From the IMG/VR virus record IMGVR_UViG_3300042566_002057, positions 32,001 through 96,000 of that record: 64,000 nucleotides of DNA; one strand, given 5' to 3'. Shown piece after piece: positions 1 through 64,000 of the stretch. The notes below the pieces were generated by a model. The model saw nothing but the letters and a program-made list of their open reading frames with translations. It was not told the origin of the DNA and did not search any database. The DNA comes from a virus. Each line of letters opens with the position of its first letter. Position 1 is the first letter of the stretch. The position numbers and the translations under genes were made by a program.

Positions 1-2
1 AT

Positions 3-101
3 AAGAAACTAGATGATGATTTAGATAACTCAAAATTTAATAGTAACTCTAACAATTATGACTATGACTATGGAGACTGGTGTGACTCATTCTACGATTA
101 A
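3..101 (+). CDS. 3' end of a gene entering from the left edge (...DYDYGDWCDSFYD*)
   Basis: Open frame from position 3 to TAA 99-101, followed directly by a terminator-like hairpin. Confidence 0.55.
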   Translation, partial: KKLDDDLDNSKFNSNSNNYDYDYGDWCDSFYD

Positions 102-103
102 TA

Positions 104-134
104 AAAAGAGTCCTAATTTAGGACTCTTTTCTTC
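104..134 (+). terminator. intrinsic terminator, possibly bidirectional
   Basis: AAAAGAGTCCTAA-T-TTAGGACTCTTTT perfect inverted repeat. Confidence 0.7.
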
Positions 135-427
135 TATAAATAAATATAATAGAAAACAAAGACTCAAGGCTGTTCTTTTTCAACAACTAAATGATGCTGT
201 AGATAGACGAGATACTAAAAGAATTGAAACGATTTGTAAACGATATTTTAAAATTGATAAAAATGGAAATTGGAAAAATGACAATATCTGAGGCACTTCC
301 TCATTTACAAGCTATAGCATCCGTTTATGGCTTAAGACTAAACAGAGTAAAAGAATTTAAGTTAGCTAGAGTAATTTTGGCTAATCTTTACTGTAGAGAA
401 GTAGTATAATAAAAAAATAAATAAATT

Positions 428-862
428 ATGACTTTTGAGGATAAAGTAAAATATTTTAATGTAGTGAAAAACTATAAACGAATGGCTTCTAATTTAGTAA
501 GTGAAATATCATCTTATGAAAATTGGTCTGATGAATTTTGTAGAAAACAAGTAAAAGAACTTTACGCTAAATTGGTTGAAAAGTTTGATGGAGTTGATTT
601 CACAGAATTCACTGTTGAGGAATTAAAACAATTAGACTTTCAACTTTGGGATGAAAATACAATCTTAATGCCAGTTTGGGCATTAGATTGCTTAATTGAT
701 GGTACCAAAGTCGTAAGTATTGATGGTCAAGAAATAACTTTTGATAAATCAAAAGGTTTAGATAAAGATACGAGATTCGGTTGTACCGCTTATGGTTTTA
801 CTTTATCACAACTAAGAGACTCTGCTATTGAGAACATTTTAGAAAAAGGTGAAGAAGAGTAA
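428..862 (+). CDS. hypothetical phage protein with C-terminal RDSAIENIL motif
   Basis: 144-aa ORF overlapping the start of the next gene. Confidence 0.7.
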   Translation: MTFEDKVKYFNVVKNYKRMASNLVSEISSYENWSDEFCRKQVKELYAKLVEKFDGVDFTEFTVEELKQLDFQLWDENTILMPVWALDCLIDGTKVVSIDGQEITFDKSKGLDKDTRFGCTAYGFTLSQLRDSAIENILEKGEEE

Positions 863-1403
863 ATATAAAATAGCAATTTTTATATCAGGTAAAGGTTCTA
901 ACGCTAAAAAACTGGTTGAGTATTTTAGAGAACATAATGATATAGAAGTTGCTATTATTGTTTCAAATAAACCAAACATTGATATTGAAAATCTTTGTTT
1001 ATCAAATGGAGTAGATTATATTGAAACCTCAGAAGTGATTGATATAATCGAAAATAAAAATATTGATTTAATAGTTCTTGCTGGTTACTTAAAGTTAATA
1101 CCTAATGAACTAATATCTATATTTACAAATCGTATAATTAATATACACCCATCACTTCTTCCAAAGTTTGGTGGTAAAGGTATGTATGGTAGAAAAGTAC
1201 ATCAGTCAGTAATTGAGTCTGGTGAAAAAGAATCTGGTATAACAATTCACTATGTTAATCAAAACTATGATGAAGGTGAAATTATTAAACAGATAAAAAT
1301 CAAACTTTCGGATTCTGAAACTCCTGATACTTTAGAATCCAAAATACACGATATTGAACTAGAAAATTTCCCTAAGATTATTGAACAAATTTTATGCAAA
1401 TAG
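849..1403 (+). CDS. purN: phosphoribosylglycinamide formyltransferase
   Basis: ISGKGSN, LAGYL, NIHPSLLPKFGG, SGITIH and YDEG motifs. Confidence 0.93.
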   Translation: MKKSKYKIAIFISGKGSNAKKLVEYFREHNDIEVAIIVSNKPNIDIENLCLSNGVDYIETSEVIDIIENKNIDLIVLAGYLKLIPNELISIFTNRIINIHPSLLPKFGGKGMYGRKVHQSVIESGEKESGITIHYVNQNYDEGEIIKQIKIKLSDSETPDTLESKIHDIELENFPKIIEQILCK

Positions 1404-1801
1404 AAGTATTAAAATTAGGTTATATTATACCAAAAGTTGTTGGTGGTAATATAGATAGAGAAAAAGAAACTATTATGATTGTCTATAATGGTGGTCCTAT
1501 CTTCGATCACTATGTTTCAATTCTAAAAGAAAAATGTGGTGATGAATACAAGTTTTTAAAAACTGACAAAAATATCATAGGTGGTCCACTTAGATACATA
1601 CCTGGTAATATTGATAATAGACTATTTGGTGAATTAGATGATAATTTGGTGGTAGGAATGTCATTTGCAGTTGGAAGTTGGCACAGTTCGATTGTCCAAA
1701 AAATCATAAATAAAAACATAGCTATTACAAATAATTCTGTTTATGCTATTCACAATATTTCTGAATTTAGAAATAAAAAAATACAAGATTTAGGTTTGTA
1801 A
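1394..1801 (+). CDS. hypothetical protein with C-terminal RNKKIQDL motif
   Basis: 135-aa ORF coupled to purN. Confidence 0.65.
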   Translation: MQIEVLKLGYIIPKVVGGNIDREKETIMIVYNGGPIFDHYVSILKEKCGDEYKFLKTDKNIIGGPLRYIPGNIDNRLFGELDDNLVVGMSFAVGSWHSSIVQKIINKNIAITNNSVYAIHNISEFRNKKIQDLGL

Positions 1802-1835
1802 ATATTCTCATCTTAAAACTATAATATATAGTATT

Positions 1836-3218
1836 ATGAGATATCTTAAGACTTTTGAGGGTATTGTACCGGTAAGACCTGGTACTAACAAAGAATATAG
1901 AATTCAGAATCTACCACATAAGGGAGAACCTATTGAGGATGATAATAATATCTCTATAATGCAACAAGATTGGTTTGAAAAATTACTACCAGATACTCTT
2001 TATATTGTATCTGATCCAAAATTGAGTAAATTAAACTTCGACCAATCATTAACTCCAGTTCCAAAAGGAGAATATGCCTTCGATAAAAATGATTGTACCA
2101 TAGATAATGGATTAGTTCAATTTAATTATTGGTATGATCCAAGATTACATCCAGGTACTGAGTTAGAAGATGGTGAACCATCTTGTATTGAATTTGATAT
2201 TCATTTCTCAAAAAATGATAGTGGATTTAAATTAATTGTTGATATAACTTATGGTGATCATAAAGCAACTGAATTTACAATTGAAGCTCCAAATAAGATT
2301 AATGTTGTTCACTATACTGGTGTTGATTCTAAATACGATGACTCTACACACTGGGGATTCAAAGATGAATCTATAAAAGATTTAGTGAAATTCTTTAATG
2401 CTTTTAATCATGGTATACAAATACAACCTGAAGATTTATCATTTATTGATGAGCATTTTGATAGTTATAAACACGATATACATAATCAAGATCATCTTTA
2501 TACAGATGAATCTGATTTAATTGAGTTTGGTAATTCAGTGAAAGAATCAAATGATTCTGATATATTTTTGATTATTAATAATGCTAAACCACCTCAGTAT
2601 AAATATTATCCAAAAGTAGTTAAGTATTTAACTATTAAAAATTTACCATTTAGAGTGGCTACTACACCTGAAGAAGTAGAAAAATATAATTCAGAATATA
2701 ATATTATAGGTGCTTTTTCAACCGGTTCTGATTTTAGTATGACTAATCCAGATTCAACTTCTGAATATTCAACAAATGAAAAAGCGTTAGAAATATTAAG
2801 TTGTCCTATAATTTCTATGTGTTATGGTTTCCAATCAATGGCTAAGTTTTATGGTCAAGAAATAACAGGTGGAGACTTAAACTGTAATCAATTCTTACTA
2901 ACTGATTATGATGATTCACACTTCTTGTTTAGTGGAATTGATCTATCAACTCAGAAATTAAGTTTTTGTTTTCATGATTATCCAGTTAATGTACCTTCTG
3001 GTTTTAGAAATATTGCAATGTTAGGTGATGTTATTTCTGGAATATCAAACACATCAACCGAAAGATATGGTATACTTTTTCATCCTGAAGAATTAGAACA
3101 AACTTATATTATCTTAGATAATTTTGTAAATCATTGTTATTCTAAGGTAAGTTTTAATAAAGAAAGTGAGTTTATTCTACAAACTTATGAATCTTTTATT
3201 AATAAAATCAAAAAATAA
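1836..3218 (+). CDS. unknown N-terminal domain fused to a class I glutamine amidotransferase domain
   Basis: C-terminal half has STGS, SMCYGFQ (catalytic Cys) and FHPE; N-terminus MRYLKTFE; AATATATA upstream. Confidence 0.75.
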   Translation: MRYLKTFEGIVPVRPGTNKEYRIQNLPHKGEPIEDDNNISIMQQDWFEKLLPDTLYIVSDPKLSKLNFDQSLTPVPKGEYAFDKNDCTIDNGLVQFNYWYDPRLHPGTELEDGEPSCIEFDIHFSKNDSGFKLIVDITYGDHKATEFTIEAPNKINVVHYTGVDSKYDDSTHWGFKDESIKDLVKFFNAFNHGIQIQPEDLSFIDEHFDSYKHDIHNQDHLYTDESDLIEFGNSVKESNDSDIFLIINNAKPPQYKYYPKVVKYLTIKNLPFRVATTPEEVEKYNSEYNIIGAFSTGSDFSMTNPDSTSEYSTNEKALEILSCPIISMCYGFQSMAKFYGQEITGGDLNCNQFLLTDYDDSHFLFSGIDLSTQKLSFCFHDYPVNVPSGFRNIAMLGDVISGISNTSTERYGILFHPEELEQTYIILDNFVNHCYSKVSFNKESEFILQTYESFINKIKK

Positions 3219-3250
3219 TTTGGTCAGATTGAAACTTATCTATATCTTTG
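3219..3250 (+). promoter_or_regulatory. Bacteroidota-type primary sigma promoter of the leader/tRNA operon
   Basis: TTTG (3219-3222), 20-nt spacer, TATCTTTG (3243-3250). Confidence 0.75.
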
Positions 3251-3309
3251 TAGTATAAATCTGACAAATAATTAAAAAGAGAGTAATAATATTTAATATA
3301 TAAGAAATA

Positions 3310-3405
3310 ATGACAACAATTAACGTAAATATCGCACAAGTTAACCCGCAACCTCAGGATCAGGATCGTGAGAGAGTGGCTAACTATGTCTTTACAATAA
3401 GTTAA
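3310..3405 (+). CDS. attenuator leader peptide MTTINVNIAQVNPQPQDQDRERVANYVFTIS
   Basis: ATG 3310 to TAA 3405; codon run CCG CAA CCT CAG GAT CAG GAT at 3346-3366; AATATATA motif at 3295-3302; too short for the ORF track. Confidence 0.8.
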   Translation: MTTINVNIAQVNPQPQDQDRERVANYVFTIS

Positions 3406-3463
3406 TGTTTAAGTTAAATAAATTTGTAAAACCCGGTTAGTCACAAACTAATCGGGTTTTTTT
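3376..3463 (+). promoter_or_regulatory. transcription attenuator (antiterminator/terminator pair)
   Basis: Terminator AAAACCCGGTTAGT/ACTAATCGGGTTTT plus U tract (3428-3463); GTGGCTAACT (3376-3385) can pair over 10 bp with GGTTAGTCAC (3435-3444). Confidence 0.8.
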
Positions 3464-3465
3464 AT

Positions 3466-3538
3466 TGTCCTATGGTGTAATTGGCAACACGTCTGGTTTT
3501 GATCCAGAAGAGTTGAGGTTCGAGCCCTTGTGGGACAG
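3466..3538 (+). tRNA. tRNA-Gln(UUG)
   Basis: Acceptor TGTCCTA/TGGGACA; anticodon arm TCTGG-TTTTGAT-CCAGA; GGTTCGAG T-loop. Confidence 0.92.
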
Positions 3539-3543
3539 CAAAA

Positions 3544-3617
3544 CGAGAAGTGACTAAGGTTTTAAGCACGGGCGGTCTGGAGCCGTCAGTTAGTGGGTTC
3601 GATTCCCACCTTCTCGA
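3544..3617 (+). tRNA. tRNA-Pro(UGG), atypical (C33, A37, weak D arm)
   Basis: Acceptor CGAGAAG/CTTCTCG with A73 (Pro identity); GGCGG-TCTGGAG-CCGTC; GTGGG-TTCGATT-CCCAC. Confidence 0.75.
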
Positions 3618-3622
3618 CAAAT

Positions 3623-3695
3623 GGTCTATTGGTGAAATGGCTTATCATCCCATCCTGTCACGATGGAGTAGACGGATCGTAACCGTCATAGACCG
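3623..3695 (+). tRNA. tRNA-Asp(GUC)
   Basis: GGTCTAT/ATAGACC with G73; CCATC-CTGTCAC-GATGG; T-loop ATCGTAA. Confidence 0.9.
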
Positions 3696-3759
3696 CACAA
3701 AGTAACTGTTTGGCGGTGAAAGTACTCTTTAGAGAATAGAGTAAAATAATTCTCAATAT

Positions 3760-3842
3760 TGTGGAGTCGGCTAATTGGCAGGCCACCTGACTTTGAATCA
3801 GGGAGATAACACTCAGTGTAGGTTCGAGTCCTACCTCCACAA
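3760..3842 (+). tRNA. tRNA-Gln(UUG) with long variable arm
   Basis: TGTGGAG/CTCCACA; CCTGA-CTTTGAA-TCAGG; variable arm GAG-ATAACA-CTC; GTAGG-TTCGAGT-CCTAC. Confidence 0.85.
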
Positions 3843-3849
3843 CAAAAAA

Positions 3850-3937
3850 CTAGGTGTGTAGGCAATTGGAAGCCGACCTGATTTGGGGTCAGGAATGAAC
3901 ATAAAGTTCTATGTGGGTTCGAGTCCCACCACTTAGA
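3850..3937 (+). tRNA. tRNA-Pro(UGG) with long variable arm
   Basis: CTAGGTG/CACTTAG with A73; CCTGA-TTTGGGG-TCAGG; variable arm GAAC-ATAAA-GTTC. Confidence 0.85.
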
Positions 3938-3943
3938 CAAATT

Positions 3944-4016
3944 GGTCTATTGGTGAAATGGCTTATCATTCCATCCTGTCACGATGGAGTAGACGGATCG
4001 TAACCGTCATAGACCG
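3944..4016 (+). tRNA. tRNA-Asp(GUC), near-identical copy of 3623-3695
   Basis: Same cloverleaf, one substitution. Confidence 0.9.
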
Positions 4017-4042
4017 CAAAAATTTAGAAATTTAATATAAGT

Positions 4043-4270
4043 ATGTTTGGTTGGAGAAAAGAAATATCAAATTTAGAATGTGATATAATCGCAGTTGAAG
4101 GTTATTTATCAGGTCTAAATTATCGTCTTAACTCACTTGTAAATCTTAGTAATAATCCTGATTATAGAGGTGATTTAACAGATGAAATAAAAAGAGTTAG
4201 ATTAGAAATAGAAGAAAATGAGATTAAATTAAACGAATTAAGACTCAGATTGAATCCACCTTCCATCTGA
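4043..4270 (+). CDS. small coiled-coil hypothetical protein
   Basis: 75-aa ORF directly after the tRNA array. Confidence 0.5.
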   Translation: MFGWRKEISNLECDIIAVEGYLSGLNYRLNSLVNLSNNPDYRGDLTDEIKRVRLEIEENEIKLNELRLRLNPPSI

Positions 4271-4624
4271 TAAAAACTCAAAAGTTCCAACATAATCAAA
4301 TCTATCACCCCACTCTTTTGGTGATATAAGTGATAGAAACTCCTCACCATTTTCTTTTATATAAAGATGATATGATTTACCAGGTATTGGTTCAAAACTG
4401 TGTTTTGCTAGGTAAAGTCTTTCATTGATATTTATCTCTTCAATTAACTTTTTGTATTCGGATTGTAACTCAGAAAATTTAGAACTGAAATGGTGTTTAA
4501 GTTTAGAAGTTTTTTCTAACTTAAATAATTGTATATCGTCTGGTGAAAATTTTTGAGAACCAATTTCTGTAGGATATGCCTTTAATCTACGATCATCAAC
4601 AAAACTATCCGGTTTTTCTTTCAT
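4238..4624 (-). CDS. DUF2452-like protein
   Basis: AYPTEIGS...FEPIPGKSYHLY...FLSLISPKEW pattern. Confidence 0.65.
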   Translation of the reverse strand: MKEKPDSFVDDRRLKAYPTEIGSQKFSPDDIQLFKLEKTSKLKHHFSSKFSELQSEYKKLIEEININERLYLAKHSFEPIPGKSYHLYIKENGEEFLSLISPKEWGDRFDYVGTFEFLSDGRWIQSES

Positions 4625-4668
4625 ATACTTTATATAAAATAGATTAATATTGTTTTATATATAGTTAG

Positions 4669-5121
4669 ATGAAGACCTGCGTTTACAAAATACAATTTGA
4701 TAAAAACTCTTTTGATCTCAATGATGATTATGATAGATTATCTGAAGTAGAGAAAGAAAGAATTTCGGATTTAGATGCTGAAACTTTTTTTGACTATGAA
4801 AAAGATGGAAACTATACTTGTTTTGTAATAACTACTCCAGTCGAAATGAAGAAGTATATTTCAATACTAACTAACAATCTTATTATTTGTGACTGTCAGG
4901 ATATTTCTTCAGATGTTTTAAAATTCAAATTAGATTTAGAAGAAGAGTTAAGAGACCAAATCTCAACTATCAATTCAATAAAATATAGTTTCTTTATAGA
5001 TGATATTTATGAATGGATTGAAAGTAATTTAGATATGGATATGGTTTTAGATAGAATATCAGAAGTCGGTATTGATTCTCTTTCTAAAATTGAAAAAGAT
5101 TTCCTAAATAACTTTCATTAG
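4669..5121 (+). CDS. hypothetical protein
   Basis: 150-aa ORF ending DMVLDRISEVGIDSLSKIEKDFL; TATATA upstream. Confidence 0.65.
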   Translation: MKTCVYKIQFDKNSFDLNDDYDRLSEVEKERISDLDAETFFDYEKDGNYTCFVITTPVEMKKYISILTNNLIICDCQDISSDVLKFKLDLEEELRDQISTINSIKYSFFIDDIYEWIESNLDMDMVLDRISEVGIDSLSKIEKDFLNNFH

Positions 5122-5171
5122 GTTTGTTTATTACTTAACTTTTATTTATATTTGCACTATAAACTATCATT

Positions 5172-5342
5172 ATGCAAAAATTTAAAACAAAAATTGTTAA
5201 AAATATTGGTCAATCTATGGCTGATTTTATAATCAAAAGACTTGAATCTACATCGACTCAAGAAGAATTTGATTTCTGGTTTTCAATGGGTACTAAATTA
5301 AATGCCTATTGTGTAGTTTTTCATGACATTTACTTAGACTAA
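5172..5342 (+). CDS. small hypothetical protein (56 aa, MQKFKTKIVK...)
   Basis: ATG 5172 to TAA 5342, after TATATTTG (5147-5154) and abutting the next gene. Confidence 0.6.
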   Translation: MQKFKTKIVKNIGQSMADFIIKRLESTSTQEEFDFWFSMGTKLNAYCVVFHDIYLD

Positions 5343-5343
5343 T

Positions 5344-5739
5344 ATGAAAAAATTATTTTTAGACGATATAAGACAACCAAAAGATGCAATCAATCTTGTA
5401 CCATCACATCACAATAGAATGTATTGGGAACAAGATTGGCATGTTGTAAGAAATTACAAAGAGTTTACTAACTGGATATCATTTCATGGTGTACCTGACT
5501 TAATTAGTTTTGACCACGATTTGGCTGATATTCACTATGAAGTAGACTTCTCTGATTGGGAATTTTCTTCTGACCAACTTGGTGTTGAAGAAACTGGACT
5601 TGACTGTGCAAAATGGTTAGTTGATTACTGTGTAGACAATGGATTTGGTTTACCACAATATATCGTTCATTCTGCAAACCCTGCTGGTAAGAAAAATATC
5701 CAAGGATATTTAGATAACGCAACAAAACACTTATTTTAA
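5344..5739 (+). CDS. cyclic-phosphate-processing receiver-like domain protein
   Basis: KLFLDDIR, ISFDHDL, TGLDCAKWL and HSANPAG motifs. Confidence 0.75.
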   Translation: MKKLFLDDIRQPKDAINLVPSHHNRMYWEQDWHVVRNYKEFTNWISFHGVPDLISFDHDLADIHYEVDFSDWEFSSDQLGVEETGLDCAKWLVDYCVDNGFGLPQYIVHSANPAGKKNIQGYLDNATKHLF

Positions 5740-5740
5740 T

Positions 5741-6046
5741 ATGATTAGTTTTATTGAAAAACATTTAATAACAGCTATCACAAATCAAGTTAAAGAAAAA
5801 TATAAAATTCTAAAATTTAGTGGATTTCTTTATTTTGATGAAACGATACCTGATGGTAAAAAAGAGATTAATAGAGTAAATGAAAGTAATCCTTTTCCTA
5901 AAGAAGAAGTTTTGCCTTTAAGTTGGTACTTTATTAGACCAGCTACTTTGGCTAAAATTTATCTTAAACTCAAATTTAATCAATTTTATATCTATAAAGA
6001 GATAGATGGTAAAAGCCACAAAATGAGAATTAAAAATAGAAAGTGA
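5741..6046 (+). CDS. hypothetical protein
   Basis: 101-aa ORF in an operon. Confidence 0.6.
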   Translation: MISFIEKHLITAITNQVKEKYKILKFSGFLYFDETIPDGKKEINRVNESNPFPKEEVLPLSWYFIRPATLAKIYLKLKFNQFYIYKEIDGKSHKMRIKNRK

Positions 6047-6759
6047 TTTTAGAAAAGGACTTTTCTTGGGCTACTAAACTTAGTTACGACACTGAGTACT
6101 ACTGTGATGAATACGGATGTAATGAAGAACGTATTTGTAGGTGCTCAGTGATTAGTAACGCTCAAGTCACTGGAGTCAGATTTTCGGACTTAAATAAAGA
6201 AATTTTTGACGAGTATCGAGATAACTCTACTATCACTAAAAGAAATAATAAACTAAATTCTTTACTTCATAACATTACCTATAATATAGATTGGTATACA
6301 GTAAATAGAATTCTTGTTGCAAACAAACTTTTTCTACCTCAGTCTTGGAACATAAATATATTCAACGGATACTATGGTCAGGAAATTGGTGAAGTAACAA
6401 TCGAACCAGAGCTATCTAAAAAGATAGACACTGAAATTAATAAGGCTCTTGAAATTTTAGACCTACAAAAAAGAATAGAATATTTACTTACTATCGAATA
6501 TGGTGGTGTTCTTCCAGAACTTAAAAATTGTAAATGGGAAGAGATAGAAATTGATTCAGATAAAATTTATTACGGTAATACTCGTCACAAAGATAATGTT
6601 CTATCAAAAGAACTGGATTATTATTCAGATAGTCAATATAAAGGAATTCGAGGAATTGTTATCAATAAATTTGGAGGTTATCAATTAATAGATGGTTATC
6701 ATAGATGTTTATCAACTAAACTATCTACAGTAAAGGTTTTAAGAGCTTCTAAATATTAA
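6043..6759 (+). CDS. protein with C-terminal ParB/Srx-like domain
   Basis: YQLIDGYHR motif; Cys-rich N-terminus. Confidence 0.55.
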   Translation: MILEKDFSWATKLSYDTEYYCDEYGCNEERICRCSVISNAQVTGVRFSDLNKEIFDEYRDNSTITKRNNKLNSLLHNITYNIDWYTVNRILVANKLFLPQSWNINIFNGYYGQEIGEVTIEPELSKKIDTEINKALEILDLQKRIEYLLTIEYGGVLPELKNCKWEEIEIDSDKIYYGNTRHKDNVLSKELDYYSDSQYKGIRGIVINKFGGYQLIDGYHRCLSTKLSTVKVLRASKY

Positions 6760-8693
6760 AGATTATGCCACTCTTCGGAGTCTAGCTCTTCAAATCTTGT
6801 AGACAACTTAGTTTTGAGTTCATGAATAGATTTTCTATATTCTTCATCATCATCAAATTTCATTCTAGTTTGACCCTCAACTTTTATTATATCGTCTAGT
6901 TGTTTGATTTTAGTTTCTAACTTATTGAGAACATTCTCTAATACTTCATCCACATTTTTATTGTATTGTATAATATCAATCACTCTTGAGTTATCCATAT
7001 TTATCTCATAATCTAAAGCAATTGCATCTTCTTCTAATAACCATTCTACTCCATAGATATCTGGTGAGTCAGATGATTTAGGCTCACCTACTTTATAAAT
7101 TGTTCTTTCTAAAATCTTAGGGATATACTTATCTTCATAGTCTTTTGTAAGAAGGTCTTTTTGTATGTACTCATAATCATCCCAGTCAGAATATTTATCA
7201 CATAGTTTTTCATACCATAACATATTTCTCATTTCTCTGAGTTTGATTATGTCTCTATCATTCATATAACACCAGTTTCCTTCTGAATTTTCAACATCAC
7301 CATCTGTATAGATTTCAGTAATTGTTTTTACTGCTCTTTCATCCCAAATCCAATTTCCATAAATATCTGAATAAACAGCATCATCAACGTGAACATATTC
7401 ATCTGAATGCTCATCATAAACGATATCATCGTCATCTTGATGGTACCAACCTCTTCTTCTACTTGAACCGACATCAATTCTAACTGCATAATCTCTTAAC
7501 AAATGGTCGCCATATGCGTCTGAATAAACAGCTTCATCTTCTGGTATCATTCTATCATGCCATTCAGACCAAACACCACCTTCAACTTCACTATACCCAC
7601 CACCAGTATCTTCTAATATGTAACAACCTTCTTGGTCACTTTCTTGATTATCATCATTATAAAGTTTACCTATTCTTGGGTCATATCTTCTAAAAGTGTC
7701 CATATAAGGATATCTTTGATAGTCATAGTCACCTCCGAATCTATCAACTTGAACATCCATATCAACATTTATTTCATTTCCGTTATAAGTTATATTAGTA
7801 AAACTATGGTGATTATTATTTGTTTTGTAAATCCATCCTTGTTCTTTTGCAAAGTTTCTAAATTTATTAACATCTGAATCTTTAATAGTATATTGTCTAT
7901 CCATAAAATATTCAACACCTTCAAATTTTTCACCAATTCCACTATGAATTGATTTAAATTTCCAAATTAAGGCTCTTCCTAAAATTTTATCATCTTCTCT
8001 GAGAATTAATAATCTACAAACATCTGGATTTTTAACATAGATATTAAAGATGTTTCTTTTTTGAGCCATGCAAGAATTACCAAGTGTTCCACTTTTTTCT
8101 TTATAATTATCAGAGTTATACCAAAATGCGATATCATCTCCAGATACTAACTCAAAGTGTTCTCCAGATTTTTCTACAGCTGCCTTAAATGAGTTTACGA
8201 ATTCCTCGACTTGTTTAGAATTATATTTACCAGGAAATACTTTATTAACTAATCTACCTATAGCAATTTGATTTCTTCCTTTAACATATGGATCTACACC
8301 ATCATCAAAGTTACCCATTCCTCTAAGAGAACTTTTTAGATTACCATATTCTTTATTATGAATATACCAAATATCATCAGCTAAATCTTTGTTGGGTTTT
8401 TGGTCTAAGTCAATACCATTAATGTATAAATCTTTAAGATCCGGAAACTTTTCATCTAATATCTTTTTAACATTTCGCATTGTAGAGAATGAAAGAAATC
8501 CTTCTTTATCTAAATCAATAAAAGTAATATCTGGTTTTATATCAGTTGATTCTATACCTAATAAATCATCACTAATATCATCAGAAACTTTATTTAATTG
8601 TTTTCTTAAAGCGGGTGAAAAGTAAATCATCGATTCATTAATTAGACTTTCTAATAACAAATCTTCAACAAATGAATTATATCTATATAACAT
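6756..8693 (-). CDS. large acidic phage protein with internal repeats
   Basis: 645 aa; NSCM...GRALIW...MDRQY core; repeated AVYSDxYG units; AATATATA upstream. Confidence 0.7.
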   Translation of the reverse strand: MLYRYNSFVEDLLLESLINESMIYFSPALRKQLNKVSDDISDDLLGIESTDIKPDITFIDLDKEGFLSFSTMRNVKKILDEKFPDLKDLYINGIDLDQKPNKDLADDIWYIHNKEYGNLKSSLRGMGNFDDGVDPYVKGRNQIAIGRLVNKVFPGKYNSKQVEEFVNSFKAAVEKSGEHFELVSGDDIAFWYNSDNYKEKSGTLGNSCMAQKRNIFNIYVKNPDVCRLLILREDDKILGRALIWKFKSIHSGIGEKFEGVEYFMDRQYTIKDSDVNKFRNFAKEQGWIYKTNNNHHSFTNITYNGNEINVDMDVQVDRFGGDYDYQRYPYMDTFRRYDPRIGKLYNDDNQESDQEGCYILEDTGGGYSEVEGGVWSEWHDRMIPEDEAVYSDAYGDHLLRDYAVRIDVGSSRRRGWYHQDDDDIVYDEHSDEYVHVDDAVYSDIYGNWIWDERAVKTITEIYTDGDVENSEGNWCYMNDRDIIKLREMRNMLWYEKLCDKYSDWDDYEYIQKDLLTKDYEDKYIPKILERTIYKVGEPKSSDSPDIYGVEWLLEEDAIALDYEINMDNSRVIDIIQYNKNVDEVLENVLNKLETKIKQLDDIIKVEGQTRMKFDDDEEYRKSIHELKTKLSTRFEELDSEEWHNL

Positions 8694-8729
8694 GTAATAT
8701 ATATTAAAATTATTTTTTATATTTGTAAT

Positions 8730-9206
8730 ATGAATTTACCAGAACCATTTGTTATACTACTTATAGGTCCCCCACTTTCAGGTAAGACTACCTGGATACG
8801 TGAAAATTTTCCAACAACTGATGTTATTTCGCGTGACGAAATTGTAATGGAAGTTTATGGGTCTAAAAACTACACCGAAGCATTTGGTAGTGTTGATCAA
8901 AAAGAAGTCGATAGAATTCTTAATCAAAGATTTTTAGATTTTTCAACTGAAAAAAGAAATGTGATAGTTGATATGACTAACATGACTATTAAAAGAAGAA
9001 GAGCCACTCTTAATTACTTCTCAAATGATTACTATAAAATGGCTGTAATCTTTCCTATACTTTCAGATGATGAGTATGGAAGAAGAAATCTTAAAAGAAT
9101 TAAAGAAGAAAATAAAGATTTACCAATGCATGTTATAAAAAATATGATATCTTCTTACAATCCTATCTCACCAGACGAAGGATTTGATAAAGTAATTTCT
9201 TTATAA
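8730..9206 (+). CDS. polynucleotide kinase-like P-loop protein (AAA_33)
   Basis: GPPLSGKTTW, ISRDEI and VDMTN motifs; TATATTTG at 8718-8725. Confidence 0.8.
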   Translation: MNLPEPFVILLIGPPLSGKTTWIRENFPTTDVISRDEIVMEVYGSKNYTEAFGSVDQKEVDRILNQRFLDFSTEKRNVIVDMTNMTIKRRRATLNYFSNDYYKMAVIFPILSDDEYGRRNLKRIKEENKDLPMHVIKNMISSYNPISPDEGFDKVISL

Positions 9207-9279
9207 ATTTTAATAGAACCTTTGTAAAATTTGGTTTTTAGAGGTTTTGTGCTTATATTTGTTATAAATCAAAATATAT

Positions 9280-9636
9280 ATGACTTCATCTAATTCTAAA
9301 TACGTCTTAAATCTTAATGATTTAGTTATCAAAGAAAAAGAAGTAGTATCAGATTGGGAAGAACTGATTTGTGAGGATGAAGATGAGTATTTTACTCGAG
9401 ACGACCAATATATTCTATTTGATATGAATGGAATAGAAGTCTCTGTGAATTTTGAGTTGACTGTTCGTGGAAGAGTTTACTCAGATCCAGGTGACTATTG
9501 GACACCACCGAGTTGTGATGTTGATATTGTGAGTGTTGAAGTTGATGTGACTGATTTGTTTATTGACGACTATGATGTTTTATTAGATAGAGAGTTAACA
9601 AAAACAATGGAGTCATTAGTTAAAAAATATTTATAA
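9280..9636 (+). CDS. hypothetical phage protein (PGDYWTPP motif)
   Basis: 118-aa ORF after TATATTTG (9254-9261). Confidence 0.65.
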   Translation: MTSSNSKYVLNLNDLVIKEKEVVSDWEELICEDEDEYFTRDDQYILFDMNGIEVSVNFELTVRGRVYSDPGDYWTPPSCDVDIVSVEVDVTDLFIDDYDVLLDRELTKTMESLVKKYL

Positions 9637-9639
9637 ACT

Positions 9640-9960
9640 ATGGACAAAGTTTATTTTAATAAAGACTACTACGGTAGTTGGTGGTTAAAATCACTTGAAG
9701 ATTTTTATTCATTTGACTGTGTTAATATAACTACAAATGAAATATCAAATCATATACTTTCTTGGACTCGTAATATCGACGTTTCTATTTATGATGAAGA
9801 AGTAATTAGAGTCTATGATATTGAAGTAGATAAAGAGAAATATTACTTTTTAGTAATTCCTAAAAATAATGCTTTTATTCTTAAAGCTAAAAATCCACTT
9901 GAATTAGAAAGATTAGTAAATAACAATAATCTAATATTAGTAGGTACTACTTTAGATTAA
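9640..9960 (+). CDS. hypothetical protein
   Basis: 106-aa ORF. Confidence 0.55.
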   Translation: MDKVYFNKDYYGSWWLKSLEDFYSFDCVNITTNEISNHILSWTRNIDVSIYDEEVIRVYDIEVDKEKYYFLVIPKNNAFILKAKNPLELERLVNNNNLILVGTTLD

Positions 9961-9981
9961 TCTAATTTTATATATAGTCAT

Positions 9982-10842
9982 ATGAGAGTAAGAAAACTCG
10001 GAGACTATAAACCGAAAGTGCTAATATTTCAAGGTTCACCAAGAGACGAAGATACTTGTTCAGATATGGATTCTAAAACCCATAAAGTAGTAAAGTATAT
10101 AAAGTCAAAATGGTCACCTTTCGTTAGTTTTCATGAAATAGACTTAGCTGTCAATCAAAGTAAAAGACCAATAATTCAACCATGTAAGGGTTGTATATCT
10201 ACATCTGGTGGATTTCATTGTCACTTTGCTTGTTCTTGTTATTCTAAAGGTGATAAACAAAAGAAAGATTTATTAGCAGAAGCTGATGTTTATCAATTAT
10301 TACAGGATTGTGATGCATTTATAATTGTTTCACCAATACACTGGCATTCTCTTACATCACAAGTAAAATTACTTTTTGATAGACTGGTGTGTATAAATCA
10401 AACTTTAACTGTTGATGATGCAAAGAAATTAATGGGTGATGGAAATATCAAAAACTCAGAAATTACTGGTAAGTTTTCTAAGTCTGGTAAATATGATCAT
10501 ATGTTGAGAAATCACTTAGAAGGAAAAGTTGCTGCTTTTTACGTACACGGTGATGATGGTGCTGATGATTATGAGGGTAAAGAACTTCCAGAATCATATC
10601 AAGATGTTTTTGATGATGGATTTGGTAAAAATCCTAAAAATGTTGTAATGCCATTTGTAATGCAACTTAAATACTCTGGTGTATTTGTACCTGATGAATT
10701 AATTGAAGCTTTTTATATAAATAAAGGTGTCAATTATTATGTGGCTAATCAAAAATTTAATAAAGAAAAAGAATTTTTTGATAAAGCTGATACACTTATA
10801 GATAATCTATTGAACTATTTAGACGAAAAATCTAATATATAA
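9982..10842 (+). CDS. flavodoxin-fold NAD(P)H-dependent FMN reductase / iron-sulfur flavoprotein
   Basis: FQGSPR, PCKGC...HCHFACSC and DAFIIVSPIHW...KLLFDRL. Confidence 0.8.
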   Translation: MRVRKLGDYKPKVLIFQGSPRDEDTCSDMDSKTHKVVKYIKSKWSPFVSFHEIDLAVNQSKRPIIQPCKGCISTSGGFHCHFACSCYSKGDKQKKDLLAEADVYQLLQDCDAFIIVSPIHWHSLTSQVKLLFDRLVCINQTLTVDDAKKLMGDGNIKNSEITGKFSKSGKYDHMLRNHLEGKVAAFYVHGDDGADDYEGKELPESYQDVFDDGFGKNPKNVVMPFVMQLKYSGVFVPDELIEAFYINKGVNYYVANQKFNKEKEFFDKADTLIDNLLNYLDEKSNI

Positions 10843-10845
10843 GAT

Positions 10846-11352
10846 ATGTATATTAAAAGATTCAATGAAATGGTCGGTTTTGATGATGAAGAAACCAGAG
10901 ATAGATTAGAGATACCTAATCTCAGAGGTGAACTTGAGCCATCAAGTGTTTCCATGAAACCTTACTCTAAACCTTTTGAGTCAGAAACAACAGAGACTTT
11001 TGTTAAAAAACTATTATATAGATACCCTGTTTTAGACAGATTTCATGGAAATATTCAGAAAATTGATTCAACCGAAGTTTATAATTTTTACGCAACGAGC
11101 TTAGAACCCAAAGACGGAATGGAATTTTATACTCAATTATCATTAGCCTTTAATAAAGGTGACTACTATTGCTTAGCGGTATTAAGAGGACTAGAAGATT
11201 TTGATGATGAAGATAAATGGTATAAAAAAGACATTACTGTAGAAAATGTCGATGATACATTTGAGTTTGTAGATGCTTTTCTAAAAGCTTGTAAAGGTCT
11301 ACATATAGTTGCTAAATCTCATTTAGAGGAAGATAGATTTAGAAATAACTAA
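10846..11352 (+). CDS. hypothetical protein with N-terminal MYIKRFNE motif
   Basis: 168-aa ORF; AATATATA upstream. Confidence 0.65.
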   Translation: MYIKRFNEMVGFDDEETRDRLEIPNLRGELEPSSVSMKPYSKPFESETTETFVKKLLYRYPVLDRFHGNIQKIDSTEVYNFYATSLEPKDGMEFYTQLSLAFNKGDYYCLAVLRGLEDFDDEDKWYKKDITVENVDDTFEFVDAFLKACKGLHIVAKSHLEEDRFRNN

Positions 11353-11379
11353 TCTTTTTTAATTTTTTTTTATTATTTT

Positions 11380-11693
11380 TTTGGTCAATTAAAACTTTCG
11401 CTTTATATTTGTATAAATAAAGTCGGTAACGATTTTACGTTCATTGAAATATTAAGGGGAAGTTCCAGAGAGGCAAATGGGGTTTCAGTTGGTGCTGAAA
11501 TTGGTCTTAAGATCTTCGTAGGTTCGAGTCCTATCCTTCCCCACAAAAAGTAAATTTTTTTACAAAAGATTTGGTAGATTAAAAAAAAGTCATTATCTTT
11601 GTAAAACGAAATTGAGATAGGCAACGATTCAGATACAAGTCTCAATTTTTTTTACAAAAGATTTGGTAGAATAAAATAAAATATCTATCTTTG
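11380..11693 (+). promoter_or_regulatory. three tandem Bacteroidota-type promoters
   Basis: TTTG-N20-TAnnTTTG at 11380-11411, 11570-11601 and 11662-11693. Confidence 0.8.
11456..11543 (+). tRNA. Tyr-like tRNA body with aberrant 6-nt anticodon loop; identity undetermined
   Basis: GGGGAAG/CTTCCCC; D arm CCAGAGAGGCAAATGG; GTTTCAG-TTGGTG-CTGAAAT; long variable arm; GTAGG-TTCGAGT-CCTAT. Confidence 0.65.
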
Positions 11694-11706
11694 TAAAACA
11701 AAATTG
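11553..11706 (+). repeat. imperfect ~62-bp direct repeat (duplicated promoter unit)
   Basis: TTTTTACAAAAGATTTGGTAGA...TATCTTTGTAAAAC.AAATTGA at about 11553-11614 and 11644-11706. Confidence 0.85.
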
Positions 11707-11731
11707 AAAAAAGAAATATAAAAATACACAT

Positions 11732-11804
<73 letters not shown>

Positions 11805-11809
11805 CTAAA

Positions 11810-12706
11810 GAAAAACGTTCTTTGATTTATTGATTTTACAGATTCTTTGACTTCGGTCATTGATGAATGTAACGGCCGCTTATGGTCGATAAATAAACCT
11901 CGAAAGGGGGATAAAGTGGATACAAAAGCTAATTGTATCTGCGTCTTGAGAGTTCTTCGGAACAATTGAGGTCGAGTAAGCAAGTGGGGCACCACAAGTT
12001 CTGAGTAGTCGAGGGTAACACTGTAGACCAAATGAGTTTGTGACTGGGCAATTGTAGATTGTTCAGTTGACTTCGGAAGAGGAATAGGAATAACCCATAG
12101 GAATTTTGTAAGAAATAAAGACTCACCGGTTTTTACTATTGCGAGTTCCAACTCAAAAGGTGTCTTAAAGTTGAAAGACAATCAGTCGTACAGGTGGTGC
12201 TGTTGACTGACACTAATCTCTCTACCAAGAGAGTAGATAAACCGAAAGGTAAGTCGTGGTGAAGATATCTTGAAGAGTTGTGATGGAGGCATCACACGGA
12301 GTAGTCCAGTATTCTTGAGACCAAAAGTTTTGAGAGCTGAGAGGTGACCACTACTTCGACATATCTACTAGCACTAAATTTCTAACTGTTAATTGGAAAC
12401 ATTTAAAAAATAAGAAATCGAAAGTGTTACCTAGTTACTGATGAAAGGTACCTACTTAGTCGTGAGTGTTCACGGCCACTGAAGCTCGAAAGGCTGACGT
12501 GATTTCATCGAAAAACTTATAGAGGGTCGAACCTCGAATCAGCTCGCAAGGTTGAATAAGCGGATTAAATGGAGAGTAAACAGTAACTCAAGAAGTGGTT
12601 AGTCTAACTAACCGGTACTGACAGAATACTACTCAAAAGGTAGTGGATAAGAAGGGAAACAATAATCCAACTAAAGTTCTGTCGCCATAGGATGTAATCT
12701 CAGTCC
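11810..12706 (+). ncRNA. large structured RNA, GOLLD-like
   Basis: About 900 nt, GC-richer than flanks, no credible ORF, many UUCG/GNRA-capped hairpins, lies between tRNAs, ends in GGAT-GTAATCTCA-GTCC plus U tract; family assignment from size and context only. Confidence 0.7.
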
Positions 12707-12719
12707 TTTTTTTTTATAT

Positions 12720-12793
12720 GGTCGGTTCGTCTAGCGGTTTAGGACGATAATCTTTTCAGATTAGAAACAGAGGTTCGAATCCTCTACCGACTA
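12720..12793 (+). tRNA. tRNA-Glu-like with 18-nt anticodon arm
   Basis: GGTCGGT/ACCGACT; Glu-type D arm GTCTAGCGGTTTAGGAC; arm ATAATCTTTTCAGATTAG. Confidence 0.75.
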
Positions 12794-12877
12794 CGAGTTT
12801 TCGTAGTGGTTAACTTATCCTCTAAACAGAGGGGTCTGTCTCAGAGACAGGGTGGATACCCAACTCCACACTAATAT

Positions 12878-12984
12878 GGCCCGTTCGTCTACTGGACCCG
12901 TAAGGGAAACTGAAACTAAGGTGGAAGTTTAGGATGTCCAATTTTTCGATTGGAAGACAGAGTGTTCGAATCCTCTACGGGCTA
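12878..12984 (+). tRNA. tRNA-Glu-like with ~30-nt D-loop insertion and 18-nt anticodon arm
   Basis: GGCCCGT/ACGGGCT; GTCT...GGAT D stem enclosing the insert; TCCAAT-TTTTCG-ATTGGA; bulged T stem. Confidence 0.65.
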
Positions 12985-13008
12985 CAAATAAAAACCCAGA
13001 CGTGTACT

Positions 13009-13030
13009 CCCATCTTCGGATGGGTTTTTT
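13009..13030 (+). terminator. intrinsic terminator closing the RNA operon
   Basis: CCCATC-TTCG-GATGGG-TTTTTT. Confidence 0.85.
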
Positions 13031-13063
13031 ATGCTTTTTTTGATAATTGTGTAATATTATAAC

Positions 13064-13549
13064 TTGATGAATATAGAAATCGAAAGAAAATTTTTACTTA
13101 AATCAATGCCAGATGTTAAACCAACTGAAGTAATTAAAATTGAACAATGGTATTTTAAAAATAACGAAGGCATCTGGGAAAGAGCTCGATACTGCAACTC
13201 GAATATTAAAGGCAAGTATTATATACACACCATCAAAACAACAATCTCAAAAGGCGTAAATATGGAAGATGAACATCCTCTAACAAAAGAGGAGTTTAAC
13301 CTATTTGTTGAGAATTGTAAAAAAGATGGAGTAGAATCTAGAAGTATATCTAAAAAAAGATGTATCTATCCACAAGGTAAATTAAAATGGGAAGTTGATA
13401 AATTTGAAGGTCACCTAATTATTGCTGAAATTGAAATTCCGGAACAAGACTATGAAGTTGTAATTCCTGAACATATCAAAAAAAGAGTCATAATTGAAGT
13501 GACTGGAATAAAACAATTTAGTAACAAAAACCTTTCTAACAAAATCTAA
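13064..13549 (+). CDS. CYTH-domain (triphosphate tunnel) protein
   Basis: EIERKFL, WEVD and IAEIE motifs. Confidence 0.85.
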   Translation: MMNIEIERKFLLKSMPDVKPTEVIKIEQWYFKNNEGIWERARYCNSNIKGKYYIHTIKTTISKGVNMEDEHPLTKEEFNLFVENCKKDGVESRSISKKRCIYPQGKLKWEVDKFEGHLIIAEIEIPEQDYEVVIPEHIKKRVIIEVTGIKQFSNKNLSNKI

Positions 13550-13559
13550 TATAAATTCT

Positions 13560-14135
13560 ATGAAAAATTTAGAACTTAGAATGTATGGTTTAGTGCCATA
13601 TAATATCTCACCGATTCAACAAGCTATACAATTTGGACACGCAGTTGTTGAATATGGTCAAAAAGTAAAAGGACATGGATTTGAATTGGCTTCGGTTACA
13701 TACAATGATTGGGCTGATAACTGGAAAACATTTATCATCTTAAATGGTGGAACTACAAATCACAAAACTTCTTTGGAAGATGGATTACCGTTTGGTACTC
13801 TAAATAATCACTTACTTACTTTAATGGATAATGGTATTGACTTTGCTCAATTTAATGAACCAGACTTAGGTGATCAATTAACAGCAGTTGTATTTATTGT
13901 TGATGAAAGAGTTTTCAATCGTAAAAAGTATCCGGACTTTGAGGATTGGGTAATTGAAAACTATGGTGAATTAATAAGATCTGACTATTATACAACATCT
14001 TATATGTTAGCTCAAAGAATTAAAAACTCTGAAAGTAAAAGTGACCAAAAAGTTTATCAATCCTGGATTAAATTTATTGGTGGTGAAAAGAATGTTTTCT
14101 TGAGAGACTTTCTAAAAAACTTTAAACTAGCATGA
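13560..14135 (+). CDS. peptidyl-tRNA hydrolase 2-like protein
   Basis: AIQFGHA...FNEPDLGDQLTAV pattern. Confidence 0.65.
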   Translation: MKNLELRMYGLVPYNISPIQQAIQFGHAVVEYGQKVKGHGFELASVTYNDWADNWKTFIILNGGTTNHKTSLEDGLPFGTLNNHLLTLMDNGIDFAQFNEPDLGDQLTAVVFIVDERVFNRKKYPDFEDWVIENYGELIRSDYYTTSYMLAQRIKNSESKSDQKVYQSWIKFIGGEKNVFLRDFLKNFKLA

Positions 14136-14512
14136 TAGATAGTTGGATGAAAATAGACGATTCTTACTTTGATGTGAATATCATTAGTACTCAGTTAAGT
14201 ATTGGATCACATGCTAATCTAAATATAAGTCTAAACACTATAAAAAATCCAGACTGTTATGGTTTTTTTACCAACTGGTTTGATAGTTCTTCTATAAGAA
14301 CTGGATATGCTAGTCAATATAAAAAAGATATATCATGTAAAAACTTTGACTCAAAAGGTTGTTTTATTAAAGCAATTGATTTTGATCCAAACACAAACAC
14401 TTTGAGTGTTGATGTTTCTTGTGATTATTTACAAACAGCAAATGTATCTGAAAGAAGAGATTCTAAAATCGATGAACTGTTAAACGAAACTTATAACAAA
14501 AAAACAATATAA
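14132..14512 (+). CDS. hypothetical protein with C-terminal RDSKIDELL motif
   Basis: 126-aa ORF. Confidence 0.65.
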   Translation: MIDSWMKIDDSYFDVNIISTQLSIGSHANLNISLNTIKNPDCYGFFTNWFDSSSIRTGYASQYKKDISCKNFDSKGCFIKAIDFDPNTNTLSVDVSCDYLQTANVSERRDSKIDELLNETYNKKTI

Positions 14513-14535
14513 ATTAAAATCTAAAATAAAGTTCT

Positions 14536-16644
14536 ATGGAAGAAAACAAACAATACTTAGAGACTGTACCTGATGTAAGAGCAGCTCTTGAAGACGATGA
14601 TGATGATAGAGGATATGGTTCCTCAAAAAAATCAGAGTCTAAATCTAAGACTCCGGTCTTAGATACTTACAGCCGAGACCTTACTAAAATGGCCGAAGAT
14701 GGTAGACTTGATCCTATCGTAGGTAGAGAAAAAGAAATTGAAAGAGTTTCACAAATTTTATCTCGTAGAAAAAAGAACAATCCAATTTTAATTGGTGAAC
14801 CAGGTGTTGGTAAATCTTCTATTGCGGAAGGTTTAGCTTTAAGAATCGTTCAGAGAAAAGTTTCAAGATTACTTTTCAATAAAAGAATCGTTATGCTTGA
14901 CTTAGCTTCTATGGTTGCTGGTACTAAATATCGTGGTCAGTTTGAGGAAAGAATTAAAGCTCTTATGGCTGAAATGGAAAAAGAACCAGATGTAATTCTT
15001 TTCATTGATGAAATTCACACAATGATTGGGGCTGGTGGTGCTTCTGGATCATTAGATGCTTCTAATATGTTCAAACCGGCACTTGCACGTGGTGAAATCC
15101 AAATCATCGGAGCTACTACTTTGGATGAATATAGAAAACACATTGAGAAAGACGGAGCTCTTGAAAGAAGATTCCAAAAAGTAACTGTTGAACCTGCTAC
15201 TTCTGATGAGTCAATTCAGATTCTTAATAACATTAAAGACAAGTATGAATACCATCATAATGTTACTTACACTGAAGGTGCTATCAAAGCTTGTGTTGAA
15301 TTAACAAATCGTTATCTTACTGATAGACATTTACCAGATAAAGCAATTGATGCTTTAGATGAAGTAGGTGCTCGTGTTCATATTTCTAACATCAACGTTC
15401 CTAAAGAAATTACAGACATTGAGAAGAAGATTGTTGAAATTAAAGAAAAGAAAAACGATGTAATTCGTTCTCAAAAATATGAAGAGGCGGCTCGTCTTCG
15501 TGATGTTGAACGTCAACTTAATACCGAACTTGAAGAAGCAAGAAAAGCTTGGGAAGAAGAACAAAAAAATCATCGTCAAATTGTAAATGAAGAAGCTGTT
15601 GCTGAAGTTGTTTCAATGATGTGTGGTATTCCTTTACAAAAGATTTCACAAAACGAGAATGACAAACTTGCTAAGATGCCAGAGAGTATTCAAGGTAAAG
15701 TAATTGGTCAAGATGAAGCTGTTGGAAAGATTGTAAAAGCGATTCAACGTGGTCGAGTTGGTCTTAAAGATCCTAATAAACCAATTGGTTCATTTATGTT
15801 CTTAGGACCTACGGGTGTTGGTAAAACACAATTGGCTAAAGTTTTGGCGAAGTATCTATTTGACTCAGAAGATTCTTTAATTAGAATTGATATGTCTGAG
15901 TATATGGAAAAATTCGCAGTATCTCGTTTGATTGGAGCGCCCCCGGGATATGTTGGTCACGATGAAGGTGGTCAGTTAACTGAAAAAGTTAGACGTAAAC
16001 CTTATTCGGTAGTTCTTTTAGATGAGATTGAAAAAGCTCACCCTGAAGTATTTAACTTACTTCTACAAGTTCTTGATGATGGTCAATTGACTGACTCACT
16101 TGGTAGAAAAGTAAACTTTAAGAACACCATTATCATTATGACTTCTAATACTGGTTCTCGTCAGTTGAAGGACTTTGGAACTGGTGTAGGATTTGCTACT
16201 AAACACAAAGAAGATAAAAAAGATGAAGAAGCAAATGCTGTGATTGAAAAAGAACTTAAAAAGAAATTTGCTCCAGAATTCTTAAACCGTGTTGATGATG
16301 TTGTGATGTTTAACTCTCTTGAAAAAGAAGACATCAATAAAATTATCAAAATTGAGTTAGAAAGACTTGTTGATAGAGTGAAACAAATGGAATACAATCT
16401 TGAAATTACAGATAATGCCGTTGAATACATTGCTTCACAAGGATTTGATCCTCAATACGGAGCTCGTCCTCTAAAAAGAGCGATTCAGAAAAATGTAGAA
16501 GATGTTCTTACTGAAGAAATTATTACATCAAATCCAGAAAAGAATTCACTTATGATATTGGATTACAATTCTGAGGATGATAAAATGGTCGTCATTTTAG
16601 AAAAGAAGAAAAAAACTACTCGTAAGAAGAAAACTGAAGAGTAA
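14536..16644 (+). CDS. clpC: ClpC-type AAA+ ATPase lacking the N-terminal Clp repeat domain
   Basis: Two Walker A motifs ([16 protein letters not shown]); UVR coiled coil; [11 protein letters not shown]; VGF loop. Confidence 0.9.
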
Positions 16645-16669
16645 AAATTAAAAGAGAGAGTATTATTAA

Positions 16670-17593
16670 ATGAATAAAGATTCTAAAATTTATGTAGCTG
16701 GTCATCGAGGTATGGTTGGATCTGCAATAGTAAGAAGACTAGAAGAGTTAGGTTACACTAACATTGTTACTGCTCCACGAAATAAACTAAACCTATTAGA
16801 CCAGTCGGAGGTTGATAATTTCTTCACAAAACAAAAGCCAGAATATGTTTTTTTAGCAGCAGCTAAGGTTGGTGGTATAAAAGCCAACAGTGAAATGAAA
16901 GGAGATTTCATCTATGATAATCTTATGATACAAACAAATGTCATTAGAGCTTGTAAAGAACAAGGTGTAGAAAAATTACTTTTTTTAGGGAGTTCTTGTA
17001 TTTATCCAAAGTTAGCACCTCAACCTATCAAAGAAGATTACTTACTAAGTGGTAAGTTAGAACCAACTAATGATGCTTATGCTATTTCTAAAATAGCCGG
17101 AATCATGATGTGTCAGTCATTTAATCAACAATATGGAACTAATTTCATCTCAGTAATGCCAACTAATCTTTATGGTAAAAATGATAATTATGATTTAAAT
17201 AATTCTCACGTTTTACCTGCTATGATTCGTAAGTTTCACGAAGCTAAGTTAGAAGGAAAAGATAAAGTTGAAATTTGGGGAACTGGTACTCCAATGCGTG
17301 AGTTTCTTTATGTAGATGACTTAGCAGATGCTTGTGTTTATCTTATGAGCAGTTATGACGAATCTGAAATAGTAAATATTGGAACAGGTGAAGATATAAC
17401 AATTAAAGACTTAGCTTACTTAGTAAAAGATGTTGTTGATTTTCAAGGTGAAATTTATTTTAACACTGACATGCCGGATGGAACACCTAGAAAACTTTTA
17501 GACGTATCAAAACTAAAAGATTTAGGTTGGACCTACAAAACATCTCTTAAAGAGGGAATACAAAAAACTTACTTAGATTATGTCAGTAAATAA
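16670..17593 (+). CDS. fcl: GDP-L-fucose synthase
   Basis: AGHRGMVGSA, LGSSCIYP and YAISK motifs. Confidence 0.95.
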   Translation: MNKDSKIYVAGHRGMVGSAIVRRLEELGYTNIVTAPRNKLNLLDQSEVDNFFTKQKPEYVFLAAAKVGGIKANSEMKGDFIYDNLMIQTNVIRACKEQGVEKLLFLGSSCIYPKLAPQPIKEDYLLSGKLEPTNDAYAISKIAGIMMCQSFNQQYGTNFISVMPTNLYGKNDNYDLNNSHVLPAMIRKFHEAKLEGKDKVEIWGTGTPMREFLYVDDLADACVYLMSSYDESEIVNIGTGEDITIKDLAYLVKDVVDFQGEIYFNTDMPDGTPRKLLDVSKLKDLGWTYKTSLKEGIQKTYLDYVSK

Positions 17594-18620
17594 AAAAGCT
17601 TTAATAACTGGAATTACCGGAATGGATGGTTCACACTTAGCTGAACTACTACTTGAAAAAGGATATGAAGTTCACGGTATTATTAGAAGAACATCAACTT
17701 TTAACACAGTTAGAATTGACCATATCTTCGATAGATTAAAATTACACTATGGTGATGTCACGGATCCATTAGTTATTTCTAGTCTAATCTCAGAAATTCA
17801 ACCTGATGAGGTTTACAATTTAGCAGCTCAATCTCATGTTAAGGTTTCATTTGAAATACCTTATTATACTGCTCAAGTTGATGGACTTGGAACACTTGTT
17901 GTATTGGATGCTGTTAGAAATCACTGTCCAAAAGCTAAAGTTTATCAAGCATCAACTTCAGAACTTTATGGTGGTATGGGTTATAATATGCCAGAAACTG
18001 GATATACTGAAGAATCTAAAATGCATCCAAGAAGTCCTTATGGAGTTGCTAAATTATATGGTCTTTGGATTACTAAAAATTATAGAGAATCATATAATAT
18101 GTTTATCTGTAATGGTATTCTTTTTAACCACGAAGGTGAGCGTAGGGGAGAAACATTTGTTACTCGTAAAATAACTTTAGCACTCGCTAAGATTAAAAAA
18201 TCTATTGAAAATGGTGAAGACTTCCAAACATTAAAATTAGGCAATCTTTATTCCAAAAGAGACTGGGGATATGCCAAAGATTATGTAAGGGGTATGTGGA
18301 TGATGTTACAAAAAGATGAACCAGATGATTATGTATTATCAACAAATGAAACATACTCAATTAAAGAGTTTGTTGAAATGGCTTGTAAAGAGTGTGGTTG
18401 GAACATAAACTGGATCGGTGAAGGTGTAAATGAAAAAGGAATTTTAGATAATGGATTAACTATTATAGAAGTAAGTCCAAAATACTATAGACCAGCTGAA
18501 GTACAAATACTCTTAGGTGATTATACAAAAGCTAAAGAAAAATTAAACTGGATTCCAGAAGTAAAACTTCCAGAGTTAGTTAAAATCATGATGCAACATG
18601 ATATTAAAAATATAAAATAA
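17580..18620 (+). CDS. gmd: GDP-mannose 4,6-dehydratase
   Basis: TGITGMDGSHL, NLAAQSHV, QASTSE and SPYGVAK motifs. Confidence 0.95.
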   Translation: MSVNKKALITGITGMDGSHLAELLLEKGYEVHGIIRRTSTFNTVRIDHIFDRLKLHYGDVTDPLVISSLISEIQPDEVYNLAAQSHVKVSFEIPYYTAQVDGLGTLVVLDAVRNHCPKAKVYQASTSELYGGMGYNMPETGYTEESKMHPRSPYGVAKLYGLWITKNYRESYNMFICNGILFNHEGERRGETFVTRKITLALAKIKKSIENGEDFQTLKLGNLYSKRDWGYAKDYVRGMWMMLQKDEPDDYVLSTNETYSIKEFVEMACKECGWNINWIGEGVNEKGILDNGLTIIEVSPKYYRPAEVQILLGDYTKAKEKLNWIPEVKLPELVKIMMQHDIKNIK

Positions 18621-18623
18621 AAG

Positions 18624-19328
18624 ATGATACATATTTTATGGTGTACACTTAGACCTTCTCAATTTATTAACATGCATCAGGAGTGGATGAGAAGAGCTGA
18701 AAATCCTGAAAACATACAAACTTATGTGGCTGTCAATTGGGAACAACACGCAAACGAATTAAGAGATTACTTAAAAAAGAATTATTTAATTACACTTAAT
18801 ACTAATCGTATTGGTGTTTGTTATCCATCATATCAATTATCTTCTAACTTAGGTGTAAATATGGGTCAATGTAAAGATGATGATATTGTTGTTTTTGCAT
18901 CTGATGATTTTATGGCACCTCAAGGATGGGACACTTATCTTATTGATAAATTAAAAGAAAGAACATCTGCTCTTTTTGTAAGAGATGGTTATCAACTACC
19001 AGACTCTTCTAATATGTTACATCCAGCAATCACTATTCCAATTATGACATATGATTGTTTACTAAAGATAAACAGAGCTATTTATCATCCATCTTATAAC
19101 CATATGTTTTCAGATTGTGAGCTTTATCTAACATTAAAAGATTTAGGTCTTTTATATGATGATAGATTAAATGATGAAACAACATTTGAGCATCACCATT
19201 ATGCCGCTGGTAAAAGAACTGCTGACCAGGCCGACCAAGCTTATAGTAATAAGTGGAAAGAAGATGAGATAACTTGGAATAAAAGAAAAGATATGTCAGT
19301 AGAAGAAAGAATTTTAGTATCGGAATGA
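18624..19328 (+). CDS. GT-A fold glycosyltransferase (GT2-like)
   Basis: VFASDD motif, FSDCEL; island context. Confidence 0.6.
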   Translation: MIHILWCTLRPSQFINMHQEWMRRAENPENIQTYVAVNWEQHANELRDYLKKNYLITLNTNRIGVCYPSYQLSSNLGVNMGQCKDDDIVVFASDDFMAPQGWDTYLIDKLKERTSALFVRDGYQLPDSSNMLHPAITIPIMTYDCLLKINRAIYHPSYNHMFSDCELYLTLKDLGLLYDDRLNDETTFEHHHYAAGKRTADQADQAYSNKWKEDEITWNKRKDMSVEERILVSE

Positions 19329-20155
19329 AAAAGAAAATTAAAATAGACTTTACAGACTTCTGGGGTGGATTTGATAAGACAAATAATTACTTCTACAACT
19401 TATTGAAAGATGAATTTGATGTGGTGATAACTTCTAATCCTGACTTTTTATTTTTCTCTGTTTTTGGTAACCAACATCAAAATTATAAGTGTAAAAAGAT
19501 TTTTTACACTGGTGAGAATGTTGCACCACCGTTAGGATATTGTGATTACTCTTTCTCATTCGATTATTTAGATGATGTGAGAAACTATAGACTACCACAT
19601 TATTTATTATATGATGGTTATTATGAATTAGAAAGAGAAAAGATAATTGATAATAGTTTATCCAATCGTAAGTTTTGTAATTTTATTGCTTCTAATGGTA
19701 ATTGTCAAGAAAGAAATCAATTTGTTCAATTATTATCACAGTATAAAAAAGTAGATTGTGGTGGTCAATGGATGAATAACATTGGTTATGCGGTAACTGA
19801 TAAGAGAAAATTTCAATCAGAATATAAATTTTCCATCTCATTTGAGAATAATGCTTATAGACCTCAATTTCCTGGATACACGACTGAGAAAATTATGGAA
19901 CCTATGACAGTCAACTCAATGCCAATATACTGGGGTAATCCAGAGATTTATAAAGAATTTAATACTAAATCTTTTGTAAATTTTTACGATTTCAACAATA
20001 TAAACGAAATGGTTGACTATATTATAGAACTCGATAAGAATGATAACTTATATTTAGATAAGTTAAGAGAACATTGGTTTGTTAATAATGAAACACCAAC
20101 TAATAATAAGATAGAAAATATAAAGTCTTTCTTATATAAAATATTTAATAACTAA
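19325..20155 (+). CDS. alpha-1,3-fucosyltransferase (GT10)
   Basis: YKFSISFEN...GYTTEKI...PIYWG. Confidence 0.88.
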   Translation: MKKKIKIDFTDFWGGFDKTNNYFYNLLKDEFDVVITSNPDFLFFSVFGNQHQNYKCKKIFYTGENVAPPLGYCDYSFSFDYLDDVRNYRLPHYLLYDGYYELEREKIIDNSLSNRKFCNFIASNGNCQERNQFVQLLSQYKKVDCGGQWMNNIGYAVTDKRKFQSEYKFSISFENNAYRPQFPGYTTEKIMEPMTVNSMPIYWGNPEIYKEFNTKSFVNFYDFNNINEMVDYIIELDKNDNLYLDKLREHWFVNNETPTNNKIENIKSFLYKIFNN

Positions 20156-20779
20156 ATGACTGGAATAGTAGTAGCAAGATACAATGAAGACACAAAGTGG
20201 TTAGAAGAATTTAATGATTTTAATATTCACTTGTATAATAAAGGTGAAGATGAATTAGTAAATTCAATAAAACTACCAAATGTTGGAAGAGAAGCACATA
20301 CTTATCTAACACATATTGTTAATAATTATGATAATCTTGATGATGTTATAATTTTCACTCAGGGTAATCCTGATCACGCCTCTGATATAAATGAATTTAG
20401 AAGTTTAGAAAACTTCAGTGGTTACAAAACATTTGTTGAATATTATGGGAATATGACTGATGGTGAAATAATATCTAGAAAGAATCAACCAGGTGCTTAT
20501 TGGATGGCTTTTTCACAAAGAAGTCAAATAACACCAAATGTTGTTTACAAATTTCTATATGGAAAAGAAATTTCTAATTGTTGGGTTGCTGTTTGTGCAA
20601 TTTTTGCGGTAGACAAAGAAACAATATTAAAACACCCAAAAGAAAAATACCAACAATTACTTATGTTATTTGATAGACCAGATTTTAACTGGATGGCTTA
20701 TGTTCTTGAATATAGTTGGACACTTATGTTTAAACCAGAGGGATTCAATACTGAAGAAGTAAAAGAAAATATAATATAA
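20156..20779 (+). CDS. DUF3431-like protein
   Basis: IVVARYNED, LPNVGREAHTYL and FTQG motifs. Confidence 0.75.
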   Translation: MTGIVVARYNEDTKWLEEFNDFNIHLYNKGEDELVNSIKLPNVGREAHTYLTHIVNNYDNLDDVIIFTQGNPDHASDINEFRSLENFSGYKTFVEYYGNMTDGEIISRKNQPGAYWMAFSQRSQITPNVVYKFLYGKEISNCWVAVCAIFAVDKETILKHPKEKYQQLLMLFDRPDFNWMAYVLEYSWTLMFKPEGFNTEEVKENII

Positions 20780-20827
20780 ATGAATTTTTATTACAAAACA
20801 ATAAGATAAATAATTATAAAATTAAAT

Positions 20828-22063
20828 ATGAAACAAATTTCACAAATTGAAAATAAAGAAAAAAATATCAATTGTTTAATATCAGGTGAGCAACTATTAA
20901 AGATATTAGATTTTGGAATGCATCCTTACGCAGATACATTTATTCCTGAAAATTTAGTTGATAAAAGTGAACCTGTATTTCCATTAGAAGTTTACTTGAA
21001 TCCTAATAATGGTAATATACAATTAGGTTGTGTTACAAACGATTTTGATAGATATAATTTATATGATTACTCATATACTTCATCTAACTCAAATTTTTCT
21101 AAAACACACTGGAGAAAATATAAAGATAGAATTGTAGAAAAATTCAATCCAGTTGATAAGTTTATCATTGAAGTAGGATCTAACGATGGTTTTTTATTAG
21201 GTATGTTCTCTGAATCAAATTCAATTCTTGGGGTTGATTCTTCGAAACAAATGGTAGATGTTGCTAATAGTAATGGTGTGAGAAGTATTCATAGAATTTT
21301 TAATACTGATACCGCTAATGAAATAAAAAGTAATTATGGTTTGTGTGATATACTTATTGCGAATAATGTATTTAATCACTCTAATAATCCTGTAGACTTT
21401 GCAACTGGTGTGTCTAACATTCTAAATACCGATGGTGTTTTTGTATTTGAATTACCCTACTGGTTTGATACTGTAAGAAGTGGTAAATTTGATCAAGTTT
21501 ATCATGAGCACATAAGCTACTTCACAGTAAATTCAGCTTATCATTTACTAAAAAAGGCAAATTTAGAAATCTTTGATGTAGAATTAGTTGACTACCACGG
21601 TGGAAGTATAAGAGTTTACTCTAGAAAATCATCAAGTCCTAAAATGAATCCATTAGTCAAGAAACTAATAGATGATGAAGTGTCATATGGTTTATTTAAC
21701 TCTGAGACATATGTAAAATGGCAGAAAGAACTTGAACTTAAAAGAAATCAATTTTTATCTGAAATATTTGATCTTAAGATTAAAAATCCTAATTCAATAA
21801 TAATAGGTGTTGGTGCTGCAGCTAAAGCAAATACATTTCTTAATTATTACAGAATTGATAAAAGTATATTAAATTATATCACTGATTCGTCAGAGTATAA
21901 AATTGGAAAACTTACACCACTTAGTAGGATTCCAATTGTATCAGATGATATTTTTTCCGAGTTTGATGATGTTTACGCGATGATTTTATCTTGGAACATT
22001 TCACAAGATTTGATAGATATACTTAAAAAAATAAATCCAAAAATTAAATTTATAAAAATATGA
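20828..22063 (+). CDS. NDP-sugar C-methyltransferase
   Basis: EVGSNDG, ANNVFNH, YHEH, HGGSIR and GAAAKA motifs. Confidence 0.85.
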   Translation: MKQISQIENKEKNINCLISGEQLLKILDFGMHPYADTFIPENLVDKSEPVFPLEVYLNPNNGNIQLGCVTNDFDRYNLYDYSYTSSNSNFSKTHWRKYKDRIVEKFNPVDKFIIEVGSNDGFLLGMFSESNSILGVDSSKQMVDVANSNGVRSIHRIFNTDTANEIKSNYGLCDILIANNVFNHSNNPVDFATGVSNILNTDGVFVFELPYWFDTVRSGKFDQVYHEHISYFTVNSAYHLLKKANLEIFDVELVDYHGGSIRVYSRKSSSPKMNPLVKKLIDDEVSYGLFNSETYVKWQKELELKRNQFLSEIFDLKIKNPNSIIIGVGAAAKANTFLNYYRIDKSILNYITDSSEYKIGKLTPLSRIPIVSDDIFSEFDDVYAMILSWNISQDLIDILKKINPKIKFIKI

Positions 22064-22464
22064 AAGTTATTAATATATTCGACGGAGATAATCCTAATTT
22101 AGAAGTTCATAGAGATGGTAGAGGAACTATCGCTGATATTTTTTACAATACAAAAATTGAGCATGTTGCAATTATTCAATCCGAACCTAATGTAATTAGA
22201 GGAAATCACTACCATAAAGAAACTACACAGTCTATGTTAATGACTAAAGGATCACTTGAATATTGGTACAAGCCAGTAGAAAGTGATGAGCCAGCTAAGA
22301 TGTATCTTTGTAAAGTTGGTGATCTAATCACAACTGGGCCATATGAAATACACGCTCTAAAAATTACAGAAGAAGGAAACGAATTTATTGTTTTTACAGA
22401 AGGTAAAAGAGGAGGAATGGATTATGAGTCCGATACTTATAGAGTTGATTCAATAATTCCATAA
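22060..22464 (+). CDS. cupin-fold sugar isomerase/epimerase
   Basis: DGRG...RGNHYHK...EIHA. Confidence 0.75.
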   Translation: MKVINIFDGDNPNLEVHRDGRGTIADIFYNTKIEHVAIIQSEPNVIRGNHYHKETTQSMLMTKGSLEYWYKPVESDEPAKMYLCKVGDLITTGPYEIHALKITEEGNEFIVFTEGKRGGMDYESDTYRVDSIIP

Positions 22465-22486
22465 ACAGAATAAATTAATAAATTTT

Positions 22487-23008
22487 ATGAAAGTTGGTGA
22501 AGATGTTATCATAGATAATGATGTTGTATTTAAGAGACCTGAATTTGTCTCTATCGGAGATCATGTTGCAATTGACAAAGGATTTTATTGTACAACTAAA
22601 ATAGAGATAGGTAACTACGTTCACATATCACCATATGTAACTTGTATAGGTGGTGTAGATGGTCACTTCATTTGTAAAGGTTTTAACAACATTATGGCTG
22701 GAGCTAGAATAGTTTGTTCATCTGATAGGTTTGATGATAGTGGTTTATTTGGTGCTATGATTCCTAATCAACTAAAAGGAAATCAAATAATAAAACCTGT
22801 GATAATGGAAGAGTTCTCTAATATAGGAACGAATTCAATAGTGTTACCAGGTTCTATATTAAGAAAGGGTGTATTGTTAGCCGCTGGTTCTCTATTAATC
22901 GGAGATACAGAAGAATGGGGAGTTTATAAAGGAAATCCGGCTGTTTTGGTAAAAAAGATTAATCCTGAAAAAATTATAAAAAATGCAAAACTATTAGGTT
23001 ATGAGTAA
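22487..23008 (+). CDS. hexapeptide-repeat acyltransferase
   Basis: IGDHVAI/IGNYVHI repeats; GNPA near the C-terminus. Confidence 0.85.
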   Translation: MKVGEDVIIDNDVVFKRPEFVSIGDHVAIDKGFYCTTKIEIGNYVHISPYVTCIGGVDGHFICKGFNNIMAGARIVCSSDRFDDSGLFGAMIPNQLKGNQIIKPVIMEEFSNIGTNSIVLPGSILRKGVLLAAGSLLIGDTEEWGVYKGNPAVLVKKINPEKIIKNAKLLGYE

Positions 23009-23732
23009 ATATGTTTATAATAGTTGGCCTTTGGGTAAAGTCTCTAAAGATTTACAAAGACCAGAATTAGAAATAATAAAAGAAATGGGATATCATTGGT
23101 CGGATCCAAGAGATGTAATTGATATGTTTGAGGAAAAAATTGCTAAGTTTGCTGGTTCCAAATTTGCAGTTTCTGTAGATTGTTGTTCTAATGGACTTTT
23201 TCTTTGTATGAAATACCTACAAAGTATTTCGTCTGAAAATAAAAAATTAGAAGTTACTATCCCTAATAGAACTTATGTTTCAGTAGCTATGCAAATCAAA
23301 CATGCTGGTTGGATTCCTAAATTCGATGAGATTAACTGGAATGGTGTATATCAATTAGGTGATACAAGAATCTGGGATGGTGCTGGAAGATACACAAAGG
23401 ATATGTATTTAGGTGGTGATGTTTTACAAGTATTATCTTTTCAAATAAAAAAGAAAATTCCAATTGGTAAGGGTGGTGTTATTCTAACAGACGATGAACA
23501 AGCATATAACTGGTTGAAGTTAGCATCTTATGATGGTAGAGATTTAAGGACTCCTTATACAGATGAGAACCATATCAGACAAATAGGTTGGCATATGTAT
23601 ATGACACCTGAGGATGCCGCTAGAGGTATTATACTTATGGATAAAACACCTGAAATCAATGAAGACTTTCAAAATGATGGTATGTATCCAGAAATAAAAG
23701 AATTATTAAAAAATATAAATTTATATGAGTAA
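23001..23732 (+). CDS. DegT/DnrJ-family sugar aminotransferase (short form)
   Basis: FEEKIA, LSFQIKK (PLP lysine) and GKGGVILTDD. Confidence 0.8.
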   Translation: MSKYVYNSWPLGKVSKDLQRPELEIIKEMGYHWSDPRDVIDMFEEKIAKFAGSKFAVSVDCCSNGLFLCMKYLQSISSENKKLEVTIPNRTYVSVAMQIKHAGWIPKFDEINWNGVYQLGDTRIWDGAGRYTKDMYLGGDVLQVLSFQIKKKIPIGKGGVILTDDEQAYNWLKLASYDGRDLRTPYTDENHIRQIGWHMYMTPEDAARGIILMDKTPEINEDFQNDGMYPEIKELLKNINLYE

Positions 23733-24717
23733 GAAAAAAGCGTTTATAACAGGAATATCCGGCCAAGATGGTTCATATCTTTCAGAGTATTTACTATCTA
23801 AAGATTATGAGGTTTATGGTATAGTAAGAAGAAGTTCGGTAGCTGAAAATCAACTATCAAGACTTAATCCAGTAATTGATAAAATAAATGTCTCTTATGG
23901 TGATATGTTGGATCAAACATCATTAGAAAAAGCACTTACTGATATCAAACCAGATGAAATTTATAATTTAGCAGCTCAGTCGCATGTTAGAGTAAGTTTT
24001 GATGTACCTCAATTCACAGTACAGACTAACTCAATTGGTGTTGTGAATATATTAGAAGCTTATAAAAGAATAGTTCCTGAAGCTAAATTCTATCAAGCTT
24101 CAAGTTCTGAAATGTTTGGACTTAGTGTAGACGATGATGGTTATCAAAGAGAAACAACATCTCTTAATCCGGTATCACCATATGGTTGCTCTAAGGTCTT
24201 TGCGTATAATATGGTTAGACATTATAGAAGAGCACACGGATTACATGCGGTTAATGGTATATTATTCAACCATGAGTCTCCAAGAAGAGGAAGTAACTTT
24301 GTAACTAATAAAGTTGTAAAGAGTGCTTGTCTTATAAAACTTGGTAAATTAGATAAACTTGAACTCGGTAACTTGGACTCTTATAGAGATTGGGGTCACT
24401 CAAAAGACTATGTAAGAGCAATGCACTCAATATTAAATCACGATACTCCTGATGACTTTGTTGTATCAACTGGTAGAACAAATAGTGTAAGAGAGATGTG
24501 TGATGTGGTTTTTAAATATTTAGACTTAGATTATAAAGATTATATTTTACAGAATCCTAAGTTTTTGAGACCGGAAGAACTTCCATATCTTAAGGGTGAT
24601 TGTAGTAAATTAAAAAATACTATTAATTGGGAACCAGAGTACTCATTTGAGGAAATGATGTATGAGATGTGTGATCATTGGATGGATGTTTTACAAAATA
24701 AAGAATCTCTTCGATGA
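23725..24717 (+). CDS. gmd: second GDP-mannose 4,6-dehydratase
   Basis: TGISGQDGSYL, NLAAQSHV, SPYGCSK and FNHESPRR motifs. Confidence 0.93.
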   Translation: MSKKKAFITGISGQDGSYLSEYLLSKDYEVYGIVRRSSVAENQLSRLNPVIDKINVSYGDMLDQTSLEKALTDIKPDEIYNLAAQSHVRVSFDVPQFTVQTNSIGVVNILEAYKRIVPEAKFYQASSSEMFGLSVDDDGYQRETTSLNPVSPYGCSKVFAYNMVRHYRRAHGLHAVNGILFNHESPRRGSNFVTNKVVKSACLIKLGKLDKLELGNLDSYRDWGHSKDYVRAMHSILNHDTPDDFVVSTGRTNSVREMCDVVFKYLDLDYKDYILQNPKFLRPEELPYLKGDCSKLKNTINWEPEYSFEEMMYEMCDHWMDVLQNKESLR

Positions 24718-25427
24718 AAAAAATAATAGCTTTCTCACTATGGGGTGATAATTCGATTTATTGGACAGGAGCAGTTAGAAATATAGAACTTGCTAAAAAG
24801 TTTTATCCAGATTGGTTTTGTAGATTTTACGTTGATTCAAATTGTAAAAAAGAACTTATAGAAACTCTTTCAGGTGAGAACGTTGAGATTGTTCTTATGA
24901 ACTCTTCTAACTATGATTATAGTAATATTTCACCTAGATTTAATCACTCTGGTTTATTTTGGAGATTTTTGGCTTTATCAGATGAATCTGTTGATTATGT
25001 AATTTCGAGAGATTGTGATTCGCGTATTTCTAAAAGAGAGTCAGATGCTGTAAATGAGTGGTTGAATTCAGATAAGAGATTTCATATTATGAGAGACCAT
25101 CCTTACCACAGAGTTCCTATATTAGCTGGAATGTGGGGTTGTAAAAGAGAGTTTTTATCAAATATAAAAGAACTTCTTAACTTTTGGGAAAACTATCCAC
25201 ATAAAGGTGTTTTTCATGCAGAGGATCAAGACTTTTTAGGTCAATTAATTTATTCTTTAGTGAAAAATGAGTGTATGGAGCACTCTGAGTTTAATATATC
25301 CTATGGTAATGAAATAAGAAACTTTCCTGAAAAAAGAGTTGATTATGAATTCATAGGAGATGTATTTGATGAAAATGATAATAGAAATCCAGATTATTGG
25401 ATATTAATAAAAAATATAGAAGGTTAA
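24714..25427 (+). CDS. putative glycosyltransferase
   Basis: KIIAFSLWG, FWRF, SRDCDS, HIMRDHP and DQDFL. Confidence 0.6.
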   Translation: MKKIIAFSLWGDNSIYWTGAVRNIELAKKFYPDWFCRFYVDSNCKKELIETLSGENVEIVLMNSSNYDYSNISPRFNHSGLFWRFLALSDESVDYVISRDCDSRISKRESDAVNEWLNSDKRFHIMRDHPYHRVPILAGMWGCKREFLSNIKELLNFWENYPHKGVFHAEDQDFLGQLIYSLVKNECMEHSEFNISYGNEIRNFPEKRVDYEFIGDVFDENDNRNPDYWILIKNIEG

Positions 25428-26279
25428 ATGAAAATAGATAAGATACTATTCATTAGTGACTCGAATATAAACTATTTGAGTTTTTGGAATTCAATTTCCA
25501 AGTATTACAAAAAAAGATTCAATTTAGACAGTAAGTTGTTTTTTATTGGTGAGAAAACTTCAGAAAATGAACAATTCTTATCAGAAGAGTGGGGTGAAGT
25601 TGAAGTAGTAAAACCACTTGAAAATGTTCCAATAATTATACAAAGCTTATGGGGTAAATTTTGGTTTACTCAAACTGAGCCAGATACAAACTGGTTGATT
25701 GGTGATATTGACTTATACCTTCTTAATAAAGAATATTTTGAGTATTGTATGTCTATTATACCAGATGGTACTTATGCACATATTAACGCAAATGGTTACA
25801 AAGATGGTAATTGGTGGGAAAGACCGTTGACTGGTATTCCTGGGTATTTTCACTGTGGGCCTGGTAAAAAATTTAAGGAATACTTAGAACTATCTGATTC
25901 TTTTGAGGAAGATTGTCTTTATATCTACAATTCTAAAAAATATGGAATACTTTATAATGGATTAATTCAACACGAAGATCAAGCTCCTCAAAGAGTTAAA
26001 GATAAAAAAGAATTTGGATTTATTTGTTGTGAGGAAAACTTAACTACTGAAAGGTTAAAAAGACACAAAGATCAAATAACTTCAATTACTTATCCTACAA
26101 ATTTAGTAAGAGTTGAAACTCCTTATGCTCTTCATGGTCAAGCTACTCCAGAAGATTTTGATTTTGTACATATTTTCAATCCAACACATAAGAACTTTTA
26201 TATTGACTTTCATGCACCAAGACCATACACTGTGTTTGGTGATAGAATAGAAAAAATATTAGACTACTATTATGAATAG
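25428..26279 (+). CDS. putative glycosyltransferase (DxD)
   Basis: GDID motif, DFHAPRP; island context. Confidence 0.5.
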   Translation: MKIDKILFISDSNINYLSFWNSISKYYKKRFNLDSKLFFIGEKTSENEQFLSEEWGEVEVVKPLENVPIIIQSLWGKFWFTQTEPDTNWLIGDIDLYLLNKEYFEYCMSIIPDGTYAHINANGYKDGNWWERPLTGIPGYFHCGPGKKFKEYLELSDSFEEDCLYIYNSKKYGILYNGLIQHEDQAPQRVKDKKEFGFICCEENLTTERLKRHKDQITSITYPTNLVRVETPYALHGQATPEDFDFVHIFNPTHKNFYIDFHAPRPYTVFGDRIEKILDYYYE

Positions 26280-27081
26280 CATTTATCAATGGTGTGGAAG
26301 ATTTGGAAATAATGTTCAACAAATATCTAATGCTATATTTTTTTGTAAAGAGAATTCATTGAACTTTCAGTCACCTGATAACGAAGTTATAAATTCATTT
26401 TCTGTGAATTTTGGTCAAAATCTTTGTAATCCAGGACTTTATTTTTTTCATATACCAAGTAAAATAGGCTCAGGTATTCCTGATTATACTACTGGTGATA
26501 TTCCTCTTTTATATAAAGTTCGTAGAGAAATTTGTAAAGAATATATCTATCCAAATCTAAAAATAAATTTTGATAACGTAAAAGAGTTAGATAATGATAC
26601 TGTTGTGATGCACATAAGAAGTGGTGATATCTTTTCAAGAAAAGATTATTATTGCTCGGTGGTATCAAACTACTTACAAAATCCTCTCGACTACTATATA
26701 AAAATCTCAGAAAACTATAATAAAGTAATTGTATTAACTGAAGACTATCAAAATCCTGTCATAGCTGAGTTAAACAAAATTGAAAAGTTTGATATTCGTA
26801 TATTAGGTATACAAGAGACAATAGAAATTATGTTATCTGCAAAGAATATAGTAACTTCTGGAGTATCAAGCTTTGGTATAGCTTGTGCTTTACTATCCAA
26901 AAATGTGAAGAGAGTTTATGCTTCTGATTTGATTGTTGATGAAATACTTAACTTCAATGATTTGATACAAACTGATATTGAAGTAAAAGTGACTAGTATA
27001 GATACCGAACGATATATTAAATGGAATAATTGGTTAAATAGTGATGAACAAAGAAAAATAATGATAGAATATGTTTTATAG
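26272..27081 (+). CDS. fucosyltransferase-like (GT11-related)
   Basis: GRFGNN, HIRSGD and SSF motifs. Confidence 0.65.
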   Translation: MNSIYQWCGRFGNNVQQISNAIFFCKENSLNFQSPDNEVINSFSVNFGQNLCNPGLYFFHIPSKIGSGIPDYTTGDIPLLYKVRREICKEYIYPNLKINFDNVKELDNDTVVMHIRSGDIFSRKDYYCSVVSNYLQNPLDYYIKISENYNKVIVLTEDYQNPVIAELNKIEKFDIRILGIQETIEIMLSAKNIVTSGVSSFGIACALLSKNVKRVYASDLIVDEILNFNDLIQTDIEVKVTSIDTERYIKWNNWLNSDEQRKIMIEYVL

Positions 27082-27691
27082 TCAGTCAGGTGAAGACCAA
27101 ATTTTATACGATAAGTATTTAAATTACAGAGATGGATTTTTTATAGAGTTGGGTGCAATGGATGGTGTTTGCTATTCAAATACACACTTTTTTGAGAATA
27201 ATTTAAATTGGACCGGGGTTTTGATAGAACCTACAAATCAATACAATCGGTTAATTGAAAATAGACCAAAATGTCATAATTTTAATTATGCTATTACTAA
27301 AGAAGAAGGATATGTAGACTTTGTTGGTGATGGTGCTGTTGGTGGTGTGGTTGAAACTATGCATGAAAATCATAGAATTGGAAATCATATAGATAATAAT
27401 ATCTATCAAGTAAAATCAATTCCAATCTCTGATTTACTAAAAGACTTAAATATAGAAAGAGTAGATTTATTTTCGATAGATGTTGAAGGTGGTGAGTTGC
27501 AAGTTTTAGAGACATTTGATTGGAGTATTCCTGTTTACATAGTATTAATTGAAATGGCAAGGTATTACCCTGAGAAAGATGAGAACTGTAGAAAAATACT
27601 TAGATCTAAAGGATTTGAACTAGACGCAACACTTAATATTAATAGTGGGTGTGAAGAAGTGTGGGTCAATAAAAATAATTCAAGAAAATGA
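27071..27691 (+). CDS. FkbM-family methyltransferase
   Basis: YSQSGED, ELGAMDG, SNT and IDVEGGE motifs. Confidence 0.88.
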   Translation: MFYSQSGEDQILYDKYLNYRDGFFIELGAMDGVCYSNTHFFENNLNWTGVLIEPTNQYNRLIENRPKCHNFNYAITKEEGYVDFVGDGAVGGVVETMHENHRIGNHIDNNIYQVKSIPISDLLKDLNIERVDLFSIDVEGGELQVLETFDWSIPVYIVLIEMARYYPEKDENCRKILRSKGFELDATLNINSGCEEVWVNKNNSRK

Positions 27692-28533
27692 AAATACTTA
27701 TATCAGATATTTACTTAGCAGGAAGAGACAATTGTGACTGGAAAGATGGTTATGAACTTTACTATGCATTTCAGAGTTTAGGATATCAAGTTGATATCGC
27801 TGGTAAAAATGGTATTATACCAGAAACCGAAATTCCTAATATAGCTCATAATTATGATTTAATAATCATAACTGAAAACTATCCACAATATAGTAATTGG
27901 CAGTGGTGGAATTGGAGAGAAATTAAAACACCTAAATTATTTTGGGCTATAGATACTCATCTAATTGACTTTACTGACTTTATTAATTATCATAAAATTG
28001 ATTATGTTGCTTTTAACAATAAGAGAGATATAGATAAAATGATAACATCTGCTAAAAAATTCTGGTTACCTTATGGTATTTCTAAAAAACACTATGGTGT
28101 TGATTATGAGACAGAAAAAGTACACGACATATCCTTTATTGGTGGATTAAATCCAGATAGACAATATTATATTGAAAAATATGGTATGAAACATTTTCAA
28201 CTTTATGGTCCAAATTATGTTAGAGAGATGCAAAAATCAAAAATTTGTTTCAATAAATCTATGTCTCACGATTTGAATGCTAAGAATATGGAAATAATAG
28301 GTTCGGGTACTTTTATGTTATCAAATATTAACGAAGACTTTTTACAATTTATGGACTATAATGAAAGTATAAAAGAAATGATGTACGTTGATGATATTGA
28401 TTTAGATAACAAAATCAAATTCTACTTAGAAAATGATGAGAAAAGAAATGAAATATCTAAAAATGCTAGAAATTACATCTTTGATAATCACTCATATGAG
28501 AAAAGAATGGAATATTTAATAAGCAATTTATAA
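27688..28533 (+). CDS. CgeB-like GT-B glycosyltransferase
   Basis: DISFIG, SKICFN, MEIIGSG and HSYEKR. Confidence 0.75.
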   Translation: MKILISDIYLAGRDNCDWKDGYELYYAFQSLGYQVDIAGKNGIIPETEIPNIAHNYDLIIITENYPQYSNWQWWNWREIKTPKLFWAIDTHLIDFTDFINYHKIDYVAFNNKRDIDKMITSAKKFWLPYGISKKHYGVDYETEKVHDISFIGGLNPDRQYYIEKYGMKHFQLYGPNYVREMQKSKICFNKSMSHDLNAKNMEIIGSGTFMLSNINEDFLQFMDYNESIKEMMYVDDIDLDNKIKFYLENDEKRNEISKNARNYIFDNHSYEKRMEYLISNL

Positions 28534-28548
28534 AAAACAATTAAAAAA

Positions 28549-29358
28549 ATGAACAGAATTATTTATCTTCTAAAAAATGATCCTAAAGAGATAGGAATGT
28601 TATTCAAAAGTTTAGAACTATTGAATGCTAACTTTCTTCCTAATAATAACTACCCTATTTATATTTTACATGATGAACCAATTAGTGATGAGACATTTCA
28701 ACAACTCAAAGAATATTCTGGTGTTGATTTTACCACTGTACTTATCAGCTTTGAGACCGATGAATATAAATCTAAAACGGTGGGAGTGCCTGATCAAATT
28801 ATGGTTCCTGGTATTGATAGAGGATTTGGAATAGGTTATAGACATATGTGTAGATTTTACTCATATGGTATGTATCTTATTCCTGAACTACAAGATACCA
28901 ATTACTATTTACGATTAGATTGTGACTCATATTTTACAAAAACTGTAGATTTTGATATATTCAAGCATATGGAAAATGGTGGATTTATCTACGGTTACAA
29001 TCAAATTACAACAGACAATCCACTTGTGTCACAAGGTCTTTGGGAAACAAGTAAAGAATATTCTAAAACCGTTGATGTAATTAAAGTTCCAATAGATGAA
29101 ATTAGACAGTATAATGTTTACTATACAAACTTTGAGATTGCTAAATTTGGTTGGTTTAGTGAATCCGTATATAAAGGCTTCTTCAATCATGTTGATGAAG
29201 TTAATGGAATCTACATCTATAGATGGGGAGACCACTGTATCAAATATCTGGGTGTAGAGATGTTCTTAGAAGACAGTAAAAAATGCCATCTAAACCTACC
29301 TTACTCACATGGAAATATATATAACATAAATGAATTTCAACAATTTATTAATAGGTAA
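28549..29358 (+). CDS. GT15 (Kre2/Mnt1-like) alpha-1,2-mannosyltransferase
   Basis: YRHMCRF, YYLRLD, NFEI and RWGD motifs. Confidence 0.8.
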   Translation: MNRIIYLLKNDPKEIGMLFKSLELLNANFLPNNNYPIYILHDEPISDETFQQLKEYSGVDFTTVLISFETDEYKSKTVGVPDQIMVPGIDRGFGIGYRHMCRFYSYGMYLIPELQDTNYYLRLDCDSYFTKTVDFDIFKHMENGGFIYGYNQITTDNPLVSQGLWETSKEYSKTVDVIKVPIDEIRQYNVYYTNFEIAKFGWFSESVYKGFFNHVDEVNGIYIYRWGDHCIKYLGVEMFLEDSKKCHLNLPYSHGNIYNINEFQQFINR

Positions 29359-30127
29359 TACATCTCAGTTATCACAATATTTCCCTGAGGAAAATTTTGT
29401 TAAAATCTCATCAAGAGATATTGACTTTGATTACATCTGCTCACAAAATTGGAACAGAGTTTATATTTGTTTTGGTGAATCTAGAAAATTCATTACTGAT
29501 ATAAAGTTACATGATGACATTAACTTTTACTTGACACTACAGATAGTAGATAAACTTAAAGATATATCTAAAAATATTATAGTTTACTCATCTTGTGAAT
29601 TGTGGAATAAATATGATGGTCAAATTTCTATAGATTTAAATTTTAATTTCTATAGTACATCTTACTTACAGTCTAAATATAGGTTATCAAAGTATATTAT
29701 ATCAAATAAGTCTAAATACTCAAATGTTATAATACTTTATCCATTCAATTTTAATTCAACGTATAGAAGTGAAAATTTCTTATTTGGAAAAATATTTAAC
29801 TCAATAATAAATAAAAAAGTAGTAGAGATTGGTGATACCTATTTTTATAGAGATATTATACATCCAAAGTTTGTAGTTCAGAAATCATTAGTTTCAACAG
29901 AACATGAGATTATTGGTTCGGGTAGAAAAGTATTTGTGAATGATTTTATAAGAGATCTTTATAACGCATTTGGCTTAAAATATGAAGATTATGTAATTGA
30001 AAATACAAATAAATTCAATGAGTATGAGAAAAAAAACGAATACTATCTAAGATCTAATAGTTGTCTATATAATTATCAACAATTACTTAGTGATACGATA
30101 GAAGATATAAATAATTGTTTATTATGA
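29330..30127 (+). CDS. NAD-dependent epimerase/dehydratase-like protein
   Basis: Degenerate Rossmann start, YSS, YLQSK (YxxxK), RDIIH. Confidence 0.6.
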   Translation: MNFNNLLIGNTSQLSQYFPEENFVKISSRDIDFDYICSQNWNRVYICFGESRKFITDIKLHDDINFYLTLQIVDKLKDISKNIIVYSSCELWNKYDGQISIDLNFNFYSTSYLQSKYRLSKYIISNKSKYSNVIILYPFNFNSTYRSENFLFGKIFNSIINKKVVEIGDTYFYRDIIHPKFVVQKSLVSTEHEIIGSGRKVFVNDFIRDLYNAFGLKYEDYVIENTNKFNEYEKKNEYYLRSNSCLYNYQQLLSDTIEDINNCLL

Positions 30128-31011
30128 TAGATATTATATTAGTTCACACTGGTACTGTTTTTGAGAGTTATATAAATGATTGTATCACTCAACTAAAAAA
30201 ATTTAACTTAAAAATACATCTAATATTAAGTGATTGTTTGTTCGACAAGGTCGAACACAAAGATGTTATTTTAGTAAAAGCAGAAGACTACCTAGATGAT
30301 TATTATAATAATTTTAATCTTATTGGACATGACAATTCTTTTAGAGATGGATTTTGGATAAGAACTTCAACAAGATTCTTCTTGATAAATTCATATGCTC
30401 GTAATAACAACGTACAATCTTTTTTTCACATAGAAAATGATAATTTGATATTCAATGATTTAAACAACATCAAACAATTTTTACAATCACAATCTTATGA
30501 TATGGCCTTAGTTGTTGATTCAGAACAAAGATGTATACCATCTGTTATTTGGTTTAGAGATTCAACTATAACAAAAAGGTTATCAGAACACATTTATAAT
30601 AACAATAGTGTTAATGATATGACAAATTTGTATAATTTTTTTATATCAAATAGAGATATTGTCACAAACTTACCAATAATACCATCTTATGTAGAACAGA
30701 CAAAATTAATTAGTACTACCGGAATAAATTATTCTGGTGAAATTAATTATTCAAATTTTTATGAAGAGCTACAGTGTGTGTTTGATGGAGCTGCTATTGG
30801 TCAATACATAGGTGGAATTGACACAAGAAATAATCCAAGAGAAACTGAAGGTTTTGTAAATGAAACTACAATATTTGATGTTTCTAAATTCAATTTTTTT
30901 TGGAAAAATACAAAACCATATTTTGGTGATGAATTAATTCCTATAGTTAATTTACATTTACATAGTAAAAATCTAAAAAAATTCTTAAATTATGGACTTT
31001 ATACAAGGTGA
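30115..31011 (+). CDS. putative glycosyltransferase
   Basis: RFF, HIEND, FDGAAIGQY and NLHLHSK; island context. Confidence 0.55.
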   Translation: MFIMIDIILVHTGTVFESYINDCITQLKKFNLKIHLILSDCLFDKVEHKDVILVKAEDYLDDYYNNFNLIGHDNSFRDGFWIRTSTRFFLINSYARNNNVQSFFHIENDNLIFNDLNNIKQFLQSQSYDMALVVDSEQRCIPSVIWFRDSTITKRLSEHIYNNNSVNDMTNLYNFFISNRDIVTNLPIIPSYVEQTKLISTTGINYSGEINYSNFYEELQCVFDGAAIGQYIGGIDTRNNPRETEGFVNETTIFDVSKFNFFWKNTKPYFGDELIPIVNLHLHSKNLKKFLNYGLYTR

Positions 31012-31837
31012 GAAATTCATATACTTACAAAATGAGAATATAGTTTATTGTGCAACTCACGATGTAAATCAGTTCTTCAGAAGTTGTCAAATTAGTAAAC
31101 CATTTATTTTAATAACACATAATAGTGATGGATATATAACTGACAATCCGAGATATGTAAATACACTTGAACCACATCACCACGCTGATGTGAGTCTAAT
31201 TCCAGAAAACTTACATAAATGGTTTGGTTGTATGGTAGAATATCAACATGAAAAAATAGTTTCAATACCAATTGGAGTTGAAAATGCAATGCACTTCCGT
31301 AACAAAGGAGAAATAATAATCAATACATTAAATAAAAAAAATAATAAGTATTCAGATAAATTACTTTTTGTCAATTTTAAGATTTCTAATAATTACTCAG
31401 AAAGAATATCTGCATACAAGTCTGTTGAAGGTAAACCATTTTGTACATTTTCAGAAAAAATGTTTACAGAAGAACAACTTAATCCACCTACAGAAGCTTT
31501 TCCACCTATACACACAGAACCTTATGAGTATTTTGTTGATGAGATTAGCAAACATAAGTTTGTTTTATGTCCGGTGGGTAATGGATTAGAATCACATAGG
31601 TTATGGGAAGTTCTATACATAGGTTCAATTCCTATTACTCGTAGAAATGTAAACTACTCATTTTACGAAGATAAACTACCTATACTTATGGTAGATGATT
31701 GGTCTGAAATCACAGAAGATTTTTTAATTCAGAAATATTCAGAAATAACAAACAAATTAGAGAATAACTTCTATAATTTAGAAATGTTAAATTTTTCATA
31801 TTGGAGAGATTTAATCATTAACGAATCAAAAAAATAA
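30992..31837 (+). CDS. exostosin (GT47)-like glycosyltransferase
   Basis: KFVLCPVGNG.ESHRLWE.LY.GSIP. Confidence 0.7.
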   Translation: MDFIQGEKFIYLQNENIVYCATHDVNQFFRSCQISKPFILITHNSDGYITDNPRYVNTLEPHHHADVSLIPENLHKWFGCMVEYQHEKIVSIPIGVENAMHFRNKGEIIINTLNKKNNKYSDKLLFVNFKISNNYSERISAYKSVEGKPFCTFSEKMFTEEQLNPPTEAFPPIHTEPYEYFVDEISKHKFVLCPVGNGLESHRLWEVLYIGSIPITRRNVNYSFYEDKLPILMVDDWSEITEDFLIQKYSEITNKLENNFYNLEMLNFSYWRDLIINESKK

Positions 31838-31843
31838 ATTAAA

Positions 31844-32650
31844 GTGAAATTTAGAATTATTCTTCCTCCAGTAGGTGGTTTATTTAGTCAACTACACATG
31901 GGTATTTGTATTCTTATAAAAGAGACAAATTTAGAAGATGTCGAGGCTTTTAATTTGAGTCCTTCCTCAATATATATAAATAAAAAGGATAATTATATAA
32001 TTGAATCATTCAGTGGAATATATGAGATGACTGATGATGACTCATATATTCAAATAAAAGATGATAATATTACTATTGAATATGATAAGTATTTGAGCCT
32101 TTCTAATCCATTTTCTTCAATTGATATTGTTAAGTCCTTACTTAGTAAGATTAGAATTAAACAAGAGTTTTTATCATCTGTAGATGATTATGTAAATAGT
32201 TTTAATATAAATAAAAATACATTGGGTGTACACATAAGATTGACAGATATGAATAAATATCACACAAATGAGTATGGAAATTTATACTACGATGATTTTC
32301 TAATGAAAATAAAAAAGGTATTAAAAGACAACAGTTCTATTGATAACATATTTATATCTTCTGATAATTATGAGTCAATTGAAAAAATAAAAAAAGATTT
32401 GGATGATATTAAAATTAGTTATATAGAAAATATAAAAAGGTGTGAGTTGGAGACTTCAGATAATTATCAATTTCAACTTGATAATCTAAAGAGTGATGAG
32501 TATATAAAAAGCACATTTACAGAAATGTATCTTTTATCAAAGTGTAGTTATCTAGTACATAGAATTTCTGGATTCGCTTTATTCGCCATACTATATAGTG
32601 AAACTTTATCAGAGGATAGAGTTTTTCAAATAAAAAATGAAGAAAAATGA
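31844..32650 (+). CDS. NodZ/GT23-like fucosyltransferase
   Basis: GGLFS, GVHIRLTD, FISSD and LLSKC. Confidence 0.65.
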   Translation: MKFRIILPPVGGLFSQLHMGICILIKETNLEDVEAFNLSPSSIYINKKDNYIIESFSGIYEMTDDDSYIQIKDDNITIEYDKYLSLSNPFSSIDIVKSLLSKIRIKQEFLSSVDDYVNSFNINKNTLGVHIRLTDMNKYHTNEYGNLYYDDFLMKIKKVLKDNSSIDNIFISSDNYESIEKIKKDLDDIKISYIENIKRCELETSDNYQFQLDNLKSDEYIKSTFTEMYLLSKCSYLVHRISGFALFAILYSETLSEDRVFQIKNEEK

Positions 32651-33054
32651 AGAAAATTTACTCAAAAATAGAATCTGAAAAACTGATTTGTTCAGTTATT
32701 TCTTTAGAAGACATTGGTTCTTATCGAATAGATATTAGTCCGGAGAGTGAATTTTTACAAGTTAGTGCTAGAAGTCTAAATGATAAAGTATTTGTAAAGG
32801 CACATAAACATAAACCTATTTTAAGAGAAACTACTATAACACAAGAGGCATGGATTGTACACAGAGGTAAAATAAAAGCAATGATATATGATATTGATAA
32901 AACCTTTATAGAAGAAATTATCATAACTGATGGTGGTTGTATAGTTTTATATAATGGAGGTCATAGTCTCACTACACTTGAAGAAAACACCATATTTTAT
33001 GAGATTAAAACCGGTCCATATTTTGGTTATGAAAATGATAAAGAAGATATATGA
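32647..33054 (+). CDS. cupin-fold protein (WbuC-like)
   Basis: AHKH...QE...GGH...EIKTGPY. Confidence 0.7.
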   Translation: MKKIYSKIESEKLICSVISLEDIGSYRIDISPESEFLQVSARSLNDKVFVKAHKHKPILRETTITQEAWIVHRGKIKAMIYDIDKTFIEEIIITDGGCIVLYNGGHSLTTLEENTIFYEIKTGPYFGYENDKEDI

Positions 33055-33809
33055 TAACTGTCAATTTTAATCCATTAACCGATGATAAAAATATAGCACT
33101 TGGTAATCATATGTTTCAATATGCTGTCTGTAGAATAGTTGCTGAAAAAAATTCTTATAGTTTTTATATACCTCACAAAAGTTTTATTTCTCAGTGTTTT
33201 GAGAATATAGACCTAGGAGAAAAAAATGGTGAAATATTACATAATTACATTGAAAGTGCTGACCAAACATACGATCCTAATATTTTTTCTGTTTCAGACT
33301 TTACAAATTTAGTTGGTTATTTTCAAACTGAAAAATATTTTTTAGACTACGAAGACGATGTGAAAATGTGGTTCAAACCAACATTAGATAGTAAAACAAA
33401 AAGTATAATTGATAAATATCCAATATCTAAATATTGTTACATTCACTTAAGAGGAGGAGATTATAGAATTAATGGTTCACTATTACCCAAAGAGTATTTT
33501 GATAGAGCTATTGAAAAAGTCAAAGAGATTAAAAGTGACTTATCTTTTGTTGTTGTGACTGATGATTTAGAACTCTCTAAAAGTTATTTTCCAAACTTTG
33601 ATGCTATATCAAATGAAGTCATAACGGATTTTAAGACACTTTACTTTTCTAATTTTTCAATTATATCAAACTCATCATTCTCTTGGTGGTCAAGTTGGTT
33701 GACTGATAAAGAAATAACTATTGCTCCTAATAATTGGTTATATTATAACAATACAGCAAAAGATATTCATCCAAAAGACATTAAAACTAATAAATTTATA
33801 TTTATATGA
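33051..33809 (+). CDS. alpha-1,2-fucosyltransferase (GT11)
   Basis: LGNHMFQYA, GYFQTEKYF, HLRGGDY and NSSFSWW motifs. Confidence 0.88.
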   Translation: MITVNFNPLTDDKNIALGNHMFQYAVCRIVAEKNSYSFYIPHKSFISQCFENIDLGEKNGEILHNYIESADQTYDPNIFSVSDFTNLVGYFQTEKYFLDYEDDVKMWFKPTLDSKTKSIIDKYPISKYCYIHLRGGDYRINGSLLPKEYFDRAIEKVKEIKSDLSFVVVTDDLELSKSYFPNFDAISNEVITDFKTLYFSNFSIISNSSFSWWSSWLTDKEITIAPNNWLYYNNTAKDIHPKDIKTNKFIFI

Positions 33810-34927
33810 AATTTGATTTTGTAATAGTTGGTTCTGGTTTCTTTGGTGCTATCTGTGCTTATGAACTAAATAAGAGCGGATATAAATGTTTAGTTTTAGA
33901 AAAGAGAAATCACATTGGTGGTAATTGTTATACTGAAAATAAAGACGGTATAAACATACACACTTACGGACCTCATATTTTTCACACATCAAATGAAAAT
34001 GTTTGGTCTTGGATAAACCAATTTGTAAGCTTCAACAACTTCACACTTAGACCGGTTGCAAATTATAAGGATGAGATTTACTCTTTACCATTTAATATGT
34101 GGACATTTTCTAAATTGTGGAATATAACTCATCCTGAACAAGCTAAAAAAATTATTGAAGAGCAATCTAAAGAAATTGAGGAACCTCAAAATCTTGAAGA
34201 ACAAGCAATAAAATTAGTTGGTAAAGATGTTTATTATAAGCTTATAAAAGGATATACTGAAAAACAGTGGAGAAAGTCAGCGACTGAACTTCCAAAAGAA
34301 ATTATTAAAAGACTTCCGGTAAGATTTACTTATGACAACAATTACTTTAATGATAAGTATCAAGGTATTCCAATTGGTGGATATACTCAAATTTTTGAGA
34401 AGTTGTTACAAGACATCGAAGTTAAATTAGAAGTAGATTACCTAAAAGATAAAGAATATTGGAACTCACAATCAAAGAGAGTAATTTATACCGGTCCAAT
34501 TGATGCTTATTTTGATTATCAATTTGGTGAACTAGAATATAAAACTACTGAATTTGACCATAAAAGAATTAAATCTGATAATTTTCAAGGAATTGCTATG
34601 ATGAATTTTACAGATATTGAAGTACCGTATACTAGATGTATTGAACATAAACACTTTGAGAACTCTGTATCAGATTCAACTTGGATTAGTTATGAGTATC
34701 CAGTGGAATATAATAAAACAAAAGAACCTTATTATCCAGTTAATGATAAAGTAAATAATGAAAAGTACACTGAATATAAAAATCTTTCACAGAGTATAGA
34801 AAATATTTATTTTGGTGGAAGATTAGCTGAATATAAATACTATGACATGCATCAAGTTATAGATAGTGCTCTTAAATTTGTAGATAACTTATTAGAATCT
34901 CTGAATGATTCCAGGAATTTCTCCTAA
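33806..34927 (+). CDS. glf: UDP-galactopyranose mutase
   Basis: VGSGFFG, HIGGNCY, YGPHIFHT, EPYYP and GRLAEYKYYDM. Confidence 0.95.
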   Translation: MKFDFVIVGSGFFGAICAYELNKSGYKCLVLEKRNHIGGNCYTENKDGINIHTYGPHIFHTSNENVWSWINQFVSFNNFTLRPVANYKDEIYSLPFNMWTFSKLWNITHPEQAKKIIEEQSKEIEEPQNLEEQAIKLVGKDVYYKLIKGYTEKQWRKSATELPKEIIKRLPVRFTYDNNYFNDKYQGIPIGGYTQIFEKLLQDIEVKLEVDYLKDKEYWNSQSKRVIYTGPIDAYFDYQFGELEYKTTEFDHKRIKSDNFQGIAMMNFTDIEVPYTRCIEHKHFENSVSDSTWISYEYPVEYNKTKEPYYPVNDKVNNEKYTEYKNLSQSIENIYFGGRLAEYKYYDMHQVIDSALKFVDNLLESLNDSRNFS

Positions 34928-35491
34928 TTCTAATACCTTACTCTTATCTAATACAAACTCAATATCGTAGAAATTAAAGTGGAATGTCAGTGTAAAATCT
35001 TGAGCATTTACTTTTTGTTGTGAGTAGTTAAAGTCTTGGTCAGAAAGACCTTTTAGAATTATTTCGTAGAATCTAATTACATAAATGGCATCTCTGTGTA
35101 TATCAACACATGTTATTGTAAACGGATAAATAAAAGAGTTTTCTGTATCTAAATAGTGTTTAGATATTATATCAAACATTAACCAATAATTTAAGTCAGA
35201 GTCTACTGATCTAAAAGTAAGTGTTAAATCGTGAGTAGTTGTTATATCTTGAATGTTTTTAGCTGGTTTGAATTGTCTTTCTTTACCTCTAATTAATATT
35301 TGTTTCGGCATATCAAAACTTATACCTGGAAAATTTACCGATTTGATAGTTGAATTTAAGTAATCAATAATATTTTCATACTGAATCCAATTTTTTTCTA
35401 ATATAGGTTTATAAGTATCCAGAATCTCTGATGGTAGAAAATCTGAGGGCAAATTGAATATAAACTGACTACTCTGACTATTTAATCTCAT
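34892..35491 (-). CDS. putative tail tube / tail completion-fold protein
   Basis: SVNFPGIS...LTLTF...NYWLMFD...FTLTFHF pattern resembling T4 gp3/gp19-fold proteins. Confidence 0.5.
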   Translation of the reverse strand: MRLNSQSSQFIFNLPSDFLPSEILDTYKPILEKNWIQYENIIDYLNSTIKSVNFPGISFDMPKQILIRGKERQFKPAKNIQDITTTHDLTLTFRSVDSDLNYWLMFDIISKHYLDTENSFIYPFTITCVDIHRDAIYVIRFYEIILKGLSDQDFNYSQQKVNAQDFTLTFHFNFYDIEFVLDKSKVLELGEIPGIIQRF

Positions 35492-37551
35492 TTACCTTTT
35501 AATTTTTTTAGTTTTTCTTGTGCGTCAACTAATCCAGTTGATTTCTTAAATGGTGAATTTTCTTTTGTTATTCCAGTTTCTTTAATAATTTGTTGAGTCT
35601 CACTTTTTATAGTATCATCTAAAATTATCTGTTGATTTAATGTCGCTGGAGGTGTTTTCTTATTTAAGTCTGCTGCTTGTTTATTCAACTCAGCAACGTT
35701 AACTTTATTATCAAATATTTTAAATAAACCGGTATAAATAACTGAAGTATTGGATTTACTAGAACCAATAATATAAAACACATTAATTCCGGAATCAAAA
35801 ATTGCTTTTATGTCCTTAAACTTACTTTGCGGTAATTTAAATACACACTGACCACCTTTTAAGTCAACTACACCAGCTTCTATATAAAGTGGAGCTGATA
35901 CTTCTGTTTTATCGTTCTTAATAACCATTTTAATCTCATCAAACAATGACATATCAAAATACTGTGGTGATGTCGACAAACCAGTAGCAATTGAGAATCT
36001 TACTATATTATCAAATGGATATAAAAGAACTTGAATTTGACCATTTCCAAAAAATGTTTGTGAATTAAACACCGCATTTTCAGACTTAGCAATAACATTA
36101 AACCTATCAACCAATACTGGAAAAGGAACCTGTACTGTTTCAACAACAACATTTGATCCACCTTGAGACATCGGTGTCATTGTGGTTGTTGGTGATGATA
36201 TGTTACTTGTTGCATTTGATATAAGACCATTAGGATCGTTTGGTGACAGTGATGACTGTTGCATAGACTGAGATAGTTGTAATATGTTTGTAGACGTTCC
36301 TAATATAGTAGCGGCTGAGTTTGGTGATATTATTTGTGGAGGTCTCGGTGGTAAATTCTTTAATTTCAACATACCCATTGAGTTTCCAATACCAACCAAC
36401 GAAGGATCTATAGCATTTTTAATGTTATAAATTTTAGGTTTAGATGCTTTATTTAAGTTAATCTTAATTAACCTAAGTGAATATTTAGATACTTCATCCT
36501 GTAACATACCATAAGAAGCTCTTCTTATAATGTATGAATCATCAACAGCATCTATTAATCTCATTTCAACATCTATAATAGCAGTCGTAGTTGAATACTT
36601 TATAATAGGTCTAAATTCAATTGTCTCATTAAAATTCTCAGTAACAACTGTTGTAATAGTTTTTCCTCTAATATTTTGTTCATACATTGTTATGTTGTAT
36701 TGAACATAAAATCTATTTCCTAAGTAATATGAGTCATCAATAAATTGTTTGAATCCCGCGATTGTGCCATTATAAGTACCGTAGATTTCAAAGAAATCAC
36801 CATTTGGACTTTGTTCAATCATTAAACCTAAACTCTCGAACTCTGGAGTTTGAGGAAGAGAAGTAGAAACTTTTGGTGATAACAAGTAAGTAGTTACAGC
36901 ATTAATAGTCTGAACTGAATTGATAAAGTGAAAATCAATGAAAATAGGTGTAGTGGTATTGAAACCGTTTCCATCAGACAATATTGAATTTAGACTATTC
37001 TCTTTTGGTCTGTTATCTACTCTTTGATTAGAAACAGCACCTAATGCTGGAATCTGAATTGTTATGTTCTTACCCCAAAGTTTCTCCTGAAATAAAAGAG
37101 GTGGTGACGTAAAGTTCATCAGATACTGTTGACTGATATCAGTCATATCAAAATAAAAATTACTTAAGTCGTATGTTCTTTGATTTTCTATATCATAAGC
37201 GAAAACTCGCATATAAAATCCAAGATATTCACCAAATGTCCAGTTAATAGGTAAGTGAACTCTTACACTATCATGTTTTGTTGGTGATGATATACCATAG
37301 TTTTTAATTTGTAAAAATGAGTAAAATGATGTATCTATTTTACCAAATCTGTTTGATACATTATCTAACTTGAAAAGTTGATTACCAACTGTATTCCCAG
37401 TAGCAGATGCGTCAGTTGCCATATAAGAGTTCAACTGATTTTTACTGTTTACTAATATATCATAAGACTCTGATAAGATGTTAGAATCGTCGTAGATATA
37501 TTCTATCAAAACATTCTTGTCTACTTTTAGAAATTTACTTACTTTTGACAT
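35488..37551 (-). CDS. large putative virion structural protein
   Basis: 687 aa, beta-rich; TATATA upstream; coupled to the tail-like gene. Confidence 0.55.
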   Translation of the reverse strand: MSKVSKFLKVDKNVLIEYIYDDSNILSESYDILVNSKNQLNSYMATDASATGNTVGNQLFKLDNVSNRFGKIDTSFYSFLQIKNYGISSPTKHDSVRVHLPINWTFGEYLGFYMRVFAYDIENQRTYDLSNFYFDMTDISQQYLMNFTSPPLLFQEKLWGKNITIQIPALGAVSNQRVDNRPKENSLNSILSDGNGFNTTTPIFIDFHFINSVQTINAVTTYLLSPKVSTSLPQTPEFESLGLMIEQSPNGDFFEIYGTYNGTIAGFKQFIDDSYYLGNRFYVQYNITMYEQNIRGKTITTVVTENFNETIEFRPIIKYSTTTAIIDVEMRLIDAVDDSYIIRRASYGMLQDEVSKYSLRLIKINLNKASKPKIYNIKNAIDPSLVGIGNSMGMLKLKNLPPRPPQIISPNSAATILGTSTNILQLSQSMQQSSLSPNDPNGLISNATSNISSPTTTMTPMSQGGSNVVVETVQVPFPVLVDRFNVIAKSENAVFNSQTFFGNGQIQVLLYPFDNIVRFSIATGLSTSPQYFDMSLFDEIKMVIKNDKTEVSAPLYIEAGVVDLKGGQCVFKLPQSKFKDIKAIFDSGINVFYIIGSSKSNTSVIYTGLFKIFDNKVNVAELNKQAADLNKKTPPATLNQQIILDDTIKSETQQIIKETGITKENSPFKKSTGLVDAQEKLKKLKGK

Positions 37552-37600
37552 TACTACTGGTTAGAATTTAATGTATATATAAAAAAAGAAAACCTTTCTC

Positions 37601-37996
37601 TCAAGAAAGGTTTTCTCTAATAAGTCTTTGTTTGACATATTCTATAATGACATTTTCGGGTATATCTCCGTGTTTTATTTTGATAGCTCTCCACAATTCT
37701 TGTTCTTCAAGACCAAGTTTTTCAACTTGTTTATTAAGTGGGTCTACAAGTTTCTGTAGTTTCTGACCTTCAATTTCAAATTCTTGAACCACCTTTGCTA
37801 ACTCACCGACCGCTTCTTCAACAGAATTTCTATCATCAGCAAAATTTTCTTGAATATCTTCTACTTTGTGAATTAGATTATCAATATTTGCGGTAATTTC
37901 TCTAGCTCTTCTTTTATATAAATCTAAATTAGAATTTACTTTAAGATATTCTCTTCTTATTCTAACAGCCGCATTTACAAAATTTTCGTCAATCAT
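37601..37996 (-). CDS. coiled-coil hypothetical protein
   Basis: 131-aa ORF. Confidence 0.65.
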   Translation of the reverse strand: MIDENFVNAAVRIRREYLKVNSNLDLYKRRAREITANIDNLIHKVEDIQENFADDRNSVEEAVGELAKVVQEFEIEGQKLQKLVDPLNKQVEKLGLEEQELWRAIKIKHGDIPENVIIEYVKQRLIRENLS

Positions 37997-38958
37997 TATT
38001 TGGAAGTTTCTTTTTTAGCTCTAGGTTTTCTAGTAGTTTTTGGTTTTGTTGGAGTCTCAATATCTTTTGTTAAAACCGGTTCTTTCTCAAAAGAAAGTGG
38101 TTCATGTTTTTCAACTTGTGTAACTGAATCTGTTATTTGTGGATTAACAGGTGTTGTAGTAGTATCAGCTCCATATACAACTTCTTTAATTTTTTGTCTA
38201 ATCATATCTTCAATCATTTGAGGATTTGACAAAATATTTTGAGTAAACTCTGATGCTAAGAAATCAATAATACTAGTGTTATAAGAATCTTCCATCATTT
38301 CAATAAAGTCAGGTCGAGGAATTCTGTTTTTAATTTCAAGTGAAATTGAAAAATCTTTTATTCTTTTTACGTTCTTAAACATATTTATAATAGGATCCTC
38401 AGTTTGTGTTTGAGTAACTTCTGGTTGATTATAATTAACTTCTTGAGGGGTAGGATCTCTATTTACTTCTACTCTCATCACAGGCTCATCGACTATTGGA
38501 GGTCTTTGTGTTACAACTGGTAATTCATCTTCTGAATCTTCACCTAAAATTTTAGCAAAGGCTTGTTGTTGATTCATTACTTGTGGTGAACTATCAATAG
38601 AAGCTCCATATTTTCTAGCCAGTTCAGCTTTTTCATCTTCTTCAGTAGTCATAACAATAGCACTTTCATTTACTGCCGGTGAAAGTTCTCCACCAAATCT
38701 TGAAGATATTTCTTCAGGATCATCTTGCATCATATTTGTTGGGATATTTTTTATTTTATCTGCTAAAATATTATAAGCACCTTGGTTGTTGAAAAAGTTA
38801 AGAGGGTCTATTTGTTCGGTGAAGTGATTTGTATCAGTTAGAGTCCTAACATCTAGTTTTTGTTTATTTTCGAGAATTGCGATGTTCTCAAAAGAATCAA
38901 TAACTTTGACAACTTCTCCTGTTTTATTATTTCTGAAAGTTTTATTGGCTAAATTCAT
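37996..38958 (-). CDS. hypothetical protein (likely start MNLANK at 38958)
   Basis: The ORF-track extension to 39090 crosses the hairpin after gp32 and a TATATA motif, so the later ATG is preferred. Confidence 0.65.
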   Translation of the reverse strand: MNLANKTFRNNKTGEVVKVIDSFENIAILENKQKLDVRTLTDTNHFTEQIDPLNFFNNQGAYNILADKIKNIPTNMMQDDPEEISSRFGGELSPAVNESAIVMTTEEDEKAELARKYGASIDSSPQVMNQQQAFAKILGEDSEDELPVVTQRPPIVDEPVMRVEVNRDPTPQEVNYNQPEVTQTQTEDPIINMFKNVKRIKDFSISLEIKNRIPRPDFIEMMEDSYNTSIIDFLASEFTQNILSNPQMIEDMIRQKIKEVVYGADTTTTPVNPQITDSVTQVEKHEPLSFEKEPVLTKDIETPTKPKTTRKPRAKKETSK

Positions 38959-39067
38959 CTGGGTAAATTTTATTTTTCTTCTATTTATATAAGAATTAGT
39001 TCTTTTGTTTAAGTATATAAAAAAAAATCCCATATTTCTATGGGATTTAATTTTTTCAGAGTTACTA

Positions 39068-40036
39068 TTATAAATCTGAGAAGAAATCATCTTCTTCTTC
39101 AGTTACTGATTTAGTGTTTGAAGACGAAGTTGAACTGAAATTATCATCAAAATCGAAATCATCAGAAGATGGTTTTGACTCTTGTTTCGCTGCGTTGAAC
39201 GAACCAGATGATTTTCCAGTCAAGAAATTTGTGATTTCTGTAATTTTTGACTGTTGTTCTTCAGTAAGAGATTTTGGTGAAAACTCTTCTAAGTGATGCT
39301 CACGGTCTAATAAGAAATCTTTGATTTTACCTTGAACAGATGCTTCAATTTTACCTTCGTTAAGAGGAGCATTCTTGAATGCTTGTTTCTCTTTAAAGTA
39401 GATAGGAAGAGAAGAAGTCTCAGGCTTAAACATACTCATTTTGTAATCAGGGTATGTTTCATCACCAGTTTGGATTTCTTTTACTACAAGTACGAAATCT
39501 TTACCAGCTGCCAAGTCAAAGACATTACAAGGAACACCAGAGATTTCTCCGTTTTTCTCAGCTTGAATTTTATCTTTGATTGTTTTACCATATTGGAAGA
39601 TTAAAATCTTACCAACTAATTCTGGTTGTTGCTCATCTTCAATAACTAAAACATAAGAGTAGTATTTCTTAGAATACTTTAACATCTTAGATTTTTCGAT
39701 TAAGATTGCGTTTTTAGAATTTTGCATTGTGTAGTACAAATCTGTCAAAGGACACTTCTCGTTGAAGTTCTTTGGAGAGTCAAACCATCCGCTTAATTCT
39801 TTTTGATTTTTGATATCAACATAGTGAGTAATTTTCTCAATTGCTGATTGACCAACTTTACCTTCTTGTGTTAAGTTAGGAAGAAATCTTACTACAGATC
39901 TCCATCCTCTTTTTTTGTCCTTACATTTAGAAAGGTCAACTCGATAAATACCGTCGTTGTTTGTTGCTTTTTGTTCATTAAGGAAGTCCATTTTGGTGTC
40001 CAAACTGCCGTTAAATAAGTCATCTAATTCTGCCAT
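39068..40036 (-). CDS. T4 gp32-like single-stranded DNA-binding protein
   Basis: VVRFLP, YYSYVLVIED, IFQYGKTI, FDL..GKDF and PDY..S.F motifs; acidic tail EEEDDFFSDL. Confidence 0.88.
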   Translation of the reverse strand: MAELDDLFNGSLDTKMDFLNEQKATNNDGIYRVDLSKCKDKKRGWRSVVRFLPNLTQEGKVGQSAIEKITHYVDIKNQKELSGWFDSPKNFNEKCPLTDLYYTMQNSKNAILIEKSKMLKYSKKYYSYVLVIEDEQQPELVGKILIFQYGKTIKDKIQAEKNGEISGVPCNVFDLAAGKDFVLVVKEIQTGDETYPDYKMSMFKPETSSLPIYFKEKQAFKNAPLNEGKIEASVQGKIKDFLLDREHHLEEFSPKSLTEEQQSKITEITNFLTGKSSGSFNAAKQESKPSSDDFDFDDNFSSTSSSNTKSVTEEEDDFFSDL

Positions 40037-40205
40037 AATTGCTTTTTATTTTTTGTTATTCAGGAATTTATCCTGATAATATTTATATCAATGTTAATTG
40101 AAAAAGTTTAGTTATTTTTTAATTAGTTTTTTGTTTTTTACACAGATATATTATTATATTTTACTATAAAAATATGTTTTATTTTGAGATTGTAATTTTG
40201 TAAGA

Positions 40206-41198
40206 TTACAGACCGAATCTTGATTTAGTTAAATTCCAAATAGATTCAATTTCTGAGTTACCTAAAGCTTTGTCATAGATATCAACTGTGGCTAATCTGC
40301 CACCCCAATAATCAGATAAATCCCATCTTTCCATTAATCGTATACCAGCACCTGATGATGTTGGTGTTCCTGTATAATTAGTACTATCAACTAATGTATT
40401 ATTAACGTATAATTTAATAGTTGAACCATCATAAGTTCCAACAATATAATACCAATTATTTGGAGTTAATGAATAACCATCAGTAATTCTCCAACTACCA
40501 TTAAAGAATCCCACACTAAATGGTGCAAGATTTTTACCAAGTGAATAATTTATACCTCCACCAATAAAGGTTTCAGTTACGATACAAGGAGCAGCACCTG
40601 TCTCTGTTCCTGTATAATAATGCCAAACAGCAACTGACCAAGTACCTAAGCTTGGTAAACTTGTTGAACATCTTACAGATTGTGATAACGAGGTATTAAA
40701 GTTAAAATAACCTCCATTACTTGCAGACCAAGTGGGTGAGTTGTATAATACAAATGATTTTGATCCAATAGAATCTATCCAATCACCACTTGTATAATCA
40801 GCAGCATCTAAAGATAAGACAGGTATTGCAATATCACTATAACTTGTCCAGTATCCATTACTTTCTAACCAAGTTTTTGCGTCTATAGCAGAGGTTGCTT
40901 GGTAACCTGATACAACTTTTACTAAATCAATAAACTCATTATCATCAAAATTATCCGTTCTAAAAAAACCAACACTACCTGTATTACCATCATTTGGTGT
41001 TGGTTGGTCTTCTGTTGCAACTGTTGTTGCAATAATATATCCTAAATCCTCATCAGCTCCACTCCACCATTTAACTCCAGAGTAATTTGAATTGTAAGGA
41101 TTAGACGCATCAACTCCAACTAAAAGATCGCCATATCTTTCAGTTCCGCTAGGTGTTCCACCACCTGTATATCTAGCAAAAAGTCTTGTTGTAGCCAT
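40206..41198 (-). CDS. LamG/concanavalin-like domain virion protein
   Basis: LSLDAADY, NNWYYIVGTYDG..IKLYVN and IYDKAL...EI. Confidence 0.8.
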   Translation of the reverse strand: MATTRLFARYTGGGTPSGTERYGDLLVGVDASNPYNSNYSGVKWWSGADEDLGYIIATTVATEDQPTPNDGNTGSVGFFRTDNFDDNEFIDLVKVVSGYQATSAIDAKTWLESNGYWTSYSDIAIPVLSLDAADYTSGDWIDSIGSKSFVLYNSPTWSASNGGYFNFNTSLSQSVRCSTSLPSLGTWSVAVWHYYTGTETGAAPCIVTETFIGGGINYSLGKNLAPFSVGFFNGSWRITDGYSLTPNNWYYIVGTYDGSTIKLYVNNTLVDSTNYTGTPTSSGAGIRLMERWDLSDYWGGRLATVDIYDKALGNSEIESIWNLTKSRFGL

Positions 41199-41212
41199 AA
41201 ACTATATATTAA

Positions 41213-41944
41213 TTATAAAAAGTGATGCGTGATGACTTTACTTAGATCGGTTGAAACCATACTAGATTTAAGAACACTATATGATTCATCACTACATTTG
41301 ATAAACTCTACTTCACCTCTTGCCAAAGTAACTACATCACCGTTTTCCTCATCAACATAATCTTCTAACCAAAATCCTAAAAGTGGTCTAAACTCAGTTG
41401 CCTGATAAACTCGTTTTAGAACATCAACAATTTCTGGTAAATCTTTTTTATCAAAATCACCAATTGAAAACATCATTATTGGATAAGCTTTGATTTTACC
41501 ATTTTCAATATTTTCAATAAATAATTCATCTTTTGTTTTATTAGTTAATCCAGATTGTCTTATCTTAGATACTGAATTTTTAACATCATCTAAAAAGATA
41601 TATTCTTTTCTATTATCAAGTATTTTTTTGTTAAGAGGGGTATCTGGATTGCCAAATGTAAGTGATTCAGGATTTAAAAAAAGTTCTTCCCATGTTTGGC
41701 CAAGTAATTCATCTGGTTTTCTAAATTCCCAATTTTCTGGATAACTTGTCATATCATAATATAAGTCAGATTGAATTTGTCTAGTCCACATATAAGGAAA
41801 ATAAAGATATCCTGAGTCAATAAATTCACATTTAGAAATAATATTATCATCTAATAATTCAATTAAAATATCTTTTATATCTTCTGGATTAGCGAATATT
41901 TGGGTATTAGACTCAAATAATTTATATGACTTAAGAAATTTCAT
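41213..41944 (-). CDS. putative internal head protein (MKFLKSYKLFES)
   Basis: Shared N-terminal motif; acidic. Confidence 0.6.
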   Translation of the reverse strand: MKFLKSYKLFESNTQIFANPEDIKDILIELLDDNIISKCEFIDSGYLYFPYMWTRQIQSDLYYDMTSYPENWEFRKPDELLGQTWEELFLNPESLTFGNPDTPLNKKILDNRKEYIFLDDVKNSVSKIRQSGLTNKTKDELFIENIENGKIKAYPIMMFSIGDFDKKDLPEIVDVLKRVYQATEFRPLLGFWLEDYVDEENGDVVTLARGEVEFIKCSDESYSVLKSSMVSTDLSKVITHHFL

Positions 41945-42922
41945 TTATAAATTGAGTAATATTTTAACAGTGTAGTCATATACTTCATAGTTTTCAGTAT
42001 CAAATCCTCTATTACCTCTTGAAACATCAAATATTACTTCTTCATAATCTAAAGTTGGTAAAATTGTTGGAAGAACTTCATCTAAGTCAGACTCTAGTTT
42101 TAATAAATTCATTTTACCTGTTGTGTGTGAATCGTGATAACCACCTATATTTATAGTGACACACGGTTTATACATTTCTAAAATTTTAGGTATAGAGTAT
42201 TCTTTTAATTCTTTAATATCTCTTTCTGTGATAGTTACACTACGTTTCTCATCACCCTTAAAAGTAGCACCAGCATAAATACCCATTTCTTTGTAATCAT
42301 CTATATTAAAGTTTTGACACTGCCATTTCTTATCAGTAACATAATAACTTTCATCACTTTGTCTTAAAAAGTAGGATGGATAAGAACCAATATTAAGTGT
42401 TGGAAAAACTATATCTTTTATGATACTTATAATAATTCTCATTTTAGTTTTATCATCTGTTTCTTTTACAGAAAGTAAACCGTTATATTTATATTGAGAT
42501 GATTTTTCATAATTCTCTACATCACCATAAGCTATACAACACATTGTATACTTTTGTTTTTCTGAAGGTAGTAAATCATAAACATCATACATTCTATCAT
42601 TAATATATTCAACATCGACTTTATCAATCGAATCAAACATTTTATCAACTAATGTCTCAATCTTATCATACCAACCTTCTCCGATAAAATGGTCAGACCA
42701 TTTTTTTACAGACTGAAAAGTAACTGGTTGTGAACCACCTCTACTCCATTCCCAAGACTTAAGATCTTCGATCCAATCGTGAATTCCATATGAGTTATTT
42801 GACTCAAATATTTGATATTTTTTTAAGTATCTCATTCTATCTCTAATTAGTATCTGGATAACTTCTTCTTTAGTTAAAGTTTTAGAATTCAAACTTTCAT
42901 TTATTCTCTTTAGGTATTTCAT
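41945..42922 (-). CDS. putative internal head protein with two N-terminal motifs
   Basis: MKYLKRINES, then MRYLKKYQIFES at residue 30. Confidence 0.6.
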   Translation of the reverse strand: MKYLKRINESLNSKTLTKEEVIQILIRDRMRYLKKYQIFESNNSYGIHDWIEDLKSWEWSRGGSQPVTFQSVKKWSDHFIGEGWYDKIETLVDKMFDSIDKVDVEYINDRMYDVYDLLPSEKQKYTMCCIAYGDVENYEKSSQYKYNGLLSVKETDDKTKMRIIISIIKDIVFPTLNIGSYPSYFLRQSDESYYVTDKKWQCQNFNIDDYKEMGIYAGATFKGDEKRSVTITERDIKELKEYSIPKILEMYKPCVTINIGGYHDSHTTGKMNLLKLESDLDEVLPTILPTLDYEEVIFDVSRGNRGFDTENYEVYDYTVKILLNL

Positions 42923-43461
42923 CAGATACTAAATTTAGTTTTTGTACCATCTGGTTTAGAATAAACTATATTAGTCACATTTTTTACTTGATATTTATAA
43001 TCTGATTTAACATATTTTTTACCTGTTCCTTTATTAACATAAGCAATCGTGATGTGTGGCTTATAATCAGGAAACTCATTTGAGTTAGGAAACTCAGATA
43101 ATTTATTGTGTAACTCTAAAAGAGTACCATCTGGTCTTACATTGAATTTAACAACATCATACTTTTCATTCTCAAAGATATCAATACCATCAACTTCAAT
43201 ATTAATATCACTATTGAAATTATCGAATACTGATTTTACCATTTCATCTGTTACTTCTTCATGTAGACCGTAAAGTATAGTAACATGTGGATTTTTTTGT
43301 ATACTGTGAGTAGAGTCACCTTCTTCTTGATAAACATCTTCAGTATCAATTGATGATGTTATTTCATCCCAATTGCTTATTGGAATTTCAACCATTACAC
43401 AACCATACTTATAGCCGTTTATTGATTCATTGATAAACTGTATGTAACTTTTAATTTTCAT
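42922..43461 (-). CDS. 2H phosphoesterase, T4 gp57B/Acb1-like
   Basis: Two HxT motifs, PHVTILYG and PHITIAY. Confidence 0.8.
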   Translation of the reverse strand: MKIKSYIQFINESINGYKYGCVMVEIPISNWDEITSSIDTEDVYQEEGDSTHSIQKNPHVTILYGLHEEVTDEMVKSVFDNFNSDINIEVDGIDIFENEKYDVVKFNVRPDGTLLELHNKLSEFPNSNEFPDYKPHITIAYVNKGTGKKYVKSDYKYQVKNVTNIVYSKPDGTKTKFSI

Positions 43462-43832
43462 TAGAATGGATAATCTTCTTTTTTCTCTTCAGTTGCAAAT
43501 ATTTGTATATTAATAGAAGAAACAAATATTTCTGTTGATAATTTATATTCTGGGTACCTTTCAGACAGTCTATTTAAAGCAACTTCTACTTCTTGTAGTA
43601 AATTACTATTATACTTTGTGTAATTTATAAAGTTAAGTAACTCAGAATTTTTAATCTTAGTGGTTCTTCTTAGAACTCTATCATCAGGTTTTGATTTAAC
43701 TTTTACATTTATAGTAACGTATGTTTGATAGTCACTTATTTCAACTACACCGTTATCTATAAGTTCAGCAAAACAATCGTAAATAAAATCATAGTCTGTT
43801 TTACTTTCATTAATTCTTTTCAGATATTTCAT
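43461..43832 (-). CDS. putative internal head protein (MKYLKRINES)
   Basis: Shared N-terminal motif; AATATATA upstream. Confidence 0.6.
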   Translation of the reverse strand: MKYLKRINESKTDYDFIYDCFAELIDNGVVEISDYQTYVTINVKVKSKPDDRVLRRTTKIKNSELLNFINYTKYNSNLLQEVEVALNRLSERYPEYKLSTEIFVSSINIQIFATEEKKEDYPF

Positions 43833-43897
43833 AAAGGTATATATTAAACATTGTCAATTAAAAAAGAGTTTGTATCTTTGTAGAAATAAAAAAGAAT

Positions 43898-44089
43898 ATG
43901 GCATCAGAAAAAGAACTTATTAAATTAGAGAAAGAAATACGTAGCAAAATGATTCAGATTAAAAATGGTAAAATCACACCAGCTGAGTCTGGTATTGGTA
44001 AACTTATTAACCTAATGAAAAATTTTGATGAGCCTCTTTTTAGTAAACTAATAGCAGAATATAAAGAGATATTATCACAGTCTAAGTGA
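43898..44089 (+). CDS. small hypothetical protein
   Basis: 63 aa, after TATCTTTG (43873-43880). Confidence 0.6.
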   Translation: MASEKELIKLEKEIRSKMIQIKNGKITPAESGIGKLINLMKNFDEPLFSKLIAEYKEILSQSK

Positions 44090-44151
44090 TTAAACTTTTT
44101 TCTCAGTAAATGCTAAATAAAGTTTATTAGAAGTACCTACTGATTCTTGTC

Positions 44152-45408
44152 CTAAATATTTTCATTATATTGAATATTGAAGCCTAAAACATCATAAAAA
44201 TCAATAAAAATAGGAATTTCGATATCTGGTAGTGTATATAATGGTTGTGGATCATATATATTGTTTAACTCAACAACCACACTTCCATTTGATACGTAAG
44301 TAGATACTACACCTACTTCTACATCAGCTTGTACCTGTGCTTTTGTAAAATTATATCTAGCATCCGCATCATTGCTAAAATTGAATATTACTTTAGCATT
44401 TTCAGTATTACCTTGTTCTATTGTGTAATTAACAAATTCAGTTGCTTGAGGTAGAGCATCAGGTGTATAATCATTTCCATCAAAATCATGAATTACAATT
44501 GTACCATCACCTTGTACTGGTGAGTGATCTATATCATTTATAACTTTAACAAAATGTAATTTATCAAATCTATCATAAAGAAGTTGTATATTGTGATTAT
44601 CATAGAAAGGTATTTCTTTTGTTCTACTTGTTGGAATATGAGAAACATAAGAAATATCAGTTACAATACAATTAATATCAAAGTCTGTGCTTTCTTCAAG
44701 TAATTGTTGACCACTTATTCTGATTGGTTCGTCAATGTGATATCTAGTAGTTCCATCTTTTCTAAGAAATTCTTCAAACATGTCTATTCCCTTATCACCA
44801 TCAGCTAGTATAGTAAGTATAGAAGGTTCAACACTTTTAAGAGCGTATGATGTAAATGTAGTGACACCACCTATATTATTTACACTCTGTACCTTTATAA
44901 GAAATGTATTTGGATCTTCCGTATTTCCCTGACCAATATTAAAATCAATCAAATCATTTATGACATAACCACTACCAGAATTTATAACATTTGCAATATC
45001 AACCGCCAAACCTGAACGATTGAGTAATAATATAGCTTTGAATCCTATTCCTGACCCAGAAGTTGTTGTTGAATATGTAGTATCAAACTTATAACCTGCA
45101 CGACTAAACCTCTCTATACTCCAAGTAGTTACGGCACCTAAAGTTCCACCGCTTTGCTCAGTGTCAACCCCTACTAAATTCACATAAAATGTTGCATTAT
45201 CACCAGTTCCTTTTGATATACCTAGTACCTCGTGTCTTACTTCTGGTAATGTTGTATCAATTCCACCATTAACAATTTCTCTAAATAAAGTACCCTCTGG
45301 CACAGATGCTGTTAGTGCGGTAACCCAGCCACCATAAATATCACCCTCAAGTACTTGAGCAAATCTTGATGTTTCTTTAATATTTCTATAATCTTTTGCC
45401 ATATTCAA
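44152..45408 (-). CDS. putative virion/fibre protein, paralog of 45431-46897
   Basis: Gly/Thr beta-rich, NSGSGY motif, shared LYDRFD block. Confidence 0.55.
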   Translation of the reverse strand: MNMAKDYRNIKETSRFAQVLEGDIYGGWVTALTASVPEGTLFREIVNGGIDTTLPEVRHEVLGISKGTGDNATFYVNLVGVDTEQSGGTLGAVTTWSIERFSRAGYKFDTTYSTTTSGSGIGFKAILLLNRSGLAVDIANVINSGSGYVINDLIDFNIGQGNTEDPNTFLIKVQSVNNIGGVTTFTSYALKSVEPSILTILADGDKGIDMFEEFLRKDGTTRYHIDEPIRISGQQLLEESTDFDINCIVTDISYVSHIPTSRTKEIPFYDNHNIQLLYDRFDKLHFVKVINDIDHSPVQGDGTIVIHDFDGNDYTPDALPQATEFVNYTIEQGNTENAKVIFNFSNDADARYNFTKAQVQADVEVGVVSTYVSNGSVVVELNNIYDPQPLYTLPDIEIPIFIDFYDVLGFNIQYNENI

Positions 45409-45430
45409 ATAATTTTAAGTATTTTCTTTT

Positions 45431-46897
45431 CTAATTTGGTTCTCTTAATGTTGTAAATGCTATGGATGCTTTCTCACCGACTACACCTTCAGAACCCTGC
45501 CATTCAGTAGTAGCACTAAATCCTAAAACTTCTTCAGAACCATCCATTAATTTTGTTATATAACCACCGTTGTAACCTCCATTTGTTGCTCCATCACCAC
45601 TCATCCAATAAATTACGACTATATTGTCTTCTCCGGTCCATTGGTAATTCTCAATCTGAAAGAAAACATATCTCTCACCATTTACGATTTCAACAATACC
45701 AGATCTTCTTTGTGAATTAATATCAAGTATTGATGTATTGAATTGTTCATTTACAATTAAATTATTCTGAATCCAAGTATTTGATATAGTTTCGACATTT
45801 GATGTTATTATAGTGGCTGCTACAACAAAACCTCCATTAAGAACTTCTTGTGTAACATTACCAGCACCTCCTGATGTTAAGTGGAATGGTAGACCAATAC
45901 GAGATATAATCTTGCCTGGTGTAACTCCAAATGATTCGACTTCAGTTTTCTTATAAAGAGCAACATGATAAGATTCATTTAAGAAATAAGGTGAACCAGT
46001 CCATTCTATATAATTTGGATAAGACCAGTTATCACCTGTTCCTCCTGGATTTGGAATTGTTACTTCAACACTATCTTGTATTAAGACTCCGAGTATATCT
46101 GTAAACTCTAAGTTAAACGTATAAGTCACATCATACTCAATTTGGTCAAGTGTAATAACTCTAAGTGATGTTTGATATACTGAACTACTATCAATTCTTA
46201 ATGTAGAATTTTCTGAAAAAGTGGCACTCACAGAAACTATAACACCTGGTGCGTTGTTATAAGTAAATAATAATTCTGTTGAACTTACTCTTTCAAAGTC
46301 AATAAATTCAGTTGGTTCAGGTAATTCAGTTGGTATATAAGCAACTCCATTAAAGTCAACATTTTCTATTGTACCATCATCATTAATTATTCTAGTATAA
46401 ACTTTTCTATCAAATCTATCATATAAAATTTGATGATTGAATGATGAACCATAGTTTCTATCTGGATAAATTGAAGTAACTGTAGCTTGTATATCTTTAC
46501 CCGCATTTTCTTGACTAAATCCTGACATATCAATTATTAAATTCTCACCAATATTATAGTTGTAGTAATTAGTATAAATAAGTTGTGGATTAGATAATTG
46601 TAAATAAGGACTAGCTGATATAAATCTCCAATCTGTATAAAAAACCGAATCATTCACCACATACGAATCATCAGCATTAAACTCTAGGGTAAGAACAGCT
46701 CCTTCTCCATTACCATCACTACTTGAAGCCTGTACTTCTACATATGTAGGATTTTCAGAAATTGTTCCTAAATCATATACAATTTCTTTTGATGGTGCTG
46801 AAGCAGTAACTGTTAATATCTGTCCTCCGTAGGTATAAGCACTTTTAAGAAGTACTGTTCTACTACCTATATTTACTTCTTTGTAATTCTTTGGCAT
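45431..46897 (-). CDS. putative virion/fibre protein, paralog of 44152-45408
   Basis: Shared N-terminus and LYDRFD block; TATATA upstream. Confidence 0.55.
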   Translation of the reverse strand: MPKNYKEVNIGSRTVLLKSAYTYGGQILTVTASAPSKEIVYDLGTISENPTYVEVQASSSDGNGEGAVLTLEFNADDSYVVNDSVFYTDWRFISASPYLQLSNPQLIYTNYYNYNIGENLIIDMSGFSQENAGKDIQATVTSIYPDRNYGSSFNHQILYDRFDRKVYTRIINDDGTIENVDFNGVAYIPTELPEPTEFIDFERVSSTELLFTYNNAPGVIVSVSATFSENSTLRIDSSSVYQTSLRVITLDQIEYDVTYTFNLEFTDILGVLIQDSVEVTIPNPGGTGDNWSYPNYIEWTGSPYFLNESYHVALYKKTEVESFGVTPGKIISRIGLPFHLTSGGAGNVTQEVLNGGFVVAATIITSNVETISNTWIQNNLIVNEQFNTSILDINSQRRSGIVEIVNGERYVFFQIENYQWTGEDNIVVIYWMSGDGATNGGYNGGYITKLMDGSEEVLGFSATTEWQGSEGVVGEKASIAFTTLREPN

Positions 46898-46933
46898 ATT
46901 CTTATATTGTTTTTTAATTCTATAATCTATATA

Positions 46934-47419
46934 TTATTTTACTAATTCATATTTTTCTACTAACTCTGAGTGAATTAGCTGTGGAATCCTTTTCCACTCT
47001 TTGTACCAAATGTTACATACATAAACATCTTGTCCATTATCTTTAATTATTTCAACAACATCATACTCAGCTGATGGAAAAGGACCAATTGGTTTAGTAG
47101 TAACTTTACCAATTATTGGCATCTTAGTCACATCATCACCACTATAAGAGAGTGATTCAACATATTTAATATCAAAATTTTCATCTGAAATTTCTTCTTC
47201 ATCTTCAATATCAAAGTCAAACCCCATACTAACTAAAGAACTCATAGTTGCGTCAATCATATCTAATTTAGCACCTCTTTCTTTCATATAATTCTCAAAA
47301 AATTCAGGGGTTATTATTTGACCATCAGCTCTCATCCTTTTGAGTTGCGGTAATAAATCATTAGCAATGTCATCTGCCAAGTCAAAATAAGTTTCATTAA
47401 ATTTTCTTAAGTATTTCAT
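46934..47419 (-). CDS. putative internal head protein (MKYLRKFNE)
   Basis: Shared N-terminal motif. Confidence 0.6.
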   Translation of the reverse strand: MKYLRKFNETYFDLADDIANDLLPQLKRMRADGQIITPEFFENYMKERGAKLDMIDATMSSLVSMGFDFDIEDEEEISDENFDIKYVESLSYSGDDVTKMPIIGKVTTKPIGPFPSAEYDVVEIIKDNGQDVYVCNIWYKEWKRIPQLIHSELVEKYELVK

Positions 47420-47421
47420 AA

Positions 47422-47832
47422 TTATCTAAAAATTTTTGAATTAAATATCTTATCTGATAATAAATAATGAAAAGATTGACTTACTTCTTCTTTACTTAAA
47501 TCAGAATACTCTGTATCTAAAAGAGATTTAATCTTAACATAAAGACCAGATTGTCTATCATTAAGTTTATAACCATTTTCTAAATACTCTTCTTCTGATA
47601 TTATTTCTTCTATTATTTTTTCTAAGAAGTTATTAGGATCAGATATACGACCACTATCAATAACTTGTTGAAGTTCGTCAGATGTAAAGGTTAATTCATT
47701 ACATAAGTCACCTAATTCAGAAAGAATATCTTCATTAGAAAGTTTATCAAGATTGATAATTTTATCAGCCATTTTAATGAATTCTTCAATTCTATCAAAT
47801 GATGCTTCGTTAAATCGTTTTAAGTGTTTCAT
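47422..47832 (-). CDS. putative internal head protein (MKHLKRFNE)
   Basis: Shared N-terminal motif. Confidence 0.6.
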   Translation of the reverse strand: MKHLKRFNEASFDRIEEFIKMADKIINLDKLSNEDILSELGDLCNELTFTSDELQQVIDSGRISDPNNFLEKIIEEIISEEEYLENGYKLNDRQSGLYVKIKSLLDTEYSDLSKEEVSQSFHYLLSDKIFNSKIFR

Positions 47833-48125
47833 TTCTTTTTCTTTGATTTTTATTAAAGTTTTCTCAACATATTCAATATTAATGTATTATCATAAACATC
47901 AGTATCTTGAGAATCACCTCCTGACCACCAAGTTACATCACTTTTATAATCAGATACTTTGTTAATTGTCATAGTTCCATATTCATAAGGTACTTCAAAT
48001 CCAAATTCATCACCTTTAAATCCGTCAATCTCTTTAGAAAAATTACATAGGTCATCAAATGATAATTTTTCATCAACGGATTCGTTATATGTTTTTAAGT
48101 GTTTCATTTCTTTTTCTTTGATTTT
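47818..48125. repeat. exact 33-bp direct repeat
   Basis: TTTTAAGTGTTTCATTTCTTTTTCTTTGATTTT at 47818-47850 and 48093-48125. Confidence 0.9.
47853..48107 (-). CDS. putative internal head protein (MKHLKTYNES)
   Basis: Shared N-terminal motif; lies between the 33-bp repeats. Confidence 0.6.
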   Translation of the reverse strand: MKHLKTYNESVDEKLSFDDLCNFSKEIDGFKGDEFGFEVPYEYGTMTINKVSDYKSDVTWWSGGDSQDTDVYDNTLILNMLRKL

Positions 48126-48628
48126 CCTTCACCCGAAAATGGTGATAATAAATGTTTTAAGTTCCAACTGGGTATGAATTTTTTGTTGTGTTTCTCAAAG
48201 TCTTCATAAGACTCAATTCCGGTATCTACTGGATTCTGAATATATTGTATATTAGCACCTTGTTTATTCATATCAGAGACTCTATCACCAATATCAACTC
48301 CCTTTGTCATTTTTCTTAACTTATTCCACTGTTGAACAGTTCTTTCTCTTGGAAGTGATTCTTTTAATCCAACAACAACATTGATTGTTCCATCTGAATT
48401 GAATTTAGCAAAGTAAGTATCTTCTACAATTGGTAAAGTTTTATCAACAAGATCTTGGTTGATGTTATCTACTCCAAACTCTTTAACAGTTTTTACACCA
48501 TTATCATCAATAACAAAATGAAAATTGTCTTCTGGATTTTTATCTATAAGTGATTTAATTTTAGAAGCTACAGAAATAAACTCTGAACTTCCTCCATACG
48601 GCTTTAATCTTGCTCTTAAAATTTTCAT
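48104..48628 (-). CDS. hypothetical late protein
   Basis: 174 aa; TATATA upstream. Confidence 0.6.
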   Translation of the reverse strand: MKILRARLKPYGGSSEFISVASKIKSLIDKNPEDNFHFVIDDNGVKTVKEFGVDNINQDLVDKTLPIVEDTYFAKFNSDGTINVVVGLKESLPRERTVQQWNKLRKMTKGVDIGDRVSDMNKQGANIQYIQNPVDTGIESYEDFEKHNKKFIPSWNLKHLLSPFSGEGKSKKKK

Positions 48629-48678
48629 AAATTATATATAAAAAATAAAAAACCCACTTTAGTGTGGGTTCTTACTTT

Positions 48679-49209
48679 TTATACTTTTCTAAATGCTGCT
48701 AAGGTATTTTCTGAATCTTTAAAAGAGTTTTCATCCTTTATTAATTCTAATTCCGATAAGTTTAATATACTATGATATTTTGGTCTATTCCAAAAATCGT
48801 GTATCAGTAACACACCACCCTTTTTAAGTGAAGGTATTGATGCTATAGTGGACCTAACTCTGTCTCTACCATCAATAAGTACAATATCAAACTGTTCTTT
48901 ACTTAAATTACTAATATAATTAATATAATTATCAAATTGACCTGGTTTCGCCGGGTCAAATGGATGAGACTGTGGAAAACTTGGTTCAACAACATTTATT
49001 TTCCAATCACACTTAGAATAAATTTTCATCAGTGACGTTATCTTATCAGCCCACTCCTTATTATGTTCAAGCGTAACCAGTTTTTTAACTAATCTTGAAA
49101 AAAATAATGTGCTATTACCACCACCTATTTCTAACATTTCACAGTCTCTGTGTATATATGTAATGAGATCTGAAATCTCTTTAGAATTCATGTAAGGTAA
49201 TATCTTCAT
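48679..49209 (-). CDS. class I SAM-dependent methyltransferase
   Basis: LEIGGGNST, FDIVLIDGR and GGVLLIHD. Confidence 0.8.
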   Translation of the reverse strand: MKILPYMNSKEISDLITYIHRDCEMLEIGGGNSTLFFSRLVKKLVTLEHNKEWADKITSLMKIYSKCDWKINVVEPSFPQSHPFDPAKPGQFDNYINYISNLSKEQFDIVLIDGRDRVRSTIASIPSLKKGGVLLIHDFWNRPKYHSILNLSELELIKDENSFKDSENTLAAFRKV

Positions 49210-49219
49210 ATTTGATTAA

Positions 49220-50179
49220 TTAAAAATCATCATCTAAGTTGTCAAAGTCAATAGCTTTGTCAGATGCTTTTTGATATTCAGATACTCTTTTCTCGAAAAA
49301 GTTAGATTTATTTTGTAAAGAAATCATATCCATAAAGTCAAAAGGATTCTCAACATTATAAACTTTAGAACAACCTAACTCTACTAACCAATAATCAGCA
49401 ACGAATTCAATGTATTGTTGCATCAACTTAGCATTCATTCCAATTAAAGAAACTGGTAAAGACTCAGTTACAAATTCTTTCTCAATCTCAACAGCTTCAC
49501 AAATGATTTGTTGAATTCTTTCTGAACTTACTTTGTTTTGAATGTGTTTATTATGTAATAAACAAGCAAACATACAATGTAAACCTTCATCTCTTGAAAT
49601 CAACTCGTTAGAGAATGTTAATCCTGGCATCAATCCTCTTTTCTTTAACCAGAAAATAGAACAGAAAGATCCAGAGAAGAATATACCTTCAACAGCAGCA
49701 AAAGCAATTAATCTTTCAGCAAATGATTCAGAATCAATCCATTTAAGAGCCCATTCAGCTTTTTTCTTAACTGAAGGAACTGTTTCGATTGCATTGAATA
49801 AATGGTCTCTTTCTTTGGAATCTTTGATATAAGTATCAATTAATAAAGAGTAAGTTTCAGAGTGCACATTTTCCATTGCGATTTGGAAACCATAAAAACA
49901 TTTAGCTTCTGGATATTGAACTTCTTTAAGGAAGTTTTCGGCTAAGTTTTCATTTACGATACCATCAGATGCCGCAAAGAAAGCCAATACGTTTTTAACA
50001 TAATGTTTTTCATCTGCATTTAATTTTTCGTTCCAATCGGTTAAATCTTGTGCTAAATCAATCTCTTCTGCAGTCCAGAATGAGTGTTCAGCTGTTTTGT
50101 ACATTTCCCAAATATCATTGTATTTGAGTGGAAAAAGTACAAATCTGTTAGGATTTTCTGTTAATATATGTTCTGTCAT
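49220..50179 (-). CDS. nrdB: ribonucleotide reductase class Ia beta subunit
   Basis: [40 protein letters not shown] and [10 protein letters not shown]. Confidence 0.95.
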
Positions 50180-50262
50180 TTTAGGTAAATATTTTGTTCT
50201 TTATATATCTTTTAATTCAAATTATGTTTTGTCCAAATCTAAAAAAGATGTAAATTTGTATT

Positions 50263-50649
50263 ATGAAGTTTTATTATAATAATGAAGGATTTTCATGTAA
50301 ATGGAAGAATCAAATAAAAGATGATACCTGGTGGAGTATGGAACCAGTCAAGTTGGTTTTAAGACTACCACTGTCTACATATAATAAAATACTTTCAGAT
50401 ATAAAATTAAGAAATGAAGAACTACTAGAATTTAAAATACACAAACAAAAAGATGAAGTGGTAAATTGGAATGTGTACTCTTCAGATGAATCTGAGTTGT
50501 GGGAATTTACTACATTAATAGATAGAATATCTTACACATCAAAATTTAATGATGGAACGGTTACGGCTCATTTTGACTTTATGGTGCAGAATCACAGTAT
50601 ATGTGATAAATCTGAATTAAGAGAATTACTTTTAAGTGAATTAGTATGA
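50263..50649 (+). CDS. hypothetical protein
   Basis: 128 aa; ends LRELLLSELV. Confidence 0.6.
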   Translation: MKFYYNNEGFSCKWKNQIKDDTWWSMEPVKLVLRLPLSTYNKILSDIKLRNEELLEFKIHKQKDEVVNWNVYSSDESELWEFTTLIDRISYTSKFNDGTVTAHFDFMVQNHSICDKSELRELLLSELV

Positions 50650-50987
50650 GTACATTTGGAAAAAAAGCTTTAATTTGGTGGGACTATCATAAACGTGATA
50701 GAGTTGACCAGATGCGTTTTAATTCCACACCTAAAGATTTACAATTAAAGATATTAGAGAAATGGTATCCAGTAGGTATGATGGTTGGTTTAGGTGATGG
50801 TAAATATCAATATGTGATTGTAGAATATGTAGAGCACTCAACTTACTGGAGTGTTAGAGTTATTTGGAGATTAGAGAATAGTCTAATGAATAATATGAAG
50901 TCAAATAGAAATCCACTTTCATTGTTTCCTTCACCTGATTGGGAAAAACAAATTAAACGTCAACATAAACTGGATAGAATTGTTTAA
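50646..50987 (+). CDS. hypothetical protein
   Basis: 113 aa; ends KRQHKLDRIV. Confidence 0.6.
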   Translation: MSTFGKKALIWWDYHKRDRVDQMRFNSTPKDLQLKILEKWYPVGMMVGLGDGKYQYVIVEYVEHSTYWSVRVIWRLENSLMNNMKSNRNPLSLFPSPDWEKQIKRQHKLDRIV

Positions 50988-50989
50988 AA

Positions 50990-51070
50990 GCGAAAACACC
51001 GAGGAGCGAATTCGGTGTTTTCAATAGTTACCCGTCGAGGATATAACTACTCCGGTCCTAAGTCGGATTA
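50990..51070 (-). ncRNA. candidate small three-hairpin RNA
   Basis: GC-rich hairpins at 50992-51022, 51025-51049 and 51051-51067; minus-strand AATATATA at 51082-51089. Confidence 0.5.
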
Positions 51071-51148
51071 AATTTATAAATTATATATTAAACTTTACCC
51101 CTCATACTACATAAAAACAATGTAAATAATTTAACGAAATCAATTAAA

Positions 51149-51457
51149 ATGATTAAACACGAAATCAAAGTAGAACTGAATCAAACAGAATCACTTAAAT
51201 CAATTATCGAAAAGGCTTATTTTGACGAAGGTCAAATGGGTAAAATACTTGGTAAAAATCATTTCATCAAAATTGATGAATCAGATGATGTAAATTGGGC
51301 TATTTTTAATGGTCTTCATAATGTAACTGTAAAAGTAACAAATGAAGAAGTTATTGATGGTGCAATGAGATTTGTTATTGATGAGTCTGAAAATGAGTTA
51401 AGACTTTATCCTATTTCTATTTATTGCATCAAAGAAGAAAAATACATCTTCTACTAA
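51149..51457 (+). CDS. hypothetical protein
   Basis: 102-aa ORF. Confidence 0.6.
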   Translation: MIKHEIKVELNQTESLKSIIEKAYFDEGQMGKILGKNHFIKIDESDDVNWAIFNGLHNVTVKVTNEEVIDGAMRFVIDESENELRLYPISIYCIKEEKYIFY

Positions 51458-51473
51458 AAAATAATACAAATTT

Positions 51474-52490
51474 ATGAAATTTGACTGGAATGATATCTCA
51501 ATAGTGCCTGCGGTTTTGAGTAGTATTTCGTCTAGAAGTGAAATTAATCCACTTTATGATGGTAAACTACCTTTATTTACAGCTCCTATGGACAAAGTTG
51601 TTGATGAAACTAATATTAATCAATTTGTTGATAATAATATAAACGTTTGTTTACCAAGACACGTAAAATGGGAGACTATAAAAAATCCAGACTATTTCTA
51701 TTCTTATAGTTTAGATGAAATAATTGAGATTATTGATAATCACGGTGAGCTACCTAGGAGAATTCTTATAGATGTTGCTAATGGTCATATGGAGAAGTTG
51801 TTTAATACAGCTGCTTTAATCAAACAGTTTTTTGGTGATAAGATAGAATTAATGGTTGGTAATATTGCTAATCCAGAAACTTATAAAAGATACTGTCAAA
51901 TTGGAGTGGATTATGTAAGAGTTGGAATTGGTGGTGGATCGGCTTGTACAACATCAGCAAATGTTTCAATTCATTATCCAATGGCTTCTTTAATCAATGA
52001 GTGTGCTGATTGGAAACACGTTTATGACAAACCAACTAAAATTGTGGCTGATGGTGGATTTAGAAACTTCTCTGATATCATAAAAGCACTGGCACTTGGT
52101 GCAGACTATGTAATGTTAGGTGGTGTGTTTAATAAATGTTTAGAAAGTTGCGGAGATAACTTCTTCAAAGACTCAAATGGCATTTATCATGTTATTGACT
52201 CTGATAGAGCCAAAACTCATTTCGACGAAGATATTGATGTTTATAAATATTACAGAGGAATGTCTACAAAAGAAGTTCAGAAATCTTGGAATAAATCTCA
52301 ACTTAAAACCGGAGAAGGTATTACAAAGTACAATAAAGTAGAATATACATTAGAAGGTTGGTGTGAGAATTTTACAGATTATCTTAAATCAGCAATGTCT
52401 TATACTAACTGTAGAACTTTAGAAGAGTTTATTAACAATGTTCAGTTTGAGAAAATTACACCGATGGCTTTCAATAGGTTTAATAAGTAA
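51474..52490 (+). CDS. IMPDH/GMP reductase family protein
   Basis: TAPMD, IDVANGH, GIGGGSACTT, ADGG and YRGMST. Confidence 0.88.
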   Translation: MKFDWNDISIVPAVLSSISSRSEINPLYDGKLPLFTAPMDKVVDETNINQFVDNNINVCLPRHVKWETIKNPDYFYSYSLDEIIEIIDNHGELPRRILIDVANGHMEKLFNTAALIKQFFGDKIELMVGNIANPETYKRYCQIGVDYVRVGIGGGSACTTSANVSIHYPMASLINECADWKHVYDKPTKIVADGGFRNFSDIIKALALGADYVMLGGVFNKCLESCGDNFFKDSNGIYHVIDSDRAKTHFDEDIDVYKYYRGMSTKEVQKSWNKSQLKTGEGITKYNKVEYTLEGWCENFTDYLKSAMSYTNCRTLEEFINNVQFEKITPMAFNRFNK

Positions 52491-53291
52491 TTATTTCTTC
52501 ACCATAAAGAACCAACCAGAGGATGATTGACCTTTTACTTCTTCTTCTACTTGTTGAATTTCCTCTTTTCCCTGAGTCACTAAATCAGCTGCCTGTATTT
52601 TAACACCACCTGGTAGTGTAAAGTCATATCTTCCCACTAAGTTTCCTAACTGCATTTTAGAGTAACCAACTACATACTTAAAGAAAAGATCATCTCTGAA
52701 TAAGTTTTCAGCTGGTATGTTAGCATAAGCTTCCATTATAACATCATACTTAACGTTTGTAAGTATATGTAGTCTGTGATTTAGTTGATTGAATTGATAC
52801 TTAAGAGTATATTTATTTAACTGATTCAACATATCTGACATCGAATCTAATATGGTTTTGTAGACACCTAATTCACCAATCGTAGTAACATAAGATGATA
52901 AGTAAGGTTGGTTGGTAACACCTAAGTTCACTGATAAATTTGGTGTGTTGATACCTAATTGGAAAAGACTATCACCTCTTACTTCATATAAATAAATAAC
53001 TGATTGAATTTCACAAGGCACATTAACAAAATTATATTTGGTAAATTCCTCAGCAAAGAAAGCTTCTTTTCTAATTAAAAAATACATCTTCTGGACAGCG
53101 AATTGATATTGACGATAAAACCAAGGTAAAGCTCTGGTCTCAATAATTTGTCTGACACTTGCATCAGGTAAAGTCTTTGGAAGTGCACATTGAATTGTGA
53201 GCTCATTCTGTACGAAATCTATAAACTCTTCAATCGTGTAACCACCTTGATATGGTACATATTCATCACCGTAACCATTTATTGATGCCAT
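52491..53291 (-). CDS. putative neck protein (T4 gp13-like)
   Basis: C-terminal GRY..TLPGGVKI....L...GKEE pattern; TATATA upstream. Confidence 0.65.
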   Translation of the reverse strand: MASINGYGDEYVPYQGGYTIEEFIDFVQNELTIQCALPKTLPDASVRQIIETRALPWFYRQYQFAVQKMYFLIRKEAFFAEEFTKYNFVNVPCEIQSVIYLYEVRGDSLFQLGINTPNLSVNLGVTNQPYLSSYVTTIGELGVYKTILDSMSDMLNQLNKYTLKYQFNQLNHRLHILTNVKYDVIMEAYANIPAENLFRDDLFFKYVVGYSKMQLGNLVGRYDFTLPGGVKIQAADLVTQGKEEIQQVEEEVKGQSSSGWFFMVKK

Positions 53292-53357
53292 AAAATATTT
53301 TTAATTTTGTTTATATATTAATTTGGTGAATCTACTTATTATGACTATATTTGTAAT

Positions 53358-53537
53358 ATGAAAACAGGGATATTAAATATTGGAAAATTTACTAAAGAAG
53401 ATTCATTAAAAGCTTCTCGAAAAGCTTCTAGAGAAATGTCTCTTGAGAATTCCACTGGATGGATATCTACTCATAAAGCACATAAATCTATTAAAGATTA
53501 CACTAGAAAATCTAAACACAAAGTTTCTTACATCTAA
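53358..53537 (+). CDS. small basic protein (59 aa) with ArfA-reminiscent C-terminus
   Basis: ATG 53358 just after TATATTTG (53346-53353); ends [21 protein letters not shown]. Confidence 0.65.
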   Translation: MKTGILNIGKFTKEDSLKASRKASREMSLENSTGWISTHKAHKSIKDYTRKSKHKVSYI

Positions 53538-54283
53538 GATTGATAAGACTTTCTTATAAAGTATGACAGTGGAGTTTTTGTTAAAATTTCTTCTTCAGAT
53601 AGTTTTTCAGCTTCTCTATAAATTAAACTAGTAACCATTACAAAAGGTTGAAAGTCTTTAGTCAAATTTTTATAATTCTCATAAGGCTTTTCAATAAATT
53701 CTTTATATGATTCACCCCAAGATATTGGATATACTGTTTCTTTAGCATTCAGTATTAAATACTCAGATAAGTATCCAGAATGTTGAAACCTTATTTTCTG
53801 AAGAATATGCTCACCAATTTCGGTCCATTTAATTTTAGACTTACTTTCTAATAAAATTTCCATTTTATTTTTCCATTCTAACATCAGTCTTGTTGATGGT
53901 CTACTTGCAAAAACACCATTTATTAATATTGATGTTTTTTTTCTTGGTTCGTCAATTAAAAATCCTTCTTTTGTTTTTAATATATTAAATACTTCTGATA
54001 AATCTGACATAACAATAGTATCACTATCTAACCAAAGACCACCCCATTTACAAATTACCTGAACTCTTAACCAATCTGCTTGATGTGTTAAAGATAGTTT
54101 CCAAAAATAATCAGGAATACGATTAACATAATCCTTTATATTTTCGTGATTTATAAAATGAACGGTGTAATTTTTTCCACCAGCGGAATGATGGTAGATA
54201 AGAGCTCTTAAAAACTTTATTACTTTATATTCCTTACCTACCCAAAAAATAAAAACATTATTATCATTTGGATTCACCATCAC
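53534..54283 (-). CDS. GT32 / capsular polysaccharide synthesis-type glycosyltransferase
   Basis: HQADWLR...WGGLWLDSD. Confidence 0.8.
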
Positions 54284-55347
54284 AATTGAAAGTTCTTAGA
54301 TTCTTTAAGTTTTGTTAAAACTTCTTTTTCTTCACTATCTATTTTCTTAGGAATTCTAACAGATAGTTTTATAAAGAGGTCTCCGGTCCCATAAGTAATA
54401 TCTGGAACACCTTTACCAGTAACTCTTACTACTTGACCTGACTCAGTTCCAGGATCCACTGTTATTAAAATATCACCGTGTGGTGTTTTAACAGAAACTT
54501 GATTACCTAATATTGCATCTAAAACTGATATATCTTTTTCAACTACTAAATTAGCTCCTTCTCTTTTAAAGTAGAATTCTTTGATTTCCTCAATAACTAT
54601 ATGTAAGTCACCTGGACTACCATCTTTTATGTTATTACCATATCCATGCATTGTTAGATGCATATTATCTGAAACACCTTTTGGAACTTCAACCTCAACA
54701 ACTTGGTCTTTTAAAACTGTTCCATTTCCGTGACAAACTCCACAGATATTTTGTACTCTTTTACCAGCACCCTGACAATCAGGACAAGTGGTATTAGTTC
54801 TTATCTGTCCAAATGGTGTATTTTGTACTACTTGTCTTTGACCAGTTCCATTACAAGGTAAACAATCTTTTACTCCTGTACCACCAGCTCCGTTACAACT
54901 ATGACAACTATCTTGTCTTCTGTATCTAATTTTTTTAGTAGTTCCTTTTAGAATATCTTCAATGGTAACAGAAATTTTAAGTCTTAAATCCGAACCTTTT
55001 CTTCTTTGTTGTTGTCTTCTTCCACCACCGAATCCACTACCAAAAATATCACCAAATTGACTAAATATATCATCCATATTAAATCCGTGACCAAACTGTT
55101 CACCGAATGGATTACCACCACCGAATGGATTACCAGAACTTCCAAACCTATCGTAGTTTTGGCGTTTCTCACTATTAGATAGTGTATCATAAGCTTCAGC
55201 CGCTTCTTTAAATTTAGTCTCAGCTTCTGGATTGTCAGGGTTTTTATCTGGATGGTATTTCATAGCAGCTTTTCTGTAAGCTTTTTTGATATCATCTTCT
55301 GATGCTCCTTTGTCTACTCCAAGTACCTGATAATAATCTTTACTCAT
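54280..55347 (-). CDS. dnaJ: chaperone DnaJ
   Basis: HPD J-domain, G/F region, four CxxCxGxG repeats. Confidence 0.95.
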
Positions 55348-55362
55348 AAGTTAATTTTATTT

Positions 55363-55677
55363 TTATGATAATAATTGTCTAATTTTTGATTCTCTATATA
55401 TCTGTGTAGGTGTTTCCGTCAATCGGATAACAACATATCTATTATAATCTATAATAAACTCATTGTTGTAGACTCTTGATTTTAAAATAGGTAACTCTTC
55501 TATTATTTCCTTAAAGATGTTGTTGGCATCCTCAAGTTTCCAATCTTTCATCTCAGTAAGTCTATTACAAAAATAATCCATACAAGGACTTGCGGTGTCG
55601 ATTACTTTTGATAAAAACAAATCTGACTTAAATGATTCAGGTGATGAATCTGATATTTCAACATACCAATCAATCAT
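55363..55677 (-). CDS. hypothetical protein with C-terminal RESKIRQLL motif
   Basis: 104-aa ORF. Confidence 0.6.
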   Translation of the reverse strand: MIDWYVEISDSSPESFKSDLFLSKVIDTASPCMDYFCNRLTEMKDWKLEDANNIFKEIIEELPILKSRVYNNEFIIDYNRYVVIRLTETPTQIYRESKIRQLLS

Positions 55678-56251
55678 TTATCAATTTTTTAATTTTTTTA
55701 TCTCTCTGAAATTTCTCAATGTCCTTATTTATATCACTAGCATCAAGTACTGATTTAACAATCTTAGCGATATAATTATCTACTATCAACTCTAAGGTTT
55801 GAGATGTTCTATCTAAGTACTCAAAAATATCTAAACAAGATTTGGATATTTTTATCATCTTTATGAAATAATCTATAAACTCATCAATATCAAAAGAAAG
55901 TTGATAAAGTTCAAGTCTAAGTGGATTATCTAAAAATAACGGTGGTGGTTGTACATATATTTTATTGAAGACTCTTCTAATTGATGGTAATATTAAATCA
56001 GATATATTATCTTCACCTTCATATAATTCACCAAGTAGTCCATCAACATTGAATAGTTGTGACTTTTTTACTATTACATAATCAAGTAATTCTAAAAATT
56101 CCATTTGATGTCTAGTCTCAATTCCTTTACTTAAAACCGTGAACAATTCTCTTTTGTAAAGTTCATCTTGAGCTATATCAAAAAATGAAATACTTTTAGA
56201 TTTACGCATTTCTACCCAATATAATTTTTGGATATCTGAAAGGTTTTCCAT
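55670..56251 (-). CDS. hypothetical protein with C-terminal RDKKIKKLI motif
   Basis: 193-aa ORF; true start may be at about 56209. Confidence 0.6.
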   Translation of the reverse strand: MENLSDIQKLYWVEMRKSKSISFFDIAQDELYKRELFTVLSKGIETRHQMEFLELLDYVIVKKSQLFNVDGLLGELYEGEDNISDLILPSIRRVFNKIYVQPPPLFLDNPLRLELYQLSFDIDEFIDYFIKMIKISKSCLDIFEYLDRTSQTLELIVDNYIAKIVKSVLDASDINKDIEKFQRDKKIKKLIND

Positions 56252-56690
56252 TTAGAGTATATCCTTTAGAAACAATATCAACTACTCTTTCTACTTCTGA
56301 TGGCATGATACTGATAACTTCGTGTAAATCCTCATCATATACTTCAGTTTGAATTTCTTCAATACCCTGTGACTTTAGAAAACTTTCTAATTTAGTTGAA
56401 ATTAGTTTTAGACCTTCACTAGCTTCTGGATTTTTTATAGACTTGATAGCAAAACAAAGGTCGTTATCCATATCTAAAATAGATGTTAACATCTTGACTT
56501 TAGTTGATACCATCAAATCTTCTTTATCTTTCTGAGTTCTTTTTTTATAATTATCAAACTCAGCATAAAGTCTTACATACTTTTCTTCTGATTCAGATAA
56601 CAATTTAGATAATTCTTCTAATCTATCAGAGTTATCAGAAACTTGATTTTCTTCTACCACGTTTTGTTCTTCTGTTTTGTTTTCTTTCAT
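56202..56690 (-). CDS. grpE: nucleotide exchange factor GrpE
   Basis: RLYAEFDNYKKR, HEVI and KGYTLNG..FR. Confidence 0.9.
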   Translation of the reverse strand: MKENKTEEQNVVEENQVSDNSDRLEELSKLLSESEEKYVRLYAEFDNYKKRTQKDKEDLMVSTKVKMLTSILDMDNDLCFAIKSIKNPEASEGLKLISTKLESFLKSQGIEEIQTEVYDEDLHEVISIMPSEVERVVDIVSKGYTLNGKPFRYPKIILGRNA

Positions 56691-56694
56691 AATA

Positions 56695-57180
56695 TTAATA
56701 ATTGAATTTTAATAATTTTTTAATTGTATTAGAGTTATAAAATTCATAAGTAACATTTTTATCTACAATCTTATGAATTTCTAATTTATCAACCTCAACT
56801 CGAATATCTTCAATATATTGAACGAGGTCTTTGAGAGCTTTTGTATAAGAAGTATTTGGTTCCCAATAGTCAGGAAATTTATCCAAAAATTTCTCAACAG
56901 CAGTATCAAAAGTCTTTTTTCTAACTAGTAATAGTTCTTTTTCTTTTGCTGATTTATTTGTAAGTAGTTCAACTAAATAGGTATTGAACTTGAAAATAAG
57001 ATTATCTGTTTCAATTACTTTTAGAAGTCCAATAACTAAAGCGTCTCTTTCTGTGAGTTCAACTTGACTGTTTTCTTTTAGAAGTTTCTCTGCTTCTTTG
57101 TCAGAACCTATAATGTAATAAACATAGTGATCCCACACACATCTACGTACTAAGTCTTCTGGTGTTAATAGAATTTGCAT
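56695..57180 (-). CDS. hypothetical protein
   Basis: 161-aa ORF leading the grpE-dnaJ operon. Confidence 0.65.
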   Translation of the reverse strand: MQILLTPEDLVRRCVWDHYVYYIIGSDKEAEKLLKENSQVELTERDALVIGLLKVIETDNLIFKFNTYLVELLTNKSAKEKELLLVRKKTFDTAVEKFLDKFPDYWEPNTSYTKALKDLVQYIEDIRVEVDKLEIHKIVDKNVTYEFYNSNTIKKLLKFNY

Positions 57181-57365
57181 TTGTTAAGTTTTTCTTTTTT
57201 ATATGTCTAAACTCATTCAAAGTTTAGGTAAATAATTTTGTGAATTGATATCACAAAAAAAATTTATGAAAAAATATCTAAAAGTTGTAATTTTTTGTAA
57301 AAATCTCAATATATATGATACTTTTATTTTATTGAAATAAGAGATATAAAATTAATATTAATGAA

Positions 57366-57581
57366 TTGAAAAACATCATTAACTCTGAAGTGGACACACC
57401 TGACGGAAAGGCCACAATCAAAGAACTTTACATTACCGAATTGGGTTATCTTATGGTAAAGCTTCACTATAAAAACCGCAGTGTTTATAAAAACTTTAAG
57501 ATAGGTAATATTGAAGATTTACTTAAAAACGAAAGTATATTATTGAAAGAGTGTTGGTCAGAAAAAATTGAGTTAGTTTAA
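57366..57581 (+). CDS. small hypothetical protein
   Basis: 71-aa ORF followed by a hairpin and T tract. Confidence 0.55.
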   Translation: MKNIINSEVDTPDGKATIKELYITELGYLMVKLHYKNRSVYKNFKIGNIEDLLKNESILLKECWSEKIELV

Positions 57582-57640
57582 TCTAACTCTTTTTTGTTTT
57601 AAATATTTTATTATATATTTGTAAAATCTAATTAAGTGAC

Positions 57641-57826
57641 ATGGAACTAAACGAAAAAATTGAGTTAAACAAACAAATAAGACAATATAAAGGAGATAAT
57701 TCTTTTGTTCTTTCTTTACAAAAACAACTTAAAACGAATAAGTTTTTAGAAAAAGTAGAAGTCGGAGGTCGTCAAGTAAAAATTTTAAGTGAGAAACAAT
57801 ATCAAGCGGCTAAGACTGCTTTCTAA
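57641..57826 (+). CDS. small hypothetical protein
   Basis: 61 aa after TATATTTG (57614-57621). Confidence 0.6.
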   Translation: MELNEKIELNKQIRQYKGDNSFVLSLQKQLKTNKFLEKVEVGGRQVKILSEKQYQAAKTAF

Positions 57827-57844
57827 ATACTATTGATACTTGTT

Positions 57845-58255
57845 TTAATTCAATATCACCGGGTCAAATATGAAAGCTACACCTTCTATCTTATTATTAT
57901 TGATAAACTCTTCATTATCTACATAGTTGATGAATTTATCATAACCACCTAAGCTCATAAATTCTTTAATTTTACTACTATATGGTCCATAAAAATGGAC
58001 ATGAATATTTGTTATCTCCCAATTATTTGAGCAAATGTAATCTTTTGCTCTTTCAAAATATTCCCTAACATCTGACCATTGGAATAAATTATCATTTGAT
58101 ACTTCTACACAAAACATATCAACTCCTTGTGGTCTCATATCAATATCAACTTGATAACCAGAATCTTCAAGTTCAAGAAACATATCTTTAACATCTAATT
58201 CTAAATCATGATTGTATACGTTCTCAAATAAAATATACGGTTTTAAATGTTTCAT
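57845..58255 (-). CDS. putative internal head protein (MKHLKPYILFE)
   Basis: Shared N-terminal motif. Confidence 0.6.
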   Translation of the reverse strand: MKHLKPYILFENVYNHDLELDVKDMFLELEDSGYQVDIDMRPQGVDMFCVEVSNDNLFQWSDVREYFERAKDYICSNNWEITNIHVHFYGPYSSKIKEFMSLGGYDKFINYVDNEEFINNNKIEGVAFIFDPVILN

Positions 58256-58842
58256 ATTTCATCAAATCTTTTTATCCTGAATATAGAACTTATGTTGTCA
58301 AGTTTAGCTTGTATATCACCTATTAATAATCGATGAATTCTATTAAACTGTCTGTTCTTCTGTATTTCTGTTAATATCTCAGATGTTTCTTGAAAATACT
58401 TATTTCTAAATCTTTCAGTAGCCGTAAAAGCATCAGATATATTTTGTAATCTATCTGCTAATTTTATGATAAGAGCATCATCTGACATATGAATCATTTT
58501 ATCGGTTAGATATTCTGTTTTACTACCATCATAACTATCATCAATTTCATCGCCATCTGATGTTAGTTCCCAAACTAAATTACCTACTCTTGTTCCAAAA
58601 AGTTCTTTCAGTTCAACTAATCCAACTTCTGGATCCTCATAACAATCTTCTAAAGTATCGTGTAGTAAAGCCGCGCAAAGTAAGTCTTCGTCAGTTGTGT
58701 ATTGTTTTACAATACCATTTACTTTAACAACATGTGCACCAAAGTAAGGTTTGTTTATGAATTTCCTTACCTGACCTTTATGTGCTTGTTTTGCGAAGTT
58801 CCAAGCTAGTTTTTCTTTTTCTGTAATTGGTCTATTTGCCAT
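58252..58842 (-). CDS. RelA/SpoT-type HD hydrolase (small alarmone hydrolase / Mesh1-like)
   Basis: AHKGQVRK...PY..H, AALLHDTLED and IKLADRLQN. Confidence 0.88.
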   Translation of the reverse strand: MANRPITEKEKLAWNFAKQAHKGQVRKFINKPYFGAHVVKVNGIVKQYTTDEDLLCAALLHDTLEDCYEDPEVGLVELKELFGTRVGNLVWELTSDGDEIDDSYDGSKTEYLTDKMIHMSDDALIIKLADRLQNISDAFTATERFRNKYFQETSEILTEIQKNRQFNRIHRLLIGDIQAKLDNISSIFRIKRFDEI

Positions 58843-58902
58843 ATCAACTATATATAAACTTTCATAAATATAAACAATATAAATAAAAAATAAAATTAAT
58901 AT

Positions 58903-59100
58903 ATGTCAAGAATTGATTATGATGTTGAAGAGGTAATGTCTGAAAGACCAAGTTACCGTTATGAGAACAAAGAATATCTTTTAGAAGTATTTATGAACCA
59001 ATTAGGAATCACTGAGCAGGATTTAGAAAATGATCCTTCTTGGATGAGAGCTAAAGTTAGAGAAATGAATATCGATAAAGTATTGGATACTCAAAACTAA
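58903..59100 (+). CDS. small hypothetical protein
   Basis: 65 aa; ends VREMNIDKVLD. Confidence 0.6.
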   Translation: MSRIDYDVEEVMSERPSYRYENKEYLLEVFMNQLGITEQDLENDPSWMRAKVREMNIDKVLDTQN

Positions 59101-59103
59101 TTA

Positions 59104-59239
59104 ATTAGTGTAGTGTAAATAGTCCTAGGTGACTGACCGGTATACAAATAGCACGTACTATTAGCCCTGGCAATAGAGGATACATCAAGCTTGTATCAGA
59201 TAGTAGGTTGAGGTAATAACCGTTAATCCTCACACAAAA
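59104..59239 (+). ncRNA. tRNA-like cloverleaf with expanded D, anticodon and T loops
   Basis: Stems GTGT/GCAC, TACTAT/ATAGTA and TGAGG/CCTCA in tRNA order and spacing; weak acceptor TTAGTG/CACAAA. Confidence 0.5.
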
Positions 59240-59242
59240 GTC

Positions 59243-59268
59243 AAACCTCACTTCGGTGAGGTTTTTTT
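59243..59268 (+). terminator. intrinsic terminator
   Basis: AAACCTCAC-TTCG-GTGAGGTTT-TTTT. Confidence 0.9.
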
Positions 59269-59323
59269 ATAAATAAATCTACAATCTAGTTGAAATTTAA
59301 GGTTTTTTTCTTATATTTGTATT

Positions 59324-59740
59324 ATGATAAACGAGACAAAAATTAAGCAGGTACAGGATAAAATCAAAGCAGCAATTGCTCAGATTGAAAAAGATGAAAA
59401 TGTTAAAATTGATTTTGGTTCAATTAGTTATACAAAAGCTTTTTATGGAGCTAAAATGACTGTTAAGACACTTGAAAAAACCGAAGCAGTTGTAGGTGTT
59501 TACGAAACAATTTGTAGACGACTTGGTTTCACACAAAATATCATTGGAATGCAATTTTATGGAACAAATGGTGTCTATGAAATTGTTGATATTAAAACAA
59601 AAAATAGAACTTATCCAGTTATTGCTAAATCAGTATCTTCTGGAAAACAATATAAATTTGCGGTAGAGCAAATCAAAAGATTAATCGGTGGTGATAAAAT
59701 TATCAATCGAACCGCAAATCTCGACAAATTAATCAAATAG
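59324..59740 (+). CDS. hypothetical early protein
   Basis: 138 aa after TATATTTG (59312-59319). Confidence 0.65.
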   Translation: MINETKIKQVQDKIKAAIAQIEKDENVKIDFGSISYTKAFYGAKMTVKTLEKTEAVVGVYETICRRLGFTQNIIGMQFYGTNGVYEIVDIKTKNRTYPVIAKSVSSGKQYKFAVEQIKRLIGGDKIINRTANLDKLIK

Positions 59741-60136
59741 ATGAACTTACATATAGACGATAAAGAATTTAACTTTTATGAATTTCCTGAAAAGATATCT
59801 CAATTAAAAAAGAAAAATAAAATTGATTTTGATATCTCAGTCTATATTTATGATAATCAAGTAAGACCAGTCAAAGATTTAGAATTTCTTAAAAATTTGA
59901 CTGAACTTCCTGATATAATACATGTTTCTAAATCTAAATATTATTATTGGGTTTTTACTGGATGTAAATTATTGGACATATCAGTAAATCAAGATAAAGG
60001 TTTTAGAGATTATAAAGACAGAGATATAGAAAAATTTGATGCCATAATTTCAATGTCTTATGTAGATGTTTATGGTTCTAATAATAAAAATTTAGTTGAT
60101 AGAGAAATTAAACTAAATCAACTTTTCGGAAATTAA
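59741..60136 (+). CDS. hypothetical protein with C-terminal REIKLNQLF motif
   Basis: 131-aa ORF. Confidence 0.6.
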   Translation: MNLHIDDKEFNFYEFPEKISQLKKKNKIDFDISVYIYDNQVRPVKDLEFLKNLTELPDIIHVSKSKYYYWVFTGCKLLDISVNQDKGFRDYKDRDIEKFDAIISMSYVDVYGSNNKNLVDREIKLNQLFGN

Positions 60137-60158
60137 AATAATAAAAATAAAATGAAAT

Positions 60159-60578
60159 ATGAAGAAGGTAGGTTTTACTTGTTCTTGTTTTGACCTTTTT
60201 CACGCTGGTCATATAATGATGTTAAAAGAAGCTAAGTCAATTTGTGATTATCTTATTGTTGGATTACAAACAGATCCTACAATTGATAGACCAGAAAAAA
60301 ATAAACCTATACAAAGTGTATTTGAGAGATTTGTTCAATTAGAATCTTGTAAATATGTTGATGAAGTAGTTGTTTATGCAACTGAAAAAGATTTACTTGA
60401 TATTCTACACTCTTATCCAATTAATGTTAGAGTTGTTGGTGATGAATACAAAGACAAAGATTTTACCGGTAAACATTTAGAACATATCGAAATTTATTAC
60501 AATTCAAGAAAACACTCTTTCTCAACAACAGAACTCAGAAAAAGAGTTATCGATAGATACAACAAAGATAATCAATAG
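60159..60578 (+). CDS. TagD-like cytidylyltransferase
   Basis: FDLFHAGH, LIVGLQTD and FSTTELR. Confidence 0.88.
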   Translation: MKKVGFTCSCFDLFHAGHIMMLKEAKSICDYLIVGLQTDPTIDRPEKNKPIQSVFERFVQLESCKYVDEVVVYATEKDLLDILHSYPINVRVVGDEYKDKDFTGKHLEHIEIYYNSRKHSFSTTELRKRVIDRYNKDNQ

Positions 60579-60619
60579 TCTTCTTTTATATATAAGTAAA
60601 TTTCCTTAAATTTGCTTTT

Positions 60620-61942
60620 ATGAAAATATTCAACTACATAGAATTCCTAAACGAAAGTGTTTCACTTAATAAAATTCCTACTTATGAGGAATCAGTTGAA
60701 ATGTGCTCTGGAGAAGATGCTACATTTTATGAGTCAAAATATGAAGTTGAAGGATTCCCAGTTTCTGTTTTTAACTATCGTTTAGCTCAATACAAAGACT
60801 TTGATATGCCTGTTCCATCAAAACCAGAATTAAAAGGTTTTGAGATGCGAGGTCTTACTTTTGTATTCAATAAAGATGGTTCTCTTTATAACAGATATGT
60901 ACTACTTGAAAAGTTCTTTAACTTGAATCAAGTTCCTAACTCTATGTATTCTGTTGTTAAAGATTACAAAATCAGATATGTAAATAATAAAGAAGATGGT
61001 TCAATTGCTACTTTTGTGAAATTACCAAACGGTAAAGTAGTTGGTAAATCTAAAATGGGGTTTGATAACGATCAAGCGAATGGTATTAATAAGATATACA
61101 AAACTAATCCAGATGTTAAGTCATTTGTTGATTGGTCACTAAATAATAATATTGTTCCTATATTTGAGTATGTTGCTCCACATAATAGAATCGTTCTTAG
61201 GTATTTAGAAGAAGAGCTTATTCTTTTAAGACTTAGAGATAATAAGACTGGTAGACATATTGATATAAAAGAACATTTAGATAAGATTGGTTCTATCAAA
61301 ATTTCTCCGTTTGAGGATGATAATACTTTAGATGATTTGATTGAAAAGTCAAAATCAGAAGTAGATAAAGAAGGATGGATTGTTCAGTTTGATAATGACC
61401 ATATGGTTAAAATTAAAACTGATTGGTATTTCCAAAGACACGGTTTACTTACAAATGATATTTACAGAGAACATGTTATCATTGGTTATATCTTAGATGA
61501 TTTGATAGATGATGTTATTGCTCAAGTTCCAGAAGATGAAAAAGAAGCACACGAAAGAATTAATAAAATAATCTCAATCGTTAAAAAGGATTTAAGAGAT
61601 AAGGTTGATGAAATTAATAAAGCTTATAAAGAATTTGTTAATTCTGGTATGAGTAAAAGAGATTATGCTATAAATCATAGAGTTGGTAATCCTAACTTTG
61701 CTTTTGTTATGAATATGGACAAAGCAGAACAATTAAAGAAAATGTCTAAAGAAGAGATATTGGATATCTATGATGATATGGAATCCTATGAGTCCTCATT
61801 AAAAAGATGTGAACCATTTGAGATGGCTAAAGAATTTATTAGAAACCAAACTAAGAGATTAGAAATTGCTAGAGAATGGTTAGAATCAAAAGATTCTACT
61901 CTATTTTTTAGAGACCCTGAAGAATCTGAAGATGATAATTAA
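60620..61942 (+). CDS. T4 Rnl1-family RNA ligase
   Basis: EMRGL, KFFNL, KEDGS (motif I), FEY...NRIV, EGW and VKIKTDWY. Confidence 0.9.
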   Translation: MKIFNYIEFLNESVSLNKIPTYEESVEMCSGEDATFYESKYEVEGFPVSVFNYRLAQYKDFDMPVPSKPELKGFEMRGLTFVFNKDGSLYNRYVLLEKFFNLNQVPNSMYSVVKDYKIRYVNNKEDGSIATFVKLPNGKVVGKSKMGFDNDQANGINKIYKTNPDVKSFVDWSLNNNIVPIFEYVAPHNRIVLRYLEEELILLRLRDNKTGRHIDIKEHLDKIGSIKISPFEDDNTLDDLIEKSKSEVDKEGWIVQFDNDHMVKIKTDWYFQRHGLLTNDIYREHVIIGYILDDLIDDVIAQVPEDEKEAHERINKIISIVKKDLRDKVDEINKAYKEFVNSGMSKRDYAINHRVGNPNFAFVMNMDKAEQLKKMSKEEILDIYDDMESYESSLKRCEPFEMAKEFIRNQTKRLEIAREWLESKDSTLFFRDPEESEDDN

Positions 61943-61967
61943 AGAGAGTTTTTAACTCTCTTTTTTT
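61941..61967 (+). terminator. intrinsic terminator
   Basis: AAAGAGAGTT/AACTCTCTTT plus T tract. Confidence 0.7.
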
Positions 61968-61978
61968 ATATATAGTAA

Positions 61979-62776
61979 GTGAAATATCTAAAGTCTTATA
62001 AAATATTTGAGAGTTACAATACATTCGGAACTAAATCTATAACTGAAAAAGAGTTTGATCAGATTAGAAAAGAGAATTGTAAAAACTGGACTAAAGCTGA
62101 AACTGAAATATTCAGAGGTATGCCAAATTTAGGTGATTATTTGTTAGTAGATCCACTAAAGGGTGACTTTAGAAGTTCAATTGAAGATACTAACATTCAT
62201 TTAGACCTATTATCAAATCTACCAAGTTGGAAAGATTATCCTAAATATGAAAGATGTATTATAGGTGGAACTCGTGGATCAGCGACTGGTACTTATGGAG
62301 AAGCTGTCTATGAAATGATACCTTTTGATAATACAAAAATTGCGGTTTGTCCAGAATCAACTATTTGGGAATCATTTGGTAATGATTATGACAGATGGGG
62401 AGGTGACATCTATTTAGTTGAACATTTTTTAGACTCAATTGACTTAGATACAAGTTGGAATCAGATTGGTGGTGGAACTATTGAGACTAAATTAAAATCT
62501 TTAGGTAATAGTTTTCACGGAAGTAAAATTTCAGAAATACCTAATAAAGATCAAGAATCAGTAGATAATTTTTTAATGAGACATGCTGAATTTAGTTGGA
62601 AAAGACCAAATGAAATTACTGGTGAAGATTGTTTTAATTTTATAAACAACAGTCTTTTTAATCCAAAAGTTAGAGGTTTTCAATTATTAAACTATGACCA
62701 AAACTTCAGTACAGAAAAAGGTAAACAAGTGTGGACAGAAGGTCCGGTATTACTTATCAAATCACATTTAGTTTAG
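61979..62776 (+). CDS. putative internal head protein (MKYLKSYKIFES)
   Basis: Shared N-terminal motif, GTG start, TATATA upstream. Confidence 0.6.
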   Translation: MKYLKSYKIFESYNTFGTKSITEKEFDQIRKENCKNWTKAETEIFRGMPNLGDYLLVDPLKGDFRSSIEDTNIHLDLLSNLPSWKDYPKYERCIIGGTRGSATGTYGEAVYEMIPFDNTKIAVCPESTIWESFGNDYDRWGGDIYLVEHFLDSIDLDTSWNQIGGGTIETKLKSLGNSFHGSKISEIPNKDQESVDNFLMRHAEFSWKRPNEITGEDCFNFINNSLFNPKVRGFQLLNYDQNFSTEKGKQVWTEGPVLLIKSHLV

Positions 62777-63057
62777 AAACTCTTGAAATCTTTTACACCA
62801 CCGATGTTTTGTAAAATTGGTGCTGTGTTTTTTATACCAGTAACTGGTCTTACTGTCTGAACTTTATCTACATTTATAACTGAATTCATTTCATCGGGAT
62901 ATTCTGTAAAGTAATCAATAAGAAATTGCTCATTTTCCTCTTCTGATTTTTCATCATCCCACATACTACGAAGTTGAGTTTTATTTAACTCAACATAATC
63001 TCTCACCTTTTTATTTAAATCAGGATTCCATTCAGACCATTCTTTTATGAACTTCAT
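62773..63057 (-). CDS. hypothetical late protein (MKFIKEWSE)
   Basis: 94 aa; AATATATA upstream. Confidence 0.6.
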   Translation of the reverse strand: MKFIKEWSEWNPDLNKKVRDYVELNKTQLRSMWDDEKSEEENEQFLIDYFTEYPDEMNSVINVDKVQTVRPVTGIKNTAPILQNIGGVKDFKSF

Positions 63058-63067
63058 TAATTATATA

Positions 63068-63298
63068 TTAATTACCTAATATCGATTTAATCTTTGAGTC
63101 TCTTATCTCTTGAACTACTAATTCTTTTAGAAATCTATATGAAGACCTTTTACCCGACTTATGATTGTAGTAAATTTTTATATGATTTCTATCATCTATA
63201 TAACCACCGTATTCGCAATATAATGGAACAAAACCTTTTGTTCTCATATTATTAAAATACCAACAAATACTTTCATCATTAATCATACTATTATACAA
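63068..63298 (-). CDS. small hypothetical protein with C-terminal RDSKIKSIL motif
   Basis: 76-aa ORF. Confidence 0.55.
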   Translation of the reverse strand: MYNSMINDESICWYFNNMRTKGFVPLYCEYGGYIDDRNHIKIYYNHKSGKRSSYRFLKELVVQEIRDSKIKSILGN

Positions 63299-63352
63299 TA
63301 TTATTTTATTTTGTTAAACTTTTTTGGCATAAGAAAATATAAAATTAAGAAA

Positions 63353-63403
63353 GTCAGAAAAACTGACAATTTGTCATAAAATAAACTTTGGCAAATAAAT
63401 TGA
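63353..63403 (+). promoter_or_regulatory. sigma54-like -24/-12 promoter with upstream palindromes
   Basis: TGGCA-N6-TTGA (63389-63403); TGACA-ATT-TGTCA (63364-63376). Confidence 0.55.
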
Positions 63404-63426
63404 TATAATCATTACTAAAAAATTAA

Positions 63427-64000
<574 letters not shown>

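Follow-up and report, generated by a model that had tools for sequence, protein, structure and literature searches.

Leader-peptide attenuators are well described for the amino-acid biosynthesis operons of enterobacteria, where they include trpL, hisL, pheL and leuL as well as the multivalent thrL and ilvL. T-box riboswitches (RF00230) respond to tRNA by another route: their specifier codon and T-box sequence make direct contact with the uncharged tRNA, and the RNA itself is not translated. They control genes for aminoacyl-tRNA synthetases, biosynthesis and transporters. On the viral side, large tRNA arrays such as the T5 and T4 clusters are thought to sustain translation when host tRNAs are unsuitable or destroyed, and the reasons for carrying them have been debated for decades (codon-usage compensation, replacement of degraded tRNAs, or escape from tRNA-cleaving defences). 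To our knowledge, no codon-matched leader or upstream terminator has been described for T5/T4-type clusters or for cleavage-evading phage tRNAs, and the literature covered, mostly outside the subscription journals, contained no account of tRNA genes under the control of a leader peptide. Two reports deal with phage tRNAs that escape cleavage by retron, PARIS or OLD-type systems (PMC11555353, PMC12445682).

This study analysed a 64-kb window (the whole 64,000-nucleotide stretch of DNA considered here) from a 152-kb phage, centring on a short leader open reading frame (ORF) that precedes six tRNA genes for Gln, Pro and Asp. An initial annotation, made from the sequence alone, had proposed that this leader is an attenuator whose sensor codons match the tRNAs that it controls.

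Organization of the Gln/Pro/Asp locus

The promoter, ORF, terminator and six tRNAs named in the initial annotation were all located, exactly or to within a few bases, where it had placed them. The elements upstream of the tRNAs are as follows:

3219-3252, + strand: putative promoter, Bacteroidetes sigma-A-like (host-type), with -33 TTTG at 3219-3222 and -7 TATCTTTG at 3243-3250
3294-3303, + strand: TAATATATAA motif, 7 nt 5' of the leader ATG
3310-3405, + strand: leader ORF of 31 codons, MTTINVNIAQVNPQPQDQDRERVANYVFTIS, its open frame kept in homologues
3336-3389, + strand: helix 1:2 (anti-antiterminator), its 5' half over the sensor codons and its 3' half containing region 2
3346-3366, + strand: sensor run CCG CAA CCT CAG GAT CAG GAT (P Q P Q D Q D)
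3376-3444, + strand: antiterminator hairpin 2:3, with the outer helix formed by GTGGCTAACT (3376-3385) and GGTTAGTCAC (3435-3444)
3428-3463, + strand: strong intrinsic terminator with a stem of 14 pairs (3428-3460), the 3' strand of which enters a T7 tract at 3457-3463

The segment at 3219-3252 resembles the known Bacteroidetes consensus, and we take it to be the promoter that had been claimed there. The pattern TTTG-N17-22-TAnnTTTGTA occurs eight times in the 64-kb window against 0.54 copies expected, and the motif likewise marks the start of tRNA units U1, U4 and U6 and is shared by the promoters of the leaderless tRNA-Met genes. Closer to the leader, the TAATATATAA motif belongs to a set of 39 genome-wide copies, mostly lying 4-7 nt and in some cases 18-25 nt ahead of an ATG, and the ORFs behind these copies range from 94 to 1274 aa. 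The motif also stands 6-19 nt ahead of the leaders of U1, U3, U5, U6 and U7, and it may act as a promoter of the phage type or as a context for starting translation. The start context of the Gln/Pro/Asp leader is one that many long protein genes of the phage also have.

As in attenuators, a short leader ORF with its own start and stop codons (3310-3405) is followed by a Rho-independent terminator that separates it from the downstream genes, and this terminator is the sole terminator-like site within 2800-4800. The regulatory codons correspond to what the downstream genes supply, with PQPQDQD standing before Gln, Pro and Asp tRNAs. Under strict wobble rules, six of the seven sensor codons are readable by the downstream anticodons UUG, UGG and GUC, and decoding of the remaining codon (CCT) requires four-way U34 wobble. 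Two of the codons used are rare in the long ORFs of the phage, CCG accounting for 6% of Pro and CAG for 19% of Gln codons. A seven-codon run drawn from P, Q and D is expected 0.23 times across all six frames of the whole genome; PQPQDQD is the only mixed run of this kind in the genome, the others being poly-Pro stretches within proteins.

The array itself begins 3 nt past the T run of the terminator, and ARAGORN reads the segment 3466-4017 as Gln(UUG), Pro(UGG), Asp(GUC), Gln(UUG), Pro(UGG) and Asp(GUC):

3466-3539, + strand: tRNA-Gln (UUG), found by ARAGORN and by the Rfam tRNA model (57 bits)
3544-3618, + strand: tRNA-Pro (UGG) with a weak D arm, found by ARAGORN and by Rfam (30.4 bits, barely over the gathering score)
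3623-3696, + strand: tRNA-Asp (GUC) with a non-canonical T loop, AUCGUAA, found by ARAGORN only
3697-3759, + strand: structured spacer between the tRNA triplets, near-identical in at least 18 distinct homologous arrays
3760-3843, + strand: tRNA-Gln (UUG), copy 2, with a long class-II-like variable arm, found by ARAGORN and by Rfam (57.9 bits)
3850-3938, + strand: tRNA-Pro (UGG), copy 2, with a long variable arm, found by ARAGORN and by Rfam (29.6 bits)
3944-4017, + strand: tRNA-Asp (GUC), copy 2, near-identical to 3623-3696, found by ARAGORN with no Rfam match

The Rfam tRNA model accepts only four of the six genes; both Asp genes, with their unusual T loop, are calls of ARAGORN only, and the first of them (3623-3696) had no match to the model even at E<=0.5. 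The spacer could form a pseudoknot (ACTCT..GAGAAT.AGAGT..ATTCTC). In a motif scan, the interval from the terminator to the first tRNA contained no promoter motif. Because only 3 nt without such a motif separate the two, the tRNAs should be expressible only via read-through of the terminator.

Leader codons match their own tRNA blocks across the phage genome

The initial annotation had treated the Gln/Pro/Asp locus as a single case; it is instead one of a genome-wide set of units. The phage carries six or seven tRNA blocks, each with a leader ORF that spells the amino acids of its own tRNAs, and together the leader-matched blocks span essentially all amino acids. At the amino-acid level, 64 of the 179 leader codons match their own block, which is the unique maximum among the 5040 permutations of seven units (null mean 26.4, sd 8.0; best derangement 32). 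At the codon level, with strict wobble, 56 codons match and the true assignment is again the unique maximum for the seven units (mean 21.0), and the matching codons cluster as contiguous runs. One of the seven, the Lys unit U2, has the leader MKKKMETKRKR before three tRNA-Lys genes and a hairpin without a T tract; it was included in the codon-matching test and was not counted as a canonical attenuator.

The same correspondence was found in leaders of separate origin. In the cultured Cellulophaga phage phi4:1, the tRNAs are partitioned differently and non-homologous leaders track this partition: QRLHLQELEQP precedes Pro, Glu, Gln, His, Leu, Leu and Arg tRNAs, TKTGITVIDKTKGARA precedes Ala, Lys, Ile, Gly, Met, Asp, Thr, Val and Arg tRNAs, and NYCTYNNSNWSFSY precedes Tyr, Ser, Asn, Trp and Phe tRNAs. 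The true pairing of leaders with blocks scores 47, versus 13-28 for the other five permutations. The phi4:1 gene gp075, annotated as a hypothetical protein, is probably one such leader peptide by its sequence, which would call for a corrected annotation. Huge phages carry additional internal poly-Gln leaders (MTTTQQIQQQQINQTD) immediately before Gln-only sub-arrays. As a negative control, the tRNA region of phage T5 (23 tRNAs) was scanned and contained no terminator-plus-tRNA units. Overall, the device is distributed over freshwater and marine metagenomes, phage genomes of ~640 kb, which are among the largest known, and the Cellulophaga phages phi4:1 and phi17:2, each of which has three such units. 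The Gln/Pro/Asp locus belongs to a widespread family whose units recur across the phage genome.

Homologues preserve the frame, the terminator and the competing helices

Searching metagenomes for the Gln/Pro/Asp leader yielded 32 distinct homologues in which the ORF, the terminator and the competing helices are all kept. Every homologue with enough downstream sequence has Gln, Pro and Asp tRNAs next, in varied order and number, and only two carry an extra tRNA, one each at the far end. The sensor run is also conserved among the homologues, although this conservation was imposed by the search pattern; the same pattern gave 19 chance matches in unrelated metagenomic and bacterial contexts, with no tRNAs downstream of them. 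The correspondence of leader codons with downstream tRNAs, which the initial annotation had proposed to test in related phages, was seen in the 32 homologues, phi4:1 and the huge phages. Close cultured relatives of the phage were not found, the nearest records being uncultured huge phages. In a scan of 185,579 representative prokaryote genomes, PQPQDQD gave only chance matches in long ORFs of unrelated bacteria with no tRNAs nearby, and neither a bacterial or prophage copy of the leader nor a clue to the host emerged.

Across the 32 homologues, the leader frame stays open over 30-32 codons. The only indels within the ORF are a loss of 3 nt (homologue L023) and an added GAT (L056), while indels of varied lengths occur after the stop codon. 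Outside the sensor run, coding constraint was not detected, as codon positions 1, 2 and 3 are equally variable; the C-terminal NYVFTIS is conserved.

The three helices were evaluated over the same alignment. For helix 1:2, 83% of cells are paired, versus 25-37% after shifting the partner 1-3 columns; for the antiterminator, 86% are paired, versus 23-55% when slid; and for the terminator, 88% are paired, likewise well above its slid controls. The antiterminator contains one fully compensatory pair, which is C-G in 25 homologues, U-A in seven and unpaired in none, and the terminator shows compensatory changes from A-U to G-C with a 15:10 split. When alignment position 143 changes from A to G, the terminator partner changes with it, and the antiterminator partner is a U that pairs with both. 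Most of this covariation may derive from few evolutionary events. Seven of the 32 homologues have a different terminator stem, for which region 2 reaches just the stem top and the loop, and their predicted switching is weak (0.35-0.44 vs 0.1-0.2). For the 32 homologues together, RNAalifold yields a weak consensus of mixed structure (-6.5 kcal/mol), since the three folds exclude one another and one variant of the terminator is misaligned; the consensus also points to an invariant AGTTAA at the leader stop codon as a possible third partner of region 2.

Competing helices and ribosome-footprint folding

The helix proposed between 3376-3385 and 3435-3444 was recovered in full: GTGGCTAACT and GGTTAGTCAC pair at all ten positions, including two G-U pairs, and the antiterminator has in addition an inner helix of TTTACAA with TTGTAAA. 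The protector helix that had been suggested was found to be part of a larger element, as AGTTAACC sits inside the longer 1:2 hairpin (3336-3389), which is included in the minimum-free-energy fold. The three competing hairpins are close in energy, at -16.3 kcal/mol for 1:2, -18.9 kcal/mol for the antiterminator and -17.8 kcal/mol for the terminator. Between the leader and the terminator arm taken with its loop, the most stable duplex reaches -14.6 kcal/mol, versus -9.1 +/- 2.1 kcal/mol for shuffled sequences (p=0.018), and combining six units gives p=3.5e-6. When the terminator segment is restricted to the 12-nt arm, the 2:3 duplex of the Gln/Pro/Asp unit is not above shuffles (p=0.43).

To represent a translating ribosome, the leader was folded with a 30-nt ribosome mask on a transcript ended at the end of the terminator 5' arm. 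With the A site on codons 9-19, the terminator arm is predicted to be sequestered with P ~0.8, and the predicted sequestration drops to 0.2-0.5 right past the last sensor codon. The same drop is predicted in all six terminator-bearing units and, of five family members scanned, in four (the window's own unit, L001, L027 and L056); in L056, which has an extra Asp codon, the drop is displaced by one codon. In these models, once a ribosome halts at the codon run, the antiterminator is unoccupied and can take up the terminator 5' arm, so that an antiterminator excluding the terminator becomes available, computationally, only upon a stall at the sensor codons. Without a ribosome, the modelled sequestration is intermediate, and not low, for the Gln/Pro/Asp unit (0.48) and reaches 0.98 for U6, a unit with no anti-antiterminator at all.

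The dependence of the fold on masking, which the initial annotation had proposed to check, appeared in the truncated transcript, where a stall is predicted to give read-through, and did not appear in the full-length leader, which at equilibrium adopts the terminator fold at every ribosome position. Equilibrium folding of the masked full-length leader was dropped in favour of the truncated transcript because it is blind to a kinetic switch. Given the terminator fold at all positions, the switch would have to be kinetic, as is usual for attenuators.

Proposed mechanism and alternative explanations

The locus is, in all probability, a trp/his-type leader-peptide attenuator that serves as a feedback sensor of decoding capacity, as suggested by its sequence features and the folding models. 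The 1:2 / 2:3 / 3:4 layout over a codon-matched tRNA array, first read from this one locus, is in agreement with the codon matching, the homologues, phi4:1 and the footprint folds. Transcription would start from the promoter at 3219-3252 and perhaps also from the TATATAA motif just 5' of the ATG, with a ribosome translating the 31-codon leader while RNA polymerase advances. When Pro, Gln and Asp aminoacyl-tRNAs are plentiful, the ribosome would pass 3346-3366, region 2 (3376-3385) would be covered by the ribosome or held by region 1, and the unavailability of region 2 would let the terminator fold and stop transcription 3 nt before the first tRNA. When one or more of these tRNAs run short or lack their amino acid, the ribosome would stall on the run and mask region 1; the freed region 2 would pair with the terminator 5' arm as it emerges (hairpin 3376-3444), and polymerase would read through into Gln-Pro-Asp-Gln-Pro-Asp. 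The new tRNAs would lift the stall, giving negative-feedback control of the decoding capacity for the sensor codons, and the same device ahead of the other tRNA blocks would form a genome-wide network over separate amino-acid groups. Most likely, then, the phage would make Gln/Pro/Asp tRNAs only when ribosomes read their codons slowly. Beyond the anatomy, the codon-tRNA matching, the conserved and covarying helices and the footprint geometry, all of which were observed, we infer the translation of the leader, the coupling of transcription to translation, the regulated read-through and the physiological trigger.

The equilibrium fold of the full-length RNA (terminator at all ribosome positions) and the peptide's lack of any sign of selection outside the run would also suit a constitutive, partly leaky terminator or processing structure that sets a fixed low tRNA level, with the ORF being no sensor. 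Such a structure is very improbable, as it leaves unexplained the leader-tRNA codon matching in seven of seven units and in phi4:1, the kept frame, stop codon and multiple-of-three indels, and the placement of an arm-complementary segment always just past the run. The codon-anticodon match with the downstream tRNAs is equally what T-box-like direct sensing would produce, in which base pairing between the run and the anticodons of uncharged tRNAs would stabilise the antiterminator independently of translation, and T-box leaders do sense tRNA and control terminators. Here, no T-box or other riboswitch in Rfam matched 3000-13500 at E<=0.5 or the whole window at the gathering score, and the locus does not show the T-box arrangement of a Stem I with specifier loop, a T-box sequence and an untranslated leader. 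Its codons instead lie in one frame between an ATG in gene-like context and a conserved stop, the codon added in L056 is an in-frame GAT, and other units string together up to 20 different codons; we know of no T-box that does so, and we give direct sensing even less weight than the leaky terminator. The gene-like start context and the conserved NYVFTIS could alternatively mark a true small-protein gene with its own terminator, whose peptide acts in trans and has the tRNAs merely downstream. However, the conserved C-terminal codons overlap RNA helices (region 2 and the inner antiterminator helix) and co-change with their non-coding partners (ACA to ATG with TTGT to TTAT), codon positions 1, 2 and 3 are equally variable, the tRNAs have no promoter of their own, and seven different peptides spell neighbouring tRNA sets. 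This is the explanation to which we assign the lowest probability.

A separate question is what purpose the attenuator would serve. The sequence fits starvation, anticodon-nuclease attack and ordinary demand-driven feedback alike, and the on-demand tRNA backup envisaged in the initial annotation is one possibility. A counter-defence role, in which replacement tRNAs are supplied upon attack by a host anticodon nuclease or tRNA-targeting immunity, appears possible but rather doubtful. Each of the three amino acids has two gene copies, the long variable arms of the second Gln and Pro genes and the odd T loop of both Asp genes could fit nuclease-resistant variants, and a stall-triggered switch would react to tRNA loss. 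Nevertheless, sequence cannot tell nuclease attack from depletion, codon-usage mismatch or phage-induced turnover of host tRNAs, and no defence or anti-defence gene was identified adjoining the locus. The near-complete amino-acid coverage looks more like general homeostasis; tRNA-cleaving nucleases usually target one or a few tRNAs. In favour of the counter-defence role, two reports describe the rescue of infection from tRNA-cleaving defences by phage tRNAs (PMC11555353, PMC12445682).

If the leaders work as their sequence implies, the phage itself reveals the quantity that it monitors, namely slow decoding of specific codons, and a single genome would hold a full sensor set for nearly all amino acids. 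It would be the first case known to us of leader-peptide attenuation over tRNA genes, closing a feedback loop on translation capacity. More speculatively, and we regard this as unlikely rather than implausible, large phages of Bacteroidetes may maintain a complete self-regulating tRNA supply that is triggered by host nucleases and whose odd second copies are nuclease-resistant. Gated leaders would then gauge decoding capacity for each amino-acid group so that exactly the limiting tRNA set is transcribed, which would constitute a new class of viral sensor-and-response circuit and an inducible rather than constitutive counter-defence. In practical terms, the leaders would offer ready-made sensors of tRNA availability that are specific to amino-acid groups. 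Since the device is present in the cultured phages phi4:1 and phi17:2, experiments are feasible.

Comparison with known systems

The phage array resembles the T5 and T4 clusters in being a large phage tRNA array, and differs from T5 in its leader and terminator units, which the scan of the T5 tRNA region did not detect. With T-box riboswitches, the leader shares the sensing of a specific tRNA state and the terminator/antiterminator switch; it differs from them in being a reading frame rather than an untranslated binder of uncharged tRNA, and in standing before tRNA genes rather than the gene classes that T-boxes control. The closest likeness is with the trp/his-type leaders, with which it shares a short ORF with a regulatory codon run, alternative helices, an intrinsic terminator and, computationally in the present case, a stall on the run that favours the antiterminator; as in the thr and ilv leaders, several amino acids are sensed by one leader. 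Unlike the enterobacterial attenuators, the element is viral, its leader ORF extends beyond region 2 rather than stopping before it, and as many as eight amino acids are sensed by its sister units. Its target genes encode six tRNAs instead of enzymes, whether of amino-acid biosynthesis or aminoacyl-tRNA synthetases; therefore, the locus would work like a member of the attenuator family and is better regarded as a variant than as an ordinary member, one whose product would feed directly back on the decoding of its own sensor codons.

Architecture of the U7 locus

Unit U7, the tRNA block under study, comprises the following features of the window, listed with the gene directly upstream:

1836-3218, + strand: protein gene of 460 aa, whose sole domain is a class-I glutamine amidotransferase at the C-terminus
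TTTG at 3219 and TATCTTTG at 3243, + strand: predicted promoter of the Bacteroidetes type (motif match)
3310-3405, + strand: leader ORF of 31 codons, product MTTINVNIAQVNPQPQDQDRERVANYVFTIS
3428-3463, + strand: terminator, a 14-pair stem (3428-3460) into seven T (3457-3463)
3466-4017, + strand: tRNA array Gln(UUG), Pro(UGG), Asp(GUC), Gln(UUG), Pro(UGG), Asp(GUC) (ARAGORN)

The promoter, ORF, terminator and six tRNAs described in the initial annotation agree with the sequence, with ARAGORN and with a terminator scan, in which this hairpin is the sole terminator-like site within 2800-4800. The window contains 8 copies of the promoter pattern TTTG-N17-22-TAnnTTTGTA, where 0.54 would be expected. 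A 22-nt A/T-rich spacer separates the leader ORF from the terminator, and the first tRNA begins 3 nt past it; no promoter motif was found between the terminator and the tRNAs, suggesting that the U7 tRNAs are transcribable only via terminator read-through.

The arrangement of the upstream 460-aa gene is syntenic in LR745206.1, a 635-kb uncultured phage. After the last tRNA lies a 75-aa coiled-coil ORF (4043-4270, + strand), which may be co-transcribed with the array since no terminator intervenes. The motif TAATATATA(A/C), present at 3294-3303 and at about 39 sites in the genome, stands mostly 4-7 nt (in some cases 18-25 nt) ahead of the ATG in long ORFs and 6-19 nt ahead of five leader ORFs. 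The motif may serve as a start context for translation, or as a promoter specific to the phage from which near-leaderless mRNAs would arise.

Codon-matched leaders across the phage genome

U7 had been viewed as a single locus; its architecture was upheld, but its isolation was not, as the same design precedes the other tRNA blocks. The phage contig (single, 151,950 bp, 30.7% G+C) carries at least 36 tRNA genes across five regions, and the DNA upstream of each remaining block shows a U7-like architecture.

Leader ORFs and their tRNA blocks (leader start in genome coordinates, which exceed window coordinates by 32,000)
U1; 6416; MTTNRTHKHFSKSSKWFS...; Phe His Phe Trp, then Lys x3, Arg, Ser
U2; 7064; MKKKMETKRKR; Lys x3
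U3; 7576; MKTIMSTSKSSSRSS...; Arg(ACG) Ser
U4; 13701; MMTTVATYYYEVE...; Tyr-like, Glu, Tyr
U5; 14449; ...SAFIANGAG...; Gly Gly Ala
U6; 19919; MRTNNTNMMNLTLNVVNITLCNIR...; Ile Arg(UCU) Leu Asn Val Ile Thr Val Leu Leu Thr Leu
U7; 35310; MTTINVNIAQVNPQPQDQDRERVANYVFTIS; Gln Pro Asp Gln Pro Asp

The match between leaders and tRNAs across units is statistically strong. Scored as leader codons whose amino acid belongs to a default-ARAGORN tRNA of the same block, the true pairing matches 64 of 179 codons and is the single best among 5040 permutations (mean 26.4, sd 8.0), whereas the best derangement, with no leader beside its own block, reaches 32. At the codon level under strict wobble, no other permutation reaches the 56 matches of the true pairing (mean 21.0). 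An unbiased pipeline, requiring a terminator no more than 60 nt from a tRNA and an ATG ORF of 8-50 codons ending at most 100 nt upstream, recovered U1, U3, U6 and U7 with one candidate ORF apiece; the U2 hairpin is without a T tract. No unit was found on the opposite strand of the genome, nor any terminator-plus-tRNA unit in the tRNA region of phage T5, which contains 23 tRNAs and numerous small ORFs and served as a negative control.

Conservation of leaders and their tRNAs

The U7 leader, terminator and tRNAs are approximately 82% identical to a stretch of LR745206.1. A degenerate pattern for N-PQPQDQD, which includes the seven-codon sensor run PQPQDQD, matched 2 viral and 47 metagenome contigs; approximately 37 of the latter are true homologues, in which a terminator follows an ORF of about 31 codons. 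In every homologue that extends far enough downstream, tRNAs for Gln, Pro and Asp come next, in arrays of differing order and copy number (e.g., Pro-Asp x4-Pro-Gln x3, Asp-Gln-Pro), and just two homologues have a single extra tRNA, located at the far end of the array. Chance matches (10 metagenome, 9 representative bacterial genomes) lay within ORFs that are long or GC-rich, and no tRNAs are close to them. Among 32 distinct homologues (alignment A1), indels within the ORF are limited to -3 nt and +GAT, of which +GAT lengthens the sensor run by one Asp codon (homologue L056); indels after the stop codon vary in length. The Pro codons of the run vary synonymously, conservation of the run itself being imposed by the search pattern and not independent evidence, and no codon-position signature was found outside it.

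Leaders homologous to other families (e.g., FHWK, Ser/Arg and NTLVIC) are present on IMG/VR contigs and LR745206.1, and the NTLVIC leader of contig L014 is followed by a called tRNA-Cys. Huge phages (~640 kb) with a separate Gln sub-array have an internal leader immediately ahead of it, with its own terminator; these leaders (at L001 2532-2582, L002 2311-2364 and L037 5372-5431) read MTTTQQIQQQQINQTD, MTTSFQQQQQQQINRTD or MTTVQQLQQQQINQKIDME and precede Gln-only sub-arrays. The cultured Cellulophaga phage phi4:1 (NC_021788) distributes its tRNAs over three quite different blocks, which unrelated leaders match:

MKIQRLHLQELEQP..., then Pro Glu Gln His Leu Leu Arg
...TKTGITVIDKTKGARA... within gp075, then Ala Lys Ile Gly Met Asp Thr Val Arg
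MKTNYCTYNNSNWSFSY..., then Tyr Ser Asn Trp Phe

The true phi4:1 pairing scores 47 vs. 13-28 for the remaining five permutations. Together, the poly-Gln leaders and the phi4:1 partition show that leaders track tRNA content through evolution. As annotated, phi4:1 gp075 (L003 2990-3109, i.e., NC_021788.1 87989-88108) is a 39-aa hypothetical protein; the leader is followed by a terminator and tRNA-Ala, and the annotated start is probably wrong.

Competing helices and direction of the predicted switch

Three mutually exclusive hairpins of similar stability are present in the window, formed among regions 1 to 4:

1:2 (protector), 3336-3389, -16.3 kcal/mol; the sensor run is its 5' half
2:3 (antiterminator), 3376-3444, -18.9 kcal/mol; outer helix GTGGCTAACT with GGTTAGTCAC, inner TTTACAA with TTGTAAA
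3:4 (terminator), -17.8 kcal/mol

Region 1 (AGTTAAC) is a near-copy of region 3 (GGTTAGTC), both being complementary to region 2 (GGCTAACT). An invariant AGTTAA also spans the leader stop codon (3399-3405), a possible third partner of region 2 (CTAACT) after region 1 and the terminator arm.

The pairings proposed in the initial annotation are conserved above controls in which the partner was slid 1-3 columns across the 32 homologues. Paired cells amounted to 86% for the antiterminator (23-55% slid), 88% for the terminator (29-65%) and 83% for hairpin 1:2 (25-37%), whose core is invariant. The antiterminator has a compensatory pair (C-G in 25, U-A in 7, none unpaired) and the terminator changes from A-U to G-C (15:10), although this covariation may reflect few events. 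Where the terminator position switches from A to G, its antiterminator partner is U, which pairs with either base, as predicted by a dual constraint. In the compensated antiterminator pair, one base belongs to a codon of the ORF (ACA/ATG) and the other is non-coding and lies upstream of the terminator, which argues that the C-terminal "peptide" part is conserved as RNA. Seven of the 32 homologues have an alternative terminator stem (CCCTCATAAG...) keeping only GTTAG near the loop, and modelled switching is weak in these. Across units, the complementarity underlying the antiterminator is greater than chance would give: the strongest duplex that a leader forms with its terminator arm plus loop lies just downstream of the sensor run in 6 of 6 units (p = 0.001-0.08 per unit, 0.018 for U7; combined p=3.5e-6).

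Equilibrium folding of the full transcript always yields the terminator, as expected, and does not discriminate between states. The transcript was therefore cut at the end of the terminator 5' arm, where the choice between hairpins would be made, and folded with a 30-nt ribosome mask. With the A site on codons 9-19 (to the last GAT of the run), the U7 arm is predicted to be sequestered (P ~0.8), falling to 0.48 one codon past the run and then to ~0.2; without a ribosome, the state is ambiguous (0.48). The drop at the end of the run also appears in U1, U3, U4, U5 and U6, the last without a protector helix. Among U7-leader family members scanned (the window, L001, L019, L027, L056), the step is seen in all but L019, and the extra Asp codon of L056 displaces it by one codon. 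Because masking of the sensor codons sequesters the arm, a stall there would favour read-through, as in trp and his. The circuit would be one of negative feedback, since the tRNAs produced by read-through would relieve the stall.

Unusual tRNA genes and other RNAs

The Rfam tRNA model passes four of the six U7 tRNAs. Both tRNA-Asp genes (3623-3696, 3944-4017), nearly identical to each other, are ARAGORN-only calls without a match to this model even at E<=0.5, and read AUCGUAA in the T loop, with A54/U58 in place of T54/A58; the T loop of their LR745206.1 homologue is normal. The second tRNA-Gln (3760-3843) and second tRNA-Pro (3850-3938) have long class-II-like variable arms, which in bacteria are normally confined to Leu, Ser and Tyr tRNAs. 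Judged by length alone, over-length tRNAs also occur elsewhere in the genome (86-90 nt; Lys/Ile/Asn; 7228-7316, 20111-20196, 20374-20463) and in huge phages (82-85 nt; Gln; L001 2855, L002 2505). The ~60-nt spacer between the U7 triplets (3697-3759) hardly varies among 18 or more distinct homologous arrays and could form a pseudoknot (ACTCT..GAGAAT.AGAGT..ATTCTC).

A full-length GOLLD RNA (Rfam RF02032, 298.9 bits) lies at window 12297-12706 (+ strand), flanked by tRNA-Met and two tRNA-like genes (11456-11542, 11732-11805, 12720-12794), the latter given 2-nt "anticodons" by ARAGORN. These three genes have -33/-7 promoters (11380, 11570, 11662); no leader ORF or terminator was found at them. 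Another tRNA-like gene (genome 7408-7535, outside the window) has a 35-60-nt insertion, called an intron by ARAGORN -i, and weakly matches the Rfam tmRNA/tRNA clan; several further non-canonical tRNA-like genes lie within the tRNA clusters, at genome 13844, 14587, 14759, 20626, 20893 and 21241.

Proposed purpose and comparison with known attenuators

A T-box reading of U7 was rejected, there being no Rfam T-box match in the window at the gathering score, nor over 3000-13500 at E<=0.5. The data fit the purpose given to the circuit in the initial annotation, an on-demand tRNA backup against tRNA-targeting defence, and do not distinguish it from plain demand-driven homeostasis; this purpose is less likely than not. 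Full-text search, of incomplete coverage, found no description of leader-peptide control of phage or bacterial tRNA genes.

The U7 device shares a short ORF with a regulatory codon run, a terminator and a predicted antiterminator with the leader-peptide attenuators of amino-acid operons and would work in the same way, with several amino acids sensed as in thrL and ilvL; it differs in that its controlled targets are tRNAs. The mechanism is familiar, while the tRNA target, the closed feedback loop and the genome-wide use in viruses are not.

Follow-up and report, generated by a model that had tools for sequence, protein, structure and literature searches.

GOLLD RNAs have been known since 2009, and the structure of their cage since 2025; an expression that rises in phage lysis counts among the traits of the family. 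In that structure env-38, a marine GOLLD RNA of 833 nt lying 'downstream of Met-tRNA', assembles into a D7 14-mer cage, as determined by cryo-EM (Kretsch et al. 2025, PMC12286853; PDB 9MEE). The 5' domain of env-38 (residues 1-420) makes up the cap and the 3' domain (residues 421-833) the ring, and a disordered linker (residues 497-538) faces the interior (PMC12286853). ROOL, carried by phages and prophages and assembling into an octameric cage, resembles GOLLD in its size and ornate structure, its place near tRNA islands and its RNA-only cage, but its sequence and fold are unrelated. A different point of comparison is the spacer of the bacterial rRNA operon, with its order 16S - tRNA - boxA - 23S, where the Nus-factor antitermination complex resists Rho and helps the RNA to fold. 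The gamma-proteobacterial consensus for boxA is GYTCTTTAANA (PMC5725501).

Here we compare with these systems a locus in a stretch of 64,000 nucleotides, referred to as the window, which belongs to a 151,950-bp IMG/VR virus record. An initial annotation of the window had placed a noncoding RNA of about 900 nt at 11810-12715, between tRNA genes, and had named it GOLLD-like from its size, its context and its 3' hairpin.

Identity and conserved structure of the element

The Rfam GOLLD model (RF02032) matches positions 12297-12706 with 298.9 bits (E = 1.6e-84), about twice the gathering cut-off of 150, and the match covers the entire model, positions 1-416 of 416. This is the only GOLLD copy in the record. 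We consider the element, with high confidence, to be a full-length GOLLD RNA gene of the env-38 subtype, with a core of ~836 nt (~11872-12707) and a leader of ~65 nt before the core. Family and subtype can be assigned because the element is collinear with env-38 and keeps nine of the ten bridge signatures described below. The total length is ~836-914 nt; the mature processed unit would be 11806-12719, the counterpart of the published GOLLD core being ~11872-12707, so that the coordinates first given were essentially right, and the family label has been borne out by a covariance model over its full length. The main parts are as follows.

11872-12296, plus strand: 5' domain of GOLLD, the counterpart of the env-38 cap (residues 1-420), with which it is collinear; supported by covariation
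12297-12706, plus strand: GOLLD 3' domain (ring domain), the part modelled by Rfam (RF02032), also supported by covariation
12359-12420, plus strand: internal A/U-rich variable linker, unaligned and unpaired in alignment A2

Since Rfam models only the conserved 3' region of GOLLD, the 5' half was tested on its own. A homolog search with two short motifs, one per half, retrieved 49 IMG/VR contigs, 37 of them viral contigs that carry the full length at 65-84% identity; homologs of the element lie within arrays of 22-26 tRNAs. From 19 non-redundant sequences (alignment A2) RNAalifold predicted a structure of 188 pairs, in which 97.3% of the cells are standard pairs; sliding the 3' partners by 1-3 columns lowers this share to 37-44%. 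Compensatory double changes were found at 123 pairs, as against 23-38 in the slid controls, and the covariation score was 0.623 as against 0.09-0.14; none of 500 shuffles reached the observed values. Each half carries its own share of this signal: of the 98 pairs in the 5' domain alone (11873-12295), 63 show compensatory double changes, as do 59 of the 87 pairs in the 3' domain alone (helices 21-35). Furthermore, the predicted fold of the plus strand has an energy of -257.5 kcal/mol (0 of 20 dinucleotide shuffles as good, z = -3.89), and the minus strand has z = -1.05, so that only the plus strand beats its shuffles.

The stretch is also enriched in G+C (0.38-0.43 over 11700-13050, compared with 0.25-0.31 in the flanks), and the five tetraloop hairpins named in the initial annotation are all present in the sequence:

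11848-11859: hairpin TGAC-TTCG-GTCA
11952-11963: hairpin GTTC-TTCG-GAAC
12218-12233: hairpin CTCTCT-ACCA-AGAGAG
12241-12250: hairpin ACC-GAAA-GGT
12281-12296: hairpin GTGATG-GAGG-CATCAC

A protein-coding function or membership in another RNA class (ROOL, group I or II intron, RNase P, tmRNA) would be an alternative to this identity. A long open reading frame does exist, a single antisense one of 179 aa (11642-12181, TTG start), but it runs across the tRNA-Met gene and is not conserved, its aligned frame being interrupted by stop codons and by indels that break it in 17 of 18 homologs; the initial view that the stretch holds no credible ORF was sound. A permissive Rfam scan of 11300-13100 (E <= 1) returned, beyond GOLLD and tRNA, only insignificant manA and tmRNA fragments and no other family, ROOL, the introns, RNase P and tmRNA being unmatched, and the substitutions described above are compensatory for base pairs on the plus strand. 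The Rfam scans, the plus-strand covariation and the decay of the ORF in homologs together refute both a coding identity and another RNA class, to which we allow a negligible chance.

The virus and its relatives

The record has 36 called tRNA genes and is well described by the standard genetic code (~96% ORF coverage). In the phage collection it has only two relatives, LR745206 (634,780 bp) and LR756502 (642,428 bp), each with one GOLLD that is 76% identical over 95-98% of the element. These are among the largest phage genomes, members of the Mahaphage clade, with predicted replication in Bacteroidetes (Al-Shayeb et al. 2020, PMC7162821). Two further giant-phage records, LR756501 (735 kb) and LR756504 (636 kb), lack GOLLD, and a text search found no mention of GOLLD in Al-Shayeb et al. 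2020 or in the megaphage papers searched. IMG/VR labels the record a provirus of 68% completeness; its megaphage relatives make it more probable that the record is one piece of a far larger phage genome.

A ClpB-like gene lies 2 kb downstream of the element and is 84-85% identical and syntenic in LR745206 and LR756502. ClpB/C-like genes recur near GOLLD, and we note a protein partner as a lead only.

A scan of genome contigs with a 5'-domain pattern gave four matches, from which no reliable host could be drawn. Two of them (in a Sphingobacterium chromosome and a Clostridiales MAG) were chance matches, and the other two were true fragments on very short MAG contigs (2,092 and 501 bp), with a tRNA immediately upstream in each case.

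Comparison with the env-38 cage

The env-38 construct sequence was taken from Supplementary Table 4 of PMC12286853. As printed it is short by ~17 letters (its lines should hold 70), and for this reason features were anchored by local motifs, mapped by eye, rather than by absolute number. Read in this way, the 5' domains of env-38 and the window share one order of motifs, GGCCGC..ATGGTCG..AAATAAA..GAAAG..GGATAAAGTGG..GAGGGTAAC..TTCGGAAGAG..AATA.GAATAAC. The construct starts at about window position 11872 and ends at the same ..TCTCAG.C motif, 12706-12707, and the boundary between the domains, the position of the linker and the 3' end all agree by eye; the counterpart of the disordered env-38 linker (residues 497-538), placed by its flanking motifs, is ~12380-12420. 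A 28-mer specific to env-38 had no match in the viral contigs. The two RNAs are alike in family, in 5'-domain subtype, in core length (~836 nt in the window, 833 nt in env-38), in domain boundary, linker position and 3' end motif, and in the tRNA-Met upstream. They differ in source (env-38 is marine, and the window comes from freshwater or another source) and in the carrier of the window copy, a relative of Bacteroidetes megaphages of 635-642 kb. They further differ in the kissing loops of bridge B4, less complementary in the window, and in the conserved leader (a boxA-like word and a stem-loop, P0) of the genomic copy, which the solved construct does not include.

The published table of env-38 residues that form the inter-subunit bridges was set by eye against our alignment columns, and the sequence signatures of nine of the ten bridges (B1-B3 and B5-B10) are kept in the window:

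B1: GAAA tetraloop at 11902-11905, invariant, with its U.G receptor at 12460/12475
B2: GAGGGUAAC at 12011-12019
B3: GGAA at 12075-12078
B4: GGAGGC against CUCACCGG, with little beyond a GG:CC core, where env-38 has 5 Watson-Crick pairs
B5: GGUGGUG at 12193-12199 with ACCA at 12225-12228
B6: CAAAA loop at 12322-12326
B7: junction UC at 12418-12419 with loop GA at 12488-12489
B8: self-complementary UCGA at 12527-12530, with palindromic CG here and GC in other copies
B9: GC within CGCAA at 12545-12549
B10: CAAAA loop at 12634-12638

B7 covaries among the homologs as UC/GA, GC/GC and GG/CC, and is GA/UC in env-38. For B4, the alignment columns gave no convincing loop-loop complementarity beyond GG:CC.

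Because the bridge signatures are kept, a cage like that of env-38 is to be expected, and we think it probable that this RNA self-assembles into a D7 14-mer nanocage. It might also be a GOLLD homolog that forms no 14-mer cage and acts as a monomer or smaller oligomer, for instance by scaffolding or sequestering tRNA-related factors. The weaker complementarity at B4 would fit such a behavior, as would the leader, whose conserved stem-loop P0 is absent from the solved construct and could alter the cap, and a single GOLLD has been solved so far. Nine signatures in two domains that are both collinear with env-38 speak for the cage instead, and B7 and B8 covary in the way that the env-38 authors used to argue for intermolecular pairs; we regard a GOLLD without the cage as unlikely, with about one chance in four.

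Promoters and tRNA genes upstream

Upstream of the element the plus strand carries three promoter-like sites, a type-II tRNA-like gene and tRNA-Met:

11380-11411, plus strand: promoter P1, Bacteroidota-type (TTTG-N20-TAtaTTTG), ahead of the type-II tRNA-like gene, from a pattern scan
11439-11450, plus strand: first boxA-like word, GTTCATTGAAAT, conserved in the close clade (alignment A4)
11456-11542, plus strand: tRNA-like gene of type II whose anticodon arm has a stem of 6 bp and a loop of 6 nt; ARAGORN gives it a 2-nt 'anticodon'
11570-11601, plus strand: promoter P2, from the pattern scan, followed by a short hairpin and T8 (~11612-11650)
11662-11693, plus strand: promoter P3, from the pattern scan, putative start of the tRNA-Met/GOLLD transcript
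11732-11805, plus strand: tRNA-Met (CAU), initiator-like, called by ARAGORN and Rfam (61.9 bits)

The promoter pattern TTTG-N17-23-TAnnTTTG, which we take to be the consensus of the Bacteroides/Flavobacterium type, occurs 26 times on the plus strand of the record, compared with 6.9 +/- 2.1 in Markov simulations, and three of these sites fall at most 320 bp ahead of the RNA genes of the operon. A promoter of the P3 type stands directly upstream of the GOLLD leader in five homologs (L005, L008, L010, L019 and L036), and P3 is the likely start of the tRNA-Met/GOLLD transcript. The anticodon stem of the type-II tRNA-like gene covaries in L001, L033 and L039.

The genes on either side of the element are those first described, tRNA-Met at 11732-11805 and a tRNA-like gene at 12720-12794, and their earlier names can be qualified. 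The name tRNA-fMet is plausible for the first: it has a U1xU72 mismatch, which recurs in LR745206, and an A11:U24 pair, features that we presume to mark initiator identity; its anticodon stem, with only two of the three G-C pairs, fits the name less well. The second is like tRNA-Glu in its body, and departs from it in an anticodon loop of 8 nt.

The boxA-like word in the leader

Between tRNA-Met and the published core lie the ~65 nt of the leader, in which a near-invariant word, GTTCTTTRAAWTATTR (11817-11832), is followed by a stem-loop:

11817-11832, plus strand: putative boxA-like antitermination word GTTCTTTGATTTATTG of the GOLLD leader
11836-11872, plus strand: leader stem-loop P0, with closing helix TTACA/TGTAA around TGAC-TTCG-GTCA

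P0 lies ahead of the point where the published env-38 construct begins, and its closing helix changes compensatorily, the TTACA/TGTAA of the window being replaced by ATATC/GATAT, TTATC/GATAA or TCTTT/AAAGA in homologs. The boxA-like word was found in 18 of 19 non-redundant env-38-type leaders, and also in L045 and L049, while the flanking leader sequence diverges. It is absent from the close homolog L002 and from more divergent GOLLD clades, in some of which a Pistol ribozyme lies upstream instead.

Against the gamma-proteobacterial consensus GYTCTTTAANA the window word agrees at 9 of 11 positions (2 mismatches), and most homologs at 10 of 11. In the rRNA operon of a Sphingobacterium genome, read directly, the 16S leader carries GTTCTTTAAGA, and tRNA-Ile and tRNA-Ala of the 16S-23S spacer are immediately followed by GTTCTTTGACATATTGA. 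This spacer word is identical over 17 nt (17/17) to the GOLLD leader of L039, and between the window word and the Bacteroidota spacer word GTTCTTTGACATATTG 14 of 16 positions agree. Of 81 Bacteroidota genomes sampled, 8 contain the spacer 16-mer, as against 1 for the reversed control, and at all five of the Bacteroidota loci checked the spacer word follows the spacer tRNAs and precedes the start of the 23S rRNA by 40-125 nt; the word of the window lies 12 nt past tRNA-Met and ~40 nt ahead of the core. The 11-mer GTTCTTTGAAA has 8 sites in Sphingobacterium, none of which adjoins an rRNA gene. In the record, only at 11439 and 11817 does a boxA-like word adjoin an RNA gene, and the five other tRNA clusters have none. 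We found no paper that links GOLLD with boxA in the literature searched. As judged from these matches, the leader word is the same as the boxA of the Bacteroidota 16S-23S spacer, and the order tRNA, boxA, large RNA is shared as well.

The word could have a role unrelated to Nus factors, as part of the mature RNA fold, as a processing site or as a promoter element, and its likeness to the boxA of rrn operons would then be convergence in A/T-rich DNA. Being near-invariant, it could be a site bound by a protein or a tertiary contact within RNA, which covariation is unable to tell apart; moreover, the two mismatches are to the consensus that has been tested, that of gamma-proteobacteria, L002 does without the word, and similar words are spread over the window at about chance frequency (21 observed with one mismatch allowed, compared with 12.4 +/- 3.2 expected). 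Convergence has to be set, however, against up to 17 consecutive identical bases in the same placement between tRNA and large RNA, against the retention of the word in nearly all leaders amid diverging surroundings, and against the restriction of words that adjoin RNA genes to the GOLLD operon within the record. We regard this alternative as possible but doubtful, with something like a one-in-three chance.

The 3' side of the element

Downstream, the element is followed by tRNA-shaped genes and by a terminator:

12707-12719, plus strand: T-rich spacer of 13 nt between GOLLD and the next tRNA-like gene, with no room for a promoter
12720-12794, plus strand: tRNA-Glu mimic 1, with the 8-nt anticodon loop CTTTTCAG (Rfam tRNA, 47.8 bits; ARAGORN reports an odd anticodon)
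12795-12877, plus strand: conserved structured spacer of ~80 nt with three covarying hairpins and no Rfam match
12878-12985, plus strand: tRNA-Glu mimic 2, read from the sequence; its D-loop carries a structured insertion of 32 nt, its T-stem has a bulge and its anticodon loop has 8 nt
13009-13030, plus strand: intrinsic terminator closing the RNA operon, with a 6-bp stem of which 4 pairs are G-C, and T6

A canonical tRNA-Glu has a 7-nt loop with U33 and its anticodon at 34-36. The gene at 12720-12794 departs from this pattern, and because of its 8-nt loop we file it as a tRNA-Glu mimic and not as tRNA-Glu. The loop CTTTTCAG would be one of 6 nt if its C and G pair. An 8-nt loop at this place is also found, with a covarying stem, in L001, L002, L036 and L038; in L033 and L039 the mimic is cut down to an acceptor/T-arm minihelix, and in the close clade it is never lost. 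Such a minihelix is the minimal substrate of RNase P. Mimic 2 was called by neither ARAGORN nor Rfam. Quadruplet decoding by the 8-nt-loop mimics was set aside in view of the ORF coverage reached with the standard code and of a normal tRNA-Glu elsewhere in the record.

The start of a tRNA-Glu mimic 13 nt past the 3' end of GOLLD suggests trimming by RNase P, which, with a tRNA-shaped element abutting the RNA, would generate its mature 3' end. A tRNA or tRNA-like gene likewise starts 8-19 nt past the GOLLD 3' end in four other GOLLD clades. The arrangement recalls processing of the MALAT1-mascRNA type, in which a long structured RNA, too, has a tRNA-shaped element directly at its 3' end; that precedent is eukaryotic, whereas the element in the window derives from tRNA-Glu and its cleavage is a prediction.

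GOLLD could also end by intrinsic termination at the T-run (12707-12715), where nine T directly follow the last hairpin and where several homologs also have T-runs. A terminator formed by this T9 run would uncouple the mimics downstream, which would be unrelated neighbors with their own expression. However, the hairpin before it has only ~4 bp and a 9-nt loop, the terminator scan does not call the site, and in env-38 the loop of this last hairpin makes tertiary contacts. The next gene follows after 13 nt without a promoter, in an arrangement so conserved that the tRNA-like element shrinks to a minihelix and still persists throughout the close clade; a boxA complex, furthermore, would read through such a site. 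Termination at the T-run appears improbable to us, at around one chance in five, and we keep to RNase P trimming as the preferred reading of the 3' end.

A model for the biogenesis of the RNA

The features on both sides of the element can be brought together in one scheme. P3 would drive a single transcript with tRNA-Met and GOLLD. At the boxA word NusB/NusE and their partners would convert RNA polymerase into an antitermination complex of the rRNA type, which would escape both Rho-dependent and intrinsic termination over ~840 nt of hairpin-rich, untranslated RNA and may help this RNA to fold as it is transcribed. The 5' end would be cut after tRNA-Met by RNase Z or another 3' processing enzyme, and the 3' end by RNase P at 12719/12720, before the tRNA-Glu mimic.

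We put the probability of the central part of this scheme, co-transcription with tRNA-Met from P3 together with boxA/Nus antitermination through GOLLD that possibly aids folding, taken as one joint claim from sequence, at roughly 0.55-0.6. That both ends of GOLLD are cut by tRNA machinery (RNase Z or a similar enzyme, and RNase P) seems to us rather likely, with odds somewhat better than even.

The observations would best fit a phage copy of the host's rRNA-spacer design, that is, a tRNA, a boxA and a large structured RNA. The likeness to the rRNA operon extends over a host-type promoter, a tRNA, a boxA word and a large structured untranslated RNA, but the product in the window is a phage cage RNA and not rRNA, and the Nus site is putative. 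Furthermore, neither boxB/boxC nor a long RNase III stalk is shown in the window, where the minimum-energy fold contains only a low-complexity A/U pairing of leader with trailer.

Discussion

GOLLD is a known family and env-38 a known, structurally solved subtype, so that for a specialist the core finding is an ordinary one, and as one more member of a solved subtype this copy adds little to the catalogue. It does extend the GOLLD family to relatives of the largest known phages. What is new here is the predicted rRNA-operon-like wiring, composed of a host promoter, a tRNA, a boxA match, punctuation by tRNA mimics and a terminator, and conserved across the env-38-type subfamily. This wiring provides a concrete and testable model of how a phage would produce and trim an untranslated cage RNA of 840 nt, and it ties GOLLD more closely to translation and to the tRNA machinery. 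The placement of the gene suggests a role of the cage tied to translation or tRNA biology in lytic growth.

A broader proposal, which we hold tentatively and at slightly less than even odds, is that GOLLD genes of the env-38 type are mimics of rRNA operons. A host promoter, a tRNA and a functional boxA would recruit the Nus complex, a chaperone of rRNA folding, so that the cage RNA would be made and folded at rRNA-like levels, and the non-decoding tRNA-Glu mimics would serve as handles for RNase P and maybe also as partners or cargo. If this mimicry is true, the biogenesis of GOLLD could be studied by genetics in a Bacteroidota host, with boxA, RNase P and the Nus factors as points of entry.

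tRNA-shaped genes and other small RNA elements around GOLLD

The large phage RNA GOLLD is followed by two genes shaped like tRNA-Glu and separated by a conserved spacer, and is preceded, further upstream, by another tRNA-like gene. The features of the phage considered here are as follows (window positions unless stated).

11456-11542: tRNA-like gene, type-II (long variable arm)
12720-12794: tRNA-Glu-shaped gene, 8-nt anticodon loop
12795-12877: conserved spacer of ~80 nt between the two tRNA-Glu mimics
12878-12985: second tRNA-Glu-shaped gene, 8-nt anticodon loop
14536-16644: ClpB/ClpC-like double AAA+ gene, 702 aa, without the N-domain
3760-3938, and record positions 7228-7316, 20111-20196 and 20374-20463: insertion-lengthened tRNA genes

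The anticodon loops of the two tRNA-Glu-shaped genes read CTTTTCAG and TTTTTCGA, and the second gene also has a T-stem bulge and a structured 32-nt D-loop insertion. Both genes are kept in the close clade of GOLLD-bearing viral contigs (L001, L002, L036, L038, L033 and L039 compared), where their stems covary; in L033 and L039 one of the two is shrunk to a minihelix. An ordinary tRNA-Glu(UUC) is present elsewhere in the same record. The two genes could serve as handles for RNase P, decode quadruplets or act as decoys for nucleases. The spacer between them forms three covarying hairpins (CCTCT/AGAGG, GTCTGTC/GACAG and GTGGATACC..CTCCAC) and had no match in Rfam.

The upstream type-II tRNA-like gene lies behind its own promoter and a boxA-like word, and its 6-bp anticodon stem closes a 6-nt loop, UUGGUG, which in relatives is UUGUAA or UAGUAA; the stem covaries (CAG/CUG, ACG/CGU, ACA/UGU). 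Between this gene and tRNA-Met, the second of three tandem promoters drives only ~45 nt before a hairpin and T8 (TTGAGA..TCTCAA), and this unit (11570-11650) may encode a small RNA, act as an attenuator or be left over from a 62-bp duplication. Elsewhere in the phage, several otherwise normal tRNA genes reach 84-90 nt because of insertions, as in the second tRNA-Gln, whose variable region carries 12 inserted nt.

In both minimum-energy and centroid folds, the A-rich start of the leader (11806-11816) pairs with the U-run that follows GOLLD (12707-12716), and this predicted pairing resembles the leader-trailer stalk of rRNA; both sequences are of low complexity, which places the pairing beyond the reach of covariation.

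Other RNA elements accompany GOLLD in other clades. Some have a Pistol ribozyme ~310-360 nt ahead of the GOLLD 3' domain (contigs in the Pistol/tmRNA observation: L034, L047, L050, L052). L048, L050, L051 and L052 carry a tmRNA gene at most ~2 kb downstream of GOLLD, and L058 has the order tmRNA, tRNA-Met, GOLLD.

Protein genes around the RNA operon and nature of the record

In four GOLLD clades (L001, L010-L012, L020-L022, L025, L030, L032, L033, L036, L039 and L043 compared), the ClpB/ClpC-like gene is found 1.3-3.4 kb beyond GOLLD on its downstream side. Its orientation is flipped in the distant clades, and it is the only neighbour common to the four; clades embedded in large tRNA arrays are without it. 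Its presence could reflect shared synteny or a functional link.

The 152-kb record is labelled by IMG/VR as a provirus of 68% completeness. The GOLLD locus and its ClpB-like neighbour, when tested, were syntenic with megaphage genomes of 635-642 kb, and no prophage copy was found among 185,579 species genomes. Despite its label, the record probably covers only a piece of a far larger phage genome.

Three further protein genes (8730-9206, 13064-13549 and 13560-14135) flank the RNA operon, and their products are a polynucleotide-kinase-type P-loop kinase (AAA_33; PHROG 'polynucleotide kinase'), a weak CYTH-like protein and a PHROG 'hydrolase'. All are syntenic in close relatives, and this hints at RNA-end chemistry.
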